Assembly: GCA_905234555.1 (NCBI GenBank) | Contig: CAJOHO010000012.1 | Location: forward strand, 12,123 to 76,122 | DNA length: 64,000 nt | Source: an uncultured Bacteroidaceae bacterium | GTDB lineage: Bacteria; Bacteroidota; Bacteroidia; Bacteroidales; Bacteroidaceae | Direction: 5' to 3' | Shown here: positions 1 through 64,000 of the stretch, in pieces | Numbering within the stretch: position 1 is the stretch's first letter | Layout of the letters: every line of letters begins with the position of its first letter | The notes under the pieces: generated by a model | What the model was told of the DNA's origin: nothing | What the model saw: the letters and a program-made list of their open reading frames with translations, nothing else | Databases searched by the model: none | Program-made: the position numbers and the translations under genes

Positions 1-135
1 GCCATGCAGATTGCCTCCATCCACAACCTCGCTTTCTATCTGGAACTGGTTCGCCAGGCTCGTCAGCACATCATCGCCGGCGACTTCTCGCTGTGGAAAG
101 CCAAACAAATCGAAGAACTGGGACGAAGACTATGA
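1..135 (+). CDS. tgt: queuine tRNA-ribosyltransferase, C-terminal fragment (gene begins upstream of the window)
   Basis: The frame-1 translation AMQIASIHNLAFYLELVRQARQHIIAGDFSLWKAKQIEELGRRL* resembles the Tgt C-terminus. The TGA stop at 133-135 overlaps the next ATG (ATGA). Confidence 0.6.
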   Translation, partial: AMQIASIHNLAFYLELVRQARQHIIAGDFSLWKAKQIEELGRRL

Positions 136-1262
136 ACTGGCAGAGGATCAAAGACCGGTTGGCAGACCATAACCCTGTGACGAGACTCGACAGATATATC
201 ATCTGGAAGTTTCTCGGCACTTACTTCTTTTCTATTATCCTCATTATCAGCATCGCTGTGGTGTTCGACATCAACGAGAACATCGACAAGTTCCTCTCGA
301 AGAACGCCACAATGAAGGAAATCTTCCTCGACTATTACCTCAACTTCGTTCCCTACTACTCCAACCTCTTCAGTCAGCTCTTCGTCTTCATTTCCGTGAT
401 TTTCTTTACCACCAAGCTGGCAGAGAACTCGGAAATCATCGCTATGATGTCCACAGGTCTCAGCTACCGAAGGCTCATGCGTCCCTATATGATTGCAGCT
501 GCCTTTATTGCTATCTTCACCTTTGTGATGGGTTCCTACGTCATTCCTCACGGCAACGTGAAACGTGTGGAGTTCGAGAACAAATACAAACGCAAGAACG
601 TCGTCACCTACGCCACGAATGTGCAGTTGGAGGTAGATACAGGCGTGATTGCCTACATCGGTCGCTACGAAAACAGCATGAAGTTGGGCTATGACTTCCG
701 TCTCGACAAGATTATCAACAAGAAGATTGTCAGCACGCTCCAAGCCCACACCATCCAGTACGACAGCCTCTCCGAAGAACCTTACCACTGGATTATCAGC
801 AACTATCAGGAACGAAACCTGCAGGGAATGCGTGAGGTAATCAGCAGCGGACAACGCCTAGACACCCTCATCAAGATGGAGCCGCAAGACTTCCTCATCA
901 CCAAGGGACAACAGGAAACGCTCTCCACGCCCGAACTGGCCAAATACATAGAACGGCAGAAGCAGCGAGGATTTGCGAACATCAAGGAATTTGAAGTGGA
1001 ATACTGGAAACGAGGTGCCTCGTCCTTTGCCACCTTCATCCTGACCCTCATCGGTGTCTCCATCTCAGCCCGAAAACGCAAAAACGGAATGGGAATCGCT
1101 CTGGGTATCGGACTGGCTCTCATCCTCTCCTACATCATGTTCCAGACCGTCTCCTCCACCTTCGCCGTCAATGCCAACATGCATCCAGCTCTGGCTGCCT
1201 GGCTACCCAATATCATCTTCTCCTTCATCGCCTTCTATTTCTACAAGAAAGCCCCACGATGA
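132..1262 (+). CDS. LptF/LptG-family LPS export permease (YjgP/YjgQ)
   Basis: The ORF in the track is 93-1262. I moved the start to ATG 132, giving a 4-nt overlap with the tgt stop. The N-terminus RLDRYIIWKFLGTYFF and the multi-TM layout are typical of LptF/G. Confidence 0.8.
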   Translation: MNWQRIKDRLADHNPVTRLDRYIIWKFLGTYFFSIILIISIAVVFDINENIDKFLSKNATMKEIFLDYYLNFVPYYSNLFSQLFVFISVIFFTTKLAENSEIIAMMSTGLSYRRLMRPYMIAAAFIAIFTFVMGSYVIPHGNVKRVEFENKYKRKNVVTYATNVQLEVDTGVIAYIGRYENSMKLGYDFRLDKIINKKIVSTLQAHTIQYDSLSEEPYHWIISNYQERNLQGMREVISSGQRLDTLIKMEPQDFLITKGQQETLSTPELAKYIERQKQRGFANIKEFEVEYWKRGASSFATFILTLIGVSISARKRKNGMGIALGIGLALILSYIMFQTVSSTFAVNANMHPALAAWLPNIIFSFIAFYFYKKAPR

Positions 1263-1282
1263 GAAGTTTGTAAATTTTAATC

Positions 1283-1365
1283 TCGAAATGTCGAGATGTC
1301 GATATGTCGACATGTCGAAAATCGAATAATAAATCGTAAATCGTAAATCCGTAAATCGTAAATCA
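1283..1365. repeat. degenerate word array (ATGTCGAN x4, then AAATCGT x4)
   Basis: ATGTCGA occurs at 1288, 1296, 1304 and 1312 (period 8). AAATC(C)GT units run from 1331 to 1364. Confidence 0.9.
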
Positions 1366-1376
1366 ATAGATATCTC

Positions 1377-2702
1377 GTGTTTTTTGACGAATTACCTTTA
1401 GACAATACAGTACTCGATGCCCTCGATGCCATGAACTTCGAGGAGTGTACGCCCATACAAGAAAAAGCCATTCCCCCATTGCTTGAGGGAAGAGACCTGA
1501 TAGGAGTGGCACAGACCGGCACAGGCAAGACCGCTGCCTACCTGCTGCCTATCCTTCAGGAACTCAACACCGGCGATTATCCGCAGGAAGCCATCAACTG
1601 CATCATCATGTCGCCTACTCGTGAACTGGCTCAGCAGATTGACCAGCAAGTGGAAGGTTTCTCCTACTACATGCCTGTGAGCAGCGTGGCGGTCTATGGC
1701 GGAAACGACGGTATCCGCTACGAGCAGGAACGCAAGGGACTAACCCTTGGTGCCGACATCATCATCGCCACACCAGGACGACTCATTAGCCACCTGGCTA
1801 CTGGCAACATCGACCTTTCGCATGTCTCTTTCTTCGTTCTCGACGAAGCAGACCGTATGCTTGATATGGGTTTCTACGACGATATCATTAAGATTGTGGG
1901 TTATCTGCCCAAAGAGCGTCAGACCATCATGTTCTCTGCCACGATGCCTGAGAACATCCAGAAACTGGCACGCACCATCCTCAACAATCCTGTAGAGGTA
2001 AAAATTGCCGTTTCGAAGCCTGCGGAGAAAATTCATCAGATTGCCTACGTCTGCTACGAGGGAATGAAGGACAACATCGTGAAGAAAGTGCTGGAAGACC
2101 AGTCGCTGGACCGCGTCATCATCTTTTGTTCCAAGAAAACCAAAGTGCGCGAACTGGGTCGCACCTTCCGTATGAAAGGACTGAAAGTAGGTGCTATGCA
2201 CTCCGACCTTACCCAGCAGGAACGCGACACCATCATGCGTGACTTCCGTAACGGACACATCAACATCCTCATCGCCACCGATATCGTGAGTCGAGGCATC
2301 GACATCGACGATATCCAGATGGTAATCAACTATGATACGCCACACGACCCAGAGGACTACGTACACCGCATCGGACGAACAGCCCGTGCCAACCGCGACG
2401 GACAGGCTGTGACGCTGGTGACGGAACGTGACGGACAGACCCTTCGCAGGATTGAGGCACTCATCGAACGCGAAATCGACAAACCCGACCTGCCAGAAGG
2501 ATGCGGAGAAAAGCCTGTACTCAACTATAAGTCAGGCAACCGCAGATCAGGACATCGGAGATATGGACGTCGCACAATGGCTAACAATCAATCAGCAAAT
2601 GGTAAATCTGACAATCGACATCGGAAACACGACAACAAAGGTCGCCATTCACACACCCACCACAGTGGTAACAAACCCGCCGGTGGCAAGTCTGAGAATT
2701 GA
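1377..2702 (+). CDS. DEAD-box ATP-dependent RNA helicase with a basic C-terminal tail (RhlE-like)
   Basis: Motifs present are the Q motif TPIQ, Walker A AQTGTGKT, DEAD (VLDEADRM), SAT and HRIGRTAR, followed by an Arg/His/Lys-rich tail. GTG at 1377 is the only start available after the in-frame stop at 1359. Confidence 0.9.
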   Translation: MFFDELPLDNTVLDALDAMNFEECTPIQEKAIPPLLEGRDLIGVAQTGTGKTAAYLLPILQELNTGDYPQEAINCIIMSPTRELAQQIDQQVEGFSYYMPVSSVAVYGGNDGIRYEQERKGLTLGADIIIATPGRLISHLATGNIDLSHVSFFVLDEADRMLDMGFYDDIIKIVGYLPKERQTIMFSATMPENIQKLARTILNNPVEVKIAVSKPAEKIHQIAYVCYEGMKDNIVKKVLEDQSLDRVIIFCSKKTKVRELGRTFRMKGLKVGAMHSDLTQQERDTIMRDFRNGHINILIATDIVSRGIDIDDIQMVINYDTPHDPEDYVHRIGRTARANRDGQAVTLVTERDGQTLRRIEALIEREIDKPDLPEGCGEKPVLNYKSGNRRSGHRRYGRRTMANNQSANGKSDNRHRKHDNKGRHSHTHHSGNKPAGGKSEN

Positions 2703-3357
2703 CGGGCACGACCTCTCCCAACTGAAGACTTGGGTGGAGCCGTACGAAGTGGATGCCTGCATGGTATCCTCTACTGCCGTCATCACCCCTGAGATGCGAG
2801 AACAGATTGCCGCTACAGGGATTCAACGGATCTGTTACCTCGATCACACCACTCCGCTGCCCATCCGCAACAGCTACTCCACGCCTGAGACGCTGGGTAC
2901 AGACCGTTTGGCAGCTTCAGTGGGAGCTTATTTCCTGGCAGCCGAACTCAAGAAAAAACATGTTCCTGTTCTGGTCATCGACCTCGGAACTGCTCTCACC
3001 TTCGACCTCGTCACCGCTGAAGGCGAATACTTGGGTGGGAACATATCGCCAGGCATTCAGATGCGACTCAAAGCACTCCATCAGTTCACTGCCCGTCTGC
3101 CAAAAGTGAACCCCGAAGGTCCTCTGCCTGCGCTGGGCAACTCCACAGAGACAGCGATCCGTTGTGGAGTGATTCACGGAATACAACGTGAAATTGAAGG
3201 CGCAATCCGGCAATTCAGTGTTAATTATCCACAACTTTTAGTCTTTTTGACGGGTGGAGACACTTTAGATTTTGCCAAACCGCTAAAAAAGCATATCTTT
3301 GCAGACAAATTCCTCGTTGCAAAAGGATTGAACATTATTTTAATGCATAATTCATAA
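2599..3357 (+). CDS. coaX: type III pantothenate kinase
   Basis: The N-terminus MVNLTIDIGNTTTKVAIH carries the DxGNT motif, and GTDR and GGNISPG motifs follow. The start is the internal ATG at 2599 of ORF 2428-3357. Confidence 0.85.
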   Translation: MVNLTIDIGNTTTKVAIHTPTTVVTNPPVASLRIDGHDLSQLKTWVEPYEVDACMVSSTAVITPEMREQIAATGIQRICYLDHTTPLPIRNSYSTPETLGTDRLAASVGAYFLAAELKKKHVPVLVIDLGTALTFDLVTAEGEYLGGNISPGIQMRLKALHQFTARLPKVNPEGPLPALGNSTETAIRCGVIHGIQREIEGAIRQFSVNYPQLLVFLTGGDTLDFAKPLKKHIFADKFLVAKGLNIILMHNS

Positions 3358-3376
3358 TGCATAATTCATAATTAAT
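3341..3376. repeat. word array ATGCATAATTCATA x2 (includes the coaX stop)
   Basis: There is a 14-bp tandem duplication at 3343-3356 and 3357-3370. Confidence 0.85.
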
Positions 3377-3401
3377 TTCGTTGAATAATTCATCAATCAT
3401 A

Positions 3402-4724
3402 ATGAAAAAAAGGCTTTTCCTCTTATTCTTTATTCTTCAATCTTCATTCTTCATGTTTGCCCAGAACGGAGTGAACTCCCCCTATTCCCGTTACGGATTC
3501 GGTGTACAGGCTGATCGTGCTATGGGCTTCAACAAAGGAATGGACGGAGTGGCACAAGGTTTTTCCAACGGCAACTGGATCAACACAGCTAACCCTGCAT
3601 CCTATGCTGCCGTTGACTCCCTCACGGCACTCTTCGACATGGGACTCTCCCTGCAAAACGGCAACTACTCGATGGGAGGACTCCAGCAGAATGTGCGCAA
3701 CAGCAGTCTGGACTATTTTGCGTTCCAGTTCCGTGCCCAGAAACATTGGGGTTGGACCATTGCCCTCCTGCCTTACACGAATATCAACTACAGTTTCAAG
3801 TCGTCCTCCACTCCCATCGAAGGAACGGAATCCTCCACCTCCTACACCTTCAACGGTACGGGTGGACTTCACCAAATCATGATAGGAACGGGCTGGGAAC
3901 CCCTTCGCAACCTCTCCATCGGTGTGAATTTCGCCTATCTCTTTGGCGACTACACCCATTCTGCCACGATGGCTGTGAACGAAACAAGTTCCTATTCCCT
4001 CTATCGTGCCTACACAGCTGACATCGGCACCTATTCCGCTGACTTCGGACTGCAATACACCCTTCCGCTCAACAAGAAAGACCGCCTCACCCTCGGTGTT
4101 ACCTATGGACTGGGACACGACATCAAGAATCGTGCCATCCGTTCCACCCAGACGCTTTCTTCCACAGGAACTACTCAGTCAGCTACGAACGACACCATCC
4201 GCAACGCTTTCCAGCTGCCCCACTCCATCTCTGCAGGTATCGCCTATCGCCATACAACTCGTCTTGCCATCGGTGCAGACTTCACCTACGAGAAATGGGG
4301 CGATTGCCGCTTCCCAGCTCAGGAAGCCAACACCTACGCCAGTGTGAAAGGACAGCTCAACGACCGCATGCGCATTACTGCCGGAGCCACCTTCACACCC
4401 AACAGCACAGCCACCAAATACTTCCAGCGTGTCAGCTACAAACTGGGTGCACACTATGCTCAGCCCTACGCCAAAGCTGACGGAGGCATCACCGATAAAC
4501 CCACAGAATTTGGTATCAGCGCCGGTCTGACCCTTCCCATCCAGAACCGCAACCTCTATCGCCGCTTCCCTGATATCAACATAGCTTTCCAGTGGGTTCA
4601 CAGCAGCATCCCCTATCTCAGCGCCACCACGCTCCAGCAGCATAAACTCACAGAGAACTACCTCCGCCTCTCCATCGGCATCACTTTCAGCGAACTCTGG
4701 TTCCACAAGTGGAAAGTACAGTAA
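3402..4724 (+). CDS. outer-membrane beta-barrel protein of unknown function (signal peptide)
   Basis: The signal peptide is MKKRLFLLFFILQSSFFMFAQ, followed by NSPYSRYGFG. The protein is rich in alternating aromatic and Gly strands. The start is set at ATG 3402. Confidence 0.6.
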   Translation: MKKRLFLLFFILQSSFFMFAQNGVNSPYSRYGFGVQADRAMGFNKGMDGVAQGFSNGNWINTANPASYAAVDSLTALFDMGLSLQNGNYSMGGLQQNVRNSSLDYFAFQFRAQKHWGWTIALLPYTNINYSFKSSSTPIEGTESSTSYTFNGTGGLHQIMIGTGWEPLRNLSIGVNFAYLFGDYTHSATMAVNETSSYSLYRAYTADIGTYSADFGLQYTLPLNKKDRLTLGVTYGLGHDIKNRAIRSTQTLSSTGTTQSATNDTIRNAFQLPHSISAGIAYRHTTRLAIGADFTYEKWGDCRFPAQEANTYASVKGQLNDRMRITAGATFTPNSTATKYFQRVSYKLGAHYAQPYAKADGGITDKPTEFGISAGLTLPIQNRNLYRRFPDINIAFQWVHSSIPYLSATTLQQHKLTENYLRLSIGITFSELWFHKWKVQ

Positions 4725-4770
4725 TGCATAATTGAGAATTCATAATTCATAATGCATAATGCCTAATTCA
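4722..4770. repeat. word array of the ATGCATAAT/TTCATAAT family
   Basis: The sequence is TAATGCATAATTGAGAATTCATAATTCATAATGCATAATGCCTAATTCA. Confidence 0.8.
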
Positions 4771-4771
4771 C

Positions 4772-5473
4772 ATGAATTATAACGGGTCGTCACATTCCAA
4801 CTTTCGTCACAGTCTCTCCCTCTTTCGGAGGGGGATGGGGGTAGGCTTTCTCATCGCTCTCTTTGTCCTCAGTGCCTATTCCTGCCAGAACGACGAAGAG
4901 CACTATGCGCCTGCCCTGGAAGAACGAGACTCATTGCCCATCCTCAAGTCGAGAGGCGTTTCCACACTCATCTCCGACTCTGGCATCATCCGCTATAAGA
5001 TTATCAGCGAGGACTGGTTCATCTACGATAAGAAGAATCCCAACTACTGGGAATTCAACAAAGGACTCTTTATTCAGCGGTTCAACGAGGAGTACCATAC
5101 CGATGCCTACATCACGGCAGATACCGCCTACTATTTCGAGCAGCAACGCATTTGGGAACTCCACGGACGCGTACAAGTGAAGAACCTGAAGGGAGAGACC
5201 TTCCGCACTTCCCTCCTCTACTGGGATCAGAACCAACACCGCATCTACTCACCGGCATACATGCGTATCGACGGAATCGACAACCAGCTACAAGGCTACG
5301 ATTTCTCTTCCAACGAAGAGATGACACAATACCGTATTCACAACTCCAGCGGAGCCACACCTTTCAAGGATGACGATCCCTCCGATCAACCCCGTCCTGA
5401 TCCGCAACTTATGCGAGAGGCAGAGGCTGCAGAAGCTGCTGAAGCCAGCGACTCCACCTCTACTCAGCCATAA
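4772..5473 (+). CDS. lptC: LptC-like LPS export periplasmic lipoprotein
   Basis: There is a lipobox (LSAYSC) after an RR-containing n-region and an OstA/LptC-like core (ISDSGIIRYKI...LHGRVQVKNLKGETF). The alternative start is ATG 4835. The 5' end overlaps a GC-rich repeat element. Confidence 0.7.
   Translation: MNYNGSSHSNFRHSLSLFRRGMGVGFLIALFVLSAYSCQNDEEHYAPALEERDSLPILKSRGVSTLISDSGIIRYKIISEDWFIYDKKNPNYWEFNKGLFIQRFNEEYHTDAYITADTAYYFEQQRIWELHGRVQVKNLKGETFRTSLLYWDQNQHRIYSPAYMRIDGIDNQLQGYDFSSNEEMTQYRIHNSSGATPFKDDDPSDQPRPDPQLMREAEAAEAAEASDSTSTQP
4815..4850 (+). repeat. CCCTC-loop-GAGGG hairpin element
   Basis: The sequence is TCTCCCTCTTTCGGAGGGGGATGGGGGTAGGCTTTC. It lies within the 5' end of the lptC-like ORF. 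Confidence 0.8.
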
Positions 5474-5481
5474 ATAATACT

Positions 5482-5514
5482 AAAAAAGCTCACCCCAAAC
5501 AGGTGAGCTTTTTT
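5482..5514. terminator. bidirectional intrinsic terminator between convergent lptC and oadB
   Basis: The structure is AAAAA-AGCTCACC-CCAAACA-GGTGAGCT-TTTTT. Confidence 0.8.
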
Positions 5515-5548
5515 GCTTTACAGATATTCCTCAAATATGAGAGGTATT

Positions 5549-5587
5549 TTCCTTTAGCCTAAGAACTGAGTTCCTTTAGCCTAAGAA
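5549..5587. repeat. 22-bp-period duplication of the oadB 3' terminus
   Basis: TTCCTTTAGCCTAAGAA occurs at 5549-5565 and again at 5571-5587. The second copy contains the stop codon. Confidence 0.85.
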
Positions 5588-7015
5588 GGCGATGAGGACA
5601 CCAGCGGCAACTGCAGAACCAATCACACCAGAGATATTGGAGGACATGCAGTAGTTGAGGACGTGGTTCTTGGGGTCGTACTTCGTGGCGATGTCGTTGC
5701 AGACACGGCTTGCCATTGGCACAGCGGAAAGACCTGTGGCTCCGATGAGCGGATTGATCTTCTTCTTCGTGAAGAGGTTGAAGAGCTTCACCATCATGAT
5801 ACCGGCTGTGATGCTGAGTGCGAAGGCAAGGAATCCACCTACGACGATACCGATGGTAGTCCAGTTGAGGAATGCCTGAACGGTCATCGTGGCTCCTACG
5901 CAGAGGCCGAGGAACACAGTAGCGGTATTCATGATGGAGTTGCTGATGGTGTCGAACAGGCGGCTGGTGTCGCTTCCGATTTCTTTCAGCAGGTTACCAA
6001 ACATGAGCATACCGATCAGCGCAACAGCTGTAGGAACGAAAATGGCAACAATGGTAGTCACAGCGATAGGGAAGATAATCTTCACCACACGCATGTTCTT
6101 GATTTCGTTCTTAGCAGGGAACTTCTTGTCCTGCTCCTTCATATTGATCATCAGTTCCTTCTTGGAGCAAGTGAGTTTCACAACCAGTGGAATGATGACG
6201 GGCACAAGGGCCATGTAGCTATAAGCGGCAATGGCGATGGCACCCAGAAGATGTGGAGCCAACTTGATGGTGGTGAAGATGGCGGTAGGTCCGTCAGCAC
6301 CACCGATGATACCCAGCGACGCAGCTTCTTTCATGGTGAAGCCCATGAGCACAGCACAAATCAGCACCATGAAGATACCGAACTGAGCAGCAGCTCCGAA
6401 GATGGACAGACGGAGGTTGCGAAGCATAGGACCAAAGTCGGTCAAAGCACCTACACCCATGAAAATTACTGGTGGCAGGAAGCCTGTCTTGATGAGCGCA
6501 TAGTAGAGGAAGTTCATGAGTCCGAGGTCGTGGGCGATGGCAGGAAGTGACATATCCCAAATGTGATAGACCTGAACGTCGCCATAGGCGCTGGCTTTGG
6601 ACAGTTCCTCATTCACAAGATGGAGGTTAGGCAGGATGGGATTGTCGGCTAACTTATAGTAAAGTTCACCGAATCTCATGTAATCTTCGGCACTGACTCC
6701 AGTCTTGAGCAACTCTTGATAGGCCTCAGGATTGAGTCCGTCGGCAAGCGTCAGCGTCTGGATAATGCCGTTCCCATCCATCCATCTGAAGATTTCTCCA
6801 GCTTCGTTGGCCTGCATCACGCCCATATCTCCACCAGGGAAGTTGGCGATGAGCACACCGAAGGCAATGGGGATGAGAAGCAGCGGCTCATAATGCTTGA
6901 CAATACCCAGGTACAGCAGTACGAAGGCAATGCCAAACATGATGAGGTAGGACGGGTCGGCAACGAGGTTGCTGAGTGCCGTCATATCGAACAGTTTACT
7001 AAATATATCTCCCAT
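5576..7015 (-). CDS. oadB: Na+-translocating decarboxylase beta subunit (oxaloacetate decarboxylase beta)
   Basis: This is a 479-aa polytopic membrane protein of the OadB/MmdB type, and it sits directly downstream of the alpha and gamma subunits. Confidence 0.85.
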   Translation of the reverse strand: MGDIFSKLFDMTALSNLVADPSYLIMFGIAFVLLYLGIVKHYEPLLLIPIAFGVLIANFPGGDMGVMQANEAGEIFRWMDGNGIIQTLTLADGLNPEAYQELLKTGVSAEDYMRFGELYYKLADNPILPNLHLVNEELSKASAYGDVQVYHIWDMSLPAIAHDLGLMNFLYYALIKTGFLPPVIFMGVGALTDFGPMLRNLRLSIFGAAAQFGIFMVLICAVLMGFTMKEAASLGIIGGADGPTAIFTTIKLAPHLLGAIAIAAYSYMALVPVIIPLVVKLTCSKKELMINMKEQDKKFPAKNEIKNMRVVKIIFPIAVTTIVAIFVPTAVALIGMLMFGNLLKEIGSDTSRLFDTISNSIMNTATVFLGLCVGATMTVQAFLNWTTIGIVVGGFLAFALSITAGIMMVKLFNLFTKKKINPLIGATGLSAVPMASRVCNDIATKYDPKNHVLNYCMSSNISGVIGSAVAAGVLIAFLG

Positions 7016-7018
7016 GGC

Positions 7019-8860
7019 TTATCCAATTTTCATGATGACATCGTCTTCTTCAACGGAGTCGCCTGAGCTGACGAGAATGGCTGTGATGACTCCGTCGCGA
7101 TCTGCCTTGATAGCGTTGAAGGTCTTCATGGCTTCGATATAGCCAACGACATCACCTTCCTTCACAGCGTCGCCCACCTTTGCAGGAGTCTCAGAGTTGT
7201 CCTTCACGAGGTAGAACTTACCTTCGAGAGGAGCCAGAAGGTCAGCACCTTCACCAGCAGGAGCAGCAGGTGCACCCTGAGCTGCAGGAGCTGCGGCAGG
7301 AACGTCGTTGCCATAGGCAATCTCCACCTTGTAGTTCTGACCTTCCACATTCACTGTGATAGACTTAGGAAGTTCAGCAGCACCTTCCGCTGGAGCGTTC
7401 TTGGCAGCCTTACGCTTGGCAAGGTCAGCCTCGAAGTCAGCCTTCGCCTTACCGCTCTTGTAAGCACGATACTGTTCGGGGTGCATAGCGAGTTCGAAGA
7501 GTTCTTCGTCGTCCTCACCAAGTTCCCAACCGTTCTTCTTCATCTCCTCGCGGAATTCGTCGAGCTTGTCGGGGAAGTAAGACTGTGGATCTTGTGTCTC
7601 AAACTCACGACCCTGGTCTTTAGCCATCTTCACGAGTTCGGGTGCTACAGGACCAGGCAGCTGACCAGCCTTACCGAGAATCATATCCCAGATGGTGTCG
7701 GCAATCATCGACCAGCGTTCCTTGCCTTTCTCCATCTGCATCACATTCATCAGAGCAAGGTTCTTGACATACTGGGAGAACGGAGTCACGAGGCAGGGAT
7801 AGCCCACCTTCGGCCAAACGTAAGCCACTTCGTCGAAGAGCTTGATGAGAAGGTCGTCAGTTGTCAGTTCGGGCTGATTGTTCTTCACCTTCCACTTGTT
7901 CAGCGACTTGAGGTTATCTTCCAGGTCGGTCATCAGCGAACCCATCATACCACCAGGAAGACCTGGCTTCACGAGCAGCGAGTTGTTGATGTGATTGAGG
8001 TCGGGAATATAGTAGCCGAGGAAGTCGTCGCACATCTCCTGAATCTGGGTACGAACATCCATGTAGGCAGCCATATTGATTTCCTTCACTTTGAAGCCAG
8101 CATCCTTGAGCATCTCCTGTACGGCGATAATGTCGGCATGACCCGTACCCCAAGAGAGTGGCGACATACCTGTGTCGATATAGTCACAACCTGCGTTGCA
8201 GACTTCAAGGATGGAAGCCATGTTGAAACCTGGACCAGCGTGTGAGTGATACTGAATGATGATATCTTTCTTGTAAGCCTTGATACCGGCAACAATCTTT
8301 CCCAGTGAAACAGGACGACCGATACCAGCCATATCCTTCAGACAAATTTCGTCAGCACCTGCGTCGATGAGTGTCTTCGCCAGATCCACGTAGTACTTCA
8401 CGGTGTGGATGGGTGAGTGAGTGATACAGAGCGAAGCCTGTGCAATCATTCCTGCTTCCTTAGCATAGACGATGGAAGGAATGATGTTGCGGGCGTCGTT
8501 CAGACCACAGAAGATACGTGTGATGTCGGTACCCTGAGCCTTCTTCACCTTGTAGAACAGCTTGCGCACATCCTTTGGCACAGGACTCATGCGAAGTGCG
8601 TTGAGCGCACGATCGAGCATGTGAGTCTGAATACCTGCCTCATGGAAGGGCTTGGTAAATTCACGAACTGCCTTATTGGGGTTTTCTCCATAGAGGAGAT
8701 TCACTTGTTCGAAGCCTCCACCGTTGGTTTCCACACGGTCGAAGCATCCCATCTTGATGATGGCTGGAGCCACCTTTACGAGCTGGTCAACACGTGGCTG
8801 GTACTTGCCAGCACTCTGCCACATATCACGGAAGACCAGACTGAACTTTACTTCTTTCAT
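7019..8860 (-). CDS. oadA: oxaloacetate decarboxylase alpha subunit (carboxyltransferase plus biotinyl domain)
   Basis: It has an HMGL-like/PYC_OADA N-terminal domain, an Ala/Pro linker and a C-terminal biotinyl domain with EAMKT. Confidence 0.85.
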   Translation of the reverse strand: MKEVKFSLVFRDMWQSAGKYQPRVDQLVKVAPAIIKMGCFDRVETNGGGFEQVNLLYGENPNKAVREFTKPFHEAGIQTHMLDRALNALRMSPVPKDVRKLFYKVKKAQGTDITRIFCGLNDARNIIPSIVYAKEAGMIAQASLCITHSPIHTVKYYVDLAKTLIDAGADEICLKDMAGIGRPVSLGKIVAGIKAYKKDIIIQYHSHAGPGFNMASILEVCNAGCDYIDTGMSPLSWGTGHADIIAVQEMLKDAGFKVKEINMAAYMDVRTQIQEMCDDFLGYYIPDLNHINNSLLVKPGLPGGMMGSLMTDLEDNLKSLNKWKVKNNQPELTTDDLLIKLFDEVAYVWPKVGYPCLVTPFSQYVKNLALMNVMQMEKGKERWSMIADTIWDMILGKAGQLPGPVAPELVKMAKDQGREFETQDPQSYFPDKLDEFREEMKKNGWELGEDDEELFELAMHPEQYRAYKSGKAKADFEADLAKRKAAKNAPAEGAAELPKSITVNVEGQNYKVEIAYGNDVPAAAPAAQGAPAAPAGEGADLLAPLEGKFYLVKDNSETPAKVGDAVKEGDVVGYIEAMKTFNAIKADRDGVITAILVSSGDSVEEDDVIMKIG

Positions 8861-8881
8861 GTTATCTTTTTAGTCGTTGTT

Positions 8882-9142
8882 TTACAATTTTGTGATTTTA
8901 GCAACTTTTCCCTTACCGCCTGTGAGCTGGCTCACGGCAGCCTGGATGATACTCTGGGTCTTGGCGCTGACGGCAGCTGGTGCAGCCGCTACTTTCACCG
9001 CCTTCTTGGGTTCTTCAGCAGGTGCCACCTTGTTGATGATGGCAATGAGTGCCTTACCCAGGAAGATGACGATGAGCAGGATGGAGAACACTGTGAGCAT
9101 TCCCACCGCAAGCAGACCCAACGCTTCATTCAAATTTTCCAT
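8882..9142 (-). CDS. oadG: oxaloacetate decarboxylase gamma subunit
   Basis: This is an 86-aa protein with a single N-terminal TM helix (GLLAVGMLTVFSILLIVIFLG) and an Ala/Lys-rich tail. It sits upstream of oadA. Confidence 0.7.
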   Translation of the reverse strand: MENLNEALGLLAVGMLTVFSILLIVIFLGKALIAIINKVAPAEEPKKAVKVAAAPAAVSAKTQSIIQAAVSQLTGGKGKVAKITKL

Positions 9143-9171
9143 AAATTCCAGATATGTTTGTTAGGATTCGT

Positions 9172-10641
9172 TTATTTTTCCACTACGACAGGCTTGTACT
9201 TCGGTACGAGGGACTTCATCACCATCCAGCCGATGAGGTAAGCAACGGCGCAAACACAGAAGATGATGAAATAGCCTGCAGGTTTGCCTTCGAAGCCGAG
9301 GAAGTGCATATTGGTTTCGCCTGCATAGACGAAAAGGTCACCAGCCACCCACTGCAGAATCATGGAACCCACACCACCTGCCATACCACCGATACCTGTG
9401 ATGGTAGCTACAGCAGACTTGGGGAACATATCGCTGACAGTAGAGAAGATGTTAGCAGACCAGCTCTGGTGGGCAGCTCCGCCAATACCGATGAGAATCA
9501 CAGGGAACCAGGGAGAAATCGTACCCAGCGGCTGAGCCAACAGAACTACAAGTGGGAAGAAAGCAAAGATAAGCATAGCTTGCATACGGGCTGCGTATGG
9601 ATTCTTACCTGTCTTGTTAATGATAATGGTAGGCAGTTTTCCACCATAGATCGAAAGCATCGTCACGAGGTAGAGCGAAAAGATAAGAATCATACCCAGT
9701 GGGTCGGTGGTCTTAATGCCAAACTGCGTATTGAGGTACGAAGGTGTCCAAAAGAGGAAGAACCACCAAACACCATCCGTCATGAACTTTCCAAAGGCAA
9801 AAGCCCAAGTCTGCTTGAATTGGAAGCACTCCAGGAAGGAGAGTTTTGGTCCTTCATCGTCCACTTCAGAATCTTTCTTTACGTTGGTGAGGTCTTCCTG
9901 ATCCTGCTCGATATAAACCAACTCAGCCTGATTCACATGCTTGCTCTTTGCTGGTGGCGTATAGAGGAAAATCCAGAGACCTGCCCAGATGAAGCCAAGT
10001 AAACCGATGACGATGAATGCCATTTCCCAGCCATTTCCGATACCCTTATCCTGGAAGAATTTCGCCAATGGCGGAATCGACACAGGGGCAATCAATGCAC
10101 CGATGGAAGCACCGGAGTTGAAGATAGAAGTGGCAAACGCACGGTCACGCTTGGGGAAGTATTCAGCTGTCACCTTGATGGCTGCAGGGAAGTTACCCGC
10201 TTCACCCAGTGCTAAGACACAGCGAGCAAAGAGGAATGCATACATGGACACCGTCGCTATGACCACAGCCGCATCACCGGTGGCTTTCACCAGTTCAGCT
10301 TTTCCTTCCAGTCCCAGCCAGCTTTCCGTAAACATACCGCAGAAAGCATGGAGACAGGCACCAAGACTCCATACCACAATTGCCCAGATGTATCCTTTCT
10401 TGGTTCCCATCCAGTCAATGAATCGTCCTGCAAAGAGCATACAAATTGCATAGACAATGGAGAAGATGGACGTAATTTTGCCATAGTGCGACTCATCCCA
10501 GTGGAATTCCGGCTTGATAAACTCGTCCCATGTCAATGAGAGCACCTGACGGTCCAAATAGTTCACTGTTGTTGCAAAGAACAACATTGCACAAATCACC
10601 CAGCGGTAATTTGTCATTTTAGCGGTTTTTAATGAGCTCAT
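9172..10641 (-). CDS. MFS transporter (ACS/ExuT-like anion:cation symporter family)
   Basis: It has 12 TM helices and an N-terminus RWVICAMLFFATTVNYLDRQVLS typical of hexuronate/ACS-type MFS transporters. It lies only 29 bp upstream of oadG. Confidence 0.75.
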   Translation of the reverse strand: MSSLKTAKMTNYRWVICAMLFFATTVNYLDRQVLSLTWDEFIKPEFHWDESHYGKITSIFSIVYAICMLFAGRFIDWMGTKKGYIWAIVVWSLGACLHAFCGMFTESWLGLEGKAELVKATGDAAVVIATVSMYAFLFARCVLALGEAGNFPAAIKVTAEYFPKRDRAFATSIFNSGASIGALIAPVSIPPLAKFFQDKGIGNGWEMAFIVIGLLGFIWAGLWIFLYTPPAKSKHVNQAELVYIEQDQEDLTNVKKDSEVDDEGPKLSFLECFQFKQTWAFAFGKFMTDGVWWFFLFWTPSYLNTQFGIKTTDPLGMILIFSLYLVTMLSIYGGKLPTIIINKTGKNPYAARMQAMLIFAFFPLVVLLAQPLGTISPWFPVILIGIGGAAHQSWSANIFSTVSDMFPKSAVATITGIGGMAGGVGSMILQWVAGDLFVYAGETNMHFLGFEGKPAGYFIIFCVCAVAYLIGWMVMKSLVPKYKPVVVEK

Positions 10642-10711
10642 AAGTGATAAATTCTATATAGATTTTTCTTTTCTACCTAACAAATTGTAGCCATTAAGCC
10701 TAAAAACGCTG

Positions 10712-10719
10712 CAAAGTTA
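10712..10719 (-). promoter_or_regulatory. Bacteroidetes -7 box TAACTTTG (MFS-oadGAB operon)
   Basis: This is a perfect TAnnTTTG on the minus strand, about 70 nt upstream of ATG 10641. Confidence 0.55.
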
Positions 10720-10737
10720 GCAAAAATAATTGGTATT

Positions 10738-11169
10738 TCAGCACTTTTCGCTGTTTTTTAACAATGTAAGGAACTTTTCTCGCGAAAAATTGACCTCAAC
10801 ACCACATCCGTTGCCATCAAAACCCGTGATAGGCGGTTTTTCCTTCATCAATCGCAAGGAGATGGCAGCAGCCTGATTGAAACGGGTGAAAATGGCTTTC
10901 ACAATCCGTCCTGCCACATGCTCCAGCAGACGAGAAGGAACCTGCATCTCTGCCTTCACCACCTTATAAACATCTGCATAGTTCAGGATGCGGGTAATGT
11001 CGTCGTTGAGCATCGGCTGGGTGAAATCCATATCAATGGTGATGTCGAGCGTATAAAACGCTCCCACGGTGCGCTCCTGCTGAAGCACACCGTGGTAGGC
11101 ATAAAACCGTAGTGAAGAAAGGATAATCCGCATGGGACTTTCCGTTCCCTGTTTCTCTTGATGATTCAT
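10738..11169 (-). CDS. folB: dihydroneopterin aldolase
   Basis: The FolB-like core is LRFYAYHGVLQQERTVGAFYTLDI. I chose ATG 11169, which lies after the nrdJ stop. ATG 11133 is an alternative start. Confidence 0.7.
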   Translation of the reverse strand: MNHQEKQGTESPMRIILSSLRFYAYHGVLQQERTVGAFYTLDITIDMDFTQPMLNDDITRILNYADVYKVVKAEMQVPSRLLEHVAGRIVKAIFTRFNQAAAISLRLMKEKPPITGFDGNGCGVEVNFSREKFLTLLKNSEKC

Positions 11170-11189
11170 ATTTTGACTCCTTTCATCGA

Positions 11190-13733
11190 TTAACCGCACT
11201 TCGAAGTTCCGCAATGCTTACAGATGAGGCAACCCTCCTGATAGACAAGGGATTCATGTCCGCAAACAGGACAAATCTGCCCTTTGGCTTCGGTGCCGTC
11301 CTGCACGTACTTCTTCAGGGCACGTTCCACTCCGTTCTTCCAGGTGTTGATGCTTTCGCTCTCTAATTGCAGCGAACTGACAAGTTTCAGCACATTGGTC
11401 AGCGGCATGCGGTAGCGAAGCACACCAGAGATGAGCTTGGCATAGTTCCAGTATTCCTTGTTGAACTTCTCGCTCAGACCTTCGATGGTGGTCTTGTAAC
11501 CACGACGATTCACAAACTGGAAATCATAGCGTTTCACACCGTTCTCATCGATATTCTTGATGATGTGACCCTTCAACACCGTCTTGGGCAGGGCAATACC
11601 GTCATCGTCGTCAAGCACACCTGTGAAAATCTCGTAAGGATAACCATCGAGCAGACCTACGAATGCCACCCATCTCTCTTTGTTGTTCTGGAAACGCACC
11701 ACATCGCACTCCAGACTTTTGGGACGAACCTCTGTCACAATGGGAGGCGGGCAGTTGCAGTTTCCTTCTTTCTTAGTTTCCTTCTTCGTGCTAACCAGCA
11801 CACCTGCACGTGAGCCGTCGCGATAGACCGTGCAACCTTTGCAGCCAGACTTCCAAGCTTCCACATACAGCTCATTCACAAGGTCTTCCGTCACGCTGTT
11901 GGGCAGGTTGATGGTCACGGAGATGGAGTGATCCACCCACTTCTGAATGGCTCCCTGCATCTTCACCTTTTCTTTCCAATCCACATCGTTGGCAGTCGCT
12001 TTATAATAAGGTGACTTCCGAACCAGTTCGTCAATCTCTTCCTGCGTGTAGCGTTTTGTTGTATCAAGGCCGTTTACCTTCATCCATGTGAGGAATTTGG
12101 GATGATAAACGATGTATTCTTCAAAGGAATCGCCCGTTTCATCGACAAAATCCACATGTACGTTCGTGTCATTGGGATTTACCTTGCGACGACGCTTATA
12201 GACAGGCATAAAGACAGGCTCTATACCGCTGGTGGTCTGGGTCATCAGGCTGGTGGTTCCTGTAGGAGCGATGGTGAGACAGGCAATGTTGCGGCGACCC
12301 ACCTTCGTCATCTTCTCATAAAGCTGGGGAGCCACACTCTTGATGCGGTTGACGAACGGATTATCCTTCTCACGTTCAGCATCATAGATATCGAAAGCTC
12401 CACGTTCTTCTGCCATCTGGACAGAGGCACGGTAAGCCTCCACCGCAATATTCTTATGGATTTCTGTAGAGAAATAGGTGGCTTCCGGTGTTCCGTAAGT
12501 CAGACCCATTGCTGCAATCATATCGCCTTCGGCTGTGATGCCCACACCTGTACGGCGTCCACGGCTGCTCTTATCTTTTATCTTCATCCAAAGGTGACGC
12601 TCTGCGCCCTTCACTTCCTCACTCTGCGGATCACTATCAATCTTTGCCAGAATCAAATCAATTTTCTCCAGTTCCAGATCAATAATGTCATCCATAATGC
12701 GCTGAGCCTTACTTACATGCTGGCGGAAAAGATCGTAGTTAAACTTCGCCTTGCTCGTAAAAGGCTGATCCACATAACTGTACAGGTTAATCGCCAACAG
12801 ACGACACGAATCGTAAGGACAGAGAGGGATTTCACCGCAAGGATTGGTAGAGATGGTCTTATAACCTAAGTCGGCATAGCAATCGGGAACAGACTCACGG
12901 ATGATGGTGTCCCAGAAAAGCACTCCAGGTTCTGCTGACTTCCAGGCATTATGAACGATTTTCTTCCACAGCTGACTGGCATCAATCTCCTTTTTTACAA
13001 TCGGATTGTCGCTGTCAATAGGGAATTTCTGTTCGTATGGTTTGCCCTCAACGGCAGCCTTCATGAAGGCATCATCCAGACGTACAGACACATTCGCACC
13101 AGTCACCTTTCCTTCTTCCATTTTCGCATCAATAAAAGCCTCAGAGTCAGGGTGCTTAATACTGACTGATAACATCAATGCTCCACGTCGTCCGTCCTGT
13201 GCCACTTCACGTGTAGAATTGCTGTAACGCTCCATGAATGGAACCAGTCCTGTAGAGGTGAGAGCAGAGTTCTTCACAGGTGTTCCCTTCGGACGGATAT
13301 GCGAGAGGTCGTGGCCTACCCCACCCCTTCGTTTCATCAGCTGCACCTGCTCTTCGTCGATGCGGATGATGGCACCGTAGGAGTCAGCATCTCCGTCCAG
13401 ACCCACCACAAAGCAGTTGCTGAGTGAAGCTACCTGGAAGTTGTTGCCGATACCCGTCATCGGACTGCCGGCAGGTACGATGTAGCGGAAATGGTCGAGC
13501 AGGTCGAATATCTGCTGCGCTGTCATCGGATTGGGATACTTCTTTTCGATACGGGCAATTTCGTTGGCAATACGCCAGTGCATGTCTGCAGGCGACTGTT
13601 CGTAAATGTTGCCGAAACTGTCCTTCATGGCATACTTGTTCACCCAGACACGGGCAGCCAATTCATCGCCGTCAAAATACTTTAAAGAGGCTTCGTAAGC
13701 CTCCGTGTAAGTGTATGTTCGTTTTGTTTCCAT
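11190..13733 (-). CDS. nrdJ: adenosylcobalamin-dependent (class II) ribonucleotide reductase
   Basis: It has the active-site motif TNPCGEIPL, an N-terminus ELAARVWVNKYAMKD and a C-terminal Cys-rich zinc-ribbon-like tail. The start is ATG 13733 (METKRTY). Confidence 0.85.
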   Translation of the reverse strand: METKRTYTYTEAYEASLKYFDGDELAARVWVNKYAMKDSFGNIYEQSPADMHWRIANEIARIEKKYPNPMTAQQIFDLLDHFRYIVPAGSPMTGIGNNFQVASLSNCFVVGLDGDADSYGAIIRIDEEQVQLMKRRGGVGHDLSHIRPKGTPVKNSALTSTGLVPFMERYSNSTREVAQDGRRGALMLSVSIKHPDSEAFIDAKMEEGKVTGANVSVRLDDAFMKAAVEGKPYEQKFPIDSDNPIVKKEIDASQLWKKIVHNAWKSAEPGVLFWDTIIRESVPDCYADLGYKTISTNPCGEIPLCPYDSCRLLAINLYSYVDQPFTSKAKFNYDLFRQHVSKAQRIMDDIIDLELEKIDLILAKIDSDPQSEEVKGAERHLWMKIKDKSSRGRRTGVGITAEGDMIAAMGLTYGTPEATYFSTEIHKNIAVEAYRASVQMAEERGAFDIYDAEREKDNPFVNRIKSVAPQLYEKMTKVGRRNIACLTIAPTGTTSLMTQTTSGIEPVFMPVYKRRRKVNPNDTNVHVDFVDETGDSFEEYIVYHPKFLTWMKVNGLDTTKRYTQEEIDELVRKSPYYKATANDVDWKEKVKMQGAIQKWVDHSISVTINLPNSVTEDLVNELYVEAWKSGCKGCTVYRDGSRAGVLVSTKKETKKEGNCNCPPPIVTEVRPKSLECDVVRFQNNKERWVAFVGLLDGYPYEIFTGVLDDDDGIALPKTVLKGHIIKNIDENGVKRYDFQFVNRRGYKTTIEGLSEKFNKEYWNYAKLISGVLRYRMPLTNVLKLVSSLQLESESINTWKNGVERALKKYVQDGTEAKGQICPVCGHESLVYQEGCLICKHCGTSKCG

Positions 13734-13811
13734 TAATTTATAAGGTGTTTTAGAATCTCTCTTTCCTTTTGACGTTTTCAACCAAAAAACATCAAAAACG
13801 CAAATCGGTTG

Positions 13812-13819
13812 CAAAGTTA
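13812..13819 (-). promoter_or_regulatory. -7 box TAACTTTG, proximal (nrdJ)
   Basis: This is a perfect TAnnTTTG about 80 nt upstream of ATG 13733. Confidence 0.5.
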
Positions 13820-13922
13820 CAAGTCTATTTCCAATTATCAAAATTTTTCCACATGAAATTATCAACAATTTAAAAAGTTTTCCGATTTGTTTTAATAACA
13901 TCTTGATTTCCTGATACATAAC

Positions 13923-13930
13923 CAAAGTTA
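13923..13930 (-). promoter_or_regulatory. -7 box TAACTTTG, distal (nrdJ)
   Basis: A second perfect copy lies 111 bp further upstream. Confidence 0.4.
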
Positions 13931-14054
13931 CTACATCCAAAAGTTTTCCAAAATATATTTTCGTTTCTCATTATCAGTCCATTATCTTTCCCCAAAATGA
14001 GCATCAGGAAAAACTACTCACAAAAAAAATCAATCTACCACTTGTTTATATCAT

Positions 14055-14062
14055 TTTTTTGG
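14055..14062 (+). promoter_or_regulatory. -7 box TAACTTTG (peptidase gene)
   Basis: This is a perfect TAnnTTTG, followed by a CA-rich leader of about 100 nt before ATG 14170. Confidence 0.5.
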
Positions 14063-14169
14063 CGTAACTTTGCATGAAATTTGCGTAGAGTAAAACTCTA
14101 CCTCTTCAAAAACAGCCCAAAACAACTCAACAAAACAACTGAAACAACCATCGTCAAAAGAACAACGAC

Positions 14170-15546
14170 ATGACCAAGAAACTTACGATATGCCTCAGGA
14201 TACTGCTGTTAACCATTCTGCTGACAGTCACCGCCTCCGTCAAGGCCCAAGACAACGATCTCTACCTCACTGGCGACACCACCGTCTTCATGCGTCAGCT
14301 GATTGCTGTACCTGGGGTGAGCAACGTACAACGGATTCAATCCAATCATTATACGGAGAAATATGTGCTGCTGATGGAGCAGAACGTAGATGGCGACGAC
14401 AGCAGTCACGGCACCTTCAACCAGCGTGTGGTGGTAGGTCTGAAAGGTCTCGACCGCCCCACCGTGCTTGTCACAGAAGGCTATGATGCCGACTATTCCC
14501 TCTACCCCTTCTACGAGGAAGAACTCGCTAAGTTGTTCAACGCCAACCTGATCGTGTGCCAATACCGCTACTTCGGCGAGTCCGCTCCTACCACACCGGA
14601 TGGCGAATCCACCGACAAGCAAGGTCAGGACTACTGGCAGTACATGACTGTCGATAACTCCCTTCGCGACTACCACCACGTGCGACAGGCATTGGGCAGC
14701 ATATTCTCTGGCAAATGGATCAGCACAGGTATCAGCAAAGGCGGACAGACCACAATGTTCTATCGTGCCACCTATCCCAACGATATGGACGTGAGTGTCA
14801 GCTATGTAGCTCCGCTGAACCGAGCCGTGGAGGACGGACGCCACGAGAAGTTCCTGGCAAAAAAGGTAGGAACAAAGGAAGAACGTGAAGTGGTAGCTGC
14901 AGCACAGCAGGAGTTGATGAATCGCAAGGACAGTCTGATGGAAAAATATGAAGACTGGTGTGAACGTCAGGAACTCCACTTCAACATTTCTATGTCGGAC
15001 GTTTACGACTTCTGCGTGATGGAATATCCCTTCGCCCTGTGGCAATGGGGAACGCCGACATCTTCCATCCCTGCACACGATGCCGACAACGAAACGTGGT
15101 TCAAGCATTTCACAACGGTTTCCAGTCCCGACTACTTCGAATGTCCAAGCAGTTATGTGCCGTTCTTCGTACAGGCAGCACACGAACTCGGTTACTACGG
15201 CTACTCCAACAAAGGGCTTAAAAAGCAGATGAGTGCCAAGAAAACCAAGAACTACCTCTACAGCGTGATGCTGCCCGAACAGCTGCGTGGCATCAAGTTC
15301 GACAAAACTCTCTACAAACGAACGGTGAAGTATCTGAAGGAGAACGACCCCAAGCACATCTTCATCTATGGAGAGATAGACCCGTGGACATCAAGCGGAG
15401 TAGCCGACTGGCTCGACTGCTCCAAGAAGCAGAACATGCGTGTGTTTGTGCAACCACGAGGCAGTCATAAAGCCCGAATTGGTAATATGCCAGACGACAT
15501 GAAGGCAGAGATTATGTCATTACTGACAAAATGGCTCAGCGAATAA
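14170..15546 (+). CDS. secreted alpha/beta-hydrolase-fold serine peptidase (S28/S37-like)
   Basis: It has a signal peptide ending VKAQ and a nucleophile elbow GISKGG. The family assignment is from memory only. Confidence 0.55.
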   Translation: MTKKLTICLRILLLTILLTVTASVKAQDNDLYLTGDTTVFMRQLIAVPGVSNVQRIQSNHYTEKYVLLMEQNVDGDDSSHGTFNQRVVVGLKGLDRPTVLVTEGYDADYSLYPFYEEELAKLFNANLIVCQYRYFGESAPTTPDGESTDKQGQDYWQYMTVDNSLRDYHHVRQALGSIFSGKWISTGISKGGQTTMFYRATYPNDMDVSVSYVAPLNRAVEDGRHEKFLAKKVGTKEEREVVAAAQQELMNRKDSLMEKYEDWCERQELHFNISMSDVYDFCVMEYPFALWQWGTPTSSIPAHDADNETWFKHFTTVSSPDYFECPSSYVPFFVQAAHELGYYGYSNKGLKKQMSAKKTKNYLYSVMLPEQLRGIKFDKTLYKRTVKYLKENDPKHIFIYGEIDPWTSSGVADWLDCSKKQNMRVFVQPRGSHKARIGNMPDDMKAEIMSLLTKWLSE

Positions 15547-15616
15547 CGGCTTTGGCATAATCTTTGCATAACGCTGAATTCATAATGCATCATTTTTAGA
15601 AGAAACAGAAAAGCGA

Positions 15617-18136
15617 ATGAACAACAACTATTCACAGAAAGTTACACAGATACTGCAGTACAGCAAGGAAGAGGCACTTCGTCTGAACAACGACTACATC
15701 GGCCCCGAACATATTCTTCTTGGGATTATTCGCGACGGAGAAGGACGTGCCGTTGATATCCTCCAACGCAAGTGCAACCTGAATCTTGCTGACTTAAAAC
15801 AACTCATTGAAAGCAAGGTGCGCAGCAAGTCCGATATGGTCTATGCTGCTAAGGACGTCACCCTTAACGACAAGTCGTCGGGAGTGATGCGTCTCTGCAT
15901 CCTCGAATCCCGTCTGATGCATTGCAAGACAGCCGACGTGGAACATCTGCTTCTCGCCATTATGAAACAGAAAGACAACCTGCCCGCCCGTATGCTGGAG
16001 GACAAAAACGTCAACTACGACCAACTGTTCAAGTATTTCTCAAAACCGGTTCCTGCACCCAAGAACGACGTAGATTTAGAAGACGAGGACGAAGACGACC
16101 TTCCTCCCTCCAGTCGTAATGTGAACGGCGGCATCAGTACAGAAACACGTACTGAGAAGAAGACAACCAAAGGTACCGACACACCCGCCATCGACGCTTT
16201 CGGTTTCGACCTCACACGGGCAGCCCGTGACGGTATGCTCGATCCTGTGGTAGGACGAGAACGAGAAATAGAGCGTGTAGCCCAGATCCTGAGCCGCCGA
16301 AAGAAGAACAACCCTGTTCTCATCGGCGATCCTGGTGTGGGCAAAAGCGCCATTGTGGAAGGATTGGCACAGCGAATCAACGAACGCAAGGTGTCACGTA
16401 CCCTCTTCAACAAACGCCTCATCTCGCTTGACATGACCAGCGTTGTGGCAGGCACGAAATATCGCGGACAGTTTGAGGAACGCATGAAGACCATCATCGC
16501 CGAACTCAAGGCTAACCCCGACATCATCGTCTTTATCGACGAAATCCACACCCTCGTGGGAGCTGGCAACCAAGCTGGACAGATGGATGCTGCCAACATG
16601 ATGAAACCGGCATTGGCTCGCGGAGAGTTGCAATGCATCGGTGCCACCACGATGGACGAATATCGCAAGAGTATCGAGAAGGACGGAGCTTTGGAACGTC
16701 GCTTCCAGAAAATCGTGGTGGAACCCACCACAAGGGAAGAGACGCTGGAAATCCTTCACAACATCAAGGATCGCTACGAAGAGCATCACAACGTGAACTT
16801 CACGGAAGATGCCTTACAGGCATGTGTCAACTTAACCGAACGCTACGTCACCGACCGCAGTTTCCCCGATAAGGCTATCGATGCCATGGACGAAGCTGGT
16901 GCACGAGTACATATCAGTAATGTGAGTGTGCCGAAGGAGCTGGAAGAACTGGAAGAAGAAATAGCTGCAGCTAATGCCGACAAGGACAAAGCCGTCAAGA
17001 GCCAGAACTTCGAGTTAGCTGCCCAGTACCGAGACCGTGTGAAGCAGTTGGAAGCACAGTTACAGTCCAAACGAACAGCTTGGGAAGCTACTCTGGTGGA
17101 CAATCGTGAGACTGTGGATAAGGAAAAGGTGGAGGAGACCGTCTCGATGATGACAGGTATCCCCGTCCAGCGTATGGCTTCAGCCGAAGGAGTCCGCATG
17201 AAAGGGATGCGTGAGGAACTGAAGGCCAAAGTCATCGCTCAGGAAGACGCTATCGACAAACTCGTCTCGTCCATCCAGCGTAGCCGTGTAGGTCTGAACG
17301 ACCCCAACCGACCCATCGGCACCTTTATGTTCTTAGGTCCTACGGGTGTAGGTAAAACCTATCTGGCAAAGAAACTGGCAGAACACATGTTTGGAACACC
17401 CGAAGCCCTCATCCGTATCGATATGTCCGAATACATGGAGAAATTCACCGTCAGCCGACTGGTGGGAGCACCTCCAGGATATGTGGGTTACGAAGAAGGG
17501 GGAATGCTGACGGAGCGTGTACGCCGCAAGCCCTACTCCATCGTTCTGCTCGACGAAATCGAAAAAGCCCATCCCGACGTGTTTAACATCCTGCTTCAGG
17601 TGATGGACGACGGACGACTGACCGACAGCAACGGACGCACCGTCGATTTCCGCAACACCGTCATCATCATGACGTCAAACGCAGGAACTCGTCAGCTGAA
17701 GGAATTTGGACGAGGGGTTGGTTTCGCTGCCATGCAGGGTGTTGGCGACAAGGAAATGTCTCGTTCTGTGGTCAGGAAAGCACTCGAGAAGCAGTTCTCA
17801 CCTGAGTTCCTCAACCGCATCGACGAAATCATCACCTTCGACCAGCTCGAACTCGATGCCATCCTAAAGATTATCGACATCGAACTGCGTACACTCTACC
17901 AGCGGATGGAGACCTTGGGCTACCACCTGCAACTGAACGACGACGCCAAGGAGTTCATAGCCAACAAAGGCTACGACAAGCAGTTTGGTGCACGTCCCCT
18001 TCGTCGAGCCATTCAGACCCATCTGGAGGACGGTATCAGCGAACTCATCGTCGAAGAACGCTTACAGGAAGGCAACACCATCGTTGCCAAACTGAACGAA
18101 GCCAAGGACAAGGTGGTGTTTGAGGTGAATTCGTAA
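15617..18136 (+). CDS. clpC: Clp protease ATP-binding subunit ClpC
   Basis: It has Clp_N repeats, two AAA+ modules (GDPGVGKS and GPTGVGKT) and a UVR-like motif ([18 protein letters not shown]). Confidence 0.9.
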
Positions 18137-18167
18137 TGCATAATTCGTAATGCATAATGCATAATTG
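18128..18167. repeat. word array AATTCGTAATGCAT x2 plus AATGCATAATT (spans the clpC stop and the mltG start)
   Basis: The array was read directly from the sequence. Confidence 0.85.
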
Positions 18168-19205
18168 ATGATGACAAAGAAAAACAAGAAGATACTCATT
18201 ATATCTGTCTGCGCAGTAATAGCTGTGGTGGCCGCTGGTGCCATCACAGCTAAACTTCTTTTCGGCAATATCCTCAAAAACGAACAGGCGGTTTATGTCT
18301 ATATCGACCAAGACGACGACATCGACTCCGTCTGTGCCAAGATCGACGAGGTGGCTCAGCCCTCCACACTCAAGGGTTTTCGAATGCTTGCCAGTTGGAA
18401 AGACTACGACCAGCATATCCGCACAGGACGCTATGAAATCAAGCCGGATATGTCAATCGTTGAGGTTTTCCGGATGTTGCGCAACCACCAGCAGGTACCT
18501 GTCAACCTCGTCGTTCCCAGCGTCCGTACACTCGATCAGCTCTCTGCTCGTCTGTCCGCAAAACTGATGATTGACTCCCTCACCATTGCCCAAAAACTCA
18601 GCGATGAAGCCAGCATCAAGGAATTGGGATTCACCCATGAGACTTTTCCTGCTCTGTTCATTCCCAACACCTACGAAGTGAACTGGGACATCAGCGCCGA
18701 CGAACTGCTCAAACGTATGGCGAGAGAATACAAAGCCTTCTGGACAGAGGAACGGCAGGCGAAAGCCAAAGCCCAGCAACTCAGCCAGACAGAAGTGGCG
18801 ACACTTGCCAGCATCATCGACTCAGAGACTGCTTACACGCCAGAAAAACCAACTGTAGCAGGTCTCTACCTCAACCGTCTGCGCACCAATATGCTACTGC
18901 AAAGCGACCCCACCGTCATCTTCGCCATCGGCGATTTCAGCATGCGACGGGTACTCAACTCCGACCTTCAGGTGGAATCTCCCTACAACACCTACAAATA
19001 CAAGGGACTACCACCAGGACCCATACGTATTCCCAGCGTGTCGGCACTCGACGCCGTGCTCAATCCTGTGGAACACGACTACATCTACATGTGTGCGAAA
19101 GAGGACTTCTCCGGTTCCCATAACTTCGCCACCACCTACAACGAACACTTAGCCAATGCCCGTCGCTACACCAAAGCACTCAACGAACGTGGCATCAAAC
19201 GCTAA
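18165..19205 (+). CDS. mltG: endolytic murein transglycosylase MltG (YceG-like)
   Basis: It has an N-terminal TM anchor and a YceG core (LASIIDSETAYTPEKPTVAGLYLNRL, GLPPGPI). Confidence 0.85.
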   Translation: MMMTKKNKKILIISVCAVIAVVAAGAITAKLLFGNILKNEQAVYVYIDQDDDIDSVCAKIDEVAQPSTLKGFRMLASWKDYDQHIRTGRYEIKPDMSIVEVFRMLRNHQQVPVNLVVPSVRTLDQLSARLSAKLMIDSLTIAQKLSDEASIKELGFTHETFPALFIPNTYEVNWDISADELLKRMAREYKAFWTEERQAKAKAQQLSQTEVATLASIIDSETAYTPEKPTVAGLYLNRLRTNMLLQSDPTVIFAIGDFSMRRVLNSDLQVESPYNTYKYKGLPPGPIRIPSVSALDAVLNPVEHDYIYMCAKEDFSGSHNFATTYNEHLANARRYTKALNERGIKR

Positions 19206-19207
19206 AT

Positions 19208-19263
19208 AATCCATAATTCCGTAAATCCGTAATTCCGTAAATCCGTAATTCCGTAAATCCGAA
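19208..19263. repeat. word array CCGTAAATCCGTAATT x3
   Basis: The 19-mer TCCGTAATTCCGTAAATCC occurs at 19226 and 19242. Its exact reverse complement occurs at 45792-45810. Confidence 0.9.
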
Positions 19264-19268
19264 ACCAG

Positions 19269-20378
19269 ATGAGAATTCTGTTAATGGGCGATTACAGCAA
19301 CGTGCACTGGACACTGGCCGAAGGACTCCGTCGGTTGGGTCAGGAAGTGACGGTGGTAAGCGACGGCGACGGTTGGAAAAACTATCGTCGCGACATCGAC
19401 CTGCGTCGCAAGTCCTTAGGCACGTGGGACACGCTGAAATACCTGTTCAAAACTACTCGTCTCATCTCGCGCCTTCGCGGCTACGACGTGGTGCAACTCA
19501 TCAACCCCATCTTCCTCGACCTTCGTGCCGGTCGCATCCCTCATTTCTACAAACGGCTGCGTCAACACAACGGAAAGATGGTGATGGGTGCTTTCGGAAT
19601 GGATCACTACTGGGTGAAGGCAGGGATGGACTGCCAGACATTCCGCTACTCGGACTTCAACATAGGCGAAAAGCGACGCGATCAGGAACCACAGAACATC
19701 TCTTTCGTTCGCGACTGGCTCAATGGCGAGAAAACTGCCGTCAACCAACAAATCGCAGCGGATGCCGACTGGATTGTCAGCGGACTCTACGAATACGACC
19801 GCAGTTACCGACCCTATTTCGCCGACAAACTCACCTTCATTCCCTTCCCCATCGACATGAGCAGCGTGACATCCGTCGAGCCTTACCGTCAGGGACAGCC
19901 CATCCGTTTCTTCATCGGCATTCAGAAAGGACGGTCAGCCTACAAGGGGACAGACGTGATGCTCAGAGCTTTGGAACGTGTGAAAGCCAAATACCCGTCG
20001 CAGGTAGAGATGGTGAAGGTGGAGTCCGTTCCCTTCGACGAATACCAGCAGCTCATGAACTCCAGCCACGTCATGCTTGACCAGCTCTACAGCTACACAC
20101 CCAGCATGAACTCCCTGCTGGCAATGGCAAAAGGGTTGGTTGTCGTTGGCGGAGGTGAACCCGAGAACTATGAGATCATAGGAGAGACCGAACTGCGGCC
20201 CATCATCAATGTAGTGCCCGACGAGGACGATGTGTATCACAAACTGGAAGACCTTATCCTTCATCCTGAACGCATCCCCGTCCTCTCAGCACAGAGTGTG
20301 GAATACATCCGCCGTCATCACGACCACGTCAAGGTGGCACAGCAATACTTACAGCTCTATCATCAGATTACACTATGA
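19269..20378 (+). CDS. glycosyltransferase (GT4-like)
   Basis: The N-terminus MRILLMGDYSNVHWTLAEGLRRLGQEV resembles a GT-B fold. The gene overlaps uvrA by 4 nt. Confidence 0.5.
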   Translation: MRILLMGDYSNVHWTLAEGLRRLGQEVTVVSDGDGWKNYRRDIDLRRKSLGTWDTLKYLFKTTRLISRLRGYDVVQLINPIFLDLRAGRIPHFYKRLRQHNGKMVMGAFGMDHYWVKAGMDCQTFRYSDFNIGEKRRDQEPQNISFVRDWLNGEKTAVNQQIAADADWIVSGLYEYDRSYRPYFADKLTFIPFPIDMSSVTSVEPYRQGQPIRFFIGIQKGRSAYKGTDVMLRALERVKAKYPSQVEMVKVESVPFDEYQQLMNSSHVMLDQLYSYTPSMNSLLAMAKGLVVVGGGEPENYEIIGETELRPIINVVPDEDDVYHKLEDLILHPERIPVLSAQSVEYIRRHHDHVKVAQQYLQLYHQITL

Positions 20379-23116
20379 GCGATAGCATCAAAATAAAAGG
20401 CGCAAGGGTAAACAACCTGAAGAATATCGACGTGGAAATACCACGCAATCAGTTGGTTGTCATCACAGGCGTCAGCGGAAGCGGCAAGTCCAGCCTTGCC
20501 TTCGACACCCTTTATGCCGAAGGCCAGCGGCGTTATGTGGAAAGTCTCTCCACCTACGCACGTCAGTTCCTCGGACGAATGCACAAGCCGGAATGCGACT
20601 TCATCGAAGGCATTCCGCCTGCCATCGCCATTGAGCAGAAAGTGATTGCTCGCAACCCACGCTCCACCGTCGGAACCTCCACCGAGATCTACGACTACCT
20701 GCGAATGCTCTATGCACGCATCGGGCACACCTTCTCTCCTGTCAGCGGACAGGAAGTGAAGAAACACTCCATCGAGGACGTGGTGCAATGCATGCTTCAG
20801 CAGGAGGAAGGCACACGCCTGATGCTCCTCTCACCCATCGTCATTCCTGAGGGCAGGACACGTGCGGAGCAGATGGATATCTATCAGCGCGAAGGCTATC
20901 AGACCACACCCGACGAGCAGTTCCTCATCATCGACCGACTGGTGGCTCGCCACGAACAGAGCACCATCGACCGACTGATGGACTCCACTCGTACAGCCTT
21001 CTATGAAGGACACGGAGAATGTCAGCTCTTCGACGTCAAAAAAGAACAGCGTTACCATTTCTGCACCCGTTTCACGGCAGACGGCATCACCTTCGAGGAA
21101 CCCACCGACCAGCTCTTCTCCTTCAACTCTCCAGCTGGCGCCTGTCCTGAGTGCGAAGGATTCGGACGTGTGGTTGGTATCGACGAGAATCTGGTGATTC
21201 CCAACTCCGAACTCAGCGTGGCAGAAGGGGCTGTGCTCTGCTGGCGAGGTGAGAAGATGGGCGAATGGAAAAACGAGTTCGTGCGTCGTGCCCGCCATTA
21301 CGATTTTCCTGTCTTCACACCTTATTACCAGCTCACACAGGAGCAGAAAGACCTCCTCTGGCACGGAGACCCCCATCTCGACCCACAGGAAAGCGTATGC
21401 ATCGACGCGTTCTTCGAGATGCTTCGCCAGAACCAATATAAGATTCAATATCGAGTGATGTTGGCTCACTATCGTGGTAAGACCACTTGCCCAGCCTGTC
21501 ACGGAACTCGTCTGCGCAAGGAAGCCTCCTATGTGAAAGTGGGTGGACGCAGCATCACCGAACTGGTGCAGATGCCTGTTTCCGATTTACGCGTCTGGTT
21601 CGACAACCTACAGCTCGATGCCCACGATGCCGAAGTGGCTCATCGGCTGCTTTTGGAGATTCAGAGCCGTCTGCGCTTCCTCTGCGACGTAGGACTCAAC
21701 TACCTCACCCTCAACCGTCTGAGCAATACCCTCTCAGGCGGAGAAAGCCAGCGCATCAACCTCGCCACAAGCCTCGGCAGCAGCCTGGTGGGTTCGCTCT
21801 ACATCCTCGACGAACCCAGCATCGGCCTTCACAGCCGCGACACCCAGCGTCTCATCCATGTGCTTCAGGAACTCAGGGAACTGGGCAACACCGTCGTCGT
21901 CGTAGAGCACGACGAGGAAATCATGAACGCAGCCGACTACATCATCGACATCGGTCCGGATGCAGGCCGTCTCGGCGGCAAAGTCGTTTGGCAAGGCAAC
22001 AAAGCCGACATCCAGAACCTGCTTTCCCAACCATCAAACGACCAACCCTCACACACACTCGACTACCTCACAGGCAAAGAAACCATTCCCGTCCCCACCT
22101 CTCGCCGTCCCTGGAACAACTACATCGAAGTGAAAGGCGCACGCGAGAACAACCTCAAAGGCATCGACGTGAAGTTCCCACTCAACGTCATGACAGTGGT
22201 GACAGGTGTGAGCGGAAGCGGTAAATCCACACTCGTCCGCGACATCCTCTACCGAGCCATGAAGCGCCAGATGGACGAAGTGACCGACCGCCCAGGACAG
22301 TTTCTCAGCCTGAGTGGAGACACCAACCTCGTGAAGCGTGTCGAATTCATCGACCAGAACCCCATCGGCACCTCCTCACGCAGCAATCCTGTCACCTATA
22401 TCGGAGCCTACGACGAAATCCGCAAGCTCATGGCACAGCAGCAACTCTCCAAGCAGATGGGCTACACCCCTGCCTACTTCTCCTTCAACCAGGAAGGCGG
22501 ACGCTGCGAGGAATGTAAGGGCGAAGGAACCGTCACCATCGAGATGCAGTTCATGAACGACCTCGTGCTTGAGTGCGAATCCTGTCACGGACAGCGTTTC
22601 AAGAGCGATATCCTCGATGTCCGCTACGAAGGAATGAACATCTTCGAGATGCTCAACATGACCATCAACCAAGCCGTTGAGTTCTTCACAGATCATCAAC
22701 AGAAGAAAATCGTGCAGAAGATGAAACCCTTGCAGGACGTAGGACTGGGCTACCTGAAACTCGGACAAAGTTCAAGCACGTTGTCTGGAGGAGAGAACCA
22801 GCGTGTGAAGCTCGCCTACTATCTGAGTCAGGAAAAGGCTGTCCCTACCCTATTCATCTTCGACGAACCCACAACCGGTCTCCACTTCCACGACATCAAG
22901 CGCCTGCTCAACGCCTTCCATTCCCTCATCAGCCGAGGACACACCATTCTCATCATCGAGCATAACATGGACGTCATCAAATGTGCCGACCACGTCATCG
23001 ACCTCGGTCCTGAAGGCGGAGCCGAAGGAGGCACCCTCGTCGTCGCCGGAACCCCCGAAGAAGTCTCCCAACACCCCACCTCCTACACCGCCCACTACCT
23101 GAAAGAAAAATTATAA
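20375..23116 (+). CDS. uvrA: excinuclease ABC subunit A (UvrA family)
   Basis: It has two ABC modules (GVSGSGKSSL and GVSGSGKSTL), LSGGE signatures and CxxC zinc modules. Confidence 0.9.
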   Translation: MSDSIKIKGARVNNLKNIDVEIPRNQLVVITGVSGSGKSSLAFDTLYAEGQRRYVESLSTYARQFLGRMHKPECDFIEGIPPAIAIEQKVIARNPRSTVGTSTEIYDYLRMLYARIGHTFSPVSGQEVKKHSIEDVVQCMLQQEEGTRLMLLSPIVIPEGRTRAEQMDIYQREGYQTTPDEQFLIIDRLVARHEQSTIDRLMDSTRTAFYEGHGECQLFDVKKEQRYHFCTRFTADGITFEEPTDQLFSFNSPAGACPECEGFGRVVGIDENLVIPNSELSVAEGAVLCWRGEKMGEWKNEFVRRARHYDFPVFTPYYQLTQEQKDLLWHGDPHLDPQESVCIDAFFEMLRQNQYKIQYRVMLAHYRGKTTCPACHGTRLRKEASYVKVGGRSITELVQMPVSDLRVWFDNLQLDAHDAEVAHRLLLEIQSRLRFLCDVGLNYLTLNRLSNTLSGGESQRINLATSLGSSLVGSLYILDEPSIGLHSRDTQRLIHVLQELRELGNTVVVVEHDEEIMNAADYIIDIGPDAGRLGGKVVWQGNKADIQNLLSQPSNDQPSHTLDYLTGKETIPVPTSRRPWNNYIEVKGARENNLKGIDVKFPLNVMTVVTGVSGSGKSTLVRDILYRAMKRQMDEVTDRPGQFLSLSGDTNLVKRVEFIDQNPIGTSSRSNPVTYIGAYDEIRKLMAQQQLSKQMGYTPAYFSFNQEGGRCEECKGEGTVTIEMQFMNDLVLECESCHGQRFKSDILDVRYEGMNIFEMLNMTINQAVEFFTDHQQKKIVQKMKPLQDVGLGYLKLGQSSSTLSGGENQRVKLAYYLSQEKAVPTLFIFDEPTTGLHFHDIKRLLNAFHSLISRGHTILIIEHNMDVIKCADHVIDLGPEGGAEGGTLVVAGTPEEVSQHPTSYTAHYLKEKL

Positions 23117-23131
23117 ATTAAAAATTATAAA

Positions 23132-23208
23132 GTCGAAATGTCGAAATCCAGAAAAAATCTTAAAAATCGAAAAATAAATCGTAAATCGTCAATCGTCAAA
23201 TCGTAAAT
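23132..23208. repeat. word arrays GTCGAAAT x2 and AAATCGT(C) x4
   Basis: These are the same word families as at 1283-1365. Confidence 0.8.
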
Positions 23209-23215
23209 AATAATA

Positions 23216-25117
23216 ATGACAACCTACCTAGTTTCAGCCCGAAAGTATCGTCCTGTCACCTTCGACAGCGTCGTGGGTCAGAGTTCCCTGACAACCACGC
23301 TGAAGAACTCCATCACGTCAGGACGTTTGGCACATGCCTACCTCTTCTGCGGACCACGCGGAGTAGGTAAGACCACCTGTGCACGCATCTTTGCGAAAAC
23401 CATCAACTGCCTCAATCCCAAGCCCAACGGAGACGCCTGCGAAGAGTGCGAATCCTGCAAGGCCTTTAACGAGCAGCGGTCCTACAACATCCACGAACTC
23501 GATGCAGCCTCCAACAACGGTGTGGACGACATCCGACAGCTCATCGAGCAAGTCAACATCCCGCCACAGATCGGCAAGTACAAAGTCTTCATCGTCGATG
23601 AGGTTCACATGCTTTCCACAGCAGCCTTCAACGCCTTCCTCAAGACACTCGAGGAACCGCCTGCACACGCCATCTTCATCCTCGCCACCACAGAGAAGCA
23701 CAAGCTGCTGCCCACCATCCTCTCCCGTTGTCAGATCTACGATTTCCAGCGGATGACCGTTCAGAACATCGTGGGACACCTCGAGAACGTGGCGAAGCAG
23801 GAAGGCATCACCTACGAACCGGCAGCCCTCAACGTCATCGCACAGAAGGCAGACGGAGGTATGCGCGACGCCCTCTCTATCTTCGACCAGGTGGCAAGCT
23901 TCTGCCAAGGCAACATCACCTATCAGCAGACCATCGCCGACCTCAACGTCCTCGACTATGAATACTACTTCCGACTGGTCGATGACTTCCTGGGCAACAA
24001 GATTCCAGACGTCATGCTCACCCTCAACGACATCCTCAACAAAGGATTCGACGGAAGCCATTTCGTCGGCGGACTTAACACCCACCTGCGCAACCTCCTC
24101 ATCAGTCGCGACGAAGCCACCGTGAAGTTGCTGGAGACCTCCGACGATGTGCGCCAGCGCTACGTGGAGCAGGCAAAACGCTGTCAGCCCCGTTGGCTCT
24201 ATGCAGCCATCCGCAAGTGCACCGACTGCGACCTCAACTACCGCCAGAGCCAGAACAAACGCCTGTTGGTAGAGCTGACCCTCATCGAGATCGCACAGGC
24301 AGCACAACCCGACGACGGTCTGCCTTCTGGGCGTCGCCCTACGAAGAATCTTAAACCCCTCTTTACGGTGGCTGGCACCACTTCCGCCAGTTCCACCCCT
24401 GTGGCTGCCGCTCCCAATGCCAAAACCACAGCAGCTGGCGCTTCCTCTGCCAGCACTTCCCCTGTGGCTGGAGGTTCTCCCTCCAGCACCAATCCTGCGT
24501 CCGGCGCTCCCAATGCCAATCCCACAGCAGCTGGCGGTTTTCCCGCCAGCTCCGCCAAATCCGCCAGCACCAAAGGCTCCTCCCCTGCCCCATCCATGCG
24601 ACAGGGCGTCAGCAGTTTTTCCATTCTCGCAGCAAAGGAAACATTAGGTCTGAAGCCAAACACCTCAGCGCAGGCAGAAACACAAACCGCACAGGCATTA
24701 GGCATTCCGTCATCCGAACTCACCCCCCTCATCGATGAAGGGCAACCCCATCAGTTGGATGCCACATCCGTCATCGTCGCCTGGCGCACCTTTGCTTCGC
24801 GTCTGCCACAGGAAGAAAACGCCCTGGCATCGAGAATGAACAATATGGAACCGCGACTTCAGGCAGACAGCAAGACCGTAGAGGTGACGGCAGATAACTT
24901 AAAGGTGAAGAAGCTGATTGATCAGAATGCAGAACGCATCATGCAACTCATTCGGCTTACGTTCAACAAACCAGAGCTGCAGTTGCAAGTCAATGTAGAT
25001 GAGAGCAGGACCCAGCGGGTCTATCTCAGCCGAGCCGAGAAGTTCCGCCTCATGTGCGATGAAAACGAAGCATTACGGAAACTCACCGAAGAATTCGCTT
25101 TAGGGTTCGGAAATTAA
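23216..25117 (+). CDS. dnaX: DNA polymerase III subunit gamma/tau
   Basis: It has Walker A GPRGVGKTT, a CxxCxxC zinc module and SRC. A long Ala/Ser/Pro low-complexity linker follows. Confidence 0.9.
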   Translation: MTTYLVSARKYRPVTFDSVVGQSSLTTTLKNSITSGRLAHAYLFCGPRGVGKTTCARIFAKTINCLNPKPNGDACEECESCKAFNEQRSYNIHELDAASNNGVDDIRQLIEQVNIPPQIGKYKVFIVDEVHMLSTAAFNAFLKTLEEPPAHAIFILATTEKHKLLPTILSRCQIYDFQRMTVQNIVGHLENVAKQEGITYEPAALNVIAQKADGGMRDALSIFDQVASFCQGNITYQQTIADLNVLDYEYYFRLVDDFLGNKIPDVMLTLNDILNKGFDGSHFVGGLNTHLRNLLISRDEATVKLLETSDDVRQRYVEQAKRCQPRWLYAAIRKCTDCDLNYRQSQNKRLLVELTLIEIAQAAQPDDGLPSGRRPTKNLKPLFTVAGTTSASSTPVAAAPNAKTTAAGASSASTSPVAGGSPSSTNPASGAPNANPTAAGGFPASSAKSASTKGSSPAPSMRQGVSSFSILAAKETLGLKPNTSAQAETQTAQALGIPSSELTPLIDEGQPHQLDATSVIVAWRTFASRLPQEENALASRMNNMEPRLQADSKTVEVTADNLKVKKLIDQNAERIMQLIRLTFNKPELQLQVNVDESRTQRVYLSRAEKFRLMCDENEALRKLTEEFALGFGN

Positions 25118-25120
25118 ACA

Positions 25121-25157
25121 AGAAAAGGAGTAAGTCTTGAGGACCTACTCCTTTTTG
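25121..25157. terminator. bidirectional terminator between dnaX and tRNA-Thr
   Basis: The stem AGGAGTA/TACTCCT is flanked by an A-run and a T-run. Confidence 0.7.
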
Positions 25158-25160
25158 TTG

Positions 25161-25233
<73 letters not shown>

Positions 25234-25248
25234 CTTTACTTCGTAAAG

Positions 25249-25366
25249 TCCAGATTGTTGTCGCGACTCGGCAATGTTTAAGCAAGCTTTACATTGCGCT
25301 CGCTGCTCCAACAATTCGGCTTTAAATGTTAATTGAATCCAGATTGTTGTTTTATCCAGATTGTTG
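25249..25366 (-). repeat. three copies of the 12-mer TCCAGATTGTTG in the tRNA-Thr upstream region
   Basis: The copies lie at 25249-25260, 25338-25349 and 25355-25366. A partial inverted copy, CAACAAT, lies near 25309. Confidence 0.85.
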
Positions 25367-25447
25367 CTTTCCTGATTACTTGCGTAATGCAGTTTCAATG
25401 CTGCGTTTGGAATGCTGTTTTCTGGGTTTCATTTCTGAAATCGGGTG

Positions 25448-25455
25448 CAAAGGTA
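25448..25455 (-). promoter_or_regulatory. -7 box TACCTTTG (only candidate promoter for tRNA-Thr)
   Basis: It lies about 215 nt upstream of the mature tRNA 5' end. Confidence 0.4.
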
Positions 25456-25496
25456 CGAATTTTTGCGGAATAATTGCATAATTCAGCAATCTTTTT

Positions 25497-25504
25497 TATA
25501 TTTG
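25497..25504 (+). promoter_or_regulatory. -7 box TATATTTG (pyrK-pyrD)
   Basis: It lies 24 nt upstream of ATG 25528. Confidence 0.5.
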
Positions 25505-25527
25505 CATGAATTTTTTTGGCAATAATC

Positions 25528-26301
25528 ATGAAAAAAGAGATAAAAGATTTGAAAGTAGCGGCAAACGAACGGTTTTCGGAGTCGCTGTTCTGTCTGAAGC
25601 TGACTTGCGAAGAGGCTCTGCCGGAAATGCGCCCTGGGCAGTTCGTGGAGGTGCGTGTGGACGGCTCGGAAAAGGTTTTCCTGCGTCGCCCCATCTCCAT
25701 CCATTTTGTGGACCGGCAGAGGAACGAACTCTGGCTGCTGATTCAGATGGTGGGCGAAGGAACTCGTCAGCTCTCGCAACTTCGACCAGGCGACACGGTG
25801 AACGTGCTGATGCCGTTGGGCAACGGTTTCAGTCCTGTCGGCAAGGAAGGTGAACGGGTGCTGCTGGTAGGCGGCGGCGTGGGTATCGCTCCGTTGCTCG
25901 AATACGGAAAGTATCTGAAGGAGAATGGTGCGCAGCCTGTCTTCCTGCTGGGTGCGAAGAGCGAGAATGGCTTTGTGGAGTTGCCGCTCTTTGAGCAATA
26001 TGGTCCTGTATATCTGACGACGGAGGACGGAAGCCGAGGCGAACGGGGATTTGTGACGCAACACAGCATCCTCAGCCGTGAACAGTTCGACCGCATAAGC
26101 GTGTGCGGACCTGGTCCGATGATGAAGGCTGTCGGGCGTTTTGCCCTCAAAGGCAACATACCTTGCGAGGTGTCGTTGGAGAACCGCATGGCTTGCGGAC
26201 TGGGTGCCTGCCTTTGCTGCGTGGAACAAACGGTAAGAGGCAACGTCTGCGTGTGTCAGGAAGGGCCTGTATTTGACATCAATGATCTAAGCCCCCTCTA
26301 A
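25528..26301 (+). CDS. pyrK: dihydroorotate dehydrogenase electron-transfer subunit
   Basis: It has an FAD/NAD-binding fold (RRPISI, GGGVGIAP) and a C-terminal 2Fe-2S Cys cluster (CGLGACLCC...C). The start is ATG 25528. Confidence 0.85.
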   Translation: MKKEIKDLKVAANERFSESLFCLKLTCEEALPEMRPGQFVEVRVDGSEKVFLRRPISIHFVDRQRNELWLLIQMVGEGTRQLSQLRPGDTVNVLMPLGNGFSPVGKEGERVLLVGGGVGIAPLLEYGKYLKENGAQPVFLLGAKSENGFVELPLFEQYGPVYLTTEDGSRGERGFVTQHSILSREQFDRISVCGPGPMMKAVGRFALKGNIPCEVSLENRMACGLGACLCCVEQTVRGNVCVCQEGPVFDINDLSPL

Positions 26302-26366
26302 TCAATGGTCTTTACACCCCCTTCGGTTCCCCCGTTAATCGGGGGACAGAAACCCCCAAGGGGGAG
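26290..26366 (+). repeat. GC-rich element, short form (block A plus block B)
   Basis: Block A at 26290-26325 is identical to 33908-33943 (36/36). Block B at 26338-26366 is identical to 34032-34060 (29/29). Confidence 0.9.
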
Positions 26367-26370
26367 GATT

Positions 26371-26404
26371 GAAAGCCTCCGCCAACCCCTCCGAAAGAGG
26401 GGGA
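26371..26404 (-). repeat. CCCTC-loop-GAGGG hairpin element (reverse orientation)
   Basis: Its reverse complement, CCCCCTCTTTCGGAGGGGTTGGCGGAGGCTTTC, aligns with 4815-4850 and 51732-51770. Confidence 0.8.
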
Positions 26405-26437
26405 TTTTGAATGTTGAACGATTTTTTATAATACAGA

Positions 26438-27346
26438 ATGGCTAATCTAAGAACAAATATAGCAGGATTGGAGCTGAAGAATCCTGTAATGACGGCCTCG
26501 GGTACGTTCGGTTACGGAACGGAGTATGCCGATCTGATTGACCTGGCTGACCTGGGAGGCATCATCGTGAAGGGTACGACGCTTCATCCGCGTGAGGGAA
26601 ATGCTTACCCTCGCATGGCAGAAACAGCACAAGGAATGCTGAACTGCGTAGGTCTTCAGAACAAGGGTGTGGATTATTTCTGCAAACACATCTACCCTGT
26701 TATCAAGGACTACGACACGAACATCATCGTGAATGTGTCGGGTTCGAGCATCGAGGACTACGTGGAATGTGCACGAAGAATTGATGAGCTGGAACAGATT
26801 CCTGCTATCGAACTGAATATCTCCTGCCCTAACGTGAAGCAAGGCGGAATGGCATTCGGAGTGACGACACAAGGCGCAGCAAGCGTGGTGAAAGCTGTAA
26901 GAGAAGTGTATCATAAGCCTCTGATTGTGAAGCTTTCGCCTAACGTTACTAACATCAGCGATATAGCTCTCGCAGCTGAAGATTCGGGAGCCGACGCTCT
27001 CTCGCTCATCAACACGCTCATGGGAATGGCAATTGATATTGAGCGACGTTGTCCGAAGCTTTCCATCTGTACCGGCGGACTGAGCGGACCAGCTGTCAAG
27101 CCTGTGGCAGTACGTTGTGTGTGGCAGGTGGCAAAGGCTGTGAAGGTGCCGGTTATCGGTCTGGGAGGCATTTCGTCTGTGGAGGACGCCATCGAGTTCT
27201 TCATGGCTGGCGCAAGTGCCATTCAGATAGGAACAGCAAACTTCATCGACCCGACGATTAGCGTGAAAGTGGCGAAAGGTATCGGCAAATGGCTGGATGA
27301 TCACAAATACAAAGACATCAACGAGATCGTGGGTGCCGTGATTTGA
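26438..27346 (+). CDS. pyrD: dihydroorotate dehydrogenase catalytic subunit (class 1B)
   Basis: Conserved stretches are [23 protein letters not shown] and GGISS. Confidence 0.9.
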
Positions 27347-27375
27347 TTGATTACGAGAATTAAGAAAAAACAGAT

Positions 27376-29493
27376 ATGTCTAAGAATCAAAAATTTGAAC
27401 AGAGGCGTAAGGAGCAGAAAGCTGCTGCACAGGCTGCTCGTCAGCAAGACAAGACGGCTGTGAAGAAAGCGCCTCAGACACAAGGACCGTCGAGAACGGT
27501 ACAAAAACAGAAGCAGGGAGGCAACCAGCTCACCCTGAACAAATGGGTGCTGTGGTCAGCACCGATGGTTTTCTTCCTCCTCTTCGCAGCTGCCGCATAT
27601 TACGTGCTGGCTGTACAGAACGAGGATTATCTTTTTGCGGTTCAGGAACACAGCATGTGGCTGGACACTCCGCAGTTCTTCAACGACAGTATGGCTTACG
27701 CCGGCGGCTTCGCCCAATGGTTGGGCTGCTATTTCACGCAATTCTTCTACTACCCTGCCCTCGGCACGCTCTTCCTGCTGCTTTGGTGGGCGGTGCTTTA
27801 CGCAGCTACCATCCGTGCGTTCCGTATCCGTGCTGAATGGAGTTTCCTGGCGCTCATCCCTTTGGTGGCGCTGCTCTGTTCAGAGATTGACTTAGGTTAC
27901 TGGCTCTACTACCAGAAGATGCCAGGCTACTGGTTCACGCAGACCATCAGCATCACCTTCATGATGCTGGGTGTATGGGGCTTCACCGCCAGTCCTCGCT
28001 GGGCAAAGTCGGAGTGTCTGACGAAGCACAAATGGTGGACTTGGCTCTGTCGTGCCTGGAAACCTATCTATGTGCTGCTATGGACGGTGTTGGCTTATCC
28101 GCTCATCGGTTGCTGGTCGCTCATCGGTATGTGGATGATGGTGGCTGTGGCTTTGGGCAGAGGCATTTACAAGAAGAAAGTGGGCGAGATGGTGTTTTCG
28201 GTTGCAACAGCAGGAGTGGGCATCGCTGCCTATTTCATCGTTCCCAACTGTTATTACAACTTCTATTCTCGCATGCGCATTGAGGATGCGTGGTGTGTGA
28301 ACTTCCCACTTTTCCAGAACGACAAACTGGTTTCGCCAGGACTGGTGACTCCTTTCTATATTCTGGTGATTGCCCTTGCGGCATTTGCACTGTTCTATGC
28401 AGGCAAAGACCTGATCAAGGGTTTGATGGACATCAAAGAGACGTCGCGAAAGCCGCTGTCGGCTTCTACCTGGCAGATAGCAGGATGGGCTGTTGCCCTG
28501 GTTCTGACTGGCTACCTGATGAGTTCGAAGGTGAGCAGTTCGAACTACGACAACTATAACTTCCATGCAGAGTTGCGCATCCATCGTGCCATCGACGAAT
28601 GCCGCTGGCAGGACGCTCTGGACGAACTGGCTGCAGCACCTGGACCCTCGTCAAGACAGATGGTGATGTCGAAGAACATCGCCTTGATGCACTTGGGAGA
28701 AATCGGCAACAAGATGTTCCACTACGACAACAGCGGTGAACCTCCCTACGCTCCCGACTCTCTGGCTGTCCACACGGCTCAGACCTGTGCCACTCAGGTT
28801 TATTACAACTACGGAAAGATGAACTTTGCCTGCCGCTGGGCCATCGAGGACGGTGTGGAATTCGGCTTCGATATCGACGACATGAAGACGCTGGTTCGTA
28901 CGGCGATGTTCAGCAACGAAGACGACGTAGCCCGCAAGTACATCGACATCCTGATGCACACCACCTTCTACAAGGAATGGGCTGCAGAACGTCTGGCGAT
29001 GCTGAAGAACAAGAAGCTGTGGTACGCAACCGAAGAATATAAAGCCATTGCTCCGCTACGTAGCTTCAACGACATCCTGGACGGCGACCAAGGACTGTGC
29101 GAGATGTACCTCATCAACTATTTCAGCAATATGCACAGCAAGGAACCTAAATTCCAGGAAGAGACGCTGGTGTTTGCGCTGATACAGAAGGACATTCCAA
29201 CGTTCTGGCCACGATTCTACAACTATGCAACCCTCCACGAAAAGGAAACGATGCCGATTCACTACCAGGAAGCCGCGTACCTCTACGGACACCTGGAAAA
29301 CAACGTGAATATCAGCAATATGCCTTTCGACCAGGAGAAGATTGTGAAGCGATACGACCAGTTCCAGGAACGCACCCAAAGCCTGCTACGAAAGGGAATG
29401 AGCAACGAAGCCGTGGGTGAAGCCGTAAAGAGTGAATTTGGCGACACTTTCTGGTGGTTCTATTTCTTCTGCACTGGGGTGCATACGTATTAA
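27376..29493 (+). CDS. large polytopic membrane protein of unknown function (DUF6057-like)
   Basis: It has a basic Gln/Lys-rich N-terminal tail, about 9-10 hydrophobic helices in residues 55-395, and then a soluble domain of about 310 aa. The family name is from memory and needs an HMM check. Confidence 0.6.
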   Translation: MSKNQKFEQRRKEQKAAAQAARQQDKTAVKKAPQTQGPSRTVQKQKQGGNQLTLNKWVLWSAPMVFFLLFAAAAYYVLAVQNEDYLFAVQEHSMWLDTPQFFNDSMAYAGGFAQWLGCYFTQFFYYPALGTLFLLLWWAVLYAATIRAFRIRAEWSFLALIPLVALLCSEIDLGYWLYYQKMPGYWFTQTISITFMMLGVWGFTASPRWAKSECLTKHKWWTWLCRAWKPIYVLLWTVLAYPLIGCWSLIGMWMMVAVALGRGIYKKKVGEMVFSVATAGVGIAAYFIVPNCYYNFYSRMRIEDAWCVNFPLFQNDKLVSPGLVTPFYILVIALAAFALFYAGKDLIKGLMDIKETSRKPLSASTWQIAGWAVALVLTGYLMSSKVSSSNYDNYNFHAELRIHRAIDECRWQDALDELAAAPGPSSRQMVMSKNIALMHLGEIGNKMFHYDNSGEPPYAPDSLAVHTAQTCATQVYYNYGKMNFACRWAIEDGVEFGFDIDDMKTLVRTAMFSNEDDVARKYIDILMHTTFYKEWAAERLAMLKNKKLWYATEEYKAIAPLRSFNDILDGDQGLCEMYLINYFSNMHSKEPKFQEETLVFALIQKDIPTFWPRFYNYATLHEKETMPIHYQEAAYLYGHLENNVNISNMPFDQEKIVKRYDQFQERTQSLLRKGMSNEAVGEAVKSEFGDTFWWFYFFCTGVHTY

Positions 29494-29529
29494 AAAAGTG
29501 AAAAGTGAAAAGTGAAGAGTGAAGAATTC
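29493..29529. repeat. word array (A)AAAGTG/AAGAGTG x5
   Basis: The sequence AAAAAGTGAAAAGTGAAAAGTGAAGAGTGAAGAATTC directly follows the stop codon. Confidence 0.85.
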
Positions 29530-29551
29530 ATTAATCATTAAACGGTAAACT

Positions 29552-29720
29552 GGAACATTTTGGAACAGCGAGAGCAGAGACCAAACTTGTTTGGACTATG
29601 CCGGACCGACGCACGAAGCAAGAGTAGAGGCCAAACTTGTTTGGGCTATGAGGAGGAAGACGTCAGTCAGTCGTGACAAAATCGACTGAATGTAATTCAG
29701 TAAACCGTAAACTGTAAACT
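29552..29720 (+). repeat. 169-bp structured element, copy 1 (ends 16 nt before the ATG of the PD40 lipoprotein gene)
   Basis: It is identical to 31523-31676 over 154 bp and matches 168/169 over the full length. It contains two CCAAAC-TT-GTTTGG hairpins 50 bp apart, plus TCAGTCG-N8-CGACTGA and CTGAAT-GTA-ATTCAG. Confidence 0.95.
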
Positions 29721-29736
29721 GTAAACCAAAAATTCG

Positions 29737-31434
29737 ATGAAACATATATATAATAAGGTAAGGAAACTGAGAAACTGGATGGCAGGTGTGGCATGCTTCT
29801 GCCTGGTTTCCTGCTCCAGCCGTCCGGAAGTGCCGGCTAACTTTAGCAAGGTGGATAAAACACCTGTGATTTTCCCTGAATACACAGAAGTGACCGTTCC
29901 CAGCAACATCGCTCCACTGAACTTCAAGCTGATGGAAGGTGCTGACGAGTGTGTAGCTCGCTTTACGGCAGCCGACGGTTCAGCTTACGTCTATGGCGAA
30001 GACTACAAGGTGCTGATCGACGAGGAAGAATGGAAGAGTATGCTGGCTGCATCGAAGGGTAAAGCCATCAAGGTGGAAGTCTTTGGCAACAAGAACGGCA
30101 AGTGGGAAGCTTATAAACCCTTCAACATTTTCGTGGCAGAAGAGGAAATCGACCCCTACTGCTCCTATCGTGTGATTATGCCTTCCTACGTGGCGTACGA
30201 GATGCTGAGTATCAACGAACGCAACCTCACCAACTTCGAAGAACGCGAGATCTACAACAACATGATTATCTCGCCAGAGGACGGCGGACAATGTATCAAC
30301 TGCCACTCTTACCAGAACTACAAGACCGACAACATGCAGTTCCACATGCGTCAGGGACACGGCGGCACTATGATTGTGAGAAACGGCGAAGCCTATAAGA
30401 TCAACATGAAGAGCGACACGGTGATGAAGGCTGGTGTGATTGGTGCCGGTGTTTATCCTTCGTGGCACCCTACCCTTCCCCTCATTGCCTACTCTGTGAA
30501 CGAGACAGGACAGTCGTTCCACACCAAAGACCCTGCGAAGATTGAGGTGCAGGATGCGCAGAGTGACCTCATCCTCTACGATGTGGAGAAGAACGAGGTA
30601 AGCGTCATCGAGAACGTCTATGAAGAGTTTGAGTGCTTCCCTTGGTGGGCACCCGACGGCAAGTCGCTCTATTACAGCTCTGCCCATTTCGTCTATCCGG
30701 AGAAGAACGACTCGCTGCAGAAGAAGTTCGCCAACGACGAGAAAGGCTTCAAGAACTCACAGATTATCGACCGCTACGAGGAATTCAAATACGATATCTA
30801 TCGCAAGTCGTTCGACGAGAAGACCCGCACCTTCGGTCCTCCTGAACTGGTCTATGCAGCCTCGAAAGCAGACAGCATCGGATTCAGCGCCACCTTCCCA
30901 CGCATCAGTCCTGACGGACGTTATCTGCTGTTCGGGCAGGGACGTTTCGGCTGCTTCCATGTGTGGCACCCAGATGCCGACCTATATCTCACAGACCTCC
31001 AGACGATGGAAACGCGCAAACTGGAGAACGTGAACAGCGACTGTGCTGAGAGCTACCATTCGTGGTCGAGCAACTCACGCTGGATCATCTTCATCAGCCG
31101 CAGGGACGACAACAACTACAGCCGACTCTATATGGCTTACTTCGACAAGGACGGCAAAGCCCACAAAGCCTTTGAACTGCCACAGGAAGACCCCGACTTC
31201 TACGACTACTACCTCCGTTCCTACAATGTGCCTGAGTTCATGAAGGAACCTGTTCGCATCAGCGGTCAGGAGTTTGCCGCAGCCGCCAAGAGAGACCCGA
31301 TAGATGTGAAGTTCGGAGGTTACAGCACACCTTCTGCAGCACAAAGGAAAGTGGATGGTCAGACTTCCGCCTCAGCCCGCAATGACTCCACAAAGACCGA
31401 CGGGACCACAGGGGCGACAGCTCAGAAGAAGTGA
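29737..31434 (+). CDS. lipoprotein with a TolB/PD40-like beta-propeller and a CxxCH motif
   Basis: It has a lipobox (CLVSCSS), a CINCH motif (CxxCH) and PD40-like repeats (WAPDGKSLYY, ISPDGRYLLF, WSSNSRWIIF). Confidence 0.65.
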   Translation: MKHIYNKVRKLRNWMAGVACFCLVSCSSRPEVPANFSKVDKTPVIFPEYTEVTVPSNIAPLNFKLMEGADECVARFTAADGSAYVYGEDYKVLIDEEEWKSMLAASKGKAIKVEVFGNKNGKWEAYKPFNIFVAEEEIDPYCSYRVIMPSYVAYEMLSINERNLTNFEEREIYNNMIISPEDGGQCINCHSYQNYKTDNMQFHMRQGHGGTMIVRNGEAYKINMKSDTVMKAGVIGAGVYPSWHPTLPLIAYSVNETGQSFHTKDPAKIEVQDAQSDLILYDVEKNEVSVIENVYEEFECFPWWAPDGKSLYYSSAHFVYPEKNDSLQKKFANDEKGFKNSQIIDRYEEFKYDIYRKSFDEKTRTFGPPELVYAASKADSIGFSATFPRISPDGRYLLFGQGRFGCFHVWHPDADLYLTDLQTMETRKLENVNSDCAESYHSWSSNSRWIIFISRRDDNNYSRLYMAYFDKDGKAHKAFELPQEDPDFYDYYLRSYNVPEFMKEPVRISGQEFAAAAKRDPIDVKFGGYSTPSAAQRKVDGQTSASARNDSTKTDGTTGATAQKK

Positions 31435-31436
31435 AG

Positions 31437-31497
31437 AGGCGCCCCAATTTGTCGAAATGTCGATATTCCGAAATATCGAAATGTCGACAAGGCGCCT
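31437..31497. repeat. 61-bp imperfect palindrome built from TCGAAATGTCGA words
   Basis: The outer arms are AGGCGCC/GGCGCCT and the inner arms are TCGATATT/AATATCGA. It lies 3 nt after the stop of the PD40 gene. Confidence 0.8.
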
Positions 31498-31522
31498 TCG
31501 AAATGTCGAAAAAAATTAAACA

Positions 31523-31691
31523 GGAACATTTTGGAACAGCGAGAGCAGAGACCAAACTTGTTTGGACTATGCCGGACCGACGCACGAAGCAAGAGTAGAG
31601 GCCAAACTTGTTTGGGCTATGAGGAGGAAGACGTCAGTCAGTCGTGACAAAATCGACTGAATGTAATTCAGTAAACGGTAAACTGTAAACT
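31523..31691 (+). repeat. 169-bp structured element, copy 2 (ends 9 nt before the ATG of the S9 peptidase gene)
   Basis: This is a direct repeat of 29552-29720, offset by 1971 bp. Confidence 0.95.
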
Positions 31692-31700
31692 AAAATAAAC

Positions 31701-33905
31701 ATGAGAATCCTACAAACTATCTCCGCAGCAATCCTTTCCGTCAGTTCGCTCTGCGCACAAGGAACCGTCGATGACTACAAACGTGCGTGGTCCATTCGTG
31801 GAAAGTACTCTAACAAAGTGGCAAACGGCAGCGTGCGTGTTCTGCCTGTTGATCACGCCAATCCTGCCAAGCTCATCTACTCCACCTTCAACGGCGACAG
31901 CACGGTGTGGTACAGCGTGGACATCGCTACAGGAGCCAAGGAGCCAACCACCAATCCCGAACCTCCACGTCGCGAATGGCGAGGCGGAGGGAACCGTCGT
32001 CAGCGCCACTGGATGGAAGTGCCTGACGAGAAGGACGGCTATAGTGTGTCGCCAGACAAGAAGATTGCTATCGTCACCCGCAACGACAACTTGTGGAAGG
32101 GTCTGACGATGGATGCTTTCCGCACACCTGCGAACGAAGGAACGCCCGACGAGATTCCACCTTTCTATAACTTCGAAAAAACGCTGGAACCGCTGACCAA
32201 CAACGGCGATAGCACCTATTACTATTCTTCTTACGGCTCTTTCTCGCCCAACGGAGAGTATTATGCCACCGTCCGCATCAAGCCTGCACCCAAACACTAT
32301 GTGTATTACGTGGAATCCTCTCCCAAGGACCAGGTGCAGCCAGTTCTCCATAAGCAGGAATACGCCAAACCAGGCGATTCGCTGAACTATCGTGTGCCCG
32401 TCATCGTGGAGGTGGCCACAGGTCGTGTGATCGAACCCAGCACAGAGCTTTTCCAAAGCCAGTACGACGTGACGATGCCCAGTTGGGACGAGAACGGACA
32501 AACCCTTACCTTTGAGTTCAACGAACGCGGACACAAGACCTTCCGTGTGTTGGAGATGAACCTGAAAGGCGAAGTTCGAACCCTTATTGAGGAAAAGAAT
32601 GACAAATACGTGGCTTACTCCCGCAACCTGCGTCGTGACCTCGATGCCAACCACATCCTTTGGAAGAGCGACAGGGACGGACACGCTCACCTCTATCTCT
32701 ACGACCGCAAGAAAGGAAAACTCTCTCAGATCACCAAAGGCGACTACTGGGTACGTGGCGTTCAGCACAGCGAGATAGACGAGAAGACAGGCAAAGGCTA
32801 TGTCATCTTCTCCGCCAACGGCATGAACTGCAAGAATATGGGTAAGGTGGCTTCAAGCTTTGATGGAACCATCACAGAGGAAGACCCTTACAACATTCAC
32901 TATTATCGTATTGACCTGAACGGAAAGAATCTGGTGTGCCTCACACCTGAGAAAGGCACCCACTCCGCCACGTTCAGCAAGAACCACGACGCACTCATCG
33001 ACACCTATTCATCCGTCAACCAAACACCCGTCACAGTACTGCGTTCCGCCCAAGACGGACACATCATCTCCACGCTGGAGACAGCCGACATCAGCCGTCT
33101 GGAGAAAGAAGGCTGGAAGGCTCCCGAAGTGTTCGTGGCACCAGGTCGCGACGGCAAGACCGATATGTGGGGACTCATTTACCGTCCCTCCAACTTCGAC
33201 CCCTCGAAGAAATATCCTGTCATCGAATATATCTACTCAGGTCCAGGCGACCAGTATGTGCCCAAATCCTTCACACCCTGGCTTTACAATCTTGCCGACT
33301 TGTCCGAACTGGGCTTTATCGTTGTGCAGGTTGACGGCATGAGCACATCGTTCCGCAATCTCGACTTCGAACAGGTTTGCTACAAGAACCTGCACGACAG
33401 CGGATTCCCCGACCGCATCGCCTGGATCAAGGCTGCCGCAGAAAAATATCCTTATATGGATGCCGACAACGTGGGTATTTATGGTTGTTCAGCAGGTGGA
33501 CAGGAGGCACTCGGTGCTGTCCTCTTCCACGGCGATTTCTACAAAGCTGCCTACGCTGCCTGCGGATGTCACGACAACCGCATGGACAAAATTTGGTGGA
33601 ACGAACAGTGGATGTCCTACCCCATCGACAGCAGTTATGTAGCTGCATCGAACGTAGAGAACGCCAAGAACCTCGAACGTCCGCTGATGCTCGTTGTAGG
33701 TGAGCTGGACGACAACGTTGATCCTGCTTCCACCATGCAGGTGGCAGACGCTCTTATCAAGGCAGGCAAAGACTTCGAACTCGTCGTGCTTCCTGGTGTT
33801 CATCACTCTATGGGTGAAACCTACGGCGAACACAAACGCTTCGACTTCTTCGTACGCAACCTTCTCGGCGTCAATCCTCCCAAATGGAACGAACTGAAGA
33901 AATAA
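31701..33905 (+). CDS. S9-family serine peptidase (dipeptidyl-peptidase IV-like)
   Basis: It has a signal peptide, an N-terminal propeller region, the nucleophile motif GCSAGGQ, and downstream Asp (GELDDNV) and His (GVHHS). Confidence 0.8.
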   Translation: MRILQTISAAILSVSSLCAQGTVDDYKRAWSIRGKYSNKVANGSVRVLPVDHANPAKLIYSTFNGDSTVWYSVDIATGAKEPTTNPEPPRREWRGGGNRRQRHWMEVPDEKDGYSVSPDKKIAIVTRNDNLWKGLTMDAFRTPANEGTPDEIPPFYNFEKTLEPLTNNGDSTYYYSSYGSFSPNGEYYATVRIKPAPKHYVYYVESSPKDQVQPVLHKQEYAKPGDSLNYRVPVIVEVATGRVIEPSTELFQSQYDVTMPSWDENGQTLTFEFNERGHKTFRVLEMNLKGEVRTLIEEKNDKYVAYSRNLRRDLDANHILWKSDRDGHAHLYLYDRKKGKLSQITKGDYWVRGVQHSEIDEKTGKGYVIFSANGMNCKNMGKVASSFDGTITEEDPYNIHYYRIDLNGKNLVCLTPEKGTHSATFSKNHDALIDTYSSVNQTPVTVLRSAQDGHIISTLETADISRLEKEGWKAPEVFVAPGRDGKTDMWGLIYRPSNFDPSKKYPVIEYIYSGPGDQYVPKSFTPWLYNLADLSELGFIVVQVDGMSTSFRNLDFEQVCYKNLHDSGFPDRIAWIKAAAEKYPYMDADNVGIYGCSAGGQEALGAVLFHGDFYKAAYAACGCHDNRMDKIWWNEQWMSYPIDSSYVAASNVENAKNLERPLMLVVGELDDNVDPASTMQVADALIKAGKDFELVVLPGVHHSMGETYGEHKRFDFFVRNLLGVNPPKWNELKK

Positions 33906-33907
33906 AA

Positions 33908-34060
33908 AGCCCCCTCTAATCAATGGTCTTTACACCCCCTTCGCGCCCACCGTTGCAAGTGGGGGACTTGCAACCCTTTGTGGGGTCGGAGCCACATTCA
34001 GTGCCTCCTCTAAAGACCGTCGTCCCCAGTCATCGGGGGACAGAAACCCCCAAGGGGGAG
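33908..34060 (+). repeat. GC-rich element, long form (block A, 88-nt insert, block B)
   Basis: It has the same terminal blocks as 26290-26366. The internal part carries the hairpin TTGCAAGT-GGGGG-ACTTGCAA. Confidence 0.9.
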
Positions 34061-34094
34061 AATTATGAATTATGCATTATGAATTACGAATTAA
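34059..34094. repeat. word array GAATTATG/CATTATG/GAATTACG
   Basis: It is in the reverse orientation relative to the ATGCATAATTC family. Confidence 0.75.
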
Positions 34095-34097
34095 CAA

Positions 34098-35465
34098 ATG
34101 GCCAATCCTAAAGAACTTGGAACCCAGCCTGTTGGCAGACTGCTGATGCGATATGCTGTGCCTGCTGTCATTGCGATGACGGCTTCATCGCTCTACAATA
34201 TCGTCGATCGCATCTTTATCGGACACATTGGCTCCGAGGCCGAAGGTTCGTTGGCACTTGGCGGTCTCGCCGTCACCTTTCCCATCATGAACCTCAGCGC
34301 AGCCTTTGGTGCTATGATTGGAGTTGGCGGCAGCACGCTCATATCCGTGAAACTCGGACAGAAAGACCACGACACAGCTCAGCGTGTACTTGGCAACGTC
34401 GTCACCCTCAACGTCATTTTGGGTGTTCTGCTTGCAGTTATTGGCATAGCCTTCATTGATCCCCTGCTCTATTTCTTCGGAGCCAGCGAAAACACGGTGA
34501 GTTATGCTCGCGAATACATGTTCGTCATCCTGCTGGGTAATGTCGTTACCCATCTCTACTTGGGTCTGAACGCCGTACTCCGTTCCACAGGACATCCCAA
34601 CACGGCGATGATTGCGACTTTCGCCACCGTCATCGTCAATTCCATCCTCGATCCGCTCTTCATTTTCACGTTCGACATGGGGATTCGGGGAGCCGCTATC
34701 GCCACCATTCTCGCTCAGGTCATTGCCTTGGCATTCGTGTGGTTTGTGCTGAGCAACAAAAAAGAGGTAATCTACCTGAAGCAAGGAATCTACGGACTGC
34801 GTCGCCGCATCGTCAAGAACGTCCTGACCATCGGTCTGTCACCTTTCTGCATGCAGCTCTGTGCCTGCCTCGTGGTCATTCTCATCAATAAAGGACTTCA
34901 GAAACACGGAGGCGACCTTGCCATTGCTGCCTACGGCATCATCAACGGCATCACCTTCCTCTTCATCATGGTGGTGCTGGGCATCTGTCAGGGAATGCAG
35001 CCCATCGCCGGCTACAACTACGGTGCACAGCGTTTTGACCGCGTCACACAGGTGCTGCGTTACAGCATCATCTTTGCTACCATCGTGATGACCTCCTCCT
35101 TCGTCATCTGCGAATTCATTCCCCACCTGCCTGTTTCTCTGTTTACCGACGATCCTGTTCTCACCGACCTCTCCGTCGATGGCATGCGTCTCATCGTCAG
35201 CATGAGTCCGTTGGTGGGTTTCCAGATTGTCACAGGCAACTTCTTCCAGAGTATCGGAATGGCAAAGAAAAGCATCTTCCTCAGCATCAGCAGACAGCTG
35301 ATATTTTTAGTGCCCTTCCTCCTCATCTTCCCTGAAATGTGGGGAACCAACGGTGTGTGGATCAGCATCGCAGCAGCCGACGGCGTCTCCATCATCACCG
35401 CAGCCCTCATGCTCTGGCATTTCTTCCGCACAGGCGGCATCACCAAAACACAGATAGATTTATGA
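34098..35465 (+). CDS. MATE family efflux transporter
   Basis: It has 12 TM helices and an N-terminus LLMRYAVPAVIAMTASSLYNIVDRIFIGH typical of NorM/MATE transporters. Confidence 0.85.
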   Translation: MANPKELGTQPVGRLLMRYAVPAVIAMTASSLYNIVDRIFIGHIGSEAEGSLALGGLAVTFPIMNLSAAFGAMIGVGGSTLISVKLGQKDHDTAQRVLGNVVTLNVILGVLLAVIGIAFIDPLLYFFGASENTVSYAREYMFVILLGNVVTHLYLGLNAVLRSTGHPNTAMIATFATVIVNSILDPLFIFTFDMGIRGAAIATILAQVIALAFVWFVLSNKKEVIYLKQGIYGLRRRIVKNVLTIGLSPFCMQLCACLVVILINKGLQKHGGDLAIAAYGIINGITFLFIMVVLGICQGMQPIAGYNYGAQRFDRVTQVLRYSIIFATIVMTSSFVICEFIPHLPVSLFTDDPVLTDLSVDGMRLIVSMSPLVGFQIVTGNFFQSIGMAKKSIFLSISRQLIFLVPFLLIFPEMWGTNGVWISIAAADGVSIITAALMLWHFFRTGGITKTQIDL

Positions 35466-36091
35466 AAAACTTTGTCATTTCCATTGGCCGCGAATTGGGT
35501 TCAGGCGGCAAAGCCATCGGCGAAATCATGGCGAAAGAACTGGGAATCCCCGTTTACGACCGTCGTCTCATCCAGATGGCAGCACAGGAAAGCGGCTTCG
35601 ACCCAGCCGTCTTTAAGAAAGCCGACGAGACCCCTTCGCGTGGACTTATGTCGAACATCTTCCGCACCATCGCTTCGCCCTTCGCTTCGTTCAGCAGCCT
35701 GTACAACAACTCTATGTCAGGCGAATCGCTCTTCAAGGTACAGGCCGACATCATCCGTGAGAAAGCCGAAGCTGAGAGCTGCATCATCGTGGGTCGCTGC
35801 TCCGACTATATCCTGCGCGACCACCCTCGCCACCTCAGCATCTTCGTACGTGCCGAATACGAGGACCGCGTCCGTTTCCTGCAGGAACGACGCAACTGCT
35901 CAGCCGAAGAAGCCAAGCAGCTCATCGAGCATACCGATGCCGTTCGTTCCGACTTCCATAATTTCTATGCCGAAACCAACTGGGGCGACTCCCGTTCCTA
36001 CGACATCTGCGTCAACTCCTCCATCCTCGGCATCGAAGGCACAGCCCAGCTGCTCCTTAACTTCGTCCGTCAGGCCCTTCAACTCAAATAA
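35462..36091 (+). CDS. cytidylate kinase-like family protein
   Basis: It has a P-loop-like ISIGRELGSGG. The start is ATG 35462, which overlaps the MATE stop (ATGA). Confidence 0.65.
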   Translation: MKNFVISIGRELGSGGKAIGEIMAKELGIPVYDRRLIQMAAQESGFDPAVFKKADETPSRGLMSNIFRTIASPFASFSSLYNNSMSGESLFKVQADIIREKAEAESCIIVGRCSDYILRDHPRHLSIFVRAEYEDRVRFLQERRNCSAEEAKQLIEHTDAVRSDFHNFYAETNWGDSRSYDICVNSSILGIEGTAQLLLNFVRQALQLK

Positions 36092-36124
36092 ATTGTCAGG
36101 GTTCGCATTCGCTCAACATACTCT

Positions 36125-36598
36125 TCACTCATGATGATAGGGTTCTCCGCGGATGATGGTTTGGGCACGATAGATTTGTTCCACAAAAAAGAGGCGAACC
36201 ATCTGGTGAGAGAAAGTCATGCGTGAAAGTGAGAGTTGCTCATTTGCCCGCGCATAAACCTCTGGAGAGAAACCATACGGACCTCCCACAACGAAAACGA
36301 GACGTTTTCCGACGGTATGCTGCTTGCGTTGCATCCACTCGGCAAACTCGATGCTTCTGAACTCCTTGCCCCGTTCATCAAGCAGAACGACGGTATCGCC
36401 TGGCTGCAGCTGCTTCAAGATCAAGGCTCCTTCTGCCTGTCGTTGCTGTTCCTCGGTCAAGGCTTTGGTGTTTTTCAGGTCGGGAATAACAATGATGTCG
36501 AAACCCACGTAATGCTTCACGCGGGCTTCGTAATCGTCCATCAAGGCAGCAATATGCTTGTCTGTGGTCTTACCTATTAATATTAAAGAGATTTTCAT
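36125..36598 (-). CDS. rlmH: 23S rRNA (pseudouridine1915-N3)-methyltransferase
   Basis: This is a 157-aa SPOUT protein with conserved VFVVGGPYGFS and LSLSRMTFSHQM. Confidence 0.9.
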   Translation of the reverse strand: MKISLILIGKTTDKHIAALMDDYEARVKHYVGFDIIVIPDLKNTKALTEEQQRQAEGALILKQLQPGDTVVLLDERGKEFRSIEFAEWMQRKQHTVGKRLVFVVGGPYGFSPEVYARANEQLSLSRMTFSHQMVRLFFVEQIYRAQTIIRGEPYHHE

Positions 36599-38805
36599 CT
36601 CGTCACGTTCTTGACGCCTTTGACGCCTTTGATTTTCTTGATGAGGAGGTTGAGCTTCTTGTTGTCGTCAATCTGGATGACAAGAGTGCCGGCAAAGAGT
36701 CCGTCTTCGCTCGACTTGATGTCGATGGAGCGCAGCATGACGTTCTGTTCCTTGGCGATGATGCTGGTGATGTTGGAGACGATACCGATGTCGTCGTGAC
36801 CCACGACACGAAGGGTGATGGGATAGAGGCTACTACCCTTCCCTGCCCATTCTGCTGGGATGATGCGATGGGCGAGGTGTTCCTTCAGGCACAGGGCGTT
36901 GGGACAGTCGGCACGATGGATCTTGATACCTCTGCCAGCTGTGACGAAGCCAAAGACTTTGTCGCCATAGATAGGGTTGCAGCAACGTGCCAGCGAATAC
37001 TCCACACCTTTCACGTTCTTGTCGATGACAAGCACATCCTTGTTGGTGGTCTCAGGAAGTGCCTGACTCTGCACAAACTCTTCGGCGCTGTGGAGGGAGG
37101 CGTTGTCCTGTCCGTCGCTGTTCTCGCGTCGTTGTGCCTCGATATACTGGTCGATGAACTTGCCAACGTCGATGGTTTCGGTGGAGATATCGCGATAGAA
37201 CTCATAGACGTGCTTGTAGCCCAGCCGTTTCACGAGTTTCATCATCACGGCCTCGTCGTAATCCACCTTGCGGTTCTTGAACTTCCGTTCGAGGGTTTCC
37301 TTGGCGAAAGTGGTGGACTGCATCTGCTGCTCGTTGAGCTGCTGACGAATCTTCGCACGTGCCTTTGAGGTGATGGCATAGCCCAACCAGTCCTGCTTAG
37401 GTGTCTGGTTGGAGTTGGTGAGGATTTCCACCTGGTCGCCACTCTGCAACTTCGTTCGCATGGGCACGTTCTTGCCGTTGATACGTCCGCCGGAGCAATG
37501 GCTGCCGACGTTGGTGTGGATGCGATAGGCAAAATCGAGGACGGTGGCTCCTTTGGGCAGTTTGAAGAGGTCGCCCTTGGGTGTGAACACAAAGACTTCG
37601 TCGCTGTATAGATCTACTTTGAACTGGTTTTCCAGTTCCTCGTCGTTGCCAGGATTTTCAAGCGCCAGACGGATATCCTTGAGCCAGTCTTCCAACTTAC
37701 CTCCGCCGTCCTTCACCCCTTTGTAGCGCCAATGGGCAGCCAGACCACGTTCGGCAATCTCGTCCATACGTTCCGTACGGATCTGAATCTCCACCCACTT
37801 GCCTTCGGGTCCCATGACGGTGATATGGAGGCTTTCGTAGCCGTTCGACTTCGGCACAGAGAGCCAATCGCGCATTCGCTTCGGATTGGGTTTGTACATA
37901 TCCGTCACGATGGAGAACACCTGCCAGCAGTCCTGTTTCTCTTTTTCCAACTCAGAATCCAGGATGATGCGGATGGCGAAGAGGTCATATATGCCTTCGA
38001 ACTTACACCGCTGCTTTTTCATCTTCTGCCAGATGGAGTAGATGCTCTTGGTGCGTCCCTTCAGATGGAATTTGAGTCCGGACGCCACCAGTCGTTCCTC
38101 GATAGGCTGAATGAACTTGGCGATATAGGCATCTCGCGAACGCTTCGTCTCGTTCAGCTTCTCCTTAATCATATAATAGGCTTCCGTCTCCAGGTACTTG
38201 AGCGAGAGGTCTTCGAGTTCCGACTTGATGAGATAAAGTCCCAGCTTATGTGCCAAAGGAGCATAGAGACGACTGGCTTCGGTTGCCACCCGACGGCGTT
38301 CCTCCTCTGTGCCACGATCCTTGATCTGACGCATGAGGTTCACACGGTCGGCAATGATAATGAAAATCACTCGCATATCCTCTGCAAACGAGAGGAGCAG
38401 GTCGCGGAAGTTCTCTGTGTCGATGGAGGTGTTCTTGGAATAGAGTTCGTTCACGCGGATGAGTCCACGCAGGATATGTGCCACATCGTCGCCGAAGTCC
38501 TGAGCTACCTGTTCCACGCTGTATTTGCCTGCAGCCACACAACGATGCAGCAGGATGCTGACAATGCCGGCACGGCTCAAACCTACTTCCTCGGCACAGA
38601 TCAATGCAGTCTGGAGGTCGAAGAGCACAGGATTGATGTCGAACACACCACGATCCATGCATCCGTCTTTGGCTGCCTCCAACAGCACTTCATGTATTTT
38701 CCCGAAGTCTCCGTCGTTCATGGCGTCAGCCACCAAGTCGTGCAACCGTTTCATGGTCTGCAACAACTCCTGACGTTCCGCTTCGTTCATCAATATCTCG
38801 TCCAT
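36595..38805 (-). CDS. RelA/SpoT-homologue (p)ppGpp synthetase with an apparently degenerate hydrolase HD motif
   Basis: It has a synthetase domain (YKPNPKRMRDWLSVPKSNGYESLH), a TGS domain and a C-terminal ACT domain. The canonical LLHD..ED position reads LLHRCVAAGK. Confidence 0.85.
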   Translation of the reverse strand: MDEILMNEAERQELLQTMKRLHDLVADAMNDGDFGKIHEVLLEAAKDGCMDRGVFDINPVLFDLQTALICAEEVGLSRAGIVSILLHRCVAAGKYSVEQVAQDFGDDVAHILRGLIRVNELYSKNTSIDTENFRDLLLSFAEDMRVIFIIIADRVNLMRQIKDRGTEEERRRVATEASRLYAPLAHKLGLYLIKSELEDLSLKYLETEAYYMIKEKLNETKRSRDAYIAKFIQPIEERLVASGLKFHLKGRTKSIYSIWQKMKKQRCKFEGIYDLFAIRIILDSELEKEKQDCWQVFSIVTDMYKPNPKRMRDWLSVPKSNGYESLHITVMGPEGKWVEIQIRTERMDEIAERGLAAHWRYKGVKDGGGKLEDWLKDIRLALENPGNDEELENQFKVDLYSDEVFVFTPKGDLFKLPKGATVLDFAYRIHTNVGSHCSGGRINGKNVPMRTKLQSGDQVEILTNSNQTPKQDWLGYAITSKARAKIRQQLNEQQMQSTTFAKETLERKFKNRKVDYDEAVMMKLVKRLGYKHVYEFYRDISTETIDVGKFIDQYIEAQRRENSDGQDNASLHSAEEFVQSQALPETTNKDVLVIDKNVKGVEYSLARCCNPIYGDKVFGFVTAGRGIKIHRADCPNALCLKEHLAHRIIPAEWAGKGSSLYPITLRVVGHDDIGIVSNITSIIAKEQNVMLRSIDIKSSEDGLFAGTLVIQIDDNKKLNLLIKKIKGVKGVKNVTR

Positions 38806-38840
38806 CTGAATTCAGATTAATTGTTTCGATTAAACTTGCA

Positions 38841-38848
38841 CAAAGTTA
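38841..38848 (-). promoter_or_regulatory. -7 box TAACTTTG (RSH-rlmH)
   Basis: It lies 36 nt upstream of ATG 38805. Confidence 0.55.
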
Positions 38849-38964
38849 GCAATAAATCTACATTCAAACTAAAAAAACGGCCTGTTTTTACACAATATGA
38901 CACGTTTTTTACGAGAGATTACATTTTTTTTAGATTTTTTTGATGCAGTCAACAAAAAAATCAT

Positions 38965-38972
38965 TACCTTTG
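38965..38972 (+). promoter_or_regulatory. -7 box TACCTTTG (DUF4301-like gene)
   Basis: It lies 51 nt upstream of ATG 39023. Confidence 0.5.
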
Positions 38973-39022
38973 CTGACAGAGAATAATTAGCAGTATTATC
39001 AACAGGTAAAAAAATTATCACT

Positions 39023-40543
39023 ATGTTCACAGAGCAAGATAAGCAACAGCTTCGCCAAAAAGGAATTTCGGAAGAGAAAGTGATGGCTCAGTTAGAGGCA
39101 TTCAAGACAGGTTTTCCGTTTTTGAAACTGGCGGGAGCAGCAGCACCTCGTCGTGGCATCACCATCCCGACCCAACGTGAGCAGAAAAGTTATCTTTCAG
39201 CATGGAACCGCTACCTGCGCGACGGAGGCAAAGTCCTGAAGTTCGTACCCGCCAGCGGAGCAGCCAGCCGAATGTTCAAGAATCTGTTTGAGTTCTTGGA
39301 CGGCGCTGCCAACGAACCCGACACCGACTTCATCCGTCAGTTCTTTGCACAGATCCATGACTTCGCATTCTTTGCCGAACTCGACGCAGCCTGTCAAAAG
39401 AACGAAGGCAAGGGTGTGGACGAACTGGTGAAAGCCGGTGCGTTCAAGGCTGTTGTCAGCAATCTCTTAGGCGAACAGGGACTCAACTACGGCAAACTGC
39501 CCAAAGGTCTGTTGCTGTTCCACAACTATGAGGCAGGTCCACGTAAACCGATGGAAGAACACCTCGTGGAAGGTGCCCTCTATGCCGTTGGCAAGGACAA
39601 AATCGTACAAGTACATTTCACCGTCAGCCCTGAACATCGTGCCCTCTTCCAGAAGTTAGTGGAAGAAAAGGTAGCGAAGTACGAGGAAGAATACGGTGTG
39701 AAGTACGATGTCACCTTCTCTGAGCAGAAAGCCAGCACCGATACGGTGGCTGCCACACTCGACAACGAACCTTTCCGCAACGAAGACGGCTCCATCCTCT
39801 TCCGTCCAGGTGGTCACGGCGCACTCATCGAGAACCTCAACGACCTCGATGCCGATGTTGTCTTCATCAAGAATATCGACAACGTCGTACCCGACCGTCT
39901 GAAGGAAACCACCGTCACCTACAAACGACTGATTGCAGGTGTGTTGGCAACCCTCCAGAACAAAATCTTCGAATACATGGAACTTCTCGAAAGCGGCGAA
40001 TATACCCATGCACAGCTTGAAGGCATCATCCGCTTCATGCGCGACGACCTCGGCATCCGCAATCCACAGCTCAAGATGCTCGAAGATGCCGACCTCGTAG
40101 TCTATATGAAGCAGAAACTCAACCGCCCCATCCGCGTCTGCGGAATGGTGAAGAACGTCGGAGAGCCTGGTGGAGGTCCTTTCCTGGCTTACAACGAAGA
40201 CGGCACCATTTCACTCCAGATTCTGGAAAGCTCACAGATTGACAAGCAGAATGCCGAGTACGTCAAGATGTTCGAGAGCGGCACCCACTTCAATCCCGTT
40301 GACCTCGTTTGCGGCCTGAAGAACTACAAAGGTGAGAAGTTCGACCTCACCAAGTATGTTGATCCGAAGACAGGCTTCATCTCCTCCAAGTCCAAGAACG
40401 GCAAGGAACTCAAAGCCCTTGAGTTGCCAGGTCTCTGGAACGGTGCCATGAGCGACTGGAACACCGTCTTCGTAGAAGTCCCTCTCGAAACCTTCAATCC
40501 TGTTAAAACCGTCAACGACCTGCTCCGTCCCGAACACCAGTAA
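39023..40543 (+). CDS. DUF4301-like protein (nucleotidyltransferase-like fold, function unknown)
   Basis: This is a 506-aa soluble protein whose N-terminus is FTEQDKQQLRQKGISEEKVMAQLEAFKTGFPFL. The family assignment is from memory. Confidence 0.55.
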   Translation: MFTEQDKQQLRQKGISEEKVMAQLEAFKTGFPFLKLAGAAAPRRGITIPTQREQKSYLSAWNRYLRDGGKVLKFVPASGAASRMFKNLFEFLDGAANEPDTDFIRQFFAQIHDFAFFAELDAACQKNEGKGVDELVKAGAFKAVVSNLLGEQGLNYGKLPKGLLLFHNYEAGPRKPMEEHLVEGALYAVGKDKIVQVHFTVSPEHRALFQKLVEEKVAKYEEEYGVKYDVTFSEQKASTDTVAATLDNEPFRNEDGSILFRPGGHGALIENLNDLDADVVFIKNIDNVVPDRLKETTVTYKRLIAGVLATLQNKIFEYMELLESGEYTHAQLEGIIRFMRDDLGIRNPQLKMLEDADLVVYMKQKLNRPIRVCGMVKNVGEPGGGPFLAYNEDGTISLQILESSQIDKQNAEYVKMFESGTHFNPVDLVCGLKNYKGEKFDLTKYVDPKTGFISSKSKNGKELKALELPGLWNGAMSDWNTVFVEVPLETFNPVKTVNDLLRPEHQ

Positions 40544-40612
40544 TCGCTTCTTCGGAACACCAGTAAAAATGTTCAACCGTTCAGCACTGTTATCCTGAAC
40601 GAATCAATACCA

Positions 40613-40648
40613 ACAGCCATTGTCCCTCCTGAGACGATGGCTGTTTTT
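40613..40648 (+). terminator. intrinsic terminator after the DUF4301-like gene
   Basis: The stem is ACAGCCATTG/CGATGGCTGT (10 bp with one G-U pair), followed by TTTTT. Confidence 0.75.
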
Positions 40649-40815
40649 GTTTTTTATCGAAAAGAGCCGTTTTCTGAACCTCGTTGACTTTTCAAAGCTC
40701 ACAATTCTGCCAGAGTACGTTCTAAAATTCCACAAAGCACACTTGGCTTTGTGTTCAAATAAGCTACCTTGATAAGTTTTTCCTGTGCATAATTGGAAGA
40801 TTGAAGAATAATGCG

Positions 40816-40823
40816 TAAATTTG
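40816..40823 (+). promoter_or_regulatory. -7 box TAAATTTG (gmd-fcl)
   Basis: It lies 36 nt upstream of ATG 40859. Confidence 0.55.
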
Positions 40824-40858
40824 CAACGAAATCTATAACAAGGTTGAATTTCTATCGC

Positions 40859-41941
40859 ATGGCAAAGAAAGCATTGATTACGGGTATTACGGGTCAGGAC
40901 GGTAGTTTCCTGGCTGAGTTCCTGATTGAAAAAGGATATGAGGTGCACGGCATCATGCGCCGCAGCAGTTCGTTTAACACAGGTCGTATCGAACACCTTT
41001 ACCTCGACGAGTGGGTGCGCGATATGAAGAAGAAACGCCTGGTGAACCTGCACTGGGGAGATATGACGGACAGTTCGAGTCTGGTTCGTATCATCATGGA
41101 AATCAAGCCCGACGAGATATACAATCTGGCTGCTCAGAGCCATGTGAAGGTATCGTTCGATGTGCCTGAGTTTACGGCAGAGGCTGACGCTGTGGGTGTG
41201 CTGCGACTGCTGGAGGCTGTGCGTATCGTGGGACTGGCTGACAAGTGCCGCATCTATCAGGCATCGACGAGTGAGTTGTTCGGATTGGTGCAGGAAGTTC
41301 CGCAGAAGGAGACTACCCCATTCTATCCGCGTTCGCCCTACGGAGTAGCTAAGCAGTACGGTTTCTGGATTATGAAGAACTACCGTGAGAGCTACGGCAT
41401 GTTTTGCTGCAATGGCATTCTGTTCAACCACGAGAGTGAGCGAAGAGGCGAGACTTTCGTGACTCGCAAGATTTCGCTGGCAGCAGCCCGTATTGCCCAA
41501 GGTTTCCAGGACAAGCTGTATCTGGGTAATCTGAACAGCCTGCGCGACTGGGGCTATGCGAAGGATTACGTGGAATGTATGTGGCTGATGCTGCAACAGG
41601 ACAAGCCCGACGATTTTGTGATTGCCACAGGTCAGTACCACTCGGTTCGCGAGTTCTGCACGCTGGCTTTCAAAGAAGCAGGCATAGAACTGTGGTGGGA
41701 AGGTAAAGGAGTGGATGAGAAAGGTATTGACACGAAAACCGGACGTATGCTGGTGGAAGTTGATCCCAAGTATTTCCGACCTGCAGAGGTGGAACAGCTG
41801 TTGGGCGATCCGACGAAAGCCAGAACTGTGCTGGGTTGGAATCCGCAGCAAACAAGTTTTGAAGAACTTGTCAGGATCATGGTGCAGCACGACATGAAAA
41901 AAGTGAAGAAACTGTATCTTCGCGAACACATAGATGACTAA
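40859..41941 (+). CDS. gmd: GDP-mannose 4,6-dehydratase
   Basis: The N-terminus is [29 protein letters not shown], followed by an SDR core YGVAKQY. The start is ATG 40859, downstream of a TAAATTTG box. Confidence 0.9.
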
Positions 41942-41951
41942 AATCAAGTTC

Positions 41952-41971
41952 CCTTGCGGAAAGCCGCAAGG
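41952..41971 (+). other. intercistronic hairpin CCTTGCGG-AAAG-CCGCAAGG (gmd-fcl spacer)
   Basis: The stem is 8 bp and perfect. No T-run follows. Confidence 0.8.
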
Positions 41972-42019
41972 CACTGTGGGAAGTTTCAGGATTCATGTTT
42001 CAGGTTTCAAGTTGAAAGT

Positions 42020-42961
42020 ATGGAATTAGATTCGAAAATATATGTAGCGGGACACCGAGGGATGGTGGGTTCTGCCATCGTAAGGGAGTTGAAGCGACAA
42101 GGCTACACGAATATCATTACCAGAACGCACAAGGAACTGGATCTGACCCGTCAGGAGGCGGTGGAGCAGTTCTTCGCTGAGGAGAAGCCGGAATATGTGT
42201 TTCTGGCGGCAGCAAAGGTGGGCGGTATTGTCGCCAACCAGAGTGCCCTTGCCGACTTTATGTACGAGAACATGGTGCTGGAAATGAACGTGATTCATGC
42301 TGCATGGAAGAACGGCTGCAAGAAGCTGGAGTTTCTGGGAAGCAGTTGTATCTATCCCCGTCTGGCTCCGCAACCTATGCCTGAGAGCTGCCTGCTCACA
42401 GGTTCTTTGGAGAAAACCAACGAAGCCTACGCGCTGGCAAAAATATCGGGACTGAAATACTGCGAATACCTGAACAGACAATATGGAACGGACTATATCT
42501 CCGTGATGCCCACGAACCTCTACGGTCCCAACGATAACTACCATCCTGAGCACAGCCACGTGCTCCCTGCCCTCATCCGCAGGTTTCACGAAGCCAAGGA
42601 AACTGGTGCGGAAAGCGTCACCTGCTGGGGAGACGGTACGCCTTTGAGAGAGTTCCTCTATGTGGATGATCTCGCCAACCTGTGTGTCTTCCTCATGAAC
42701 CATTACAGCGGCAACGAAACCGTGAACGCCGGTACGGGCAAAGAACTCACCATCAAAGCCTTGACTGAACTGGTAGCAAAAGTGGTTGGGTATAAAGGTC
42801 GCATCGAATGGGACACAACTCGTCCCAACGGCACACCCCGAAAACTGCTGGATGTGAGCAAGGCCACGCAGTTGGGCTGGACCTACCGAACAGAGTTGGA
42901 AGAGGGCATTCGCCTCGCCTACGAAGATTTCCTGTCAAACCCCATGAGGGCAGAAAGGTAA
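42020..42961 (+). CDS. fcl: GDP-L-fucose synthase
   Basis: Conserved stretches are [22 protein letters not shown] and NLYGPNDNY. The start is ATG 42020. Confidence 0.9.
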
Positions 42962-42982
42962 AGAAGCAAAAAGGTAAAGAGG

Positions 42983-43014
42983 TAAAGAAAAGCCTCGTGG
43001 GAAAACCACGAGGC
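42983..43014 (-). terminator. intrinsic terminator of the GHL10 gene (shared hairpin family)
   Basis: The stem-loop is GCCTCGTGG-GAAAA-CCACGAGGC. On the minus strand the hairpin is followed by CTTTTCTTT. Confidence 0.7.
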
Positions 43015-43040
43015 ACAGTCATACCTAAAGCATCAACTTA

Positions 43041-44525
43041 TCAGAAGCGGATGCGGATGGGTTTGGATTCGTTGTGGAGGCGGTCGAGTGCCGTGATGAG
43101 GAGGAGGTGGTCGGCAAACGGACCGTTGAGGAGGATTTCAGGCGAAGTGGTGATGGCAAGAATGTGAGTAGCATCTTCAAGGTTCACCTTCTCTCCTGGA
43201 CGGAAATCATAGACCACATACTGCACGGCACGATCCATCTCACGCTTTGCCTTAGGTGCGCTCCATCTTAACACCGTTCCCTGACTGCTCTGCTCCAATC
43301 GTGGATTACGCGGCTGCTTCGGCGCTTTCTTGTCGATGAACGTCATCAGCGGCTGAAGAGCCGGATAGCGATGATAATAGGTGCGAAGACGATCGGCATA
43401 ACCACCAGGATTGTTACAAACCGCAGCTGCATACCATTGGCAGGAACCTTGCACATTTTTCATAGAACGCTGAATCTCATACTTGGCATCCATCTGATGC
43501 TTCTGCGGATTCTGCGGATCGGTTCCCTTTACCGTCCGTTCCACATCCTGACCAATGAACAAAGGACGCTGGTGGCAGAAGTCGTTCCACCAGTTACATA
43601 GAATCTCGTAATCAGCTGCCCGATTCCCGATATTCCAATAAACCTGCGGAAGCAAATAATCCACCCAACCTTCCTGCTGCCAAAGAACAACATCAGCATA
43701 GAGGTCATCGTAGTTCTGTGTTCCCTTCGTCGCACTACCCCGCTTGGCGTTCACCATCTCTGTGTTATTACGATAAATGCCGAAAGGAGAGATGCCGAAC
43801 TTCACCCAAGGCTTCACCTCACGAATCAGACGATGAAGGTCGCGAATAAGCAGATTGACATTGTCGCGACGCCAGTCCTCGATGTTGGCGAACCCACGCG
43901 GATCTGCCTGATAATAAGCCTCATCGGGAATCTGAACTCCTGCCACAGGATAGGGATAGAAGTAGTCGTCCATGTGGATGCCATCTACGTCGTAGTGCTG
44001 AAGGATATCCTCCACCACCATGCAGGTGTAGGTACGGTTTTCAGGAAGGGCAGGATTGACAATCTGCAAACCATCATAGGGAAAGACACGTTCAGGATGA
44101 CGCACGACATAATGCGTGTTTGCCAGTTCGCTGGTGAATTTCGTCTTGGCACGATAAGGATTGATCCACGCATGGAGTTCCATTCCGCGTCGATGACACT
44201 GGTCCACCATCCACGACAGAGGATCCCATCCGTCGCTTGGTGCCACTCCCTGCTGACCCGTCAGATAACGGCTCCACGGTTCGTACTGAGAATGGTAGAG
44301 TGCATCACACTCTGCCCTCACCTGGAAGATGATGGCATTGATGCCACATTGTTGGAGACGGTCCAGCTGTGAGGACAGCATTTCGCGCAACTGTTCTGGT
44401 GTTTTGCCAAGATACTGTCCGTTGACACACTGAATCCAAGCACCACGGAATTCACGCTTGGGGGGATTCTGAGCCTGAGCGAAAACCGTAAAAAGTAGAA
44501 AAAACGAAAGGAGGAGCTTTTTCAT
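43041..44525 (-). CDS. glycoside-hydrolase-like family 10 (GHL10/DUF187) protein
   Basis: The signal peptide is followed by EFRGAWIQCV, and a TIM-barrel-like core follows (GINAIIFQVR, HAWINPYR). Confidence 0.65.
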   Translation of the reverse strand: MKKLLLSFFLLFTVFAQAQNPPKREFRGAWIQCVNGQYLGKTPEQLREMLSSQLDRLQQCGINAIIFQVRAECDALYHSQYEPWSRYLTGQQGVAPSDGWDPLSWMVDQCHRRGMELHAWINPYRAKTKFTSELANTHYVVRHPERVFPYDGLQIVNPALPENRTYTCMVVEDILQHYDVDGIHMDDYFYPYPVAGVQIPDEAYYQADPRGFANIEDWRRDNVNLLIRDLHRLIREVKPWVKFGISPFGIYRNNTEMVNAKRGSATKGTQNYDDLYADVVLWQQEGWVDYLLPQVYWNIGNRAADYEILCNWWNDFCHQRPLFIGQDVERTVKGTDPQNPQKHQMDAKYEIQRSMKNVQGSCQWYAAAVCNNPGGYADRLRTYYHRYPALQPLMTFIDKKAPKQPRNPRLEQSSQGTVLRWSAPKAKREMDRAVQYVVYDFRPGEKVNLEDATHILAITTSPEILLNGPFADHLLLITALDRLHNESKPIRIRF

Positions 44526-44572
44526 AATGGGTTAATGGGAATATTAAAGGGCTTAATGGGTTTAATGGGGTA
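44525..44572. repeat. word array TAATGGG x4 (plus TAAAGGG)
   Basis: Copies lie at 44525, 44533, 44545 (variant), 44554 and 44563. Confidence 0.85.
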
Positions 44573-44580
44573 AATTGATT

Positions 44581-45765
44581 TTAGAGGAAGGGGGTGAGGA
44601 GATTGCCAAACCAGGCAACCGTTCGTTTCCAGAAGCTTTTCTTGTGCCAGAGTTCGCGGTTCATGGTGTCTGAGTTCTGCAAATCCTCATCGAACATACG
44701 GTCGAGCTGAGCCGTCACATCTGCATCGAAGATGACAGCGTTAACCTCGTAGTCGTAGCGCAAACTGCGACTGTTAAGGTTGGCCGAGCCCACGGTGCAG
44801 AAGCGTCCATCCACCGTCATCGTCTTGGTGTGGTGAAAGCCTCCGTTGAAGAGATAGACTCTGGCTCCACGTTTTTGCAGTTGACGACCCACATAATGGG
44901 AAGCGTCGGGAGTTAGGGGTATATCGCTTTTGGCAGAAAGCATAATTTCCACGTCCACACCTCGTTCCACAGCCCGACGGATGGCTTTGCGAACGCTATG
45001 CGTGGGTACGAAGTAAGGATTGATGATGCGTACGTGGTGCTGCGCGTGGTCGAGCATCGAGATGTAAAGTTGACGAATGGATTTATTGGATACATGGGGA
45101 GCACGATCGACAATGGCGACAGGCGCCTTGCCTTCAGTCTGAGTGCGAGGCGGATAATAGCGGCTTCCCACCAAGATTTCACCCGTTTGCTCGTACCACA
45201 TCTCACCAAAAATCTGATGCAGTTCATCAACCGCACTTCCTTCGATGTGCATGTGCATATCGCGCCAAGGTCCCACTTCTTCCAATCCGTTGATGTAGTA
45301 GTCTGCCACATTCATGCCACCCGTATATGCCACTCGTCCATCGATGACAACGATCTTGCGGTGGTCGCGTGGGTAGATGTGGTTTACCCAAGGGAAACGG
45401 AGCGGATCGAACTTCTCCAGATGGATACCCAACGAACAGATGGAGTCGTGCTGCACTTTCTTAATTGGCTGATTATTGGAAGAATTGCCAAAGGCATCGT
45501 ACATCACACGCACTTCAACTCCTTCTTTAACTTTCTTTGCTAACAGATTGATGAGCAAATGATTGATAGAATCGTTGCGGAAGTTGAAATACTCCATATG
45601 GATGAAGTCGCGTGCGTTCTCCACCTCACGGAAGAGATCGTCGAACTTAGCCTGACCACTCATCAACAGACGCACGTCGTTGCCTGGCGCAATGGCGACA
45701 TTCATGGCTCGAGTCTGAGGTCTGGGCTGACGCCTCACAGAGCGCACTAAGCAGACAGAGAACAC
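44581..45765 (-). CDS. PLD-family cardiolipin synthase (ClsB-like, no N-terminal TM helices)
   Basis: It has two HKD motifs (HRKIVVIDGRVAYTGGMN and HHTKTMTVDGRFCTVGSANLNSRS). The alternative start is ATG 45705. Confidence 0.8.
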   Translation of the reverse strand: MFSVCLVRSVRRQPRPQTRAMNVAIAPGNDVRLLMSGQAKFDDLFREVENARDFIHMEYFNFRNDSINHLLINLLAKKVKEGVEVRVMYDAFGNSSNNQPIKKVQHDSICSLGIHLEKFDPLRFPWVNHIYPRDHRKIVVIDGRVAYTGGMNVADYYINGLEEVGPWRDMHMHIEGSAVDELHQIFGEMWYEQTGEILVGSRYYPPRTQTEGKAPVAIVDRAPHVSNKSIRQLYISMLDHAQHHVRIINPYFVPTHSVRKAIRRAVERGVDVEIMLSAKSDIPLTPDASHYVGRQLQKRGARVYLFNGGFHHTKTMTVDGRFCTVGSANLNSRSLRYDYEVNAVIFDADVTAQLDRMFDEDLQNSDTMNRELWHKKSFWKRTVAWFGNLLTPFL

Positions 45766-45786
45766 AAAGGAATAGACGTCTTATCA

Positions 45787-45850
45787 TTTATGGATTTACG
45801 GAATTACGGATTTTGGGATTTTCGGAATTACGAAATTACGGAATTACGAA
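45787..45850. repeat. word array ATTTACGG/AATTACGG/AATTACGA
   Basis: It belongs to the reverse-complement family of 19208-19263. Confidence 0.85.
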
Positions 45851-46500
45851 AAAGATGAAACATTAAGTTTTTCCTGAAGGGCTGGCATCCAGTCTACGTT
45901 CTTGGGAACCAACAAGCCATGAATGCCCAGTTGGTTGGCTGCCTCCACATTGGCTGGTCCATCGTCGAGGAAGATGGTTTCCTCCGCACGACAACCTGAT
46001 TCCGTCAGAACACGCTGGAAGATGGTGGCCGACGGCTTGTAGTCCTTCATCTTATAGCTATAGAAGGTGCGATGGAAATAGTAGCCGATGGGGTGTCCGT
46101 CGCCGCTGAAGTCGGTGCTGTCTGCCCAATGCGTCATATAAGGATTGGTGTTGCTCAGCAGCAGGACGTTATAGGACTCTTTGAGTTTCAGCAAGTTCTG
46201 CAGTCGTTCCTTTCGAACTTCCGTCACATAACCGCGCCAAGCCCATTCACATTGCTCAAACGTGAACTCAGGTGTCTCGGCGCTGCCAGAGAGTTCCTGA
46301 ACCAGCTTTCCCAACTGCTGACGGAAGGTTTCTGCGTCGATGCTTCCGTTCTCGCATTGCAGGAAAATGCCTGTCTGGCCGTACTTGCCCAGCCGTTCGC
46401 GAGCATCAGTCACACCCAGCGACTCAAACCGTCGGTAGGCTTCTTCAGGGTTCAGCGGAACTACCACGCCGCCAAAGTCGAAAATCAGGTTTTTTATCAT
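45844..46500 (-). CDS. HAD-superfamily hydrolase
   Basis: Motif I is LIFDFGGVVV, and the C-terminal motif is FLDDGPANV. Confidence 0.7.
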   Translation of the reverse strand: MIKNLIFDFGGVVVPLNPEEAYRRFESLGVTDARERLGKYGQTGIFLQCENGSIDAETFRQQLGKLVQELSGSAETPEFTFEQCEWAWRGYVTEVRKERLQNLLKLKESYNVLLLSNTNPYMTHWADSTDFSGDGHPIGYYFHRTFYSYKMKDYKPSATIFQRVLTESGCRAEETIFLDDGPANVEAANQLGIHGLLVPKNVDWMPALQEKLNVSSFS

Positions 46501-46508
46501 TGAATTAT

Positions 46509-46571
46509 CAGAGGGTTCGGAGAACTCGGAGAACTCAGAGGATTCGGAGGATTTAGAGAACTCGGAGGATT
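46509..46571. repeat. seven tandem 9-mers (YRGAGRRYT)
   Basis: The units are CAGAGGGTT, CGGAGAACT, CGGAGAACT, CAGAGGATT, CGGAGGATT, TAGAGAACT and CGGAGGATT. Confidence 0.9.
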
Positions 46572-46572
46572 C

Positions 46573-47235
46573 TCACCATTGGATAGGTGTGAGGCCCTGT
46601 TGTTCGAGATAGTGATTCGTTAGAGAGAAATGATGATTACCAAAGAAGCCGCGATGGGCTGAGAGAGGTGAGGGGTGAGGAGAGGTCAGCACCAAATGAC
46701 GCCGTTCGTCCACCAAAGCCCGTTTGCTGATGGCGTAACTGCCCCAGAGGATGAAGACCAGTCTGCTACGTTCACGACTTAGAATCCGGATGACGGCATC
46801 TGTGAACTGCTCCCAACCCTGACGCTGATGTGAACCAGCCTGATGGGCACGAACTGTCAGTGTGGCATTCAGCAGCAACACACCCTGTCTTGCCCAGCGG
46901 GTGAGGTCGCCCGAAGGAGGAACCGTCACACCTAAGTCATCGTGTATTTCCTTGTAGATATTCACCAGGGAAGGAGGAATCTGCACACCCGTCGGCACAG
47001 AGAAGCACAATCCCTGTGCCTGTCCTTCCTCGTGGTAAGGGTCCTGGCCAATGATGACCACCTTCACTTGGTTAAAAGGACAGAGGTTGAAGGCATTGAA
47101 AATCAAGCCTCCAGGCGGATAGACCCGTCCCTGTGCGTATTCCTGACGCACGAAACGGGTTAACTGGTCGAAATAGGGCGCATCGAATTCACCTTGCAGG
47201 CGTTCGCGCCAAGATTCTTCTATCTTTACTTGCAT
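46573..47235 (-). CDS. ung: uracil-DNA glycosylase
   Basis: It has the GQDPYH and HPSPLSA motifs. The start is ATG 47235 (MQVKIEESW). Confidence 0.9.
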
Positions 47236-48062
47236 GCGTGATACTGAATCAATCCATCCAACGGATCTTGTTCTATCTTTCCTATACGGAATCCCAACTG
47301 TGCTGCTGCCTCTTCCAGTTCCTGACGATAGTTCCAGGCCACAGAACCGATGAAATGGACAGGCAGCTCCTTCCGTCCGTAGAGAGCTACATTGCGAATG
47401 AAGAACTCGCGGAAGCAATCCACCAGAAACGCATGGATTTCCGGCAAGTCGCGATGACGTGAACAGAAAGGTGAGAGGCTGGCAAGGAAACGGTTGGGGA
47501 AGGGTTCGCGATAGACCTTATTGACGATGGATGCCGTTGAAAGCTGAATCTCTTCGCTGAACAAACGGCACACCTCCTCAGAGAACTGACGCTTCAGGCA
47601 GTTGCCTACGAGACGTTTTCCGATATAGGCTCCGCTTCCCTCGTCACCCAAGACATAGCCCAGGGGCGACACGTTACTCACCAGTTCGGTTCCGTCGTAG
47701 AGACAGGAGTTGGAGCCTGTGCCGAGGATGCACACCACCCCACTCTCACGTCCACACAACGAACGGGCAGCTCCCAGCATATCACTATCGACAAAGATGT
47801 CAGCTTCGGTGGAAATGCTGCGACGCAAAGCTGATGCCACCACTGGTGCTTTCTCGGCTGTGCAGCCTGCACCATAGAAATAGATGGCTTCGGCATTTCT
47901 CACCTCCGGCACCAGCGAACGCTGCAACTCAGCGATGATGTCATCTTCGCTTTGCTGGTAAGGATTGATGCCCTGCGTATAGAAAAACTGACGATTCTCA
48001 CCTTCGATGATACACCATGCAGTCTTCGTTGAGCCGCTATCTGCTATCAGGATATTTTGCAT
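47226..48062 (-). CDS. BadF/BadG/BcrA/BcrD-type ATPase (N-acetylglucosamine kinase-like)
   Basis: The N-terminus is [13 protein letters not shown] and there is an internal ILGTGSN. The start is ATG 48062. Its 3' end overlaps the ung start by 10 nt. Confidence 0.7.
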
Positions 48063-48093
48063 TTTGTCTTTTTTCGTTTGGGAGACTGAGGTT

Positions 48094-49155
48094 TCAAGCG
48101 CTAAACTCCTTGATGCGCTGTTCTTCCGACAATTTGCAGATGAGCAGCGTGTTGTCCTTCTCTGCCACGATATAGCCATCGAGTCCCTGAATCACCACAC
48201 GACGTTCCTGCGAGGTGTGAACCATGCAGTTACGGGTTTCGTAGAGCTGCACGTTTTCACCCACGACGGCATTGCCCTGGGCATCGCGGTTAGCCAGCGT
48301 GATGAGCGAACCCCATGTTCCAACATCGCTCCAGCCGAAGTCGGCAGGCATCACGAAAATCTCGTCTGCCTTCTCCATCACGGCATAGTCGATGCTGATA
48401 TTCGGGCACTTGGGAAATTCCTTGTCGATGGCTGCCTGTTCCTTGCTTGTACCCATGACAGGCAGAAGGTTTTCGAAGATGTCGGCAATCTCGGACTGGT
48501 AGATACGGAGGGCGTTGACAATGGTGTTGACGCTCCACACGAAGATACCAGAGTTCCAGTAGTATTCCTTATGCTTGATATACTCCTTGGCAGTTTCCAG
48601 ATTGGGCTTCTCGCGGAAGCTGTCCACACGGAAAATGCCCTTGTTGCGAAGTGAGGCTGCAGAGTGGTCGGCTTGGATGTAGCCATAGCCCGTTTCCGGA
48701 CGAGTGGGTTTCATGCCCAGCGTGACGATGGCGTCAGTCTCGGCTGTGAAATCGAGCGCACGCAGCACCACCTTGCGGAATTCTTCGGGATTGAGCACCA
48801 AGTGGTCGCTGGGAGCCACGACGAGGTTCGCCTGCGGGTCCTGCTTCTTGATGCGCCAAGCCACGTAGGCTATACAAGGTGCTGTGTTGCGGCGGCACGG
48901 CTCCAGCAGGATGTTTCCCTCTGGCACCTGTGGCAGCTGCTCCTTCACCAGCCCTGCATACTTCTCGGATGTCACCACCCACACGTTCTGTGGTTCTACC
49001 ACTCCCTCAAAACGATCTACCGTCAGTTGGATGAAAGTGCGTCCACACCCCATCACGTCGATAAACTGCTTGGGACATTCAGGTGTGCTCATGGGCCAGA
49101 AACGGCTACCTACACCACCTGCCATAATGACCAAATGATTGTGCTCTCTACTCAT
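48094..49155 (-). CDS. manC: mannose-1-phosphate guanylyltransferase
   Basis: The N-terminus is LVIMAGGVGSRFWPMS, followed by a nucleotidyltransferase fold. Confidence 0.85.
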   Translation of the reverse strand: MSREHNHLVIMAGGVGSRFWPMSTPECPKQFIDVMGCGRTFIQLTVDRFEGVVEPQNVWVVTSEKYAGLVKEQLPQVPEGNILLEPCRRNTAPCIAYVAWRIKKQDPQANLVVAPSDHLVLNPEEFRKVVLRALDFTAETDAIVTLGMKPTRPETGYGYIQADHSAASLRNKGIFRVDSFREKPNLETAKEYIKHKEYYWNSGIFVWSVNTIVNALRIYQSEIADIFENLLPVMGTSKEQAAIDKEFPKCPNISIDYAVMEKADEIFVMPADFGWSDVGTWGSLITLANRDAQGNAVVGENVQLYETRNCMVHTSQERRVVIQGLDGYIVAEKDNTLLICKLSEEQRIKEFSA

Positions 49156-49185
49156 AATCTTCTACCTTATTTATTATTTAAAGTG

Positions 49186-49193
49186 CAAAATTA
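49186..49193 (-). promoter_or_regulatory. -7 box TAATTTTG (manC operon)
   Basis: It lies 31 nt upstream of ATG 49155. Confidence 0.55.
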
Positions 49194-49286
49194 CGAAAAA
49201 AAAATCATAAACCATAAAAAAGTGTGATAATCCTTGCATTTTTATGAATTTATAAATTATAATTTAGAATTTAGAATTATATTTCG

Positions 49287-49294
49287 TAACTTTG
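49287..49294 (+). promoter_or_regulatory. -7 box TAACTTTG (DUF5020-like gene)
   Basis: It lies 35 nt upstream of ATG 49329. Confidence 0.55.
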
Positions 49295-49328
49295 CAGCCA
49301 ATTTTGAAAACAAATCAATTCGATCCAG

Positions 49329-50090
49329 ATGAAAAAGTATCAGACTATCTTTCTGTTTGCTCTCATCACAGCAACATTCGCGCCAAAGGCGCAAGCACAA
49401 AACCTACAGTTCCACTACGACCTGGGCCACACGCTCCAACCTGAATATCTTTCCGAGCGTCCCAGCGTCACAACTACCTTCGAGCTTTTCAAGCCGGATG
49501 CTTGGGGAAGCACGTTCCTCTTCATCGATCTCGACTATTATTCCAACGGTGTGGGCGGAGCCTATTGGGAAGTTTCTCGCGAGTTCAACGTCACAAAGAA
49601 CAAGCAGTTTGCAGCTCATGTGGAATACGACGGAGGACTGTCCAACTCCAAACACCTGCAGAACAACACACGTTTCCAGCAGGCGGCTCTGGCAGGTCTT
49701 GCCTGGAACTGGCATAGTGCCGACTTCCAGCGCACCTTCAGCGTACAGGCACTTTACAAGCAGTACTTCAAAGGCGAGCAGCCTTGGCAGAAAGCATTCG
49801 CAGGCTTCCAGCTGACTGAGGTGTGGGGGCTGAACTTCGCCAGAGGACTTTGCACATTCTCAGGATTTTGCGACCTTTGGTTCGACAAGAACGTGAACGG
49901 CAAGCTCATCCTTCTCAGCGAACCTCAGTTCTGGTTTAACCTGAAGAATCTGGCTCCTTTCAAGGAAAAATCTTCCTATCCCTCCATCGGCACAGAAGTA
50001 GAGATTTCCAACAATTTCGTCTTCCCAGCCAAAGGTCAGAACAACCGCCTTTTCGTCATTCCCACGCTTGCCTTCAAGTGGAATTTTTAA
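49329..50090 (+). CDS. small outer-membrane beta-barrel (Tsx/DUF5020-like)
   Basis: The signal peptide ends AQAQ and is followed by NLQFHYDLG. The C-terminus ends in an aromatic residue (KWNF). Confidence 0.6.
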   Translation: MKKYQTIFLFALITATFAPKAQAQNLQFHYDLGHTLQPEYLSERPSVTTTFELFKPDAWGSTFLFIDLDYYSNGVGGAYWEVSREFNVTKNKQFAAHVEYDGGLSNSKHLQNNTRFQQAALAGLAWNWHSADFQRTFSVQALYKQYFKGEQPWQKAFAGFQLTEVWGLNFARGLCTFSGFCDLWFDKNVNGKLILLSEPQFWFNLKNLAPFKEKSSYPSIGTEVEISNNFVFPAKGQNNRLFVIPTLAFKWNF

Positions 50091-50102
50091 GTTCCCACCA
50101 AC

Positions 50103-50208
50103 AAAACTGACAGGCTCGTTACTGTGCCTTAACAATCCTACGATCAAAAATTGGCAGGCTCGTTATTGTGCCTTTATCATCCTACAATCAAAAATTGACA
50201 AGTTCGTT
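50103..50208 (+). repeat. 43-44-bp tandem repeat, about 2.5 units
   Basis: The units span 50103-50145, 50146-50189 and 50190 onward. They share AAAAyTGrCAgGcTCGTTAyTGTGCCT. Confidence 0.85.
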
Positions 50209-52426
50209 ACTGTGCCTCGTGGTTTTGCCACGAGGTTTTTTCGTTCCTCATCCCAAAAGTCAGAACCAAGCGAATCTCCGAATAGGTCACATCTGGCGGG
50301 CAGAGATTCTTAATAGGTGTCGCGCCGTCGGCAGTACCTATCTTCCGGACAACCTCCTTGATGGCCTGTTGATGCTCAGGCGGCACCAGGTCGTCTAAGC
50401 TTAGCTCGCCACTTTCAACATAGCGGGCAAGATGCCCAACAATCGTGTTGAGGGTAAGGCAGCGTTCACGGGCGATGAGGTCGGGGTTCATTCCCTCACA
50501 AAAGAGCTGGTACGTCACCTCCCAAGTCTTAGGCTTGGGCATCTTCTGCTCTGGCGTTTTCGCAGCTTTCGACTTTCTGGCACGCTTGGGTTTCTGGTCT
50601 TTCTCTTCCAATGCGTCGAGGGCAGACATCTGCTTCTCCTTCAAGTAGTTGCCGACCGAGAATCCCAGCTCTGCCATCTTCGCCAGCAGGAAGCATCGCG
50701 ACTGCCACACCTGCCGTTCGTCAGCCAAAGCGTTGTCGAGACGACGACGCGCCTGCTTGTTGTTGGTTTCCACCTTCGCTGAGAGCGTGATGGGCTTCGT
50801 GAGGATGGCAATCAGCTGTTCGGCAAAGTAGTCAGCACTTCGTTTCACACGTTCCAGGAACAATTCGTCGCGAAGCGCCTCAACAGGCATCGACTGGATT
50901 TTCTGCTGCCACTTCGCAGCCACATCGACGACTTTCTGGCGAAGGTCGCGCAACGCCTCATCGTGCATCACTCTTAGCTCTGCGTGGCTGTGGTAGAAGA
51001 ACTCAGAGAAGATGCGCACCATTGTCTCCTGATGAAAGAGCAAAGGCTGGAAGTCGAACAGCTGAAGGAGCAGGAAACGCTCGTACTCCTGCTTCAAGGC
51101 TGGCAGCTGGGCAATGCTGCGTGCCGCTTCACTCTCCTGATGGGCGATGTAGTTATCCACTCGCTGGTCGTTGATGACCGAACGGGCCTCCAGAGGCGAG
51201 GCAAGGAGAAGTCCGTCGAGTGTGCGGCAACGGCTCAGGGCTACATACACCTGACCAGGAGCAAAGCTCAGGTTGGCATCGATGATAGCGTGGTCGAACG
51301 TCAAGCCTTGACTCTTGTGAATGGTGATGGCCCAGGCCAGTCGCAAGGGCAGCTGGCGAAACGTACCCTGGACTTCTGCCTCTATCTCGCGTGTCTGTTC
51401 GTTCAGCGTATAGCGTGTGTTCTCCCACACCAGCGGCTCCACCTCGATGGCTTCCGCATCGCCTTCGCAATAGACGGTCAGACGGCTGTCGCTCGCCTCC
51501 GCCACACGTCCGATACGTCCGTTATAGTACAGGTGGTCGCCTGAAGGATCGTTCTTCACGAACATCACCTGTGCACCCTCTTTCAGGACGAGCGTCTCTG
51601 CCGTCGGGTACGAATACTCAGGAAAAGTCCCCTTGACTTCAGCGTGATAGGTGTAGGAGCGTCCAGGCAGTTTCTGCAGCTCTGTCTCGTTGTAGTGGTT
51701 GGCAAGGTTGTTATGGGTGGTCAACCTTATAGCTCCCCCTCTATCGGAGGGGGCTGGGGGGAGGCTTCTGCTGTTCAGCTTCGCCAAAGTGTCAGCCGAC
51801 GGATGACCCTGACGCACATCGTTCAGCAGATGGATGAACGACTCGTCCTGCTGGCGATAAACATGCTCCAGCTGAATCGTCACATAGTCAATCTGCTGCA
51901 AAGCCTTCGAACCAAAGAAATAAGGTGTGTCGTAGTAGGTGTTCAGCATGTGTTCTTCCTCTTGGGTGACAACAGGCGTCAGCTGAGCCAAGTCGCCAAT
52001 CATCAGCAACTGAACGCCGCCAAAGGGCTGGGAGTGGTCACGGAAACGGCGCAGCACAGCATCAATGGCATCGAGCAGGTCGGCTCGCACCATCGAAATC
52101 TCGTCGATAATCAGCAAGTCAATGGAGGCAATGATCTTTCGCTTCTCACGGCTGAAGTCAAACTTGCTTTCGATCTTGGCACCAGGCACGTAGGGTGAGA
52201 AAGGCAGCTGGAAGAAAGAGTGAATCGTCACCCCGCCTGCATTGATAGCAGCCACACCCGTCGGCGCCACCACGATGGGGCGTTTGCGCGAACGCTCCAC
52301 GACGGTTTTCAGGAAGGTTGTCTTTCCCGTTCCCGCCTTGCCCGTCAGGAAAATACTGCGTCTTGTATTCTCCACAAACTCCCATGCTGTATGCAGTTCC
52401 TTGTTCACGTATTGTTTTTCCATCAT
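50207..52426 (-). CDS. Pif1/RecD-like SF1 helicase with a C-terminal helix-turn-helix extension
   Basis: It has Walker A GKAGTGKTT, motif II LLIIDEISMV and a later TIHKSQGLTFD. The start is ATG 52426 (MMEKQ). Confidence 0.8.
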   Translation of the reverse strand: MMEKQYVNKELHTAWEFVENTRRSIFLTGKAGTGKTTFLKTVVERSRKRPIVVAPTGVAAINAGGVTIHSFFQLPFSPYVPGAKIESKFDFSREKRKIIASIDLLIIDEISMVRADLLDAIDAVLRRFRDHSQPFGGVQLLMIGDLAQLTPVVTQEEEHMLNTYYDTPYFFGSKALQQIDYVTIQLEHVYRQQDESFIHLLNDVRQGHPSADTLAKLNSRSLPPAPSDRGGAIRLTTHNNLANHYNETELQKLPGRSYTYHAEVKGTFPEYSYPTAETLVLKEGAQVMFVKNDPSGDHLYYNGRIGRVAEASDSRLTVYCEGDAEAIEVEPLVWENTRYTLNEQTREIEAEVQGTFRQLPLRLAWAITIHKSQGLTFDHAIIDANLSFAPGQVYVALSRCRTLDGLLLASPLEARSVINDQRVDNYIAHQESEAARSIAQLPALKQEYERFLLLQLFDFQPLLFHQETMVRIFSEFFYHSHAELRVMHDEALRDLRQKVVDVAAKWQQKIQSMPVEALRDELFLERVKRSADYFAEQLIAILTKPITLSAKVETNNKQARRRLDNALADERQVWQSRCFLLAKMAELGFSVGNYLKEKQMSALDALEEKDQKPKRARKSKAAKTPEQKMPKPKTWEVTYQLFCEGMNPDLIARERCLTLNTIVGHLARYVESGELSLDDLVPPEHQQAIKEVVRKIGTADGATPIKNLCPPDVTYSEIRLVLTFGMRNEKTSWQNHEAQ
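50209..50241 (+). terminator. intrinsic terminator after the DUF5020-like gene (shared hairpin family)
   Basis: ACTGTG-CCTCGTGG-TTTTG-CCACGAGG is followed by TTTTTT. It matches the reverse complement of 42992-43020 at 26 of 27 positions. Confidence 0.8.
51732..51770 (+). repeat. CCCTC-loop-GAGGG hairpin element inside the helicase CDS
   Basis: The sequence is GCTCCCCCTCTATCGGAGGGGGCTGGGGGGAGGCTTCTG. It is read antisense and in frame as SLPPAPSDRGGA. Confidence 0.8.
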
Positions 52427-52510
52427 TCCTTTATCATCAATTGTTTGAAATATCTTTCTCACCATACCCCAGACCACTTCTGGCAAAAAGTGTGTAAGTT
52501 GCCCTATGAT

Positions 52511-54313
52511 TTAGTGTTCGGTAATGACTTCTACATCGCTGTAGCCCATGCGGTCGCCCTGTGCCAGACGCAGGCCCTCCACACGGATGACTTTGGCACG
52601 CGTGGACTTGCAGCAGATGGTCTGCCAGATGGGATTGTTCACAATATTCGAGAACTCGCCCTCGCCCAGCGTCTCCCAGGTTTTCCAGTCAGTGGTGGCG
52701 GAGATGCGATAGTGGGTGACGATGCCGTCCTTCGAATCCTGTGGCGGCAGATAGCGGAAACCCGTGACGTTCGCCTCGTCATTGAGGGTGATGAACATCA
52801 CGCGGTCGGCACCGAAGAAAATGTAGTAGTCGGATGAATGCTTTTCGCCTGCATCGGGTGTATCAAGCGTGATGTCAGGAGCCAAATACACAGATGTGCG
52901 CTTGATGACAGGCCGGCATCTGGCTTCGGTGACAGTGAAACGCAGACGAGTAGCCGTCACTGTTGGGAAGCAGATGATGCGTCGATGCCCAATCGTGGTC
53001 AGCCCATCACCGTTCTCGGCCAGTTCATCCTTCAGCGGAATCCATTTTCCATCGACTTCGGCTTCGAGCGAGAACTTCTTTACATGTTGCCCACAGCGGA
53101 TGTCCTCCTCAACGACGAAGCGGTTGAACGTTGTTGGCTTTTTGAAGGTGATGAGAGTTCCCTCCTGCGTTCCCCTTTTTGGATCGGCTCCCAATGCTTT
53201 TATTTTTGCTTTCTTCGCCAAATCGATCTTGAACACCTCGTCAATCATCTTCTTGAAGGCGATGCCGCGAATGCTGTCCGTGGGATGGATGCGCCCGTTG
53301 GGAGCGATGGGGAAGTTAAGCAACAGGCAGGAGTTGCGGCCTACCGATTTATAATAGGTGTCCATCAGTTTCGAGAGGCTCTTCACGTTCTCGTTCTCCG
53401 TCTCGTGGTAGAACCAGCCCGGACGGATGCTGGTGTTCGTCTCGGCAGGACACCACACATCGCCGTCCTCCAATCCGTAGTGGAGCATGGGCCATGTGAC
53501 CTCGTCGTCGTGGTTCAGAAAACTCCAATTGGTCTCGCCGACATTACCTGCCTCAGTTCCTACCCAACGCAGGTCACCGCGGTCGCTTCCGTCGTTCCAG
53601 ATGAGACAATGGGGTTGCAACTCACGTATCATCTTATAGGTCTCGGGCCACTCATAATAGGTCGTGCGGTCTATACGGCGCGTCTCGTTCGCCCCGCCAT
53701 ACCAGCCGTCGCCTCCGTTGGCTCCGTCAAACCACACCTCGAACATCGCGCCATACTCCGTCAGCAACTCACGCAGCTGATTGCGGAAGTAGGTGACGTA
53801 TTCTGGTTTGCCGTAATCAGGATGATTTCTGTCCCAAGGTGAGAGATAGACGGCATATTCCAGCCCCTCAGCCTTGCAAGCCTCAGCCAGTTCGCGAACC
53901 ACATCTCCCTGACCATTCTTCCAAGGTGAGTTCTTCACAGAATACTCTGTATATTTCGACGGCCACATACAGAAACCACAATGGTGCTTGGCTGTGAAGA
54001 TGATACCCTTCATACCAGCCTGTTTGCAGACGCGTGCCCACTGGCGACAATCAAGGTCTGTGGGATTGAACAGCTTAGGGTCTTCATTGCCGAAGCCCCA
54101 CTCCTGATCGGTATAAGTGTTCAGCGAATAGTGGATGAAGGCGTACATCTCCATGTCCTGCCATCGCAACTGATTGTCGCTTGGGTAAGGGCCACAAAAC
54201 ACAGAACTATCATAACTCTGCCAAGGACTACGCGGCACAAAAATCCTATCACTCTGCGCGAACAACACAACTGCTATCGTACTTAAAAAGATAGTTGAAA
54301 TCAGTTTTTTCAT
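52511..54313 (-). CDS. GH29 alpha-L-fucosidase with a C-terminal discoidin-like domain
   Basis: It has a signal peptide and a GH29 core (FTAKHHCGFCMWPS, YLSPWD). The start is ATG 54313 (MKKLIS). Confidence 0.85.
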   Translation of the reverse strand: MKKLISTIFLSTIAVVLFAQSDRIFVPRSPWQSYDSSVFCGPYPSDNQLRWQDMEMYAFIHYSLNTYTDQEWGFGNEDPKLFNPTDLDCRQWARVCKQAGMKGIIFTAKHHCGFCMWPSKYTEYSVKNSPWKNGQGDVVRELAEACKAEGLEYAVYLSPWDRNHPDYGKPEYVTYFRNQLRELLTEYGAMFEVWFDGANGGDGWYGGANETRRIDRTTYYEWPETYKMIRELQPHCLIWNDGSDRGDLRWVGTEAGNVGETNWSFLNHDDEVTWPMLHYGLEDGDVWCPAETNTSIRPGWFYHETENENVKSLSKLMDTYYKSVGRNSCLLLNFPIAPNGRIHPTDSIRGIAFKKMIDEVFKIDLAKKAKIKALGADPKRGTQEGTLITFKKPTTFNRFVVEEDIRCGQHVKKFSLEAEVDGKWIPLKDELAENGDGLTTIGHRRIICFPTVTATRLRFTVTEARCRPVIKRTSVYLAPDITLDTPDAGEKHSSDYYIFFGADRVMFITLNDEANVTGFRYLPPQDSKDGIVTHYRISATTDWKTWETLGEGEFSNIVNNPIWQTICCKSTRAKVIRVEGLRLAQGDRMGYSDVEVITEH

Positions 54314-54351
54314 ATTTATATCGGTATTATCCTGCAAAGTTCAGAAAAAAA

Positions 54352-54430
54352 ATGAAATATGAAGAATGAAGTGTGAAAAATGAAGAGTGAAGCGTGAAAA
54401 GTGAAGCGAGAAGGGTGAAGAGAAGAAAGG
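54352..54430. repeat. about 11 tandem 7-8-mers of the RTGAAGN family
   Basis: The sequence is ATGAAATATGAAGAATGAAGTGTGAAAAATGAAGAGTGAAGCGTGAAAAGTGAAGCGAGAAGGGTGAAGAGAAGAAAGG. Confidence 0.85.
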
Positions 54431-54466
54431 AATAAATGTGTTTACGCATATATCATTCAATTTTAA

Positions 54467-54515
54467 AATTCAAAACTATTTATTCAGATTTATAATTCAA
54501 AACTATTTATTCAGA
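54467..54515. repeat. 27-bp-period duplication of the 3' terminus of the 1098-aa gene
   Basis: AATTCAAAACTATTTATTCAGA occurs at 54467-54488 and again at 54494-54515. The second copy contains the stop and the last four codons. Confidence 0.85.
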
Positions 54516-57500
54516 ACTCCCTTGATTTCGACAAAAGTGTCTTCGTCGCCGTCATACACGACTGGGCTGTCGGACCAATGGGTGTTGGAGGTGACGGAGT
54601 GGTATTTTTCGTGAACGAAGAGCTGAATGCTGAAAGCACCCTTCGAGCGGTCGTTCTTCAGATATACTTGGTTTGCGACAAGACCAGTTTCCTGATGTAG
54701 TTTCTGCGACGACTTGAATTGGATGGTTGAGGAGGCCTTCGTGCTGTAATGATTGTCAATAGGGTCGGGGTCGCGAATAACTTGCCAGTAGTCGCCGACT
54801 TCGGTTCTGGTGGAAGAGGATGGCGACACGCTCTCCAACGACTCGAACATGGCATACACAGCATCTGACTCTCGGACGATGCGACACTTGCATTTAATGG
54901 TGAAACCCGTGAACTCGAAGTTGGCGTGGGACCTGTTCTCAGGAATGGCGTGGTTCACGCTGTGGGTGGGAATAGTGATAGTGGCGGCCTTTCCCTTCAC
55001 CACAATATGGGCATAGATGGGTGCGCCGTCGTTGTTGCATGTGTAGTCGAGCCAATAGCCATGCATCACGTTCGTCGTTGCCATTCTGTCAATGGCGTAT
55101 TTGGCATCAATCACCACCTCACCCAAGTCCTCAGTCACTTCTCCTTCGGGGCGTTTTCGGAATTCATTCTCTTCCTGTTCTGGCTTCACTTTTTCCTCAT
55201 CCTGATGCTCAATTTTCTTTTTCCGTTTATAGTTCACACGGTCGGTGGCTGGAGAATAATAGTAGTTCTTTCCGTCAGGAGTCTTATAATACCAGCGGGT
55301 GCGAACGGCTATGTCAATTTCCTCAGGATCGGAAATCCAGATTTCGTTGTACGGAATCTTCACCGTCTTTCCGCATTTGCTAAGCGGCACATTGAACGTC
55401 TTGTTCTTCTTCTTGGCTTTGTTGACAACGGCTATCTGCATGCCTGTAATGTATTTAGCCTGTAACAACGCCTTTGCGGGTTCATCGACCAAATCTATAT
55501 TCAAGCCCTCCGTATCCTTGGTCTCGCCATCAATGACGGGACTCTTGGGGCGGTAGAAAGCAACGAGATCCACGTAGTAGTCTTTGTCTAACCGGTCTTC
55601 CTCGATGCCTGGACGGTAAATGAGTGCTGCATTTACGGTTTTCTGGAACTCTTTGGCGCACGGTTCTATGTAATAACGGTCCTTCGGCTGAGCGCTGTCG
55701 CCTTCGATGAGTGAGAATTTCAGTCGTGGATCTGCAATCTTTTCAGAAGGAACGGCAAACACGTTATAGGGAATCTTTTCTTTCTCTTCATCCGACACTA
55801 TACGCAAGATTTTCACAGTAAAGGGATAGGCTGTGGAGCCACCCTGATGACCAAGAATGCGGAAACGATGAACAGGTATGATTCTGTTTTGCACTTGCGG
55901 CTTGTTGATGTATTTCTGATCATATTTACTATTCGTCTGCCTCTGCACAATCTCTGGCATGAAATGCCAAAGGAATTTTTCATAGACGATGGCGAAGTTC
56001 TTGTCGTTTTTGAGGTCGAAAATGGCTTTCAGGTTCTCAACAAAACTGTTGCCGCTGGAGAAATTCGACATGATTCTGTCAAAGTTCACTTTCTTCGTGT
56101 GGTCGCACATATACTGCAGCAAGTCTCCTAACATGTAGCCGCCGAAGGTTTGAGGCTCTTCAACCCCCAAGAGCTTTGCCGTTTTGAAGACTGTACTCTT
56201 AGGATAGTCTGTGCCAAGCGGCCAGGCGAGCAGTTGCTTGCAAAAGCGTGCTGCATATCCCAGACGCACAGCTGCTGCCGGCGACTCTGTATCCTCGTCT
56301 TTGAACAGGCCTTTCTTCTTCATCCAAGCGGCAAACCAATGCTCAGTAACCGAACCGATTGCCTCGAAGAACTGCAGATTGGACGACCAGACGGTATTGA
56401 TGTATTCGTTTTCGAAGGCATGACCGATTTCATGCGCCATACTGATTCCCAATATGTCTGCCTTGCTTCGGTCATAAATACGGTTACCTTCTTCACCGTT
56501 CAGGTAGCATTCATAGTTGATGAACACACGGTTGGTCATCAGTTTGCCTGTACTTCCCCCAGGAATGGGTTGAAAGAGAGCCTCTGTGGTATTAACGCCT
56601 TTTTCGTTACCTATCTCCGTACTCGACACAATATAAAGATTATAGGTATAGGAAAGGGGCTTCATGCCCAGTCCTAAGGTGTCGAGACTGAACTGGTGCA
56701 CCAGTTTCGTAGCGGCAATAATGTCCTGAACGCTTTGCGGCAGTTGGATGTCGGGGTCTTTCTTCAGGTTCTGATAGAGCGTATCTTTCTTGAGGAGGTC
56801 GTGATAGATGCGGTAACGGCCCACACGTCGTTCCATGATTTCGACGGGATCCACTTCTTCGTAGGGATTGTCGGCGAGATGAGTTGGCATGTGCGGCTTT
56901 ACTGGATGATCCTTATCGTACATCTGCTGAGCTGTGGCAGTATGTTGGGCTATCCGCTCTTCGAGTTGGGTGGTCTTGTCAAGATACTGAGGGAAGCGGG
57001 CGGCATCTTCAGTCTCAAGGAAACGGAACACCACGTTGAAATTGCCGTTTTTGTCCTTCACGGGAACGGTCACAAGGTCGTTCTTCTTCCAGAACTTCGC
57101 AGGATAGCCAGCCGCCTTCCAAGCCTGCAGGCTCTTGGTCACATTCATCGGAAGGGAAAACTGACCCGTATAGAAACCTGCAATAATAAGACCGGGAATG
57201 GCGACAGCTCCTGTTATCACAATCCAACTGTTCTGACTGGCATAATATTTCAGCACTCCCTTCGTCACATGGGAGTTCACTTCCATCAAATTTCCCTGTT
57301 CATCCACTCTCGCCAGACTGATATATGGATACAGTTCCTTAGGGATTCCAAGCTTTTTCAGGTTAATCTCAACCAGCATCTTGCCAGGCATCACAGAGTC
57401 GGAAGGGAGTCCTGCGTCGAGTTCGTAAGCATACAGCAGCTCATGATTCGGAAGATTGTTAGAAACAACCGAATCAAGCATTTGGATATCCTCGCCTTTG

Positions 57501-57799
57501 GCCACACTTACCTCAATCTGAGGATTGAGTTCGAAGGCTCCAGCTGGGACAGAGATTCGCAGTTCCTTCAGCGGATGAATCTTGAAAGCTTGGCTGTGTC
57601 CGCTGCCTTGTGCCAACGGAACTCCGTCAATGTTGAAACTACTCAGATGCTCATCCGTCAAGCGGTCGAGGAAACTGCCCTGAGCATCGCCATTTTCTCC
57701 ATTCGTTCCTCCCGAACAAGAGTTCAGAAACATGAAAAGTGAAGCGAAAAGAGTGAAGAGAAAGAACGAAATGTGGAATTTACGATTGAATGGAAACAT
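54503..57799 (-). CDS. 1098-aa lipoprotein of unknown function with an HExxH zinc-peptidase motif
   Basis: The lipobox is FLNSCSGG. HEIGH is encoded at 56421-56435, with a Glu 19 residues after the second His (FFEAIG). There is also a charged Lys/Glu linker. I recognise no other family signature. Confidence 0.6.
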   Translation of the reverse strand: MFPFNRKFHISFFLFTLFASLFMFLNSCSGGTNGENGDAQGSFLDRLTDEHLSSFNIDGVPLAQGSGHSQAFKIHPLKELRISVPAGAFELNPQIEVSVAKGEDIQMLDSVVSNNLPNHELLYAYELDAGLPSDSVMPGKMLVEINLKKLGIPKELYPYISLARVDEQGNLMEVNSHVTKGVLKYYASQNSWIVITGAVAIPGLIIAGFYTGQFSLPMNVTKSLQAWKAAGYPAKFWKKNDLVTVPVKDKNGNFNVVFRFLETEDAARFPQYLDKTTQLEERIAQHTATAQQMYDKDHPVKPHMPTHLADNPYEEVDPVEIMERRVGRYRIYHDLLKKDTLYQNLKKDPDIQLPQSVQDIIAATKLVHQFSLDTLGLGMKPLSYTYNLYIVSSTEIGNEKGVNTTEALFQPIPGGSTGKLMTNRVFINYECYLNGEEGNRIYDRSKADILGISMAHEIGHAFENEYINTVWSSNLQFFEAIGSVTEHWFAAWMKKKGLFKDEDTESPAAAVRLGYAARFCKQLLAWPLGTDYPKSTVFKTAKLLGVEEPQTFGGYMLGDLLQYMCDHTKKVNFDRIMSNFSSGNSFVENLKAIFDLKNDKNFAIVYEKFLWHFMPEIVQRQTNSKYDQKYINKPQVQNRIIPVHRFRILGHQGGSTAYPFTVKILRIVSDEEKEKIPYNVFAVPSEKIADPRLKFSLIEGDSAQPKDRYYIEPCAKEFQKTVNAALIYRPGIEEDRLDKDYYVDLVAFYRPKSPVIDGETKDTEGLNIDLVDEPAKALLQAKYITGMQIAVVNKAKKKNKTFNVPLSKCGKTVKIPYNEIWISDPEEIDIAVRTRWYYKTPDGKNYYYSPATDRVNYKRKKKIEHQDEEKVKPEQEENEFRKRPEGEVTEDLGEVVIDAKYAIDRMATTNVMHGYWLDYTCNNDGAPIYAHIVVKGKAATITIPTHSVNHAIPENRSHANFEFTGFTIKCKCRIVRESDAVYAMFESLESVSPSSSTRTEVGDYWQVIRDPDPIDNHYSTKASSTIQFKSSQKLHQETGLVANQVYLKNDRSKGAFSIQLFVHEKYHSVTSNTHWSDSPVVYDGDEDTFVEIKGVLNK

Positions 57800-57834
57800 A
57801 GGTGGAATTGGATAAATAAGGATGAATACTTAAA

Positions 57835-57850
57835 TATTTTTGCAAAAATA
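57835..57850. promoter_or_regulatory. 16-bp perfect palindrome TATTTTTGCAAAAATA, giving a TAnnTTTG box on both strands
   Basis: The minus-strand box at 57843-57850 lies 44 nt upstream of ATG 57799 of the 1098-aa gene. Confidence 0.5.
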
Positions 57851-58043
57851 CGGAAAAAAATCGGACCGACCGCATGATTCCAACAAAAATAATTCAAGAA
57901 ACATGTTTTTACATAGTTTTTGGAGATGAATTGCAGTTGACTGCAAGAATATTTGGTTCCTGATGCACTCTCTTGATAAGCAAACACTTACAGCGTGCAG
58001 AGCGAACACAAATTCTCTCGAAAGTTAAGTCAAAATAAAATTT

Positions 58044-58142
58044 CAAATACTTGGATGAAAAATTCCAAGTACTTGGAAAAAAATTTCTAAGTACTTAAAA
58101 AAATATTTCCAAGTACTTGAAAAAAAAATTCTAAGTACTTGG
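58044..58142. repeat. five-copy, 22-bp-period array of (C)YAAGTACTTRR palindromes separated by A-tracts
   Basis: The cores lie at 58044-58054 (degenerate), 58065-58076, 58087-58097, 58109-58120 and 58131-58142. The last four are spaced exactly 22 bp apart. Confidence 0.9.
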
Positions 58143-58186
58143 AAATTTCGTTAGAGTTAAGAGTTACGGAAATTTGAGCGAAGAAA

Positions 58187-58240
58187 AGTGAAAAGTGAAG
58201 CGTGAAGAGTTGAGCTTCTCTTCACGCTTCACTTTTCATT
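58187..58240. repeat. long perfect hairpin (20-bp stem, 8-nt loop) built from GTGAAG words
   Basis: The 5' arm at 58190-58209 (GAAAAGTGAAGCGTGAAGAG) is the exact reverse complement of 58218-58237. Three further flanking pairs include one wobble. Confidence 0.9.
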
Positions 58241-58430
58241 GCCACTTCGTTCTCGCCTCCGCTGATCGCTCCCACGCCTAAAAAGCCCCAGGCTTTTTGC
58301 CGCTTACGCTGTCAATAAGGCTTAATGGGCTCCCTTGCTTGTCAGCAAGACTATGCCCGCCTTATTTCCCGAAGGCTTTGCCTTTCGAGACGGCGTGACG
58401 TAGCTGCTTCGGCTCGCGATGGCTTCGCCA

Positions 58431-58459
58431 TTCTTCACTCTTCACTCTTCATTCTTCAC
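58431..58459. repeat. word array CTTCACT/CTTCATT x4 (reverse complement of the GTGAAG family)
   Basis: It abuts the stop codon of the TonB-dependent receptor. Confidence 0.8.
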
Positions 58460-60850
58460 TTAGAGCGAGATAGTGAGGTCGATGCCGAACTGACGGGGAC
58501 GGCAGGTCTGTGCCAATCCTTGAGAGAGAGACTCGAAGTAGAAGGGAACGTACTGCTTGTCCGTCAGGTTCTTGCCCCAGATGTTGATGGCCACGTTCTT
58601 GTAACGGGCACCTACATGTGCGCCTAAGAGGAGATAGAAGGGTTCGCTTGCGCTGTTGCTTTCTGTCCAATAGGTGCGACCTGCGCCTGTGATATTTGCT
58701 CCTAAGTTGAAATGTACGCGCTTCACGCTAAACATATATTCGGCTGCGGCAGCAACGGTGTGACGAGGTACGAAGGGCATATAGTTGTCATCATAGACTG
58801 CATCGCCTGCGTATTCGATGAACTTGGCGTTGGTGAAGCCATAAGAAACGTTCAGCGTTAAAGGATTGCGGAAAAGGTGGAACCAAGTGCCGGCGCTGAT
58901 TTCAGCTCCGCAACTTTCACTCTTGCCTGCATTCACCATCTGGCGACCCAGTCCGTTGGCTGCGAAACGTGCAATCTGCTGATCGACGGTACGAATATAG
59001 AAGGCAGCTGCGTTGAGCGTGAGGCGTCCGTCGAAGAGGTTGAGATGAGTTCCAAGTTCGAAGTTCCAGCTGGTTTCAGGCTTGAAGACGGTGGTGCTGT
59101 CGGCAGAAGGATTTTCGCCTGGCGTCATGTTGTAGCGGGCCATTGCTCCACCAATTGTGGGGTCGGCAGCCAAGTCCGCCATCATGTCGTTGCGCATACT
59201 GGCCTGAATGAGGTCGCTGAACATCTGTATGTTGTAGCCGCCCGAACGAAATCCCTTCGACACGCTGGCATAAATCATGTTCTGGTCGGGCAGTTCGTAA
59301 GTCAAAGCCACATTGGGCAGCACTTGTGTGTAATCTTTCTTGATGACGCCCTGATAGCCAGAAGTGGTGGTGAACTCCGTGTTAATCATAGGGATATTGC
59401 GACGCGTCATTACGAAAGCATAGTTGATGTCGGCTGCGCTGTTATAGTCCATCTTGTTGTGTTCGTAATCCACCCGGACGCCTGCCGTGAGGTTGAGGTG
59501 AGGCAGGAGATTCTTCAGCGTAGCCTGTCCGAAGGCAGCAGCATTGAACGAAGGCGTATCGAACAAACCGTTCACCGTCATTTTCTGATCGCTGATCTGG
59601 AGGTCGATATTCATACCCATCGGGTTCATTGCTTCGTTAGCTGCAGCAAATCCCTGATTGATGCCATTTTGGATGAACTGCTCAATACCCTCACGTCCAA
59701 ACACGACAGGAGCGTTGGTTTTGAGCCATTGTTGAGCGACATAAACGCCTCCCACCCACTCGAACTTGCGGTTTCGACGACTTTTCGCAACGAGTTCCTC
59801 AGAGAGATAATGACTGCGCTGACGCTGCTCCAAAGTGAAGAGATTGGCTGGCGAGAAGTCCTGATCCATGAACATTCGGTCAGTAAGGAACTGGTAGCCA
59901 GTCACAGAAGTAAGAGTAAAATGTTTCTGAACGGACTGAAGTTTCAGCGAATTGTTGAAGAGCATACGGCGATAACTGCCCAGTTCGCTTTCACGAATCT
60001 GACCAATCCCGTTGTCAGCATTTGGAGCATTTCCAGGCTGAGCGGCAATTTCGTCAGGATTGAGGTCAGCTACTTTGTAGTAGTCATAACCTTTCTCGTC
60101 ACTGTACTCCACACTGGTCTGGAAATCAGCCGTGAAGCCAGGATGGCGTTCTGGATTGAAGACGTAACGGAACTTCACACCTCCTGCATCACCTCCGTTG
60201 CTCTTGCGGTTCAGGAACGTGTTGCGGTTGTAACCGTCGTTGCCTTCGTAGAAAGCAGCAAAGGAATAAGCTGCGTTCTCACCCACAGGTGCAGCTGTAC
60301 GGAAATTCACATAACGGCCAGCGTCCTCTGTGGAAGCTCCAGCACGGATAACGGTCTGGCGTCCACGCCAACGAGTGTCGAGGGGATTGAAGGTGTAGAG
60401 TTTGAGCAAACCGCCCATTGCGTTGCGTCCGTAAAGTGTGGATTGCGGACCACGCAACACTTCCACTCGCTGCACGTCGTTGAAGCTGATGTCGAAAGCC
60501 GACTTCTCCTTGAATGCCACATCATCGACATAGAGTCCGACTGAAGGTGTGTTGAGACGCGAGCCTACACCTCTTATATATATAGCGCTCGTGAGGCGAG
60601 AGCCGTAGTCAGGAATGAAGAGGTTGGGAACGAACTGTGCTGCGGATTTCAGAGAGTTAGTTCCTTGCTCCTGCAACTGAGTGGTGGTGATGGCGCTGTA
60701 GCTCAGCGGCTGCTGAGACAAAGTGCCTGTGGTCTTGGGGTCGCCTTCCACCACGATGGGGGCAAGCTGAATGGACTCCTGTGCTGAGAGATGAGCTGCC
60801 ATCAAGGCTGCTCCTATCAGCATCATTGTTTTTCTGTAAATTTGTTTCAT
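58460..60850 (-). CDS. TonB-dependent receptor (no adjacent SusD)
   Basis: It has a signal peptide, a plug domain (IYIRGVGSR, LYGRNAMGG) and a barrel of about 22 strands. Confidence 0.85.
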   Translation of the reverse strand: MKQIYRKTMMLIGAALMAAHLSAQESIQLAPIVVEGDPKTTGTLSQQPLSYSAITTTQLQEQGTNSLKSAAQFVPNLFIPDYGSRLTSAIYIRGVGSRLNTPSVGLYVDDVAFKEKSAFDISFNDVQRVEVLRGPQSTLYGRNAMGGLLKLYTFNPLDTRWRGRQTVIRAGASTEDAGRYVNFRTAAPVGENAAYSFAAFYEGNDGYNRNTFLNRKSNGGDAGGVKFRYVFNPERHPGFTADFQTSVEYSDEKGYDYYKVADLNPDEIAAQPGNAPNADNGIGQIRESELGSYRRMLFNNSLKLQSVQKHFTLTSVTGYQFLTDRMFMDQDFSPANLFTLEQRQRSHYLSEELVAKSRRNRKFEWVGGVYVAQQWLKTNAPVVFGREGIEQFIQNGINQGFAAANEAMNPMGMNIDLQISDQKMTVNGLFDTPSFNAAAFGQATLKNLLPHLNLTAGVRVDYEHNKMDYNSAADINYAFVMTRRNIPMINTEFTTTSGYQGVIKKDYTQVLPNVALTYELPDQNMIYASVSKGFRSGGYNIQMFSDLIQASMRNDMMADLAADPTIGGAMARYNMTPGENPSADSTTVFKPETSWNFELGTHLNLFDGRLTLNAAAFYIRTVDQQIARFAANGLGRQMVNAGKSESCGAEISAGTWFHLFRNPLTLNVSYGFTNAKFIEYAGDAVYDDNYMPFVPRHTVAAAAEYMFSVKRVHFNLGANITGAGRTYWTESNSASEPFYLLLGAHVGARYKNVAINIWGKNLTDKQYVPFYFESLSQGLAQTCRPRQFGIDLTISL

Positions 60851-60943
60851 AAAAAGAATTCTTTTTCTAACCTTAATTGATACTTATCGAGTTTTATTTT
60901 GTGTTTGTGTTGGGTTTATTCTCAAACATCTTGAAATTCGCTG

Positions 60944-60951
60944 CAAAGTTA
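60944..60951 (-). promoter_or_regulatory. -7 box TAACTTTG (TonB-dependent receptor)
   Basis: It lies about 94 nt upstream of ATG 60850. Confidence 0.55.
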
Positions 60952-61134
60952 CGACATTTTCCAAAACTGCGCAATCCTCATTTATGATGAATTTTTCTGC
61001 GGAACTTTGTGGAAAACTGTTCGAACTTACAAAATTTACACATTTTTCTGCATTTTTCTTACGATTTTCTTGCACAGGTCGCGAAAAAGTACTTATTTTG
61101 CACAAAATTTCAAGAAAACATGACAAATTATAGT

Positions 61135-61179
61135 ATGAAAACTTGGCGATGGCGTAGCTTAAGACCCAAAAAGTCGTAA
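61135..61179 (+). CDS. trpL: trp operon leader peptide [14 protein letters not shown]
   Basis: This is a 14-codon ORF with Trp codons at 61144-61146 and 61150-61152. An intrinsic terminator begins 70 nt downstream and trpB follows immediately. Confidence 0.7.
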
Positions 61180-61248
61180 GCCGTGTGGTGCTATCCCAAA
61201 TGTTTCATCAGCTATATACCCACTCACATGTGGTCGTGAAACCCATAG

Positions 61249-61284
61249 GAAGCCTGTCGTACTTACGGCAGGCTTCATTTTTTT
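61249..61284 (+). terminator. attenuator terminator of the trp leader
   Basis: The stem is GAAGCCTGTCG/CGGCAGGCTTC (11 bp with one G-U pair), the loop is TACTTA, and A plus TTTTTTT follows. Confidence 0.75.
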
Positions 61285-61339
61285 GCATCCTTGCACAAAC
61301 AACATTTTTCAGTTAATAATCAACGCAAACAAATACAAT

Positions 61340-62521
61340 ATGAACTACCAAATTGACGAAAACGGATTTTATGGCAACTACGGAGGTGCCTACATCCCTG
61401 AGATTCTCTACAAGACCGTGGAGAACCTGAAGGAAGCCTATCTGCCTATCATCGAGAGTGAAGAATTCAAGCAGGAGTTCCACACCTTGCTGCGCGACTA
61501 TGTGGGACGCCCTTCCCCACTCTATCTGGCAAAACGCATGAGCGAGAAGTACGGTTGCCGCCTCTACCTGAAGCGTGAAGACCTGAACCACACGGGTGCG
61601 CACAAAATCAACAACTCGCTGGGACAGATTCTCATTGCCAAGAAGATGGGCAAGACGCGCATCATTGCAGAGACGGGAGCCGGTCAGCACGGTGTGGCTA
61701 CGGCAACGGCTTGTGCGCTGATGAATATGCCCTGCACGGTGTATATGGGTGCGCTCGATGTGGAGCGTCAACGTCCCAACGTGGAACGCATGAAGATGTT
61801 AGGAGCGACGGTCGTTCCTGTTCATTCTGGCAACAAAACGCTGAAGGACGCCACCAACGAAGCCATACGCGACTGGTGCTGCCACCCTGCCGACACCTTT
61901 TATATTATTGGCAGCACCGTCGGTCCGCACCCTTATCCAGATATGGTGGCTCGTCTGCAAAGTGTGATTTCAGAGGAAATCCGCGAACAGCTGACTGAGA
62001 AGGAAGGACGCGACTACCCTGATTACCTGATGGCTTGTGTGGGTGGAGGTTCGAACGCAGCAGGCACCATCTTCCACTACATCGAGGACGAACGGGTGAA
62101 GATTGTGCTGGCAGAAGCCGGTGGACTAGGACTCGACAGCGACAAGACCGCTGCCTCGCTGGAGATCGGCACCGACGGCATTCTTCACGGTTCGCGCATC
62201 AAGCTCATGCAGACCGAAGACGGACAGATCATTGAGCCTTACAGCATCTCGGCAGGTTTGGATTATCCAGGAACGGGACCGCTCCATTGCAACCTCTACG
62301 TCACAGGACGCGCACAGGTCCTTGCCGTCAACGACGACGAAGCACTCACTGCCGCTTTCGAACTGACTCGCATGGAGGGAATCATCCCTGCACTCGAATC
62401 TGCCCACATCCTCGCTGCCCTGCCCAAGATGCAGTTCCAGCCCGACGATGTCGTGGTGCTGACCGTCAGCGGACGAGGTGACAAAGACCTCGAAACTTAT
62501 CTCAAACACATGAATGATTAA
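61340..62521 (+). CDS. trpB: tryptophan synthase beta chain
   Basis: It has [13 protein letters not shown] and the PLP-lysine motif HTGAHKINN. The start is ATG 61340. Confidence 0.9.
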
Positions 62522-62549
62522 CTGTGTAGTGCAATTCCATTAACTTAGC

Positions 62550-62567
62550 CTTGCGGTTTCCCGCAAG
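62550..62567 (+). other. intercistronic hairpin CTTGCGG-TTTC-CCGCAAG (trpB-trpE spacer)
   Basis: The stem is 7 bp and perfect. It has the same stem sequence as 41952-41971, in the inverse orientation. Confidence 0.8.
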
Positions 62568-62581
62568 AAAAACCCTGACCC

Positions 62582-63979
62582 ATGACTTATCATTATCATA
62601 CTTCCTCTAAACAGATTCTGGGCGACATGGTGACGCCTGTCAGCGCCTACATGAAACTGCGCGACGACTATCCGCAGTCAGCCCTGATGGAGAGTAGTGA
62701 CTACCACGGCGGCGAGAATGCCCGTTCGTTCATAGCCCTCCACCCCATTGCCAGCATCAGCATCGAACACGGTGTTGCCATCAGCCGAATGCCCAACGGT
62801 GAGCAGGCCGAACACGCTGTGACCAAAGACTATCAGGCTGACCGCGCCATCAACGACTTCCTGTGTCAGTTCAGCATAGAGGGAACCGACCGTCAGTTTT
62901 GCGGACTCTACGGCTACACCAGCTTCAATTCCGTCCGCTATTTCGAGAACATAGACGTGAAGGACGAGACGCAGGAGAAGAACGACGCACCCGACCTGCT
63001 CTACATATTATATAAGGTGGTGCTGGTGTTCGACCACTTCCGCAATACGCTCACACTCATCGAGCTGCTGGAAGACGACGAGGAGGACGACCTCGACAAA
63101 CTGGAGAACGACGTGCTACATCGCATGGCTCACGGCTATGACTTCCACCCTGTAGGCAACTATGCCTCCACGCTAACCGACGAGGAGCACAAAGCAAATA
63201 TCCGGCGCGGCATCCAGCATTGTCTGCGTGGCGACGTCTTCCAGATTGTGCTGAGCCGACGCTTCATCCAGCACTACGAAGGTGACGACTTCAAGCTCTA
63301 CCGTGCTCTCCGCACCATCAATCCAAGTCCCTACCTTTTCTACTTCGACTTCGGAGGCTTCCGCATCTTCGGTTCAAGTCCTGAAACTCATTGCCGCATT
63401 GAGAACGGACGTGCTTACATCGACCCCATAGCAGGAACAACACGTCGCACAGGCAATCCAGAACAGGACCGCCAGAACGCGATCTACCTGCAGAACGACC
63501 CCAAGGAAAATGCCGAACATGTGATGCTGGTGGACTTGGCCCGCAACGACCTGAGCCGCAACTGCCACGATGTGAAGGTGGACTTTTATAAGGATATGCA
63601 GTATTACAGCCACGTCATCCATCTCGTCAGCCGCGTCAGCGGTCAGCTCAACGAAGGAGCCGATCCCATCAAGACTTTCATCGACACGTTCCCAGCAGGA
63701 ACACTCAGCGGAGCACCAAAGGTGCGTGCCATGCAGCTCATCTCAGAATACGAGCCGCACAACCGCGGAGCCTACGGCGGCTGCATAGGCTTCATCGGTT
63801 TCGACGGTTCGCTCAATCAGGCCATCACCATCCGCACGTTCGTCAGCCGCAACGGCGAACTGTGGTTCCAAGCAGGTGGCGGCATCGTGGCTAAGAGCAA
63901 CGAAGACTACGAGCTGCAGGAAGTGAACAACAAACTCGGTGCTTTGCGCAAAGCGATTGAGATTGCAGAAAAATTATAG
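62582..63979 (+). CDS. trpE: anthranilate synthase component I
   Basis: It has the feedback motif LMESS and a chorismate-binding core (GAYGGCIGF, GGGIVA). Confidence 0.9.
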   Translation: MTYHYHTSSKQILGDMVTPVSAYMKLRDDYPQSALMESSDYHGGENARSFIALHPIASISIEHGVAISRMPNGEQAEHAVTKDYQADRAINDFLCQFSIEGTDRQFCGLYGYTSFNSVRYFENIDVKDETQEKNDAPDLLYILYKVVLVFDHFRNTLTLIELLEDDEEDDLDKLENDVLHRMAHGYDFHPVGNYASTLTDEEHKANIRRGIQHCLRGDVFQIVLSRRFIQHYEGDDFKLYRALRTINPSPYLFYFDFGGFRIFGSSPETHCRIENGRAYIDPIAGTTRRTGNPEQDRQNAIYLQNDPKENAEHVMLVDLARNDLSRNCHDVKVDFYKDMQYYSHVIHLVSRVSGQLNEGADPIKTFIDTFPAGTLSGAPKVRAMQLISEYEPHNRGAYGGCIGFIGFDGSLNQAITIRTFVSRNGELWFQAGGGIVAKSNEDYELQEVNNKLGALRKAIEIAEKL

Positions 63980-64000
63980 TAATTCAGCACATTCAACCTT

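What the first reader, a model, noticed from the sequence alone, without database searches (positions are those of the whole stretch)
1283..1365. Degenerate 7-9-bp word arrays occupy about 17 gene junctions in this window
This junction reads ATGTCGAN x4 and then AAATCGT x4. Similar short tandem word arrays sit at many other gene boundaries:
- 3341-3376
- 4722-4770
- 15570-15595
- 18128-18167
- 19208-19263
- 23132-23208
- 29493-29529
- 29700-29727
- 31437-31515
- 34059-34094
- 41975-42012
- 42957-42990
- 44525-44572
- 45787-45850
- 46509-46571
- 54352-54430
- 58181-58237 and 58431-58459

Only a handful of word families are used:
- ATGTCGA
- AAATCGT
- CCGTAAWT
- ATGCATAATTC
- GTGAAGA
- GTAAACY
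- TAATGGG
- CGGAGRAYT
- GGTAAAGA
- GTTTCAGG

The same family recurs at unlinked junctions in either orientation. Several arrays include the stop or start codon of the adjacent gene. The density, the restricted vocabulary and the strict confinement to gene boundaries are hard to explain by random slippage. I am not aware of a described function for such arrays. Possibilities include protein- or RNA-binding arrays, non-hairpin termination or insulation signals, or footprints of a repeat-generating process.
Basis: seen in the sequence. Interest (0 to 1): 0.62.

Follow-up and report, generated by a model that had tools for sequence, protein, structure and literature searches.

The report
Heptamer repeat arrays at gene junctions
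The short 7-8-base tandem repeats between this rumen bacterium's genes are real and number in the hundreds; they belong to a known but unexplained class of bacterial repeats, and here their sequences match the paired arms that bracket a small gene of unknown function (S23p), which gives a way to test what they are.

Summary
Observation confirmed. TRF recovers 18 of the 19 listed arrays. Genome-wide, intergenic DNA holds 280 period-7 and 110 period-8 arrays, against about 2 each in dinucleotide shuffles. They are about 20 times denser between genes than inside them, and 24% of spacers of 25 nt or more carry one (17 of 34 in the window).

They are not gene-specific signals. Orthologous junctions in other species of the genus lack them. 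Strains at 96-98% identity keep them in place, and they change only by whole units.

The class is known: heptanucleotide long simple-sequence repeats (cyanobacterial STRR, Xanthomonas GGGAATC, Beggiatoaceae TAACTGA).

Plain slippage does not fit three results:
- The top family, GTGAAGA (83 loci), stops at 4 perfect units.
- It is about 170 times over-used relative to background heptamers.
- TAAATCG arrays are 41:2 sense-oriented and sit a median 5.5 nt before start codons.

The strongest lead is a link to S23p (PF05635, Avd-like) genes. These are usually bracketed by inverted arrays. In all five array-rich genomes sampled in the genus, the commonest solo family (tied top in G002) is the arm unit of a resident S23p cassette. 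One junction carries a solo array in one strain and a full cassette in another.

I could not test function or transcript ends.

The parts
1279..1320 (+). AATGTCGA x5.2 array between the LptF/G-like gene (ends 1262) and the DEAD-box helicase gene. The unit contains the palindrome TCGA, so it folds into a hairpin.
   Evidence: TRF. RNA fold of 1279-1365: -19.4 kcal/mol, z -2.4. Pfam of neighbours.
1330..1364 (+). TAAATCG x4.9 array in sense orientation, 12 nt before the GTG at 1377.
   Evidence: TRF. Family polarity 41:2 sense and median 5.5 nt to the start codon. The orthologous junction in G017 is a 23-nt spacer without an array.
3341..3373 (+). TAATGCA/TAATTCA x4.7 array overlapping the stop codon of the gene that ends at 3357.
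   Evidence: TRF. A 96%-identical strain (L153) has no differences within the array and one substitution 4 nt after its end.
3421..3454 (+). TCTTCAT x5.0 array read in frame as the hydrophobic core of a signal peptide (MKKRLFLLFFILQSSFFMFAQ).
   Evidence: TRF; translation.
4722..4770 (+). TAATGCA/TAATTCA x6.6 array filling the whole spacer from the stop codon (4722-4724) to the ATG of the LptC-like gene (4772).
   Evidence: TRF. Conserved in strain L153 with one substitution.
18128..18165 (+). TAATGCA/AATTCGT x4.6 array that includes the stop codon of the Clp ATPase gene and runs up to the start of the YceG-like gene.
   Evidence: TRF. Identical in the bovine metagenome contig L138. Absent from the orthologous junctions of G006, G009, G010 and G003.
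19208..19261 (+). AATCCGTA/AATTCCGTA 8-mer x6.8 array filling the spacer between the YceG-like gene and the glycosyltransferase gene.
   Evidence: TRF. Shorter by exactly 24 nt (3 units) in strain L138 at 98% identity. Absent in G001, G006, G009 and G003, whose spacers are 14-60 nt.
23108..23208 (+). Compound spacer: AAATTAT x3.4, GTCGAAAT x2, then TAAATCG x4.7, ending 7 nt before the ATG of dnaX (23216).
   Evidence: TRF; context.
29494..29523 (+). GTGAAAA/GTGAAGA x4.3 array starting directly after the stop codon at 29493.
   Evidence: TRF; context; fold about 0 kcal/mol.
29700..29727 (+). GTAAACC x4.0 array, 9 nt before the ATG at 29737.
   Evidence: TRF; ORFs; fold 0 kcal/mol.
31437..31515 (+). 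TGTCGAAA-type array inside a strong palindromic hairpin, downstream of the gene that ends at 31434.
   Evidence: TRF. Fold -32.1 kcal/mol, z -6.9.
31671..31691 (+). GTAAACT x3.0 array, 9 nt before the ATG at 31701.
   Evidence: TRF; context.
34060..34093 (+). GAATTAT x4.9 array, 4 nt before the ATG at 34098.
   Evidence: TRF; context.
41981..42013 (+). GTTTCAG x4.4 array between the genes at 40811-41941 and 42020/42062-42961.
   Evidence: TRF; context.
42956..42988 (+). AGGTAAAG x4.1 array overlapping the stop codon at 42961, in a convergent spacer.
   Evidence: TRF; context.
44525..44569 (-). Degenerate TAATGGGTT x4.8 array between two minus-strand genes. It abuts the start of the gene at 43041-44525.
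   Evidence: TRF; context; fold 0 kcal/mol.
45788..45848 (-). TTACGGAA (rc TTCCGTAA) x7.6 array overlapping the stop codon of the HAD hydrolase gene (45844-46500).
   Evidence: TRF; context.
46508..46572 (-). TCGGAGAAC 9-mer x5.7 array (also scored as a 27-mer) filling the whole spacer between 46500 and 46573.
   Evidence: TRF; context.
49241..49281 (.). TTTATAA x5.3 array in a divergent spacer.
   Evidence: TRF; context.
54351..54422 (-). Degenerate GTGAAGA-family array (x9) upstream of the minus-strand gene at 52511-54337.
   Evidence: TRF; fold 0 kcal/mol.
58183..58210 (+). GTGAAAA x4.0 array, the left member of an inverted pair whose partner lies 221 nt away.
   Evidence: TRF; inverted-pair list, (C12:70305-70582).
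58432..58460 (-). GTGAAGA x4.1 array (TCTTCAC on the + strand) that supplies the stop codon of the minus-strand gene at 58460-60850. It is the right member of the inverted pair.
   Evidence: TRF.

Best explanation
The window holds a local sample of about 550 short tandem arrays. Units are 7 or 8 nt, usually 4-5 per array, about 30 nt in all. They fill a quarter of the spacers in this rumen Bacteroidaceae (Prevotella-like) genome.

They belong to the heptanucleotide long simple-sequence repeat class (STRR, GGGAATC, TAACTGA). They are young, lineage-specific passenger DNA, not signals built for particular genes.

I think the arrays and the inverted arms of S23p (PF05635, Avd-like four-helix-bundle) hairpin cassettes are one repeat system. 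Solo arrays would then be single arms or landing sites of that system. They would be made and resized in whole units, by slippage or by copying one arm from the other, up to about 4-5 units. They persist at junctions because 7- and 8-nt units break reading frames anywhere else.

Their effects on expression would be secondary: unstructured A/U-rich leaders, and in about half of cases stop codons in all three frames.

Shown here: enrichment, distribution, turnover between species, whole-unit variation between strains, the 4-unit cap, the arm architecture of S23p cassettes, the match between arm units and the commonest solo families, and one junction polymorphic for solo array versus cassette.

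Inferred: that solo arrays and arms share a generating mechanism, and the direction of that relation.
For: Enrichment and intergenic bias.

Turnover: array density per kb ranges from 0 to 0.78 among congeners, is 0.014 in the neighbouring genus, and is about 0.03 across 1.39 Mb of other (mostly Bacteroidota) genomes. Four orthologous junctions carry no array in G001, G003, G006, G009, G010 or G017.

Strains: position is kept at 96-98% identity. One array differs by exactly 3 units and one cassette arm by 1 unit.

Not open-ended slippage: runs of perfect GTGAAGA units number 51 (2 units), 13 (3), 29 (4) and 1 (5). There are 17 unlinked identical 29-mers, and flanks are not conserved. Array length peaks at 28-35 nt in every family. 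GTGAAGA makes up 23% of period-7 arrays but 0.136% of background heptamers.

S23p link:
- The only PF05635 gene in the genome (C50:~3560-3940) is bracketed by (AGTGAAG)x5.6 and (TCTTCAC)x3.9, which close a stem of about 27 bp.
- In 14 of 20 S23p loci from diverse genomes the two flanks align as inverted arms (score 17.5 or more). Shifted control flanks score 14 or less.
- In G000, G002, G004, G008 and G009 the commonest solo family (tied top in G002) equals the arm unit of a resident cassette. In G008 a family tied for second matches a second cassette.
- A cassette in G012 has TAAATCG-type arms, which is the third most common family in G000.
- Density of 0.1 per kb or more occurs only in genomes with PF05635: 12 of 23 against 0 of 8, Fisher p=0.012.
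- Strain L283 has a solo array where L282 and G000 have left arm + S23p + right arm.
Against: G000 has one cassette but about 550 arrays in more than 200 unit classes. Most families have no resident cassette, although the assembly is only 81% complete.

Genomes rich in S23p can be poor in solo arrays: G027 has 16 genes and 0.07 arrays per kb, G029 has 4 genes and none. The rank correlation is weak (rho 0.36), and no phylogenetic correction was made.

The arm-to-family match would also arise if cassettes simply sit among whichever arrays are commonest. My conservative estimate for that null is about p=0.01.

No transposase, recombinase or reverse transcriptase is linked to the system (no PF00078 hit in G000), so there is no known way for arrays to spread.

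The L283/L282 difference is a replacement, not a clean insertion.

Family-specific position and polarity point to selection on expression, which a pure passenger model does not predict.
Confidence: 0.55

Rival explanations
1. The arrays are plain microsatellite-like repeats made in place by polymerase slippage with a preferred 7-nt register (the Mrazek 2007 proposal). They are neutral and have no real relation to S23p cassettes.
For: Heptamers dominate, as in other repeat-rich genomes (PMC4679880 and PMC4692102, both citing Mrazek 2007). Strains differ by whole units. Congeners lack the arrays at orthologous junctions. Period-9 arrays are tolerated in coding DNA while period 7 and 8 are not. 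At junction 19206-19268 the closest relative has TAATCC next to the stop codon, a possible seed.
Against: Slippage predicts an open tail of copy numbers, but GTGAAGA stops at 4 perfect units (4 units: 29 runs; 5 units: 1 run), and there are 17 identical 29-mers. Unit usage is about 170 times off the background heptamer frequency, and the commonest background words do not form arrays. TAAATCG polarity is 41:2. Solo vocabularies track the arms of resident S23p cassettes in 5 of 5 array-rich genomes.
Confidence: 0.2
2. The arrays are cis-acting expression elements in mRNA. They would be unstructured, A/U-rich leader and spacer modules that stop upstream translation in all frames and recruit the ribosome or a single-strand RNA-binding protein (S1, cold-shock or RRM type). 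This is plausible in a phylum that mostly lacks Shine-Dalgarno pairing.
For: TAAATCG arrays are 41:2 sense-oriented and end a median 5.5 nt before the downstream start codon. AAACATT and AATCCGTA arrays behave similarly, at 9-10 nt. Most arrays fold with about 0 kcal/mol. Stop codons occur in all three frames in 48% of arrays on the sense strand and 36% on the antisense strand. Arrays are enriched within 10 nt of start and stop codons. The same reading was proposed for TAACTGA repeats (PMC4679880).
Against: The same housekeeping junctions in congeners work without arrays, with spacers of 14-60 nt. The largest families occur in both orientations. Array density differs more than 50-fold among species of one genus. 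No RNA data could be obtained.
Confidence: 0.17
3. The arrays are transcription terminators or insulators that work without a hairpin.
For: Many arrays start at or just after a stop codon (24% touch it). The TCGA-containing arrays at 1279-1320 and 31437-31515 do form hairpins.
Against: Most arrays have no structure and no U-tract. Many fill spacers of 31-63 nt between co-directional genes, ending a few nt before the next start codon. They are equally found in divergent spacers (78 arrays). No Rfam family matches.
Confidence: 0.05
4. The arrays are an assembly or binning artefact of a metagenome-assembled genome.
For: The genome is an 81%-complete assembly in 67 contigs, and repeats are prone to mis-assembly.
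Against: The same arrays occur in independent assemblies from other samples, with 2-4% divergence in the flanks (L138, L153, L154, L282, L283). Related arrays occur in other genomes of the genus.
Confidence: 0.01

Closest known systems
Heptanucleotide long simple-sequence repeats (Mrazek et al. 2007 survey, as summarised in PMC4679880 and PMC4692102) and cyanobacterial STRR heptamers (Calothrix PCC 7601, cited in PMC4692102)
   Same: Head-to-tail units of 7 nt (some of 8-9). Strong over-representation. Intergenic location. Sporadic, lineage-specific distribution. Several unit families per genome. Function unknown.
   Different: Here the host is a rumen Bacteroidaceae lineage. Units are A/T-rich, and there are more than 200 unit classes. 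Arrays are short with a sharp mode at 4-5 units, and a link to S23p cassettes is visible.
TAACTGA direct repeats of marine Beggiatoaceae, cyanobacteria and a few Bacteroidetes (MacGregor 2015, PMC4679880)
   Same: Heptamer arrays of 2-6 copies, in forward orientation, a few nt upstream of start codons. They sometimes overlap the upstream stop codon and give stops in all frames. Close relatives have shorter spacers without repeats. The TAAATCG family here behaves the same way.
   Different: Beggiatoaceae have one dominant unit. Here there are many families, the largest (GTGAAGA) occurs in both orientations, and the unit sequences differ.
Xanthomonas GGGAATC and Nostoc GGGGA(C/T)T repeats (Rehm et al. 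2015, PMC4692102)
   Same: About 90% intergenic and close to the neighbouring ORF. Length and sequence vary between close relatives. Many convergent (inverted) pairs. Not tied to surface or virulence genes.
   Different: Those units are G-rich and can form quadruplexes. The units here are A/T-rich and unstructured, and only about 17 of 554 arrays form inverted pairs.
23S rRNA intervening sequences carrying an S23p ORF, and the Avd accessory protein of diversity-generating retroelements (PF05635 / cd16375; PMC10053308)
   Same: A small four-helix-bundle ORF enclosed by inverted arms that pair into a long stem. The G000 protein matches PDB 2RLD at E=1.9e-19.
   Different: The cassette lies between protein-coding genes, not in rRNA. 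Its arms are tandem heptamers. No reverse transcriptase is present in the genome. Most arrays here are solo and enclose no ORF.
Phase-variation simple-sequence repeats (contingency loci), for example the heptamer tract upstream of Haemophilus influenzae hmw genes (PMC8262952, PMC12721329)
   Same: Tandem short units near gene starts that change by whole units.
   Different: Those are a few long, perfect, hypermutable tracts at surface or virulence genes. Here hundreds of short, imperfect arrays sit at housekeeping junctions, and most are unchanged between strains 2-4% apart.

Membership tests
Heptanucleotide LSSR / STRR class | Head-to-tail tandem copies of a 5-11-nt unit, with 7 nt predominant | tested here: met
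   Intergenic arrays of 3 or more copies: period 7, 280; period 8, 110; period 9, 41; period 6, 12.
Heptanucleotide LSSR / STRR class | Far more arrays than composition predicts | tested here: met
   About 2 arrays per period in each of five dinucleotide-preserving shuffles.
Heptanucleotide LSSR / STRR class | Intergenic bias for units that are not multiples of 3 | tested here: met
   19-fold (period 7) and 22-fold (period 8) denser between genes, against 2.6-fold for period 9. Gene calls are my own crude ORF model.
Heptanucleotide LSSR / STRR class | Sporadic, lineage-specific occurrence with length variation between close relatives | tested here: met
   0 to 0.78 arrays per kb among congeners. 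Differences of 3 units and 1 unit between strains.
S23p (PF05635) hairpin cassette | A PF05635 ORF lying between the arrays | tested here: not met
   No PF05635 match in the window. The only genomic match is at C50:3633-3893. The window arrays are solo, or at 58183-58460 a pair without an ORF.
S23p (PF05635) hairpin cassette | Inverted arms made of tandem 7-8-nt units that pair into a stem | tested here: met
   True for the G000 cassette and for 14 of 20 cassettes elsewhere, by inverted-flank score against shifted controls. Further cassettes.
S23p (PF05635) hairpin cassette | Solo arrays share the unit sequence of resident cassette arms | tested here: met
   The top solo family (tied top in G002) equals the arm unit in G000, G002, G004, G008 and G009. 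Samples are small (14-50 arrays) except for G000.
Phase-variation contingency SSR | Hypermutable tract that controls a surface or virulence gene | tested here: not met
   Neighbours are housekeeping genes: lptF/G, DEAD helicase, clp, yceG, uvrA-like, dnaX. Four of five arrays compared are unchanged in unit number between strains at 96-98% identity.
Intrinsic terminator | G+C-rich hairpin followed by a U tract | tested here: not met
   12 of the 16 array stretches folded give between 0 and -6.2 kcal/mol, and most have z near 0. Only 1279-1365 and 31437-31515 form strong hairpins.
Known structured RNA families (Rfam) | Match at gathering score | tested here: not met
   The only hit in the window is a tRNA at 25161-25233.
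CRISPR array | Repeats of 24-48 nt separated by unique spacers | tested here: not met
   Units are 7-9 nt and directly abutting, with no spacers.
TAACTGA repeat network (MacGregor 2015) | The unit is TAACTGA | tested here: not met
   TAACTGA is not among the unit families found. The resemblance is in position and polarity only.

The most novel reading that the evidence does not exclude
Bacterial heptamer arrays are the cis sites of S23p/Avd-like ring proteins. Each subunit of the pentameric four-helix-bundle ring would read one 7-nt unit, which would set both the 7-nt period and the size of about 4-5 units. S23p cassettes would carry a matched inverted pair of these sites. Solo arrays across the genome would be further docking or landing sites that the protein creates, resizes or uses. 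If so, the 35-year-old puzzle of heptanucleotide repeats (STRR, GGGAATC, TAACTGA) and the unknown function of a very widespread protein family would have one answer.
Probability: 0.2. Interest if true: 0.85.

Novelty: new member of a known kind. Interest (0 to 1): 0.55.

Why it matters
Intergenic heptanucleotide repeats have been recorded since 1990 in cyanobacteria, and later in Xanthomonas, Burkholderia, Beggiatoaceae and others. Their origin and function are still unknown.

This genome adds a dense Bacteroidales case from the rumen. It also gives three constraints that simple slippage does not explain: a hard cap at about 4-5 units, a strongly skewed vocabulary, and family-specific polarity next to start codons.

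The repeat vocabulary follows the arms of S23p (PF05635) cassettes within one genus, and one junction differs between strains as solo array versus cassette. That turns a descriptive oddity into something testable with one small protein and defined oligonucleotides. I found no paper in the searchable library that links PF05635 to heptamer repeats.

For genome annotation there are practical consequences. These arrays supply stop codons, C-terminal residues (...VKSEE*) and even signal-peptide cores, so they affect gene calls.

Tried and rejected
- **Metagenome scan for intermediate relatives.** The best hit was only 54% identical, so I found no 'empty site' series. The genome-contig scan also missed the genus (best hit 70%) but gave 1.39 Mb of control DNA.
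- **Reverse-transcriptase-templated synthesis.** No PF00078 hit in G000.
- **Arrays as parts of a larger dispersed element.** Rejected for GTGAAGA: conservation ends at the array edges.
- **Arrays mostly as inverted hairpin pairs, as in Xanthomonas or Acidobacteria.** Only 17 of 554 arrays form such pairs.
- **S23p gene count as a predictor of array density.** Weak (rho 0.36). Presence looks necessary but not sufficient. S23p is common in array-poor Bacteroidota too.
- **A second S23p remnant (C7:46583-46703).** It has no arrays.
- **Stop codons in all frames as the design principle.** Only 48% on the sense strand against 36% on the antisense strand.
- **The shared C-terminal tail after in-frame GTGAAGA arrays.** I suspected a type IX secretion sorting domain, but Pfam and NCBIfam give no hit on 60-residue tails, so I do not name it.
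- **Identical-protein look-ups.** Several returned only the source strain itself at 100% identity, and one found nothing.

Full report
**What is there.** The junction at 1279-1365 reads (AATGTCGA)x5.2 followed by (TAAATCG)x4.9. TRF recovers 18 of the 19 listed arrays. The one at 15570-15595 is only about 2.5 degenerate units. The window is C12:12123-76122 of a 2.49-Mb, 67-contig, 81%-complete assembly with about 50% G+C. The neighbouring genes are ordinary housekeeping genes: lptF/G, a DEAD-box helicase, lptC, a Clp ATPase, yceG, a glycosyltransferase, a uvrA-like gene and dnaX. Near-identical contigs come from bovine metagenomes. The closest named genome is a horse-faeces Bacteroidaceae MAG at 70% protein identity.

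**More than chance, and genome-wide.** I called genes with a simple codon-usage ORF model (1828 genes, 86% coding) and ran TRF on the whole genome.
- Intergenic DNA holds 280 period-7, 110 period-8 and 41 period-9 arrays of 3 or more copies. Five dinucleotide-preserving shuffles give about 2, 2 and 1. Period 6 gives only 12.
- Period-7 and period-8 arrays are 19 and 22 times denser between genes than within them. Period-9 arrays, which keep the reading frame, are only 2.6 times denser.
- After removing overlapping rows there are 554 arrays.
- 341 of 1420 spacers of 25 nt or more carry one, and 17 of 34 in the window.
- 24% of arrays touch or overlap the neighbouring stop codon, against 3% for random placement within the same spacer. 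33% lie within 10 nt of a start codon, against 20%.

**Not conserved signals.**
- Within the genus (17 genomes, housekeeping proteins 58-76% identical), array density in sampled contigs runs from 0 (G001, G010, G014) to 0.67-0.78 per kb (G002, G004). It is 0.014 per kb in the next genus and about 0.03 per kb in 1.39 Mb from 80 other (mostly Bacteroidota) genomes.
- At four orthologous junctions (window 1263-1376, 15547-15616, 18137-18167, 19206-19268) the relatives have short, unrelated spacers without arrays.
- Between strains the arrays stay in place. In a contig 98% identical, 18128-18167 is unchanged and 19208-19261 is shorter by exactly 24 nt, which is three units. In a strain 96% identical, three arrays keep their unit number, with one substitution inside 4722-4770 and one just past the end of 3341-3373.
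- So the arrays are young on the scale of species, stable on the scale of strains, and change in whole units.

**Why plain slippage is not enough.**
- Length is capped. Runs of perfect GTGAAGA units number 51 (2 units), 13 (3), 29 (4) and 1 (5). Seventeen unlinked loci carry the identical 29-mer A(GTGAAGA)4. The 83 loci of this family share four core units plus a weaker fifth, and nothing in the flanks.
- Every major family has a mean of 4.5-5 copies and a median length of 30-34 nt.
- The vocabulary is skewed. GTGAAGA makes up 23% of period-7 arrays but 0.136% of the remaining intergenic heptamers (rank 147 of 1172). The commonest background words do not form arrays.
- Families differ in position and polarity. 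TAAATCG is 41:2 in sense orientation relative to adjacent genes and ends a median 5.5 nt before the downstream start codon. TAATGCA and ATGAATT arrays abut stop codons (median 1 nt). GTGAAGA occurs in both orientations.
- As RNA most arrays have no structure (between 0 and -6.2 kcal/mol, most with z near 0). Only the TCGA-containing arrays at 1279-1320 and 31437-31515 form strong hairpins. Rfam finds only a tRNA in the window.

**The S23p link.** I tested this here.
- G000 has one PF05635 gene, at C50:~3560-3940 on the minus strand. It is related to PDB 2RLD (E=1.9e-19). The family resembles the Avd protein of diversity-generating retroelements (PMC10053308).
- The gene is bracketed by (AGTGAAG)x5.6 and (TCTTCAC)x3.9. 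In the predicted RNA fold these pair into a closing stem of about 27 bp (z -3.9).
- In 20 S23p loci from other genomes (Bacteroidales, Omnitrophota, Chitinophagaceae, Flavobacterium and others), the left flank aligns with the reverse complement of the right flank at a score of 17.5 or more in 14 loci. Shifted control flanks never exceed 14. Tandem 7-8-nt arrays flank the ORF on at least one side in 17 loci, with a different unit in each cassette.
- Within the genus, arm units and solo vocabularies coincide:
  - G000: arms GTGAAGA, which is the top solo family (83 loci).
  - G002: arms GTGAAGC, tied for top.
  - G004: arms GTGAAAA, the top family (8 of 14 arrays).
  - G008: arms GTGAAAA, the top family, and a second cassette with AAAATTA arms, tied for second.
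  - G009: arms ATGAAGA, the top family.
  - One G012 cassette has ATTTACG arms, the reverse complement of TAAATCG, which is the third family in G000.
- Exact (GTGAAGA)3 occurs 74 times in G000 and 5 times or fewer in each of the other 16 genomes of the genus.
- Density of 0.1 arrays per kb or more is seen only in genomes with PF05635: 12 of 23 against 0 of 8 (Fisher p=0.012, uncorrected for phylogeny). Gene count predicts density poorly (rho 0.36), and S23p is common in array-poor genomes too.
- One junction is polymorphic. Strain L283 has, between the same two genes, TAA, a G+C-rich hairpin, a solo (CTCTTAC)3-TTCTTAT-TTCTTCA array, then ATG. L282 and G000 have a left arm of (GTGAAGA)3-4, the S23p ORF, a right arm of (TCTTCAC)4, then ATG. 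In the cassette-bearing strains the array next to the ATG matches the left arm. In the cassette-free strain it is a different variant.

**Interpretation.** The arrays belong to the known heptanucleotide repeat class: the Mrazek 2007 survey and cyanobacterial STRR as cited in PMC4679880 and PMC4692102, TAACTGA repeats, and Xanthomonas GGGAATC. That class is described but not explained. I found no paper in the searchable library that links it to PF05635.

My best reading, at confidence 0.55, is that solo arrays and S23p cassette arms are one repeat system. The arrays are built and resized in whole units up to about 4-5 units, and they survive only where a 7- or 8-nt unit does not break a reading frame. 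The direction of the relation and the enzyme responsible are unknown. No reverse transcriptase is present, and no transposase is associated with the arrays.

A regulatory role in translation for some families, TAAATCG above all, remains a serious rival (0.17). Pure slippage gets 0.2.

**Limits.**
- Gene calls are my own and start codons are approximate.
- Samples from relatives are 4-140 kb per genome.
- Statistics across genomes are not phylogenetically corrected.

Noticed in passing
window 3421-3454: A TCTTCAT x5 array (reverse complement of ATGAAGA) is read in frame as the hydrophobic core of a signal peptide, MKKRLFLLFFILQSSFFMFAQ. The protein has 440 residues and no Pfam match.
   Followed up: partly
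G000 C3:107773-107800, C14:28357-28385, C16:53795-53822, C36:23778-23806, C36:28388-28411, C35:~805: At least six large proteins carry GTGAAGAGTTAAGAGTGAAGAGTGAAGA or a close variant in frame, read as SEELRVKSEE, about 100 nt before the stop codon. It sits just ahead of a shared tail of about 30 residues (WYxLxGRx...GxYIxNGKKV). A seventh, C40:2132-2154, has the same word 291 nt before its stop and the same tail. The second unit is GTTAAGA in these copies, which removes the in-frame TGA. The surrounding sequence differs between these proteins. Pfam and NCBIfam do not recognise the 60-residue tails.
   Followed up: partly
G000, e.g. C41:15840-15867, C16:97183, C50:5167 (rc): Many genes end in ...(K)VKSEE* because they run into a GTGAAGA array, which supplies their last residues and the TGA stop codon.
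   Followed up: partly
G000 C11:47439-47613, C11:67391-67593, C12:124-342, C18:36223-36400, C20:6-183, C35:31664-31833, C40:35026-35211, C57:5757-5932: Fully palindromic elements of about 170-220 nt. Each has inverted arrays of 3-5 units at both ends, with a different unit in each copy, around an A/T-rich (TATATA) palindromic core. Three copies share a core that is 92-97% identical. They look like ORF-less counterparts of the S23p cassette.
   Followed up: partly
window 58033-58145; G010 at the junction orthologous to window 18137-18167: A separate 22-nt-period repeat class gives 43 intergenic TRF rows in G000 and none in shuffles. It is shared across the genus, for example (AAAACGAACGCACTCGAAAGGC)x8 in G010. 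An earlier agent of this scan has already studied it.
   Followed up: no
window 31437-31515: A strong palindromic hairpin built from TGTCGAAA/ATATCGAAA units and closed by GGCGCC (-32.1 kcal/mol, z -6.9). It lies just after the stop codon at 31434 and looks like a terminator or a REP-type element.
   Followed up: no
G000 C7:46583-46703: A degenerate fragment of an S23p gene (70% identity over 24 residues to the G009 protein) lies in a 216-nt spacer, with no arrays beside it.
   Followed up: partly
L096 / G031 (Omnitrophota MAG, JAFGQU010000007.1): This 1.8-Mb genome shows 7 arrays of 7-8 nt in 22 kb and has 10 PF05635 genes, 7 of them on one contig. It looks like another very dense case outside Bacteroidota.
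   Followed up: no
L196 (G009:C9, around 3562-3584): A GTGAAGA-family array variant is read in frame on the opposite strand as SSLLTLNSSL, inside an open frame of more than 830 residues (function not examined). So arrays can sit within coding DNA in the orientation that has no stop codons.
   Followed up: no

What the first reader, a model, noticed from the sequence alone, without database searches (positions are those of the whole stretch)
29552..31691. A 169-bp structured element duplicated almost perfectly upstream of two consecutive genes, bracketing one whole gene
Segments 29552-29720 and 31523-31691 are identical over 154 bp and match 168/169 overall, while the surrounding sequence is unrelated. 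Copy 1 ends 16 nt before the ATG of the PD40/CxxCH lipoprotein gene, and copy 2 ends 9 nt before the ATG of the S9 peptidase gene.

Each copy contains a 25-bp sub-repeat twice, 50 bp apart (AGAGrCCAAACTTGTTTGGrCTATG). Its core is the hairpin or inverted repeat CCAAAC-TT-GTTTGG. Two further perfect inverted repeats follow: TCAGTCG-N8-CGACTGA and CTGAAT-GTA-ATTCAG.

I find no TAnnTTTG box inside the element, so it is probably transcribed as an intercistronic or 5'-UTR RNA of a three-gene operon. It could also be a duplicated operator carrying four identical palindromic sites. The two direct repeats 1971 bp apart would also allow RecA-mediated deletion or amplification of exactly the PD40 gene. 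I do not recognise the sequence as any described riboswitch, leader or sRNA class.
Basis: partly seen in the sequence, partly recalled or inferred. Interest (0 to 1): 0.72.

Follow-up and report, generated by a model that had tools for sequence, protein, structure and literature searches.

The report
Nested hairpin repeat duplicated around gene
The duplicated 175-base segment is real, but it is not a gene-specific switch: each copy is two nested units of a small hairpin repeat found at many unrelated places in gut and rumen Bacteroidales, gained recently by one strain.

Summary
Segments 29546-29720 and 31517-31691 match at 173/175 bases, and the inner 148 nt are identical. Independent assemblies of the same strain confirm both junctions.

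Each copy is a composite. One roughly 83-nt hairpin unit is interrupted by a second 65-nt unit. Both units belong to a family I recovered at 47 distinct metagenomic loci plus one viral contig.

The family has these properties:
- It has a conserved core, GAGCAGAG-CCAAAC-TT-GTTTGG-RCTATGC, set inside a stem that differs from locus to locus.
- Stem pairs covary, while three purine-purine oppositions stay conserved.
- Flanking genes are unrelated (conjugation genes, SusC, capsule, phage), and orientation is biased but not fixed.
- It matches no Rfam family, and I found no neighbouring transposase.

Sister strains (96-99% identical) lack the element at both sites and have a 33-nt PD40-S9 spacer. 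So the element is a recent gain in a tight operon. Copy 2 carries flank sequence native to site 1, so it was copied from copy 1.

Neither spacer has a Bacteroidetes promoter box. The interrupted composite folds no better than shuffled sequence. Both copies share a 10-nt indel state that differs between otherwise identical assemblies, which suggests gene conversion.

Verdict: a REP/MITE-like selfish repeat of an undescribed family. It is probably co-transcribed, and a specific regulatory role is unlikely.

The parts
29546..29720 (+). Repeat copy 1 (175 nt): the 148-nt element plus shared flanking TAAACNG heptamers, in the DUF6057->PD40 spacer
31517..31691 (+). Repeat copy 2 (175 nt, 173/175 identical to copy 1), in the PD40->S9 spacer
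29553..29603 (+). Unit 1, 5' half: GAAC, outer-stem strand ATTTTG, core GAACAGCGAGAGCAGAGA, hairpin CCAAACTTGTTTGG, then ACTATGCCG. Same in copy 2 at 31524-31574.
   Evidence: Comparison with 46 uninterrupted units; core profile hits at 29566-29606 and 31537-31577
29604..29668 (+). Unit 2 (65 nt), inserted inside unit 1. Outer stem GACCGACG/CGTCAGTC and hairpin 29631-29644. In the window it lacks 10 nt (CCTTGCAAGA) after GGGCTATG, which removes the 3' strand that pairs with GCAAG. Same in copy 2 at 31575-31639.
   Evidence: L226/L227/L228 carry the intact form; fold z = +0.3
29669..29700 (+). Unit 1, 3' half: AGTCGTGA, outer-stem strand CAAAAT, then tail hairpin CTGAAT-GTA-ATTCAG (29686-29700). 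Same in copy 2 at 31640-31671.
   Evidence: (rejoined unit 1 folds into the family structure, -20.3 kcal/mol, z = -2.3)
29581..29594 (+). Terminal hairpin CCAAAC-TT-GTTTGG. The other three are at 29631-29644, 31552-31565 and 31602-31615.
29701..29727 (+). TAAACNG heptamer array, native to site 1 (present in sister strains at the empty site). Part of it (TAAACSGTAAACTGTAAACT) travelled with the element to site 2 (31672-31691).
31437..31497 (+). Strong hairpin built of TCGAAATG octamers directly after the PD40 stop codon. It is a separate insertion that is also absent from sister strains. It is part of the rebuilt PD40->S9 spacer but not of the repeat.
   Evidence: -32.5 kcal/mol, z = -6.8
27376..29493 (+). 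DUF6057 gene, upstream of copy 1
29737..31434 (+). PD40-repeat protein gene, bracketed by the two copies
31701..33905 (+). S9/DPP-IV family peptidase gene, downstream of copy 2

Best explanation
Each copy is a 148-nt composite of two units of a small, non-coding, hairpin-forming repeat family (REP/MITE-like). The family is scattered through the genomes, conjugative elements and some phages of gut and rumen Bacteroidales.

A unit is about 65-90 nt and has these parts:
- a 5' GAAC;
- a 6-10-bp outer stem whose sequence differs from locus to locus;
- a conserved core, (A)AGCGAGAGCAGAG(R)-CCAAAC-TT-GTTTGG-(R)CTATGCCGAGC, that folds into an irregular hairpin with conserved G.A oppositions;
- often a short tail hairpin.

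Proposed history in the window's lineage:
1. One unit sat in the TAAACNG heptamer array upstream of the PD40 gene.
2. A second unit landed inside it, after CTATGCCG.
3. The composite, together with about 20 nt of site-1 flank, was copied into the PD40->S9 spacer, probably at the TAAAC present there.
4. The two copies have since been kept alike by gene conversion.

The ancestral state is a tightly packed pyrK-pyrD-DUF6057-PD40-S9 operon without the element.

The element carries no Bacteroidetes promoter. It is most likely transcribed passively as intercistronic RNA on the strand that folds. Its effect on expression is probably small or incidental. Any effect would be hairpin-type influence on mRNA decay or on translation of the next gene.

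Shown: family membership, nesting, absence from sister strains, direction of copying, covariation of the hairpin, lack of a promoter box. Inferred: the means of spread (enzyme unknown), gene conversion, co-transcription, near-neutrality.
For: Family:
- The 20-nt pattern CCAAACTTGTTTGGRCTATG found 101 metagenome stretches and 1 viral contig. These collapse to 47 distinct loci.
- All share a 5' core that was not part of the search pattern.

Structure:
- 96.7% of cells in the main helix form standard pairs, and 9 of its 14 pairs show changes on both sides. The whole-structure covariation score is 0.149, against 0.075 for shuffles (0/500 reach it) and at most 0.044 for slid controls.
- Diverged units keep the hairpin through CCAAGC/GCTTGG, CTAAGC/GCTTAG, GGA/TCC and ACA/TGT.
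- The outer stem pairs with its own partner better than with other loci's partners: -9.66 versus -7.12 +/- 0.33 kcal/mol.
- G.T outnumbers A.C 29 to 6, and G.A is conserved at three positions.

Generic distribution:
- Flanks include relaxase/TraG, TraM/DUF4138 (TraN position), FecR/SusC-like receptor, capsule epimerase, helicase and phage genes.
- Orientation counts are 13 (+E+), 3 (-E-), 4 and 3.

Nesting:
- Removing 29604-29668 restores the sequence CTATGCCGAGTCGTGAC seen in uninterrupted units, and restores the family fold.

Recent gain:
- L001/L229, L230 and L231 (96-99% identical, collinear) have a 33-nt PD40->S9 spacer and no unit anywhere.
- L002/L003 (83% amino-acid identity) have 39- and 20-nt spacers.

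Direction of copying:
- The heptamer flank TAAACCGTAAAC.GTAAACTGTA is present at the empty site 1 of sister strains but not at their site 2.

No promoter box. No Rfam family.

Concerted indel: both copies lack CCTTGCAAGA in the window, and both carry it in L226/L227/L228, which otherwise show 0 mismatches over 16 kb.
Against: - No mobilising enzyme, terminal inverted repeats or clean target-site duplication were found, so 'mobile' rests on presence/absence and dispersal only.
- Copy number in this genome looks low: four units in 64 kb, all inside the two copies, and none in about 16 kb of each sister strain. This is unlike classical REPs.
- Strong covariation, conserved non-canonical pairs and a 13:3 bias towards the sense strand would also fit a selected RNA function.
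- The family sample was ascertained with an exact 20-nt pattern, so variation in the 3' half of the hairpin is under-sampled and many sequences are related.
- Gene calls around the metagenome loci are my own crude ORF calls.
- The shared 10-nt indel could be an assembly or polishing effect.
Confidence: 0.7

Rival explanations
1. The units are functional RNA modules. As part of the polycistronic transcript, the hairpin (with its tandem G.A pairs and tail hairpin) would bind a protein or an RNase. It would then set the stability, processing or downstream translation of intercistronic mRNA, as REP stabilisers or Correia elements do in other bacteria. On this reading the window strain gained such a module in front of two genes and thereby changed their relative expression.
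For: - The hairpin covaries while non-canonical positions stay conserved.
- The folding strand is the sense strand in the window and in 13 of 16 co-directional contexts.
- There is no promoter box, so the element is probably transcribed.
- The tail hairpin lies next to, or over, start codons in several loci, for example L222 and the L215 cluster.
Against: - In the window unit 1 is split by unit 2, and unit 2 has lost one strand of a helix. The composite folds no better than shuffles.
- Flanking genes, distances and partly the orientation vary.
- Sister strains do without it.
- There are no expression data.
Confidence: 0.2
2. The two copies are two independent insertions of an already formed composite element by a site-preferring transposition-like process. 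Both sites read TAAAC(N)G | element | TAAAC(S)G. On this reading copy 2 is not a recombinational copy of site 1.
For: - Both insertion points are flanked by TAAACNG-like heptamers.
- The ancestral site 2 contains TAAAC.
- The inner 148 nt are identical.
Against: - The flanking heptamers are not exact duplications: TAAACTG/TAAACCG at site 1 and TAAACAG/TAAACGG at site 2.
- A further 13 nt of site-1-type heptamer array (GTAAACTGTAAACT) follows the element at site 2 and is absent from the empty site 2.
- The composite was found nowhere else in the DNA in hand.
Confidence: 0.15
3. The four CCAAAC-TT-GTTTGG palindromes are operators for a dimeric DNA-binding regulator that co-regulates PD40 and S9.
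For: Four identical 14-bp near-palindromes lie 50 bp apart within each copy.
Against: - The same palindrome, with the same asymmetric flanks, occurs next to unrelated genes, in conjugative elements and in phage.
- Neither spacer has a promoter box to act on.
- Strand-asymmetric G.T over A.C and conserved G.A oppositions point to single-strand folding.
- Sister strains lack the sites.
Confidence: 0.03
4. The duplication is an assembly artefact: a repeat collapsed or mis-joined in a metagenome-assembled contig.
For: Contigs of other assemblies break inside the repeat, which shows that assemblers struggle with it.
Against: Three independent contigs from two samples read from unique flank into the repeat at both sites and agree base for base with the window outside the 10-nt indel.
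Confidence: 0.02

Closest known systems
REP / BIME / REPIN elements of Proteobacteria, mobilised by RAYT (IS200/IS605-like Y1 transposases)
   Same: - Short extragenic imperfect palindromes that fold as single strands.
- They occur singly, in tandem and nested.
- They lie between genes of operons and are co-transcribed.
- They are polymorphic between strains.
- They insert without an obvious target duplication.
- Their known effects are on mRNA stability and translation of neighbours.
   Different: - There is no conserved GTAG (or CGTC) tag next to the stem (classes described in PMC3733652).
- No RAYT or IS200-like gene was found next to any of 47 loci.
- Copy number is apparently low in this genome.
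- The unit is longer (65-90 nt), with a variable outer stem around a conserved core and conserved tandem G.A pairs.
MITEs that are co-transcribed and structured, such as Correia elements (Neisseria), ERIC/IRU (enterobacteria), and RUP and BOX (pneumococcus)
   Same: - Size range of 60-180 nt and intergenic location inside transcription units.
- Hairpin-forming, with strain-to-strain presence/absence.
- Modular or composite copies, like BOX.
- Also found on phages and mobile elements (MITEs shared by Bacteroidota and their phages are reported in PMC11602168).
   Different: - There are no terminal inverted repeats matching an insertion sequence and no clean target-site duplication.
- Stem pairs covary between copies instead of the whole sequence being conserved.
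- No parent insertion sequence is identified.
Putative mobile promoters: identical upstream regions in front of unrelated genes (concept recalled from Matus-Garcia et al., Nucleic Acids Res 2012, my own knowledge, not read here)
   Same: A near-identical segment sits immediately upstream of two non-homologous genes.
   Different: There is no TAnnTTTG (-7) box within one mismatch in either spacer. The segment is made of dispersed hairpin units, not a promoter.
FopS/GibS multicopy sRNA family of Bacteroides (PMC11697453)
   Same: A multicopy non-coding family in Bacteroidales that is also seen in a phage. Some units lie between anti-sigma and SusC genes (L172, L184).
   Different: - FopS genes have their own promoters, a single-stranded seed and a Rho-independent terminator, and the authors report depositing the consensus structure in Rfam.
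- Our units have no promoter box and a different architecture, and give no Rfam hit.

Membership tests
REP/REPIN-RAYT | 20-40-nt imperfect palindrome able to fold as a single strand | tested here: met
   The core hairpin is supported by covariation. The unit is longer than a classical REP.
REP/REPIN-RAYT | Conserved unpaired GTAG (or CGTC) tetranucleotide at the foot of the stem | tested here: not met
   The consensus 5' of the stem is GAGCAGAG(R). GTAG appears only in the window's unit 2 and is not conserved. There is no CGTC tag (class definitions from PMC3733652).
REP/REPIN-RAYT | Associated RAYT / Y1 transposase gene flanked by the repeats | tested here: not met
   No family occurs more than twice among 85 flanking ORFs, and no transposase family is among the 25 families listed. 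ORFs between inverted unit pairs are lipase, fimbrillin, GNAT and the like. Whole genomes were not searched.
REP/REPIN-RAYT | High copy number per genome (tens to hundreds) | tested here: inconclusive
   There are four units in the 64-kb window and none in sister-strain contigs.
IS-derived MITE | Terminal inverted repeats matching an insertion sequence | tested here: not met
   The ends GAACATTTTGG... and ...GAATGTAATTCAG are not inverted repeats of each other.
IS-derived MITE | Target-site duplication at filled sites compared with empty sites | tested here: inconclusive
   The filled sites are flanked by TAAACTG/TAAACCG and TAAACAG/TAAACGG. These are imperfect and lie inside a heptamer array.
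IS-derived MITE | Presence/absence polymorphism at orthologous sites | tested here: met
   The window, L226, L227 and L228 are filled. L001/L229, L230 and L231 are empty.
Gene-specific cis-regulatory RNA (riboswitch or leader) | Constant position and orientation upstream of functionally related genes | tested here: not met
   There are 72 Pfam families among 85 flanking ORFs. Distances run from about 0 to several hundred nt, and some contexts are reversed or convergent.
Gene-specific cis-regulatory RNA (riboswitch or leader) | Conserved secondary structure with covariation | tested here: met
   for the unit. Not met for the window's interrupted composite.
Any Rfam 15 family (including Bacteroidales motifs) | Covariance-model match | tested here: not met
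   There is no hit on the element at E <= 10 in the window. There is none on intact units in 15 + 5 loci.
Transcription-factor operator | Symmetric double-stranded half-sites placed relative to a promoter of a regulon | tested here: not met
   There is no promoter box. The conserved context is asymmetric and the mismatch pattern is strand-specific. No regulon is apparent.
Integron attC / gene cassette | The bracketed gene is itself mobile (a cassette) and there is an integrase nearby | tested here: not met
   PD40 sits at the same place in relatives without the element. No integrase was seen among the neighbours.

The most novel reading that the evidence does not exclude
The roughly 50-nt conserved core is a hairpin with tandem G.A pairs, a bulged A, a further G.A and a CCAAAC/GUUUGG tip, embedded in a freely covarying outer stem. 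It could be a previously unrecognised, widespread functional nucleic-acid module of Bacteroidales. One possibility is a protein- or RNase-binding RNA element that tunes intercistronic mRNA fate. The other is the single-stranded DNA recognition hairpin of an unidentified HUH-type enzyme, that is, a REP-like system native to Bacteroidota and carried by conjugative elements and phages. In either case the window shows it caught in the act of spreading within an operon.
Probability: 0.25. Interest if true: 0.7.

Novelty: new variant of a known kind. Interest (0 to 1): 0.45.

Why it matters
For this locus, it turns an apparent 'new riboswitch-like leader' into a recent insertion and duplication of a selfish repeat in a housekeeping operon. 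It also provides a natural filled-versus-empty strain pair for testing what such hairpins do to operon expression.

More broadly, it exposes a conserved, covarying hairpin family in human-gut and rumen Bacteroidales. The family is also found on conjugative transposons and phage. It is not in Rfam, and I could not find it in the searchable literature. Small repeats of this kind break metagenome assemblies: contigs of other samples end inside it. They can also drive gene conversion, deletion or amplification between neighbouring copies. If the core is recognised by a protein, it would be a new handle on RNA or single-stranded-DNA biology in a phylum that lacks Hfq and ProQ (own knowledge).

Tried and rejected
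1. The single genome-contig scan was wasted. I loosened the pattern to CCAAACNNGTTTGG x2. The one Bacteroidaceae locus (L095) is unrelated. As a result I have no genome-wide copy count.
2. An exact look-up of the PD40 protein found nothing on record.
3. BLAST of the 175-mer against phage and plasmid collections gave one short hit in an unannotated 2.3-kb Caudoviricetes record and no plasmid hit.
4. Literature searches by sequence string, MITE/Bacteroides, REP/RAYT/Bacteroidetes and Prevotella intergenic repeats found no description of this family. The Segatella copri RNA-landscape paper is not held.
5. FopS/GibS were considered and rejected on architecture and lack of an Rfam match.
6. Integron attC, group II intron domain V, CRISPR repeats and TnpB/IscB guide RNAs were considered from memory. 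I dropped them because context features are missing (no integrase, Cas or TnpB neighbours) and no Rfam model matched.
7. A sigma-70-type promoter/terminator scan gave nothing above shuffles, and that promoter model is not appropriate for Bacteroidetes anyway.
8. RNAalifold on the MAFFT alignment could not capture the outer stem because its length varies. I tested it instead with a partner-permutation energy test.
Full report
**1. Observation**

Segments 29546-29720 and 31517-31691 form a 175-nt direct repeat with a start-to-start spacing of 1971 nt. They differ at two positions, 29551 (T/A) and 29706 (C/G).

- The 25-nt sub-repeat occurs twice per copy. The hairpin CCAAAC-TT-GTTTGG occurs only at these four places in 64 kb.
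- The second inverted repeat has a 9-nt spacer, not 8.
- The genes are as described. All lie on the + strand: a pyrK-like gene (25516-26301), pyrD (26438-27346), DUF6057 (27376-29493), a PD40-repeat protein (29737-31434), an S9/DPP-IV peptidase (31701-33905) and MatE (34098-35465).
- A core-sequence profile finds no further unit in the window.

**2. The element is a recent gain**

The closest relatives of the PD40 protein led to contigs of the same species, collinear with the window and 96-99% identical in DNA: L001/L229, L230 and L231, the last from a bovine metagenome.

- In all three the PD40->S9 spacer is 33 nt.
- The DUF6057->PD40 spacer holds a different, GC-rich repeat instead of this element. 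No unit of the family is present.
- A more distant relative (83% protein identity, L002/L003) has spacers of 39 and 20 nt.

The ancestral state is therefore a tightly packed operon. The element, and also the strong hairpin at 31437-31497, are additions in the window's lineage.

That lineage was sampled independently. L226 (site 1) and L227 (site 2) come from ERZ27234819, and L228 (site 2) from ERZ1667847. They match the window with 0 mismatches over about 16 kb, and they read from unique flank into the repeat. The contigs end inside the repeat, as expected for a repeat longer than the assembler's k-mer. This rules out an assembly artefact.

**3. What the element is made of**

An exact-pattern scan with CCAAACTTGTTTGGRCTATG returned one viral contig and 101 metagenome stretches from human gut, rumen and other sources. 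These collapse to 47 distinct loci.

All share much more than the pattern. A conserved 5' core, (A)AGCGAGAGCAGAG(R), was not part of the query. There is a conserved 3' continuation, GCCGAGC, a preceding GAAC, and, outside the core, a 6-10-bp stem that differs in sequence from locus to locus but stays complementary within each locus. Units occur singly, in tandem, truncated and nested.

Read against this family, the window's 148 nt resolve into two units.
- Unit 1 comprises 29553-29603 and 29669-29700, with outer stem ATTTTG/CAAAAT and tail hairpin CTGAAT-GTA-ATTCAG.
- Unit 2 (29604-29668, outer stem GACCGACG/CGTCAGTC) splits unit 1 directly after CTATGCCG.

Deleting unit 2 restores CTATGCCGAGTCGTGAC, the sequence of uninterrupted relatives. 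It also restores the family fold (-20.3 kcal/mol, z = -2.3).

Unit 2 in the window lacks 10 nt that are present in its relatives. It therefore lacks one strand of a helix (z = +0.3). The whole composite folds no better than shuffled sequence, with z = -0.5 on the + strand and -1.0 on the - strand.

**4. Is the unit a real structure?**

Yes, at the family level. I used a 67-sequence alignment that includes diverged copies found with a profile.
- 96.7% of cells in the main helix form standard pairs.
- 9 of its 14 pairs show changes on both sides.
- The whole-structure covariation score is 0.149. Partner shuffles give 0.075 (0 of 500 reach the observed value), and structures slid by 1-3 columns give at most 0.044.
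- Compensated variants include CCAAGC/GCTTGG, CTAAGC/GCTTAG, GGA/TCC and ACA/TGT.
- The outer stem pairs with its own partner at -9.66 kcal/mol on average, against -7.12 +/- 0.33 when partners are permuted between loci.

Three oppositions are conserved as purine-purine: G.A in 47/67, A.G in 49/67 and G.A in 61/67. They become Watson-Crick pairs only in minority subfamilies. G.T pairs outnumber A.C 29 to 6. So the strand that folds is 5'-GAGCAGAG...CTATGC-3', which is the mRNA-sense strand in the window.

Caveats:
- The sample was ascertained with an exact pattern.
- Many sequences are related.
- Covariation cannot separate RNA from single-stranded DNA.

**5. Is it tied to particular genes?**

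No. The genes flanking the 47 loci are unrelated. They include a relaxase and TraG-like coupling protein, TraM and DUF4138 (TraN position), a FecR anti-sigma factor and SusC-like receptor, a capsule epimerase, a helicase, phage genes, an MFS transporter, a lipase and a fimbrillin. In total there are 72 Pfam families among 85 ORFs, none seen more than twice.

With my own rough ORF calls, the contexts split as follows: 13 co-directional in the sense orientation, 3 co-directional antisense, 4 convergent and 3 divergent. Distances to neighbours range from about 0 to several hundred nt. This is a bias, not a rule.

No transposase appears next to units or between inverted unit pairs. No Rfam family matches the window's copies or intact units elsewhere. 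FopS/GibS differ in architecture. I found no description in the searchable literature.

**6. How copy 2 arose**

The repeat includes more than the element. It also includes TAAAC(T/A)G on the left and TAAAC(C/G)GTAAACTGTAAACT on the right.

Sister strains have the heptamer array TAAACCGTAAACGGTAAACTGTATAC at the empty site 1. At the empty site 2 they have only TTAAACC. So the flank at site 2 came from site 1, and copy 2 is a copy of copy 1 together with its flank. The join was probably at TAAAC microhomology (inference).

The composite junctions occur nowhere else in the DNA in hand. Independent transposition of a pre-formed composite remains possible but fits the flanks less well.

**7. Do the copies interact?**

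In the window both copies lack CCTTGCAAGA after GGGCTATG. In L226 (site 1) and in L227 and L228 (site 2) both copies carry it. Each of those readings lies within one k-mer of unique flank, and everything else is identical.

The simplest biological reading is a deletion in one copy that spread to the other by gene conversion. That would mean the two 175-nt direct repeats do recombine. An assembly or polishing effect cannot be excluded.

No allele with PD40 deleted or amplified was seen, but only six assemblies were available. Repeats of this length are adequate substrates for RecA-dependent deletion or duplication. That is established general knowledge and was not tested here.

**8. Expression**

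Neither spacer contains the Bacteroidetes -7 box TAnnTTTG, even with one mismatch. The nearest exact box is at 25497, upstream of the pyrK-like gene. The element is therefore most likely read through as part of the operon transcript (inference).

The added hairpin at 31437-31497 is very stable (-32.5 kcal/mol, z = -6.8). It has no U-tract after it. Whether it terminates or merely stabilises the PD40 message is unknown.

**9. Comparison and verdict**

The element works like REP/BIME elements and like structured, co-transcribed MITEs such as Correia, ERIC and BOX. It fails the defining tests of both groups:
- no GTAG or CGTC tag;
- no RAYT gene;
- no terminal inverted repeats;
- no clean target duplication.

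It is not a riboswitch or leader, not an operator, and not an integron cassette.

I class it as a new variant of a known kind: a small selfish hairpin repeat of an apparently undescribed Bacteroidales family. Here it is present as a nested dimer that was duplicated around one gene of an operon.

The locus-level finding is of modest interest. The family-level structure, with its conserved tandem G.A core, covarying stems and presence on conjugative elements and phage, is the part worth following up.

Noticed in passing
window 33907-34069 and 26288-26366; L001 5204-5369; L230 4252-4418: A second, GC-rich repeat of about 130-166 nt (AAGCCCCCTCTAATCAATGG...CCCCCAAGGGGGAG) is polymorphic in the same operon. 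The window has it in the S9->MatE spacer, plus a shortened copy in the pyrK->pyrD spacer. Sister strains have short empty sites there (AAGCCCCCTCTAAC-TCCCCCAAGGGGGAG) but carry it in the DUF6057->PD40 spacer. It looks like an active MITE-like element that inserts into a CCCCC/GGGGG hairpin.
   Followed up: partly
window 31437-31509; related array at 1275-1329: A very stable hairpin (-32.5 kcal/mol, z = -6.8) built from TCGAAATG octamer repeats sits directly after the PD40 stop codon. It is absent from sister strains. A similar octamer array lies at 1275-1329.
   Followed up: partly
window 29493-29525, 29701-29727, 1330-1363, 23163-23208, 3326-3385, 4721-4780, 18119-18178, 54354-54432, 57727-57770, 58176-58219: Almost every intergenic spacer carries short tandem heptamer or octamer arrays (GTGAAAA/GTGAAGA, GTAAACN, CGTAAAT, CATAATG). 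The same GTGAAGA arrays flank a unit in the unrelated metagenome locus L137. Their origin and role are unknown.
   Followed up: no
window 58032-58145: Five tandem copies of a 22-nt unit contain the palindrome CCAAGTACTTGG. This is iteron- or operator-like.
   Followed up: no
L008, L009, L018, L028, L042 and others (Saprospiraceae MAGs); L029, L032 (FCB group, Hydrogenedentota); L004, L013 (Kribbella): Unrelated repeat families in other phyla share the CCAAACNNGTTTGG palindrome. In Saprospiraceae they form long tandem arrays of a 25-nt unit, GGCCAAACTTGTTTGGCCCAGTAACC. In FCB-group genomes they are the tips of long palindromes. They were found by accident with an over-loose pattern.
   Followed up: partly
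window 29686-29700 and 31657-31671; L215 cluster; L222: The tail hairpin CTGAAT-GTA-ATTCAG contains a minimal start-stop ORF (ATG TAA). In L222 the equivalent hairpin (CGAAT-GAA-ATTC) contains what looks like the real start codon of a lipoprotein gene.
   Followed up: no
many loci, for example L126, L142, L146, L156, L193, L198, L149, L218: Units are often followed by a mini-hairpin with a G-N-A or GNRA-type loop (GCGAAGC, GACGAAGTC, AACGAAGTT, GGCGTAGCC, GACGAGAGTC). From my own knowledge, GNA triloops are known as unusually stable in DNA. This hints that the single-stranded DNA form may matter.
   Followed up: no
L137 626-671 (+), L156 17-70 (-): Sub-threshold matches to Rfam Acido-Lenti-1 (RF01687; 23.8 and 29.4 bits against a gathering score of 37) fall on CCCAGGGCGCTGCCCTGGG / GCCCTTTCAGGGCG repeats. 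This is another repeat family common in these contigs.
   Followed up: no
window 24368-24550: An 87-nt direct repeat (75% identity, 96-nt spacing) lies in a stretch that appears to be coding (composition rich in Ala/Gly/Pro codons; not verified).
   Followed up: no
L171 about 5138-5175 (-) and 7403-7449 (+); L135 about 1313-1424 (-) and 7293-7337 (+); L147: In several loci two or more units lie 2-6 kb apart and bracket one or a few ordinary genes, as in the window. This suggests local hopping or copying is a recurrent habit of the family.
   Followed up: partly

What the first reader, a model, noticed from the sequence alone, without database searches (positions are those of the whole stretch)
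58044..58142. Helically phased array of five AGTACTT palindromes separated by A-tracts
The cores are CAAATACTTGG, CCAAGTACTTGG, CTAAGTACTTA, CCAAGTACTTGA and CTAAGTACTTGG. The last four start exactly 22 bp apart (58065, 58087, 58109, 58131), and each is followed by a run of 6-9 A.

Twenty-two bp is about two helical turns. All the palindromes would therefore lie on one face of the helix, and the A-tracts would add up to a strong intrinsic bend.

The array lies 200-300 bp upstream of the predicted promoter of the orphan 1098-aa HExxH lipoprotein gene, within a 660-bp gene-free gap. This looks like a cooperative binding platform for a dimeric DNA-binding protein, such as a regulator, a nucleoid protein or an iteron-like site. 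It does not look like slippage debris.
Basis: partly seen in the sequence, partly recalled or inferred. Interest (0 to 1): 0.66.

Follow-up and report, generated by a model that had tools for sequence, protein, structure and literature searches.

The report
Dispersed 22-bp palindrome array family
The five AAGTACTT palindromes are real, but they are one copy of a widespread repeat family found between genes in Prevotella-like gut and rumen bacteria, most likely a shared docking site for an unknown DNA-binding protein rather than a private switch for the neighbouring gene.

Summary
Five units lie at 58044-58142, four of them exactly 22 bp apart. AAGTACTT occurs 5 times in the window against 0.54 expected.

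The array is not unique to this promoter. The same 22-bp unit (WW TTTCC AAGTACTT GGAAA WW, an 18-bp palindrome) forms 3-10-unit arrays at 60 or more other places:
- at least 14 in one 65%-GC MAG (CAVGCV01);
- about 20 in one assembly (FLNU01);
- many in JGI metagenome contigs.

Arrays at different loci align as whole blocks, spacers included. They sit inside larger mosaics of other roughly 22-bp "bricks".

They are intergenic and nearly always upstream of at least one gene. Divergent promoter gaps are strongly enriched (Fisher p 1e-6 in FLNU01). The A-rich strand shows no preferred orientation.

The two half-sites vary independently, with no compensatory changes. In the GC-rich MAG the arrays stay about 25% GC and 89% identical, while their flanks are 57-59% identical.

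My best reading is a new family of dispersed modular repeats, architecturally like BrickBuilt or BIME elements. Its units are probably duplex binding sites for a dimeric, genome-wide acting protein. Binding is inferred, not shown. A gene-specific operator, an iteron array and a strong intrinsic bend are not supported.

The parts
58044..58142 (.). Five 22-bp units with palindromic core YYAAGTACTTRR (unit 1 degenerate: AAATACTT). The spacers are A-rich on the + strand.
   Evidence: In strain L003 unit 1 is a perfect AAGTACTT.
58009..58043 (.). Left flanking 'brick' of the repeat element. It contains GAAAGTTAAGTC and is homologous to the flanks of other family copies.
   Evidence: blastn of the gap against the fetched loci: matches extend to 58009/58010 (L136, L160). 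Alignment A5.
58143..58182 (.). Right flanking 'brick' (GGAAATTTCGTTAGAGTTAAGAGTTACGGAAATTTGAGCG). It resembles the GGTTAAGTT-type flank of the FLNU01 copies.
   Evidence: L136 match extends to 58182.
58189..58238 (-). Context: a perfect 21-bp stem hairpin made of GTGAAGA-type heptamers, terminator-like. It lies between the TonB receptor stop and the array.
   Evidence: I9, 100% complementary; terminator-like site 58237->58190.
57843..57891 (-). Context: two Bacteroidota-type -7 boxes TATTTTTG (57843-57850 and 57884-57891). These are the likely promoter(s) of the 1098-aa gene and lie downstream of the array.
   Evidence: The TAnnTTTG consensus is from established knowledge of Bacteroidota promoters.
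54503..57799 (-). Context: the downstream gene. It encodes a 1098-aa orphan lipoprotein with HEIGH at residue 456 and no Pfam domain. Only 21 homologues were found.
58460..60850 (-). Context: the upstream gene, a TonB-dependent receptor (Plug + beta-barrel).

Best explanation
The array is one copy of a dispersed, modular intergenic repeat family of Prevotellaceae-like Bacteroidales.

**Shown.**
- The 22-bp unit is an 18-bp palindrome, TTTCC-AAGTACTT-GGAAA, plus 4 A/T bases.
- It forms 3-10-unit arrays at many loci and in several genomes with 37-65% GC.
- Arrays recur as whole blocks and are embedded in mosaics of other roughly 22-bp bricks.
- They lie in promoter-bearing gaps, especially divergent ones, with no preferred orientation of the A-rich strand and at 30 to about 700 bp from gene starts.

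**Inferred.**
- Each palindrome is read as duplex DNA by a symmetric dimeric protein.
- Centres 22 bp apart (about two turns) put successive dimers on roughly one face, so 3-10 dimers can assemble cooperatively.
- The protein acts genome-wide as an architectural, boundary or global-regulator element in the untranscribed spacer between a terminator and the next promoter. It is not an operator private to the 1098-aa gene.
- The family spreads or is homogenised by block copying: ectopic conversion or non-autonomous transposition.
For: **Membership in a dispersed family.**
- A genome scan for three phased cores returned more than 115 stretches, including 14 arrays of the window's exact unit in MAG CAVGCV01.
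- A family-specific pattern returned 60 metagenome stretches.
- blastn of the gap hits 58009-58182 only, at 81-92% identity to many loci.
- Nine low-GC copies align as complete blocks, spacers included.

**Sequence-level constraint.**
- 282 units give a logo with the core at least 96% invariant.
- Only C/T and G/A transitions occur at positions +-1 and +-2, and almost only A/T bases are seen at +-6 and +-7.
- Watson-Crick pairing between the half-sites matches the expectation under independence (203 observed vs 196 expected; 190 vs 199). This argues for recognition of sequence, not of a hairpin.
- In the 65%-GC MAG the 66-bp arrays are 23-29% GC and 89% identical to each other. Their 66-bp flanks are 53-85% GC and only 57-59% identical. 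All 14 copies have exactly 3 units.

**Position.**
- Of 33 arrays with both neighbours called, 15 are in divergent gaps, 16 in tandem gaps and 2 in convergent gaps.
- FLNU01 internal control: array gaps are 10 divergent, 4 tandem and 1 convergent. Only 10 of 115 other gaps are divergent (Fisher p 1.4e-6; p 0.008 against other gaps of at least 300 bp).
- Neighbour identities were checked with Pfam.
- A second family with the same core, called with the same method, shows the opposite bias towards 3' ends (13 convergent, 5 divergent).

**Recurrence and stability.**
- Arrays lie upstream of clpB and of moxR in two species whose proteins are 79% and 85% identical. There the array is the best-conserved part of the gap.
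- Copy number is unchanged between close strains, while neighbouring brick arrays gain or lose 22, 44 or 66 bp.

**In the window.** A strong terminator-like hairpin precedes the array and the -7 boxes follow it. The array is therefore probably not transcribed.
Against: - No protein binding, and no candidate protein, was identified.
- Block-wise copying alone could explain much of the similarity between copies.
- The presence upstream of moxR is patchy: it is present in two lineages and absent in two others at 82-85% protein identity. That fits gain and loss better than strict conservation.
- At strain level the array is not more conserved than its flanks (3/99 vs 6/561 differences in the window; 2/96 in L157 vs L186).
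- Gene calls used for the context statistics are crude longest-ORF calls, only partly verified with Pfam.
- Only one copy is visible in this 64-kb window, and the rest of the source genome could not be searched.
- This genome's intergenic DNA is generally rich in short tandem repeats: 22 of 32 gaps carry one.
Confidence: 0.5

Rival explanations
1. A selfish or neutral mosaic minisatellite. On this reading it is a BrickBuilt-like non-autonomous element, or a set of arrays homogenised by ectopic gene conversion. It persists in tolerant promoter-side spacers and has no host function. The palindrome is only what happens to be copied.
For: - Copies share whole blocks, including the order of spacer variants.
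- Copy number is characteristic of each genome (3, 4-5 or 5-10).
- Presence at the moxR locus is patchy across species.
- Neighbouring brick arrays show whole-unit indels between strains.
- There is a precedent: BrickBuilt in P. gingivalis is a 23-nt minisatellite inside a MITE, always intergenic (PMC4596501).
- The array is not more conserved than its flanks between close strains.
Against: - No terminal inverted repeats, target-site duplications or transposase remnants were seen. Similarity decays gradually through degenerate bricks rather than ending sharply.
- Arrays remain about 25% GC and 89% identical inside 65%-GC DNA whose flanking bricks have diverged to 57-59% identity.
- Variation is limited to transitions at two positions and to A/T bases in the spacer.
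- Divergent promoter gaps are strongly enriched even relative to other long gaps.
- The family is absent from viral contigs, phages and plasmids.
Confidence: 0.28
2. A nucleic-acid structure element. The palindromes would extrude as cruciforms and absorb the negative supercoiling generated between divergent or highly expressed promoters. Alternatively they would act in RNA as tandem AU-rich hairpin plus U-run terminators or stabilisers.
For: - The region folds far better than shuffles: DNA -23.9 kcal/mol (z -6.9) and minus-strand RNA -39.7 kcal/mol (z -7.6).
- On the minus strand, which is the sense strand of both flanking genes, each hairpin is followed by a run of 5-9 T.
- Arrays are enriched between divergent, often highly expressed genes.
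- In FLNU01, Z-DNA-prone alternating CG tracts cluster within 600 bp of arrays: 8 in 34 kb against 3 in 167 kb.
Against: - There is no compensatory covariation between half-sites. C·A mismatches (44) are as common as T·G pairs (35).
- Stems per unit are only about 7 AT-rich pairs.
- The A-rich strand has no preferred orientation relative to flanking genes. This is incompatible with a terminator role.
- In the window a much stronger terminator-like hairpin already precedes the array, and the promoter boxes follow it. The array is probably untranscribed.
- No Rfam family matches.
Confidence: 0.12
3. One reading: a gene-specific cooperative operator or activator platform controlling the 1098-aa lipoprotein gene. 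An enhancer for a sigma-54 promoter is a variant of this idea.
For: - The array lies upstream of the gene's -7 boxes.
- The units are palindromic, as operators often are.
- A conserved sigma-54-like -24/-12 candidate lies 120-127 bp downstream of the array upstream of clpB in two species.
Against: - The same array occurs next to dozens of functionally unrelated genes.
- Upstream regions of five homologues of the 1098-aa gene contain no AGTACT at all.
- No regulator gene is adjacent.
- Sigma-54-type promoters are not enriched near arrays (0.20 vs 0.25 per kb), and none lies in this gap.
- The distance to gene starts ranges from about 30 to 700 bp.
Confidence: 0.05
4. An iteron array of a plasmid-type or secondary replication origin. 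Alternatively, transposase-binding end repeats, such as the 22-bp MuA or TnsB sites.
For: A 22-bp period and tandem direct arrangement are typical of iterons (for example R6K) and of Mu/Tn7 end sites. This comparison is from general knowledge and was not tested here.
Against: - There are many copies per genome in ordinary chromosomal gaps.
- No rep, par or transposase gene is nearby.
- There is no DnaA box in the gap.
- There are no matches in plasmids, phages or viral contigs.
- The units are palindromic rather than directional.
Confidence: 0.01

Closest known systems
BrickBuilt MITE/minisatellite of Porphyromonas gingivalis (Klein et al. 2015, PMC4596501)
   Same: - The host is a Bacteroidales bacterium.
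- It is a tandem array of a 22-23-nt unit without spacers, with variable unit number, flanked by other family-specific sequence.
- There are about 20 copies per genome, always intergenic, 49-591 nt from coding sequences.
- It lies next to some of the same kinds of genes (clpB, methylmalonyl-CoA mutase, TonB-dependent receptor, HU).
[quoted passage not shown]
   Different: - The unit sequence is unrelated (AGAYCATARTATCCTCTCRTRTG), is not palindromic, and has no match in the window.
[quoted passage not shown] No such ends occur here.
- BrickBuilt is confined to P. gingivalis and P. gulae. This family spans genomes of 37-65% GC.
- No promoter motif lies inside the present element.
REP/BIME elements of enterobacteria, especially IHF-containing RIB/RIP BIMEs
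   Same: - Both are dispersed intergenic mosaics of short palindromic modules in regular arrays.
- In the GC-rich MAG, an AT-rich central module is flanked by inverted GC-rich palindromic modules.
- REP/BIME elements are known to be bound by architectural proteins (IHF, gyrase, Pol I). This is from general knowledge and from the abstract of PMC2817692 listed.
   Different: - REPs are GC-rich imperfect palindromes with a GTAG/CGTC tag. They lie mainly at 3' ends of genes and are linked to RAYT transposases.
- Here the units are AT-rich and untagged.
- Here they are biased to promoter-side and divergent gaps.
- No RAYT was seen.
Phased multi-site platforms for architectural or global regulators (for example Fis sites upstream of rrn P1; SlmA SBS GTGAGTACTCAC; Noc NBS ATTTCCCGGGAAAT)
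   Same: - They are palindromic sites for dimers that recur at many chromosomal places.
- Multiple sites are phased by whole helical turns upstream of strong promoters.
- The SBS shares the AGTACT centre and the NBS shares the ATTTCC...GGAAAT arms. These comparisons are from memory; they are leads, not tests.
   Different: - Those sites are single or loosely spaced. They are not head-to-tail tandem copies inherited as a block.
- No homologous protein was linked to the present arrays.
- Bacteroidota are not known to encode Fis, SlmA or Noc (from memory).
Iterons of theta-replicating plasmids
   Same: Tandem direct repeats with a period of about 22 bp, in an AT-rich setting.
   Different: - Iterons occur at one locus per replicon, next to a rep gene, with DnaA boxes, and the repeats are directional.
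- None of these features is met here.

Membership tests
AAGTACTT 22-bp array family (defined here) | Unit WW-TTTYY-AAGTACTT-RRAAA-WW repeated head to tail at 22 bp, with at least 3 units | tested here: met
   The window units match the logo built from 282 units.
AAGTACTT 22-bp array family (defined here) | Block-level homology to copies at unrelated loci, including spacers and flanking bricks | tested here: met
   81-92% identity over 58009-58182 to L136, L156, L160, L157 and the FLNU01 copies.
AAGTACTT 22-bp array family (defined here) | Multiple copies in the same genome | not testable with these tools
   Only 64 kb of the source genome is available and it holds one copy. Multi-copy status is shown for CAVGCV01 (14 copies) and FLNU01 (about 20).
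BrickBuilt MITE (P. gingivalis) | 23-nt unit AGAYCATARTATCCTCTCRTRTG | tested here: not met
   0 matches with up to 3 mismatches.
BrickBuilt MITE (P. gingivalis) | Leader and tail ending in IS5-type inverted repeats GAGACCTTTGCA / TGCAAAGGTCTC | tested here: not met
   No match within 57800-58460. The 5 window-wide matches with 2 mismatches are at or below the chance level.
BrickBuilt MITE (P. gingivalis) | Intergenic tandem array of a 22-23-nt unit without unique spacers | tested here: met
REP/BIME | GC-rich 20-40-bp imperfect palindromes with a GTAG/CGTC tag, in alternating orientation | tested here: not met
   The units are about 25% GC, carry no tag and are all in register.
REP/BIME | Preference for 3' ends of genes and convergent gaps | tested here: not met
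   2 of 33 arrays are in convergent gaps and 15 of 33 in divergent gaps.
Plasmid iterons / replication origin | Adjacent initiator (rep) gene, DnaA boxes, and a single locus per replicon | tested here: not met
   The neighbours are a TonB receptor gene and an orphan lipoprotein gene. There is no DnaA box in the gap. The family has many loci per genome and no plasmid match.
CRISPR array | Repeats separated by unique spacers of similar length | tested here: not met
   The units abut one another. The 'spacers' are 10 conserved A/T-rich bases.
Intrinsic (rho-independent) terminators | A stable GC-rich stem followed by a U-run on the transcribed strand, oriented with the upstream gene | tested here: inconclusive
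   T-runs follow each palindrome on the minus strand in the window. However, the stems are AT-rich, and across the family the T-rich strand is not oriented with neighbouring genes.
Sigma-54 enhancer (bEBP UAS) | A -24/-12 promoter (TGGCAC-N5-TTGC) about 80-200 bp downstream | tested here: not met
   None in the window gap and no enrichment near arrays. The one exception is a conserved candidate upstream of clpB in L136 and L154.
LytTR-type operators | Direct 9-bp repeats [TA][AC][CA]GTTN[AG][TG] with 12-13-bp spacers (consensus recalled from memory) | tested here: not met
   The period fits, but the core CAAGTACTT does not match the consensus and is palindromic. Only the flanking GTTAAG bricks resemble it.
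Known RNA families (Rfam 15) | Covariance-model match at the gathering score | tested here: not met
   Only a tRNA is found elsewhere in the window. The gap yields only sub-threshold hairpin-like hits.

The most novel reading that the evidence does not exclude
The AAGTACTT arrays would be the chromosomal docking sites of an as yet unidentified, sequence-specific architectural or global regulatory protein of Prevotellaceae. The protein would oligomerise on 3-10 phased palindromes in the untranscribed spacers upstream of many genes. These are often highly expressed and divergently transcribed genes (pfl|dnaK, pckA, rpsL, clpB, ppdK, ompA). Possible roles are setting promoter output, insulating neighbouring transcription units, or handling transcription-driven supercoiling. 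That would be a nucleoid-organising system with no described counterpart in Bacteroidota.
Probability: 0.3. Interest if true: 0.8.

Novelty: new variant of a known kind. Interest (0 to 1): 0.58.

Why it matters
Prevotella and Segatella dominate many human guts and the rumen, yet their transcriptional and nucleoid organisation is almost unknown.

A sharply conserved 18-bp palindrome has three notable properties:
- it is repeated in phase;
- it is scattered through promoter-side spacers of several species;
- it is kept AT-rich even inside 65%-GC DNA.

This gives a concrete, testable handle for finding the protein or process that reads it. Pulldown, DAP-seq and array deletion are all feasible.

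It also matters practically. These arrays and their neighbouring 22-bp bricks probably break short-read assemblies. They could also be mistaken for gene-specific operators in regulon predictions.

If the family turns out to be only a selfish minisatellite, it still extends the BrickBuilt type of element from one oral species to a broad group of gut and rumen Bacteroidales.

Tried and rejected
- **Literature search for the raw motif.** AAGTACTT appears in 756 papers, all primers or unrelated sequences. Keyword searches for Prevotella or Bacteroidales intergenic or 22-bp repeats found only BrickBuilt as a relevant precedent.
- **Orthologous comparison through the 1098-aa gene.**
  - Same-strain contigs are identical and uninformative.
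  - The contigs carrying the 84% and 52% homologues start only 58 bp upstream of the gene.
  - The upstream regions of more distant homologues have no AAGTACTT. One (L181) carries other bricks of about 22 bp.
- **Terminator idea.** I tested whether the T-rich strand follows the sense of the upstream gene across loci. No orientation preference was found.
- **Hairpin or cruciform covariation.** None was found.
- **Sigma-54 enhancer idea.** There is no enrichment of -24/-12 sites near arrays.
- **Mobile-element and origin hallmarks.** There is no BrickBuilt inverted repeat or unit, and no DnaA box in the gap.
- **Plasmid, phage and virus origin.** There are no matches. BLAST's low-complexity filter may hide weak hits.
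- **Rfam.** Nothing was found.
- **Strict orthologous conservation upstream of moxR.** The array is present in two lineages and absent in two, so the claim was reduced to 'recurrent but patchy'.
- **Curvature.** It is not exceptional.
- **21-bp arrays with the same core.** Those in Nostoc, Saprospiraceae, Aureispira and others were set aside as probably unrelated tandem repeats selected by the search pattern.
Full report
**1. The observation**

There are five cores, the last four starting at 58065, 58087, 58109 and 58131. TRF reports a 22-bp period with 5.1 copies, and the repeat finder gives spacings of 22, 22, 22. AAGTACTT occurs five times in the 64-kb window against 0.54 expected, with no shuffle reaching five, and four of the five are here.

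Two details needed correction:
- Runs of 6-9 A follow only units 2-4.
- The conserved unit is longer than the reported core.

The array lies in the 660-bp gap between the stop of a TonB-dependent receptor gene (58460-60850, minus strand) and the start of a 1098-aa gene (54503-57799, minus strand). That gene has no Pfam domain. Its product has a lipoprotein-type signal peptide and HEIGH at residue 456.

Reading along the minus strand, the gap contains in order:
- GTGAAGA-type heptamer repeats;
- a 190-nt GC-rich stretch;
- a perfect 21-bp terminator-like hairpin at 58189-58238;
- the array;
- two Bacteroidota-type -7 boxes (TATTTTTG) at 57884-57891 and 57843-57850.

The array therefore sits between a likely terminator and the likely promoter(s). 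It is probably not transcribed.

**2. It is not unique to this locus**

Contigs carrying the identical protein have an identical gap. A 99% strain (L003) also has five units. It differs by three substitutions, one of which makes unit 1 a perfect AAGTACTT.

Reading them showed the following.

*Family A.* This is the window's exact unit, TTTCC-AAGTACTT-GGAAA plus A/T spacer, with even the CC/CT alternation preserved. It occurs 14 times on 10 contigs of MAG CAVGCV01 ('bacterium isolate H07676'). Each array has exactly three units. Each lies at the centre of a larger imperfect palindrome made of GC-rich bricks of about 22 bp.

*Family B.* This has the same 8-bp core and period but different arms and spacer (ACGYAAGTACTTRCG plus a GC-containing spacer, bracketed by an A-run and a T-run). 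It occurs in many copies in Segatella copri, Prevotella sp. UMGS1929, and several MAGs labelled as Firmicutes.

*Assorted 21-bp arrays* occur in cyanobacteria and Saprospiraceae. I regard these as unrelated repeats picked up by the pattern.

A pattern specific to family A found 60 metagenome stretches and none in viral contigs:
- about 20 arrays of 5-10 units in assembly FLNU01 (51-59% GC);
- many 3-unit arrays in Ga0326511/Ga0326513 contigs (48-62% GC);
- 4-5-unit arrays in Ga0247611, Ga0247609, Ga0310691 and Ga0310697 contigs (37-46% GC).

blastn of the whole gap against all fetched loci matches only 58009-58182, at 81-92% identity. Nine low-GC copies align with the window as whole blocks, including the individual spacer variants and a GTTAAG-type flanking brick. 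The feature is thus an element of about 175 bp from a dispersed family.

**3. Anatomy of the family**

I built a logo from 282 units in 64 arrays. The result is WW TTT[C>T][C>T] AAGTACTT [G>A][G>A]AAA WW.
- The core is at least 96% invariant.
- Positions +-1 and +-2 vary only by transitions.
- Almost only A or T is seen at positions +-6 and +-7.
- Watson-Crick complementarity between the two half-sites equals the expectation under independence (203 vs 196; 190 vs 199).
- C·A mismatches (44) are as frequent as T·G pairs (35).

There is thus no compensatory signal of a selected hairpin. The pattern is that of a conserved duplex sequence.

In FLNU01 the arrays are polar. They contain unit subtypes in a conserved order and grade outwards into degenerate GC-richer units, and then into other brick types such as CCACAGTGGAAATCC and GGTTAAGTT. 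There is no sharp end, no inverted terminal repeat and no BrickBuilt-type repeat.

In the 65%-GC MAG the 66-bp arrays are 23-29% GC and 89% identical to one another. The 66 bp on either side are 53-85% GC and only 57-59% identical.

Copy number is characteristic of each genome: 3, 4-5, or 5-10. It is stable between close strains, being 5 in the window and in L003. It is also 5 in L157 and L186, where the neighbouring brick arrays differ by indels of 22, 44 and 66 bp.

**4. Where the arrays sit**

I used one crude ORF caller throughout. Of 33 family-A arrays with both neighbours called, 15 lie in divergent gaps, 16 in tandem gaps and 2 in convergent gaps.

Family B, called the same way, shows the opposite pattern: 13 convergent, 18 tandem and 5 divergent.

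Within the FLNU01 loci, gaps with an array are 10 divergent, 4 tandem and 1 convergent. Only 10 of 115 other gaps are divergent (Fisher p 1.4e-6). Against other gaps of at least 300 bp, p is 0.008.

Pfam confirmed many neighbours. They include:
- pyruvate formate-lyase | DnaK;
- PEP carboxykinase;
- ribosomal protein S12 | MatE;
- methylmalonyl-CoA mutase;
- ClpB;
- PPDK;
- OmpA;
- MoxR;
- glutamate dehydrogenase;
- an HU-like protein;
- LpxD;
- glycoside hydrolases.

Many of these are typically highly expressed, but they share no functional theme.

The A-rich strand shows no preferred orientation relative to neighbouring genes. Distances to gene starts range from about 30 to 700 bp.

**5. Conservation across species**

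Arrays lie upstream of clpB in L136 and in FLNU01 (L154). The ClpB N-termini are 79% identical. Arrays also lie upstream of moxR in L157 and FLNU01 (L174), where MoxR is 85% identical. In both pairs the array is the best-conserved part of the gap apart from the promoter box and the start region.

I then fetched three more moxR loci. The array is present in the 99% relative (L186). It is absent in two species at 85% and 82% protein identity. The recurrence is real but patchy. It fits either ancestral presence with loss, or repeated acquisition at favoured sites.

Homologues of the 1098-aa gene (46-47% identity) have no AGTACT upstream. One of them carries different AT-rich bricks of about 22 bp.

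**6. Mechanism**

*Shown.* The array belongs to a dispersed family with sequence-level constraint, a promoter-side location, no strand preference, and no hairpin covariation. In the window it probably occupies an untranscribed position.

*Inferred.*
- A symmetric dimeric protein reads each 18-bp palindrome.
- Centres 22 bp apart put successive dimers on about the same helical face.
- Three to ten dimers could then form a cooperative nucleoprotein unit acting genome-wide as an architectural element, a boundary or a global regulator.

I put about 0.5 on this combined statement. Membership of the dispersed family itself is near certain.

*Rivals.*
- The main rival (0.28) is a functionless minisatellite or MITE-like repeat spread by block copying.
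- Structure-based roles such as cruciforms or RNA hairpins fit the folding scores and the nearby Z-DNA-prone tracts in FLNU01. They do not fit the lack of covariation or of orientation preference.
- A gene-specific operator, a sigma-54 enhancer and iterons are not supported.

*The claimed intrinsic bend.* A wedge-model estimate gives about 52 degrees over 120 bp. That is the 90th percentile of all windows, but it is below the mean of other AT-rich windows (66 degrees), and 24% of shuffles reach it. A 21-bp period would give about 107 degrees (parameters from memory, crude model).

**7. Comparison with known elements, and novelty**

The closest described element is BrickBuilt of Porphyromonas gingivalis (PMC4596501).

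Shared features:
- a 23-nt minisatellite within a MITE;
- about 19 intergenic copies;
- bidirectional promoter activity reported in E. coli reporter constructs;
- neighbours that include clpB and methylmalonyl-CoA mutase.

Differences:
- The architecture is alike but the unit is unrelated and non-palindromic.
- BrickBuilt's defining IS5-type ends are absent here.

REP/BIME elements share the mosaic-of-palindromes idea. They differ in composition, in their tag and in positional bias.

I found no description of the AAGTACTT family in the searchable literature. I therefore classify it as a new variant of a known kind, the dispersed modular intergenic repeat. There is a realistic chance (about 0.3) that it marks an undescribed DNA-binding system in Prevotellaceae.

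**8. Caveats**
- The rest of the source genome was not available.
- The gene calls behind the context statistics are approximate.
- Units within a genome are related by descent, so unit counts are not independent.
- The environments of the JGI contigs are not given by the tools.
- No experiment supports binding.

Noticed in passing
window, whole (e.g. 1279-1364, 3341-3373, 4722-4770, 18128-18165, 19208-19261, 23102-23208, 29494-29727, 31450-31691, 34060-34093, 44525-44569, 45788-45848, 46508-46572, 54348-54518): Short tandem repeats, mostly 7-9-bp units such as TAATGCA, TAAATCG, AATCCGTA, TTACGGAA and GTGAAGA, fill the spaces between genes. 22 of 32 inter-ORF gaps carry one. They cover 23% of intergenic bases against 1% of ORF bases. 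Many lie directly in front of start codons. This looks like a genome-wide property and deserves its own study.
   Followed up: partly
window 58183-58460: A 190-nt GC-rich stretch (about 54% GC) lies immediately after the TonB receptor stop codon. It is bracketed by inverted arrays of GTGAAGA/TCTTCAC heptamers and includes a perfect 21-bp hairpin at 58189-58238. The minus-strand RNA fold is -117.6 kcal/mol (z -6.8). It has no Rfam match and no copy in any fetched locus. It may be a 3'-UTR RNA or another repeat element.
   Followed up: partly
window 57726-57754 vs 58182-58210: The region encoding the signal peptide of the 1098-aa gene is 86% identical to the heptamer-repeat arm of the intergenic hairpin (family D2). 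It is unclear whether this is coincidence or repeat-derived coding sequence.
   Followed up: no
L016, L036, L039, L050, L053, L054, L062, L068, L077, L085, L090 (Prevotella/Segatella); L006, L007 and many others (CAVJRQ01, CAVFNZ01): A second high-copy family has the same AAGTACTT core and 22-bp period. Its arms are ACGY...RCG, its spacers contain G and C, and it is bracketed by an A-run and a T-run. It is biased towards convergent gaps and 3' ends (13 convergent, 5 divergent). It appears both in Segatella copri or Prevotella and in MAGs labelled Acutalibacteraceae or Clostridium. Its presence across phyla is unexplained.
   Followed up: partly
FLNU01 loci, e.g. L121:5622, L142:2469, L150:9409, L174:1405, L175:9216: Alternating CG/CA tracts of 12-22 bp, which are Z-DNA-prone and often flanked by TATATA, cluster within 600 bp of the AAGTACTT arrays. 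There are 8 in 34 kb near arrays against 3 in 167 kb elsewhere.
   Followed up: partly
L136:758-773 and L154:8681-8696: A sigma-54-like -24/-12 candidate (GGGAACAGGAGTTGCA and TGGAATGCTGTTTGCA) is conserved upstream of clpB in two species. It lies 120-127 bp downstream of the array. There is no general enrichment of such sites near arrays.
   Followed up: partly
L157:665-1550 vs L186:9166-10000: The region upstream of moxR is a series of different brick arrays of about 22 bp: CTTAAC-type, then AAGTACTT, then CAGTTAGTTGTGGAGACACTTA-type. Between two near-identical strains the outer brick arrays differ by whole-unit indels of 22, 44 and 66 bp. The AAGTACTT array keeps 5 units.
   Followed up: yes
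CAVGCV01 loci, e.g. L074:2860-3060: In the 65%-GC MAG, each 3-unit AT-rich array is the centre of a long, nearly perfect palindrome. The arms are built of bricks such as GGTGCGCC...GGAAGTTTGG on the left and their inverse on the right.
   Followed up: partly
L181:2100-2500: Upstream of a 47%-identical homologue of the 1098-aa gene there are other periodic AT-rich repeats (CAAGAGTT heptamer-like units and ACTTAAGTAT-containing units of about 22 bp). There is no AAGTACTT.
   Followed up: no
window 50103-50217 and 54455-54518: Two further longer-period tandem repeats in neighbouring gaps were not examined: a 44-bp unit x2.6 next to the PIF1-like helicase gene, and a 27-bp unit x2.3 downstream of the 1098-aa gene.
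   Followed up: no
L004 and L005 (contig starts): Both Logan contigs carrying closer homologues of the 1098-aa gene begin exactly 58 bp upstream of the start codon. This may reflect assembly breaks at repeat-rich upstream DNA.
   Followed up: no
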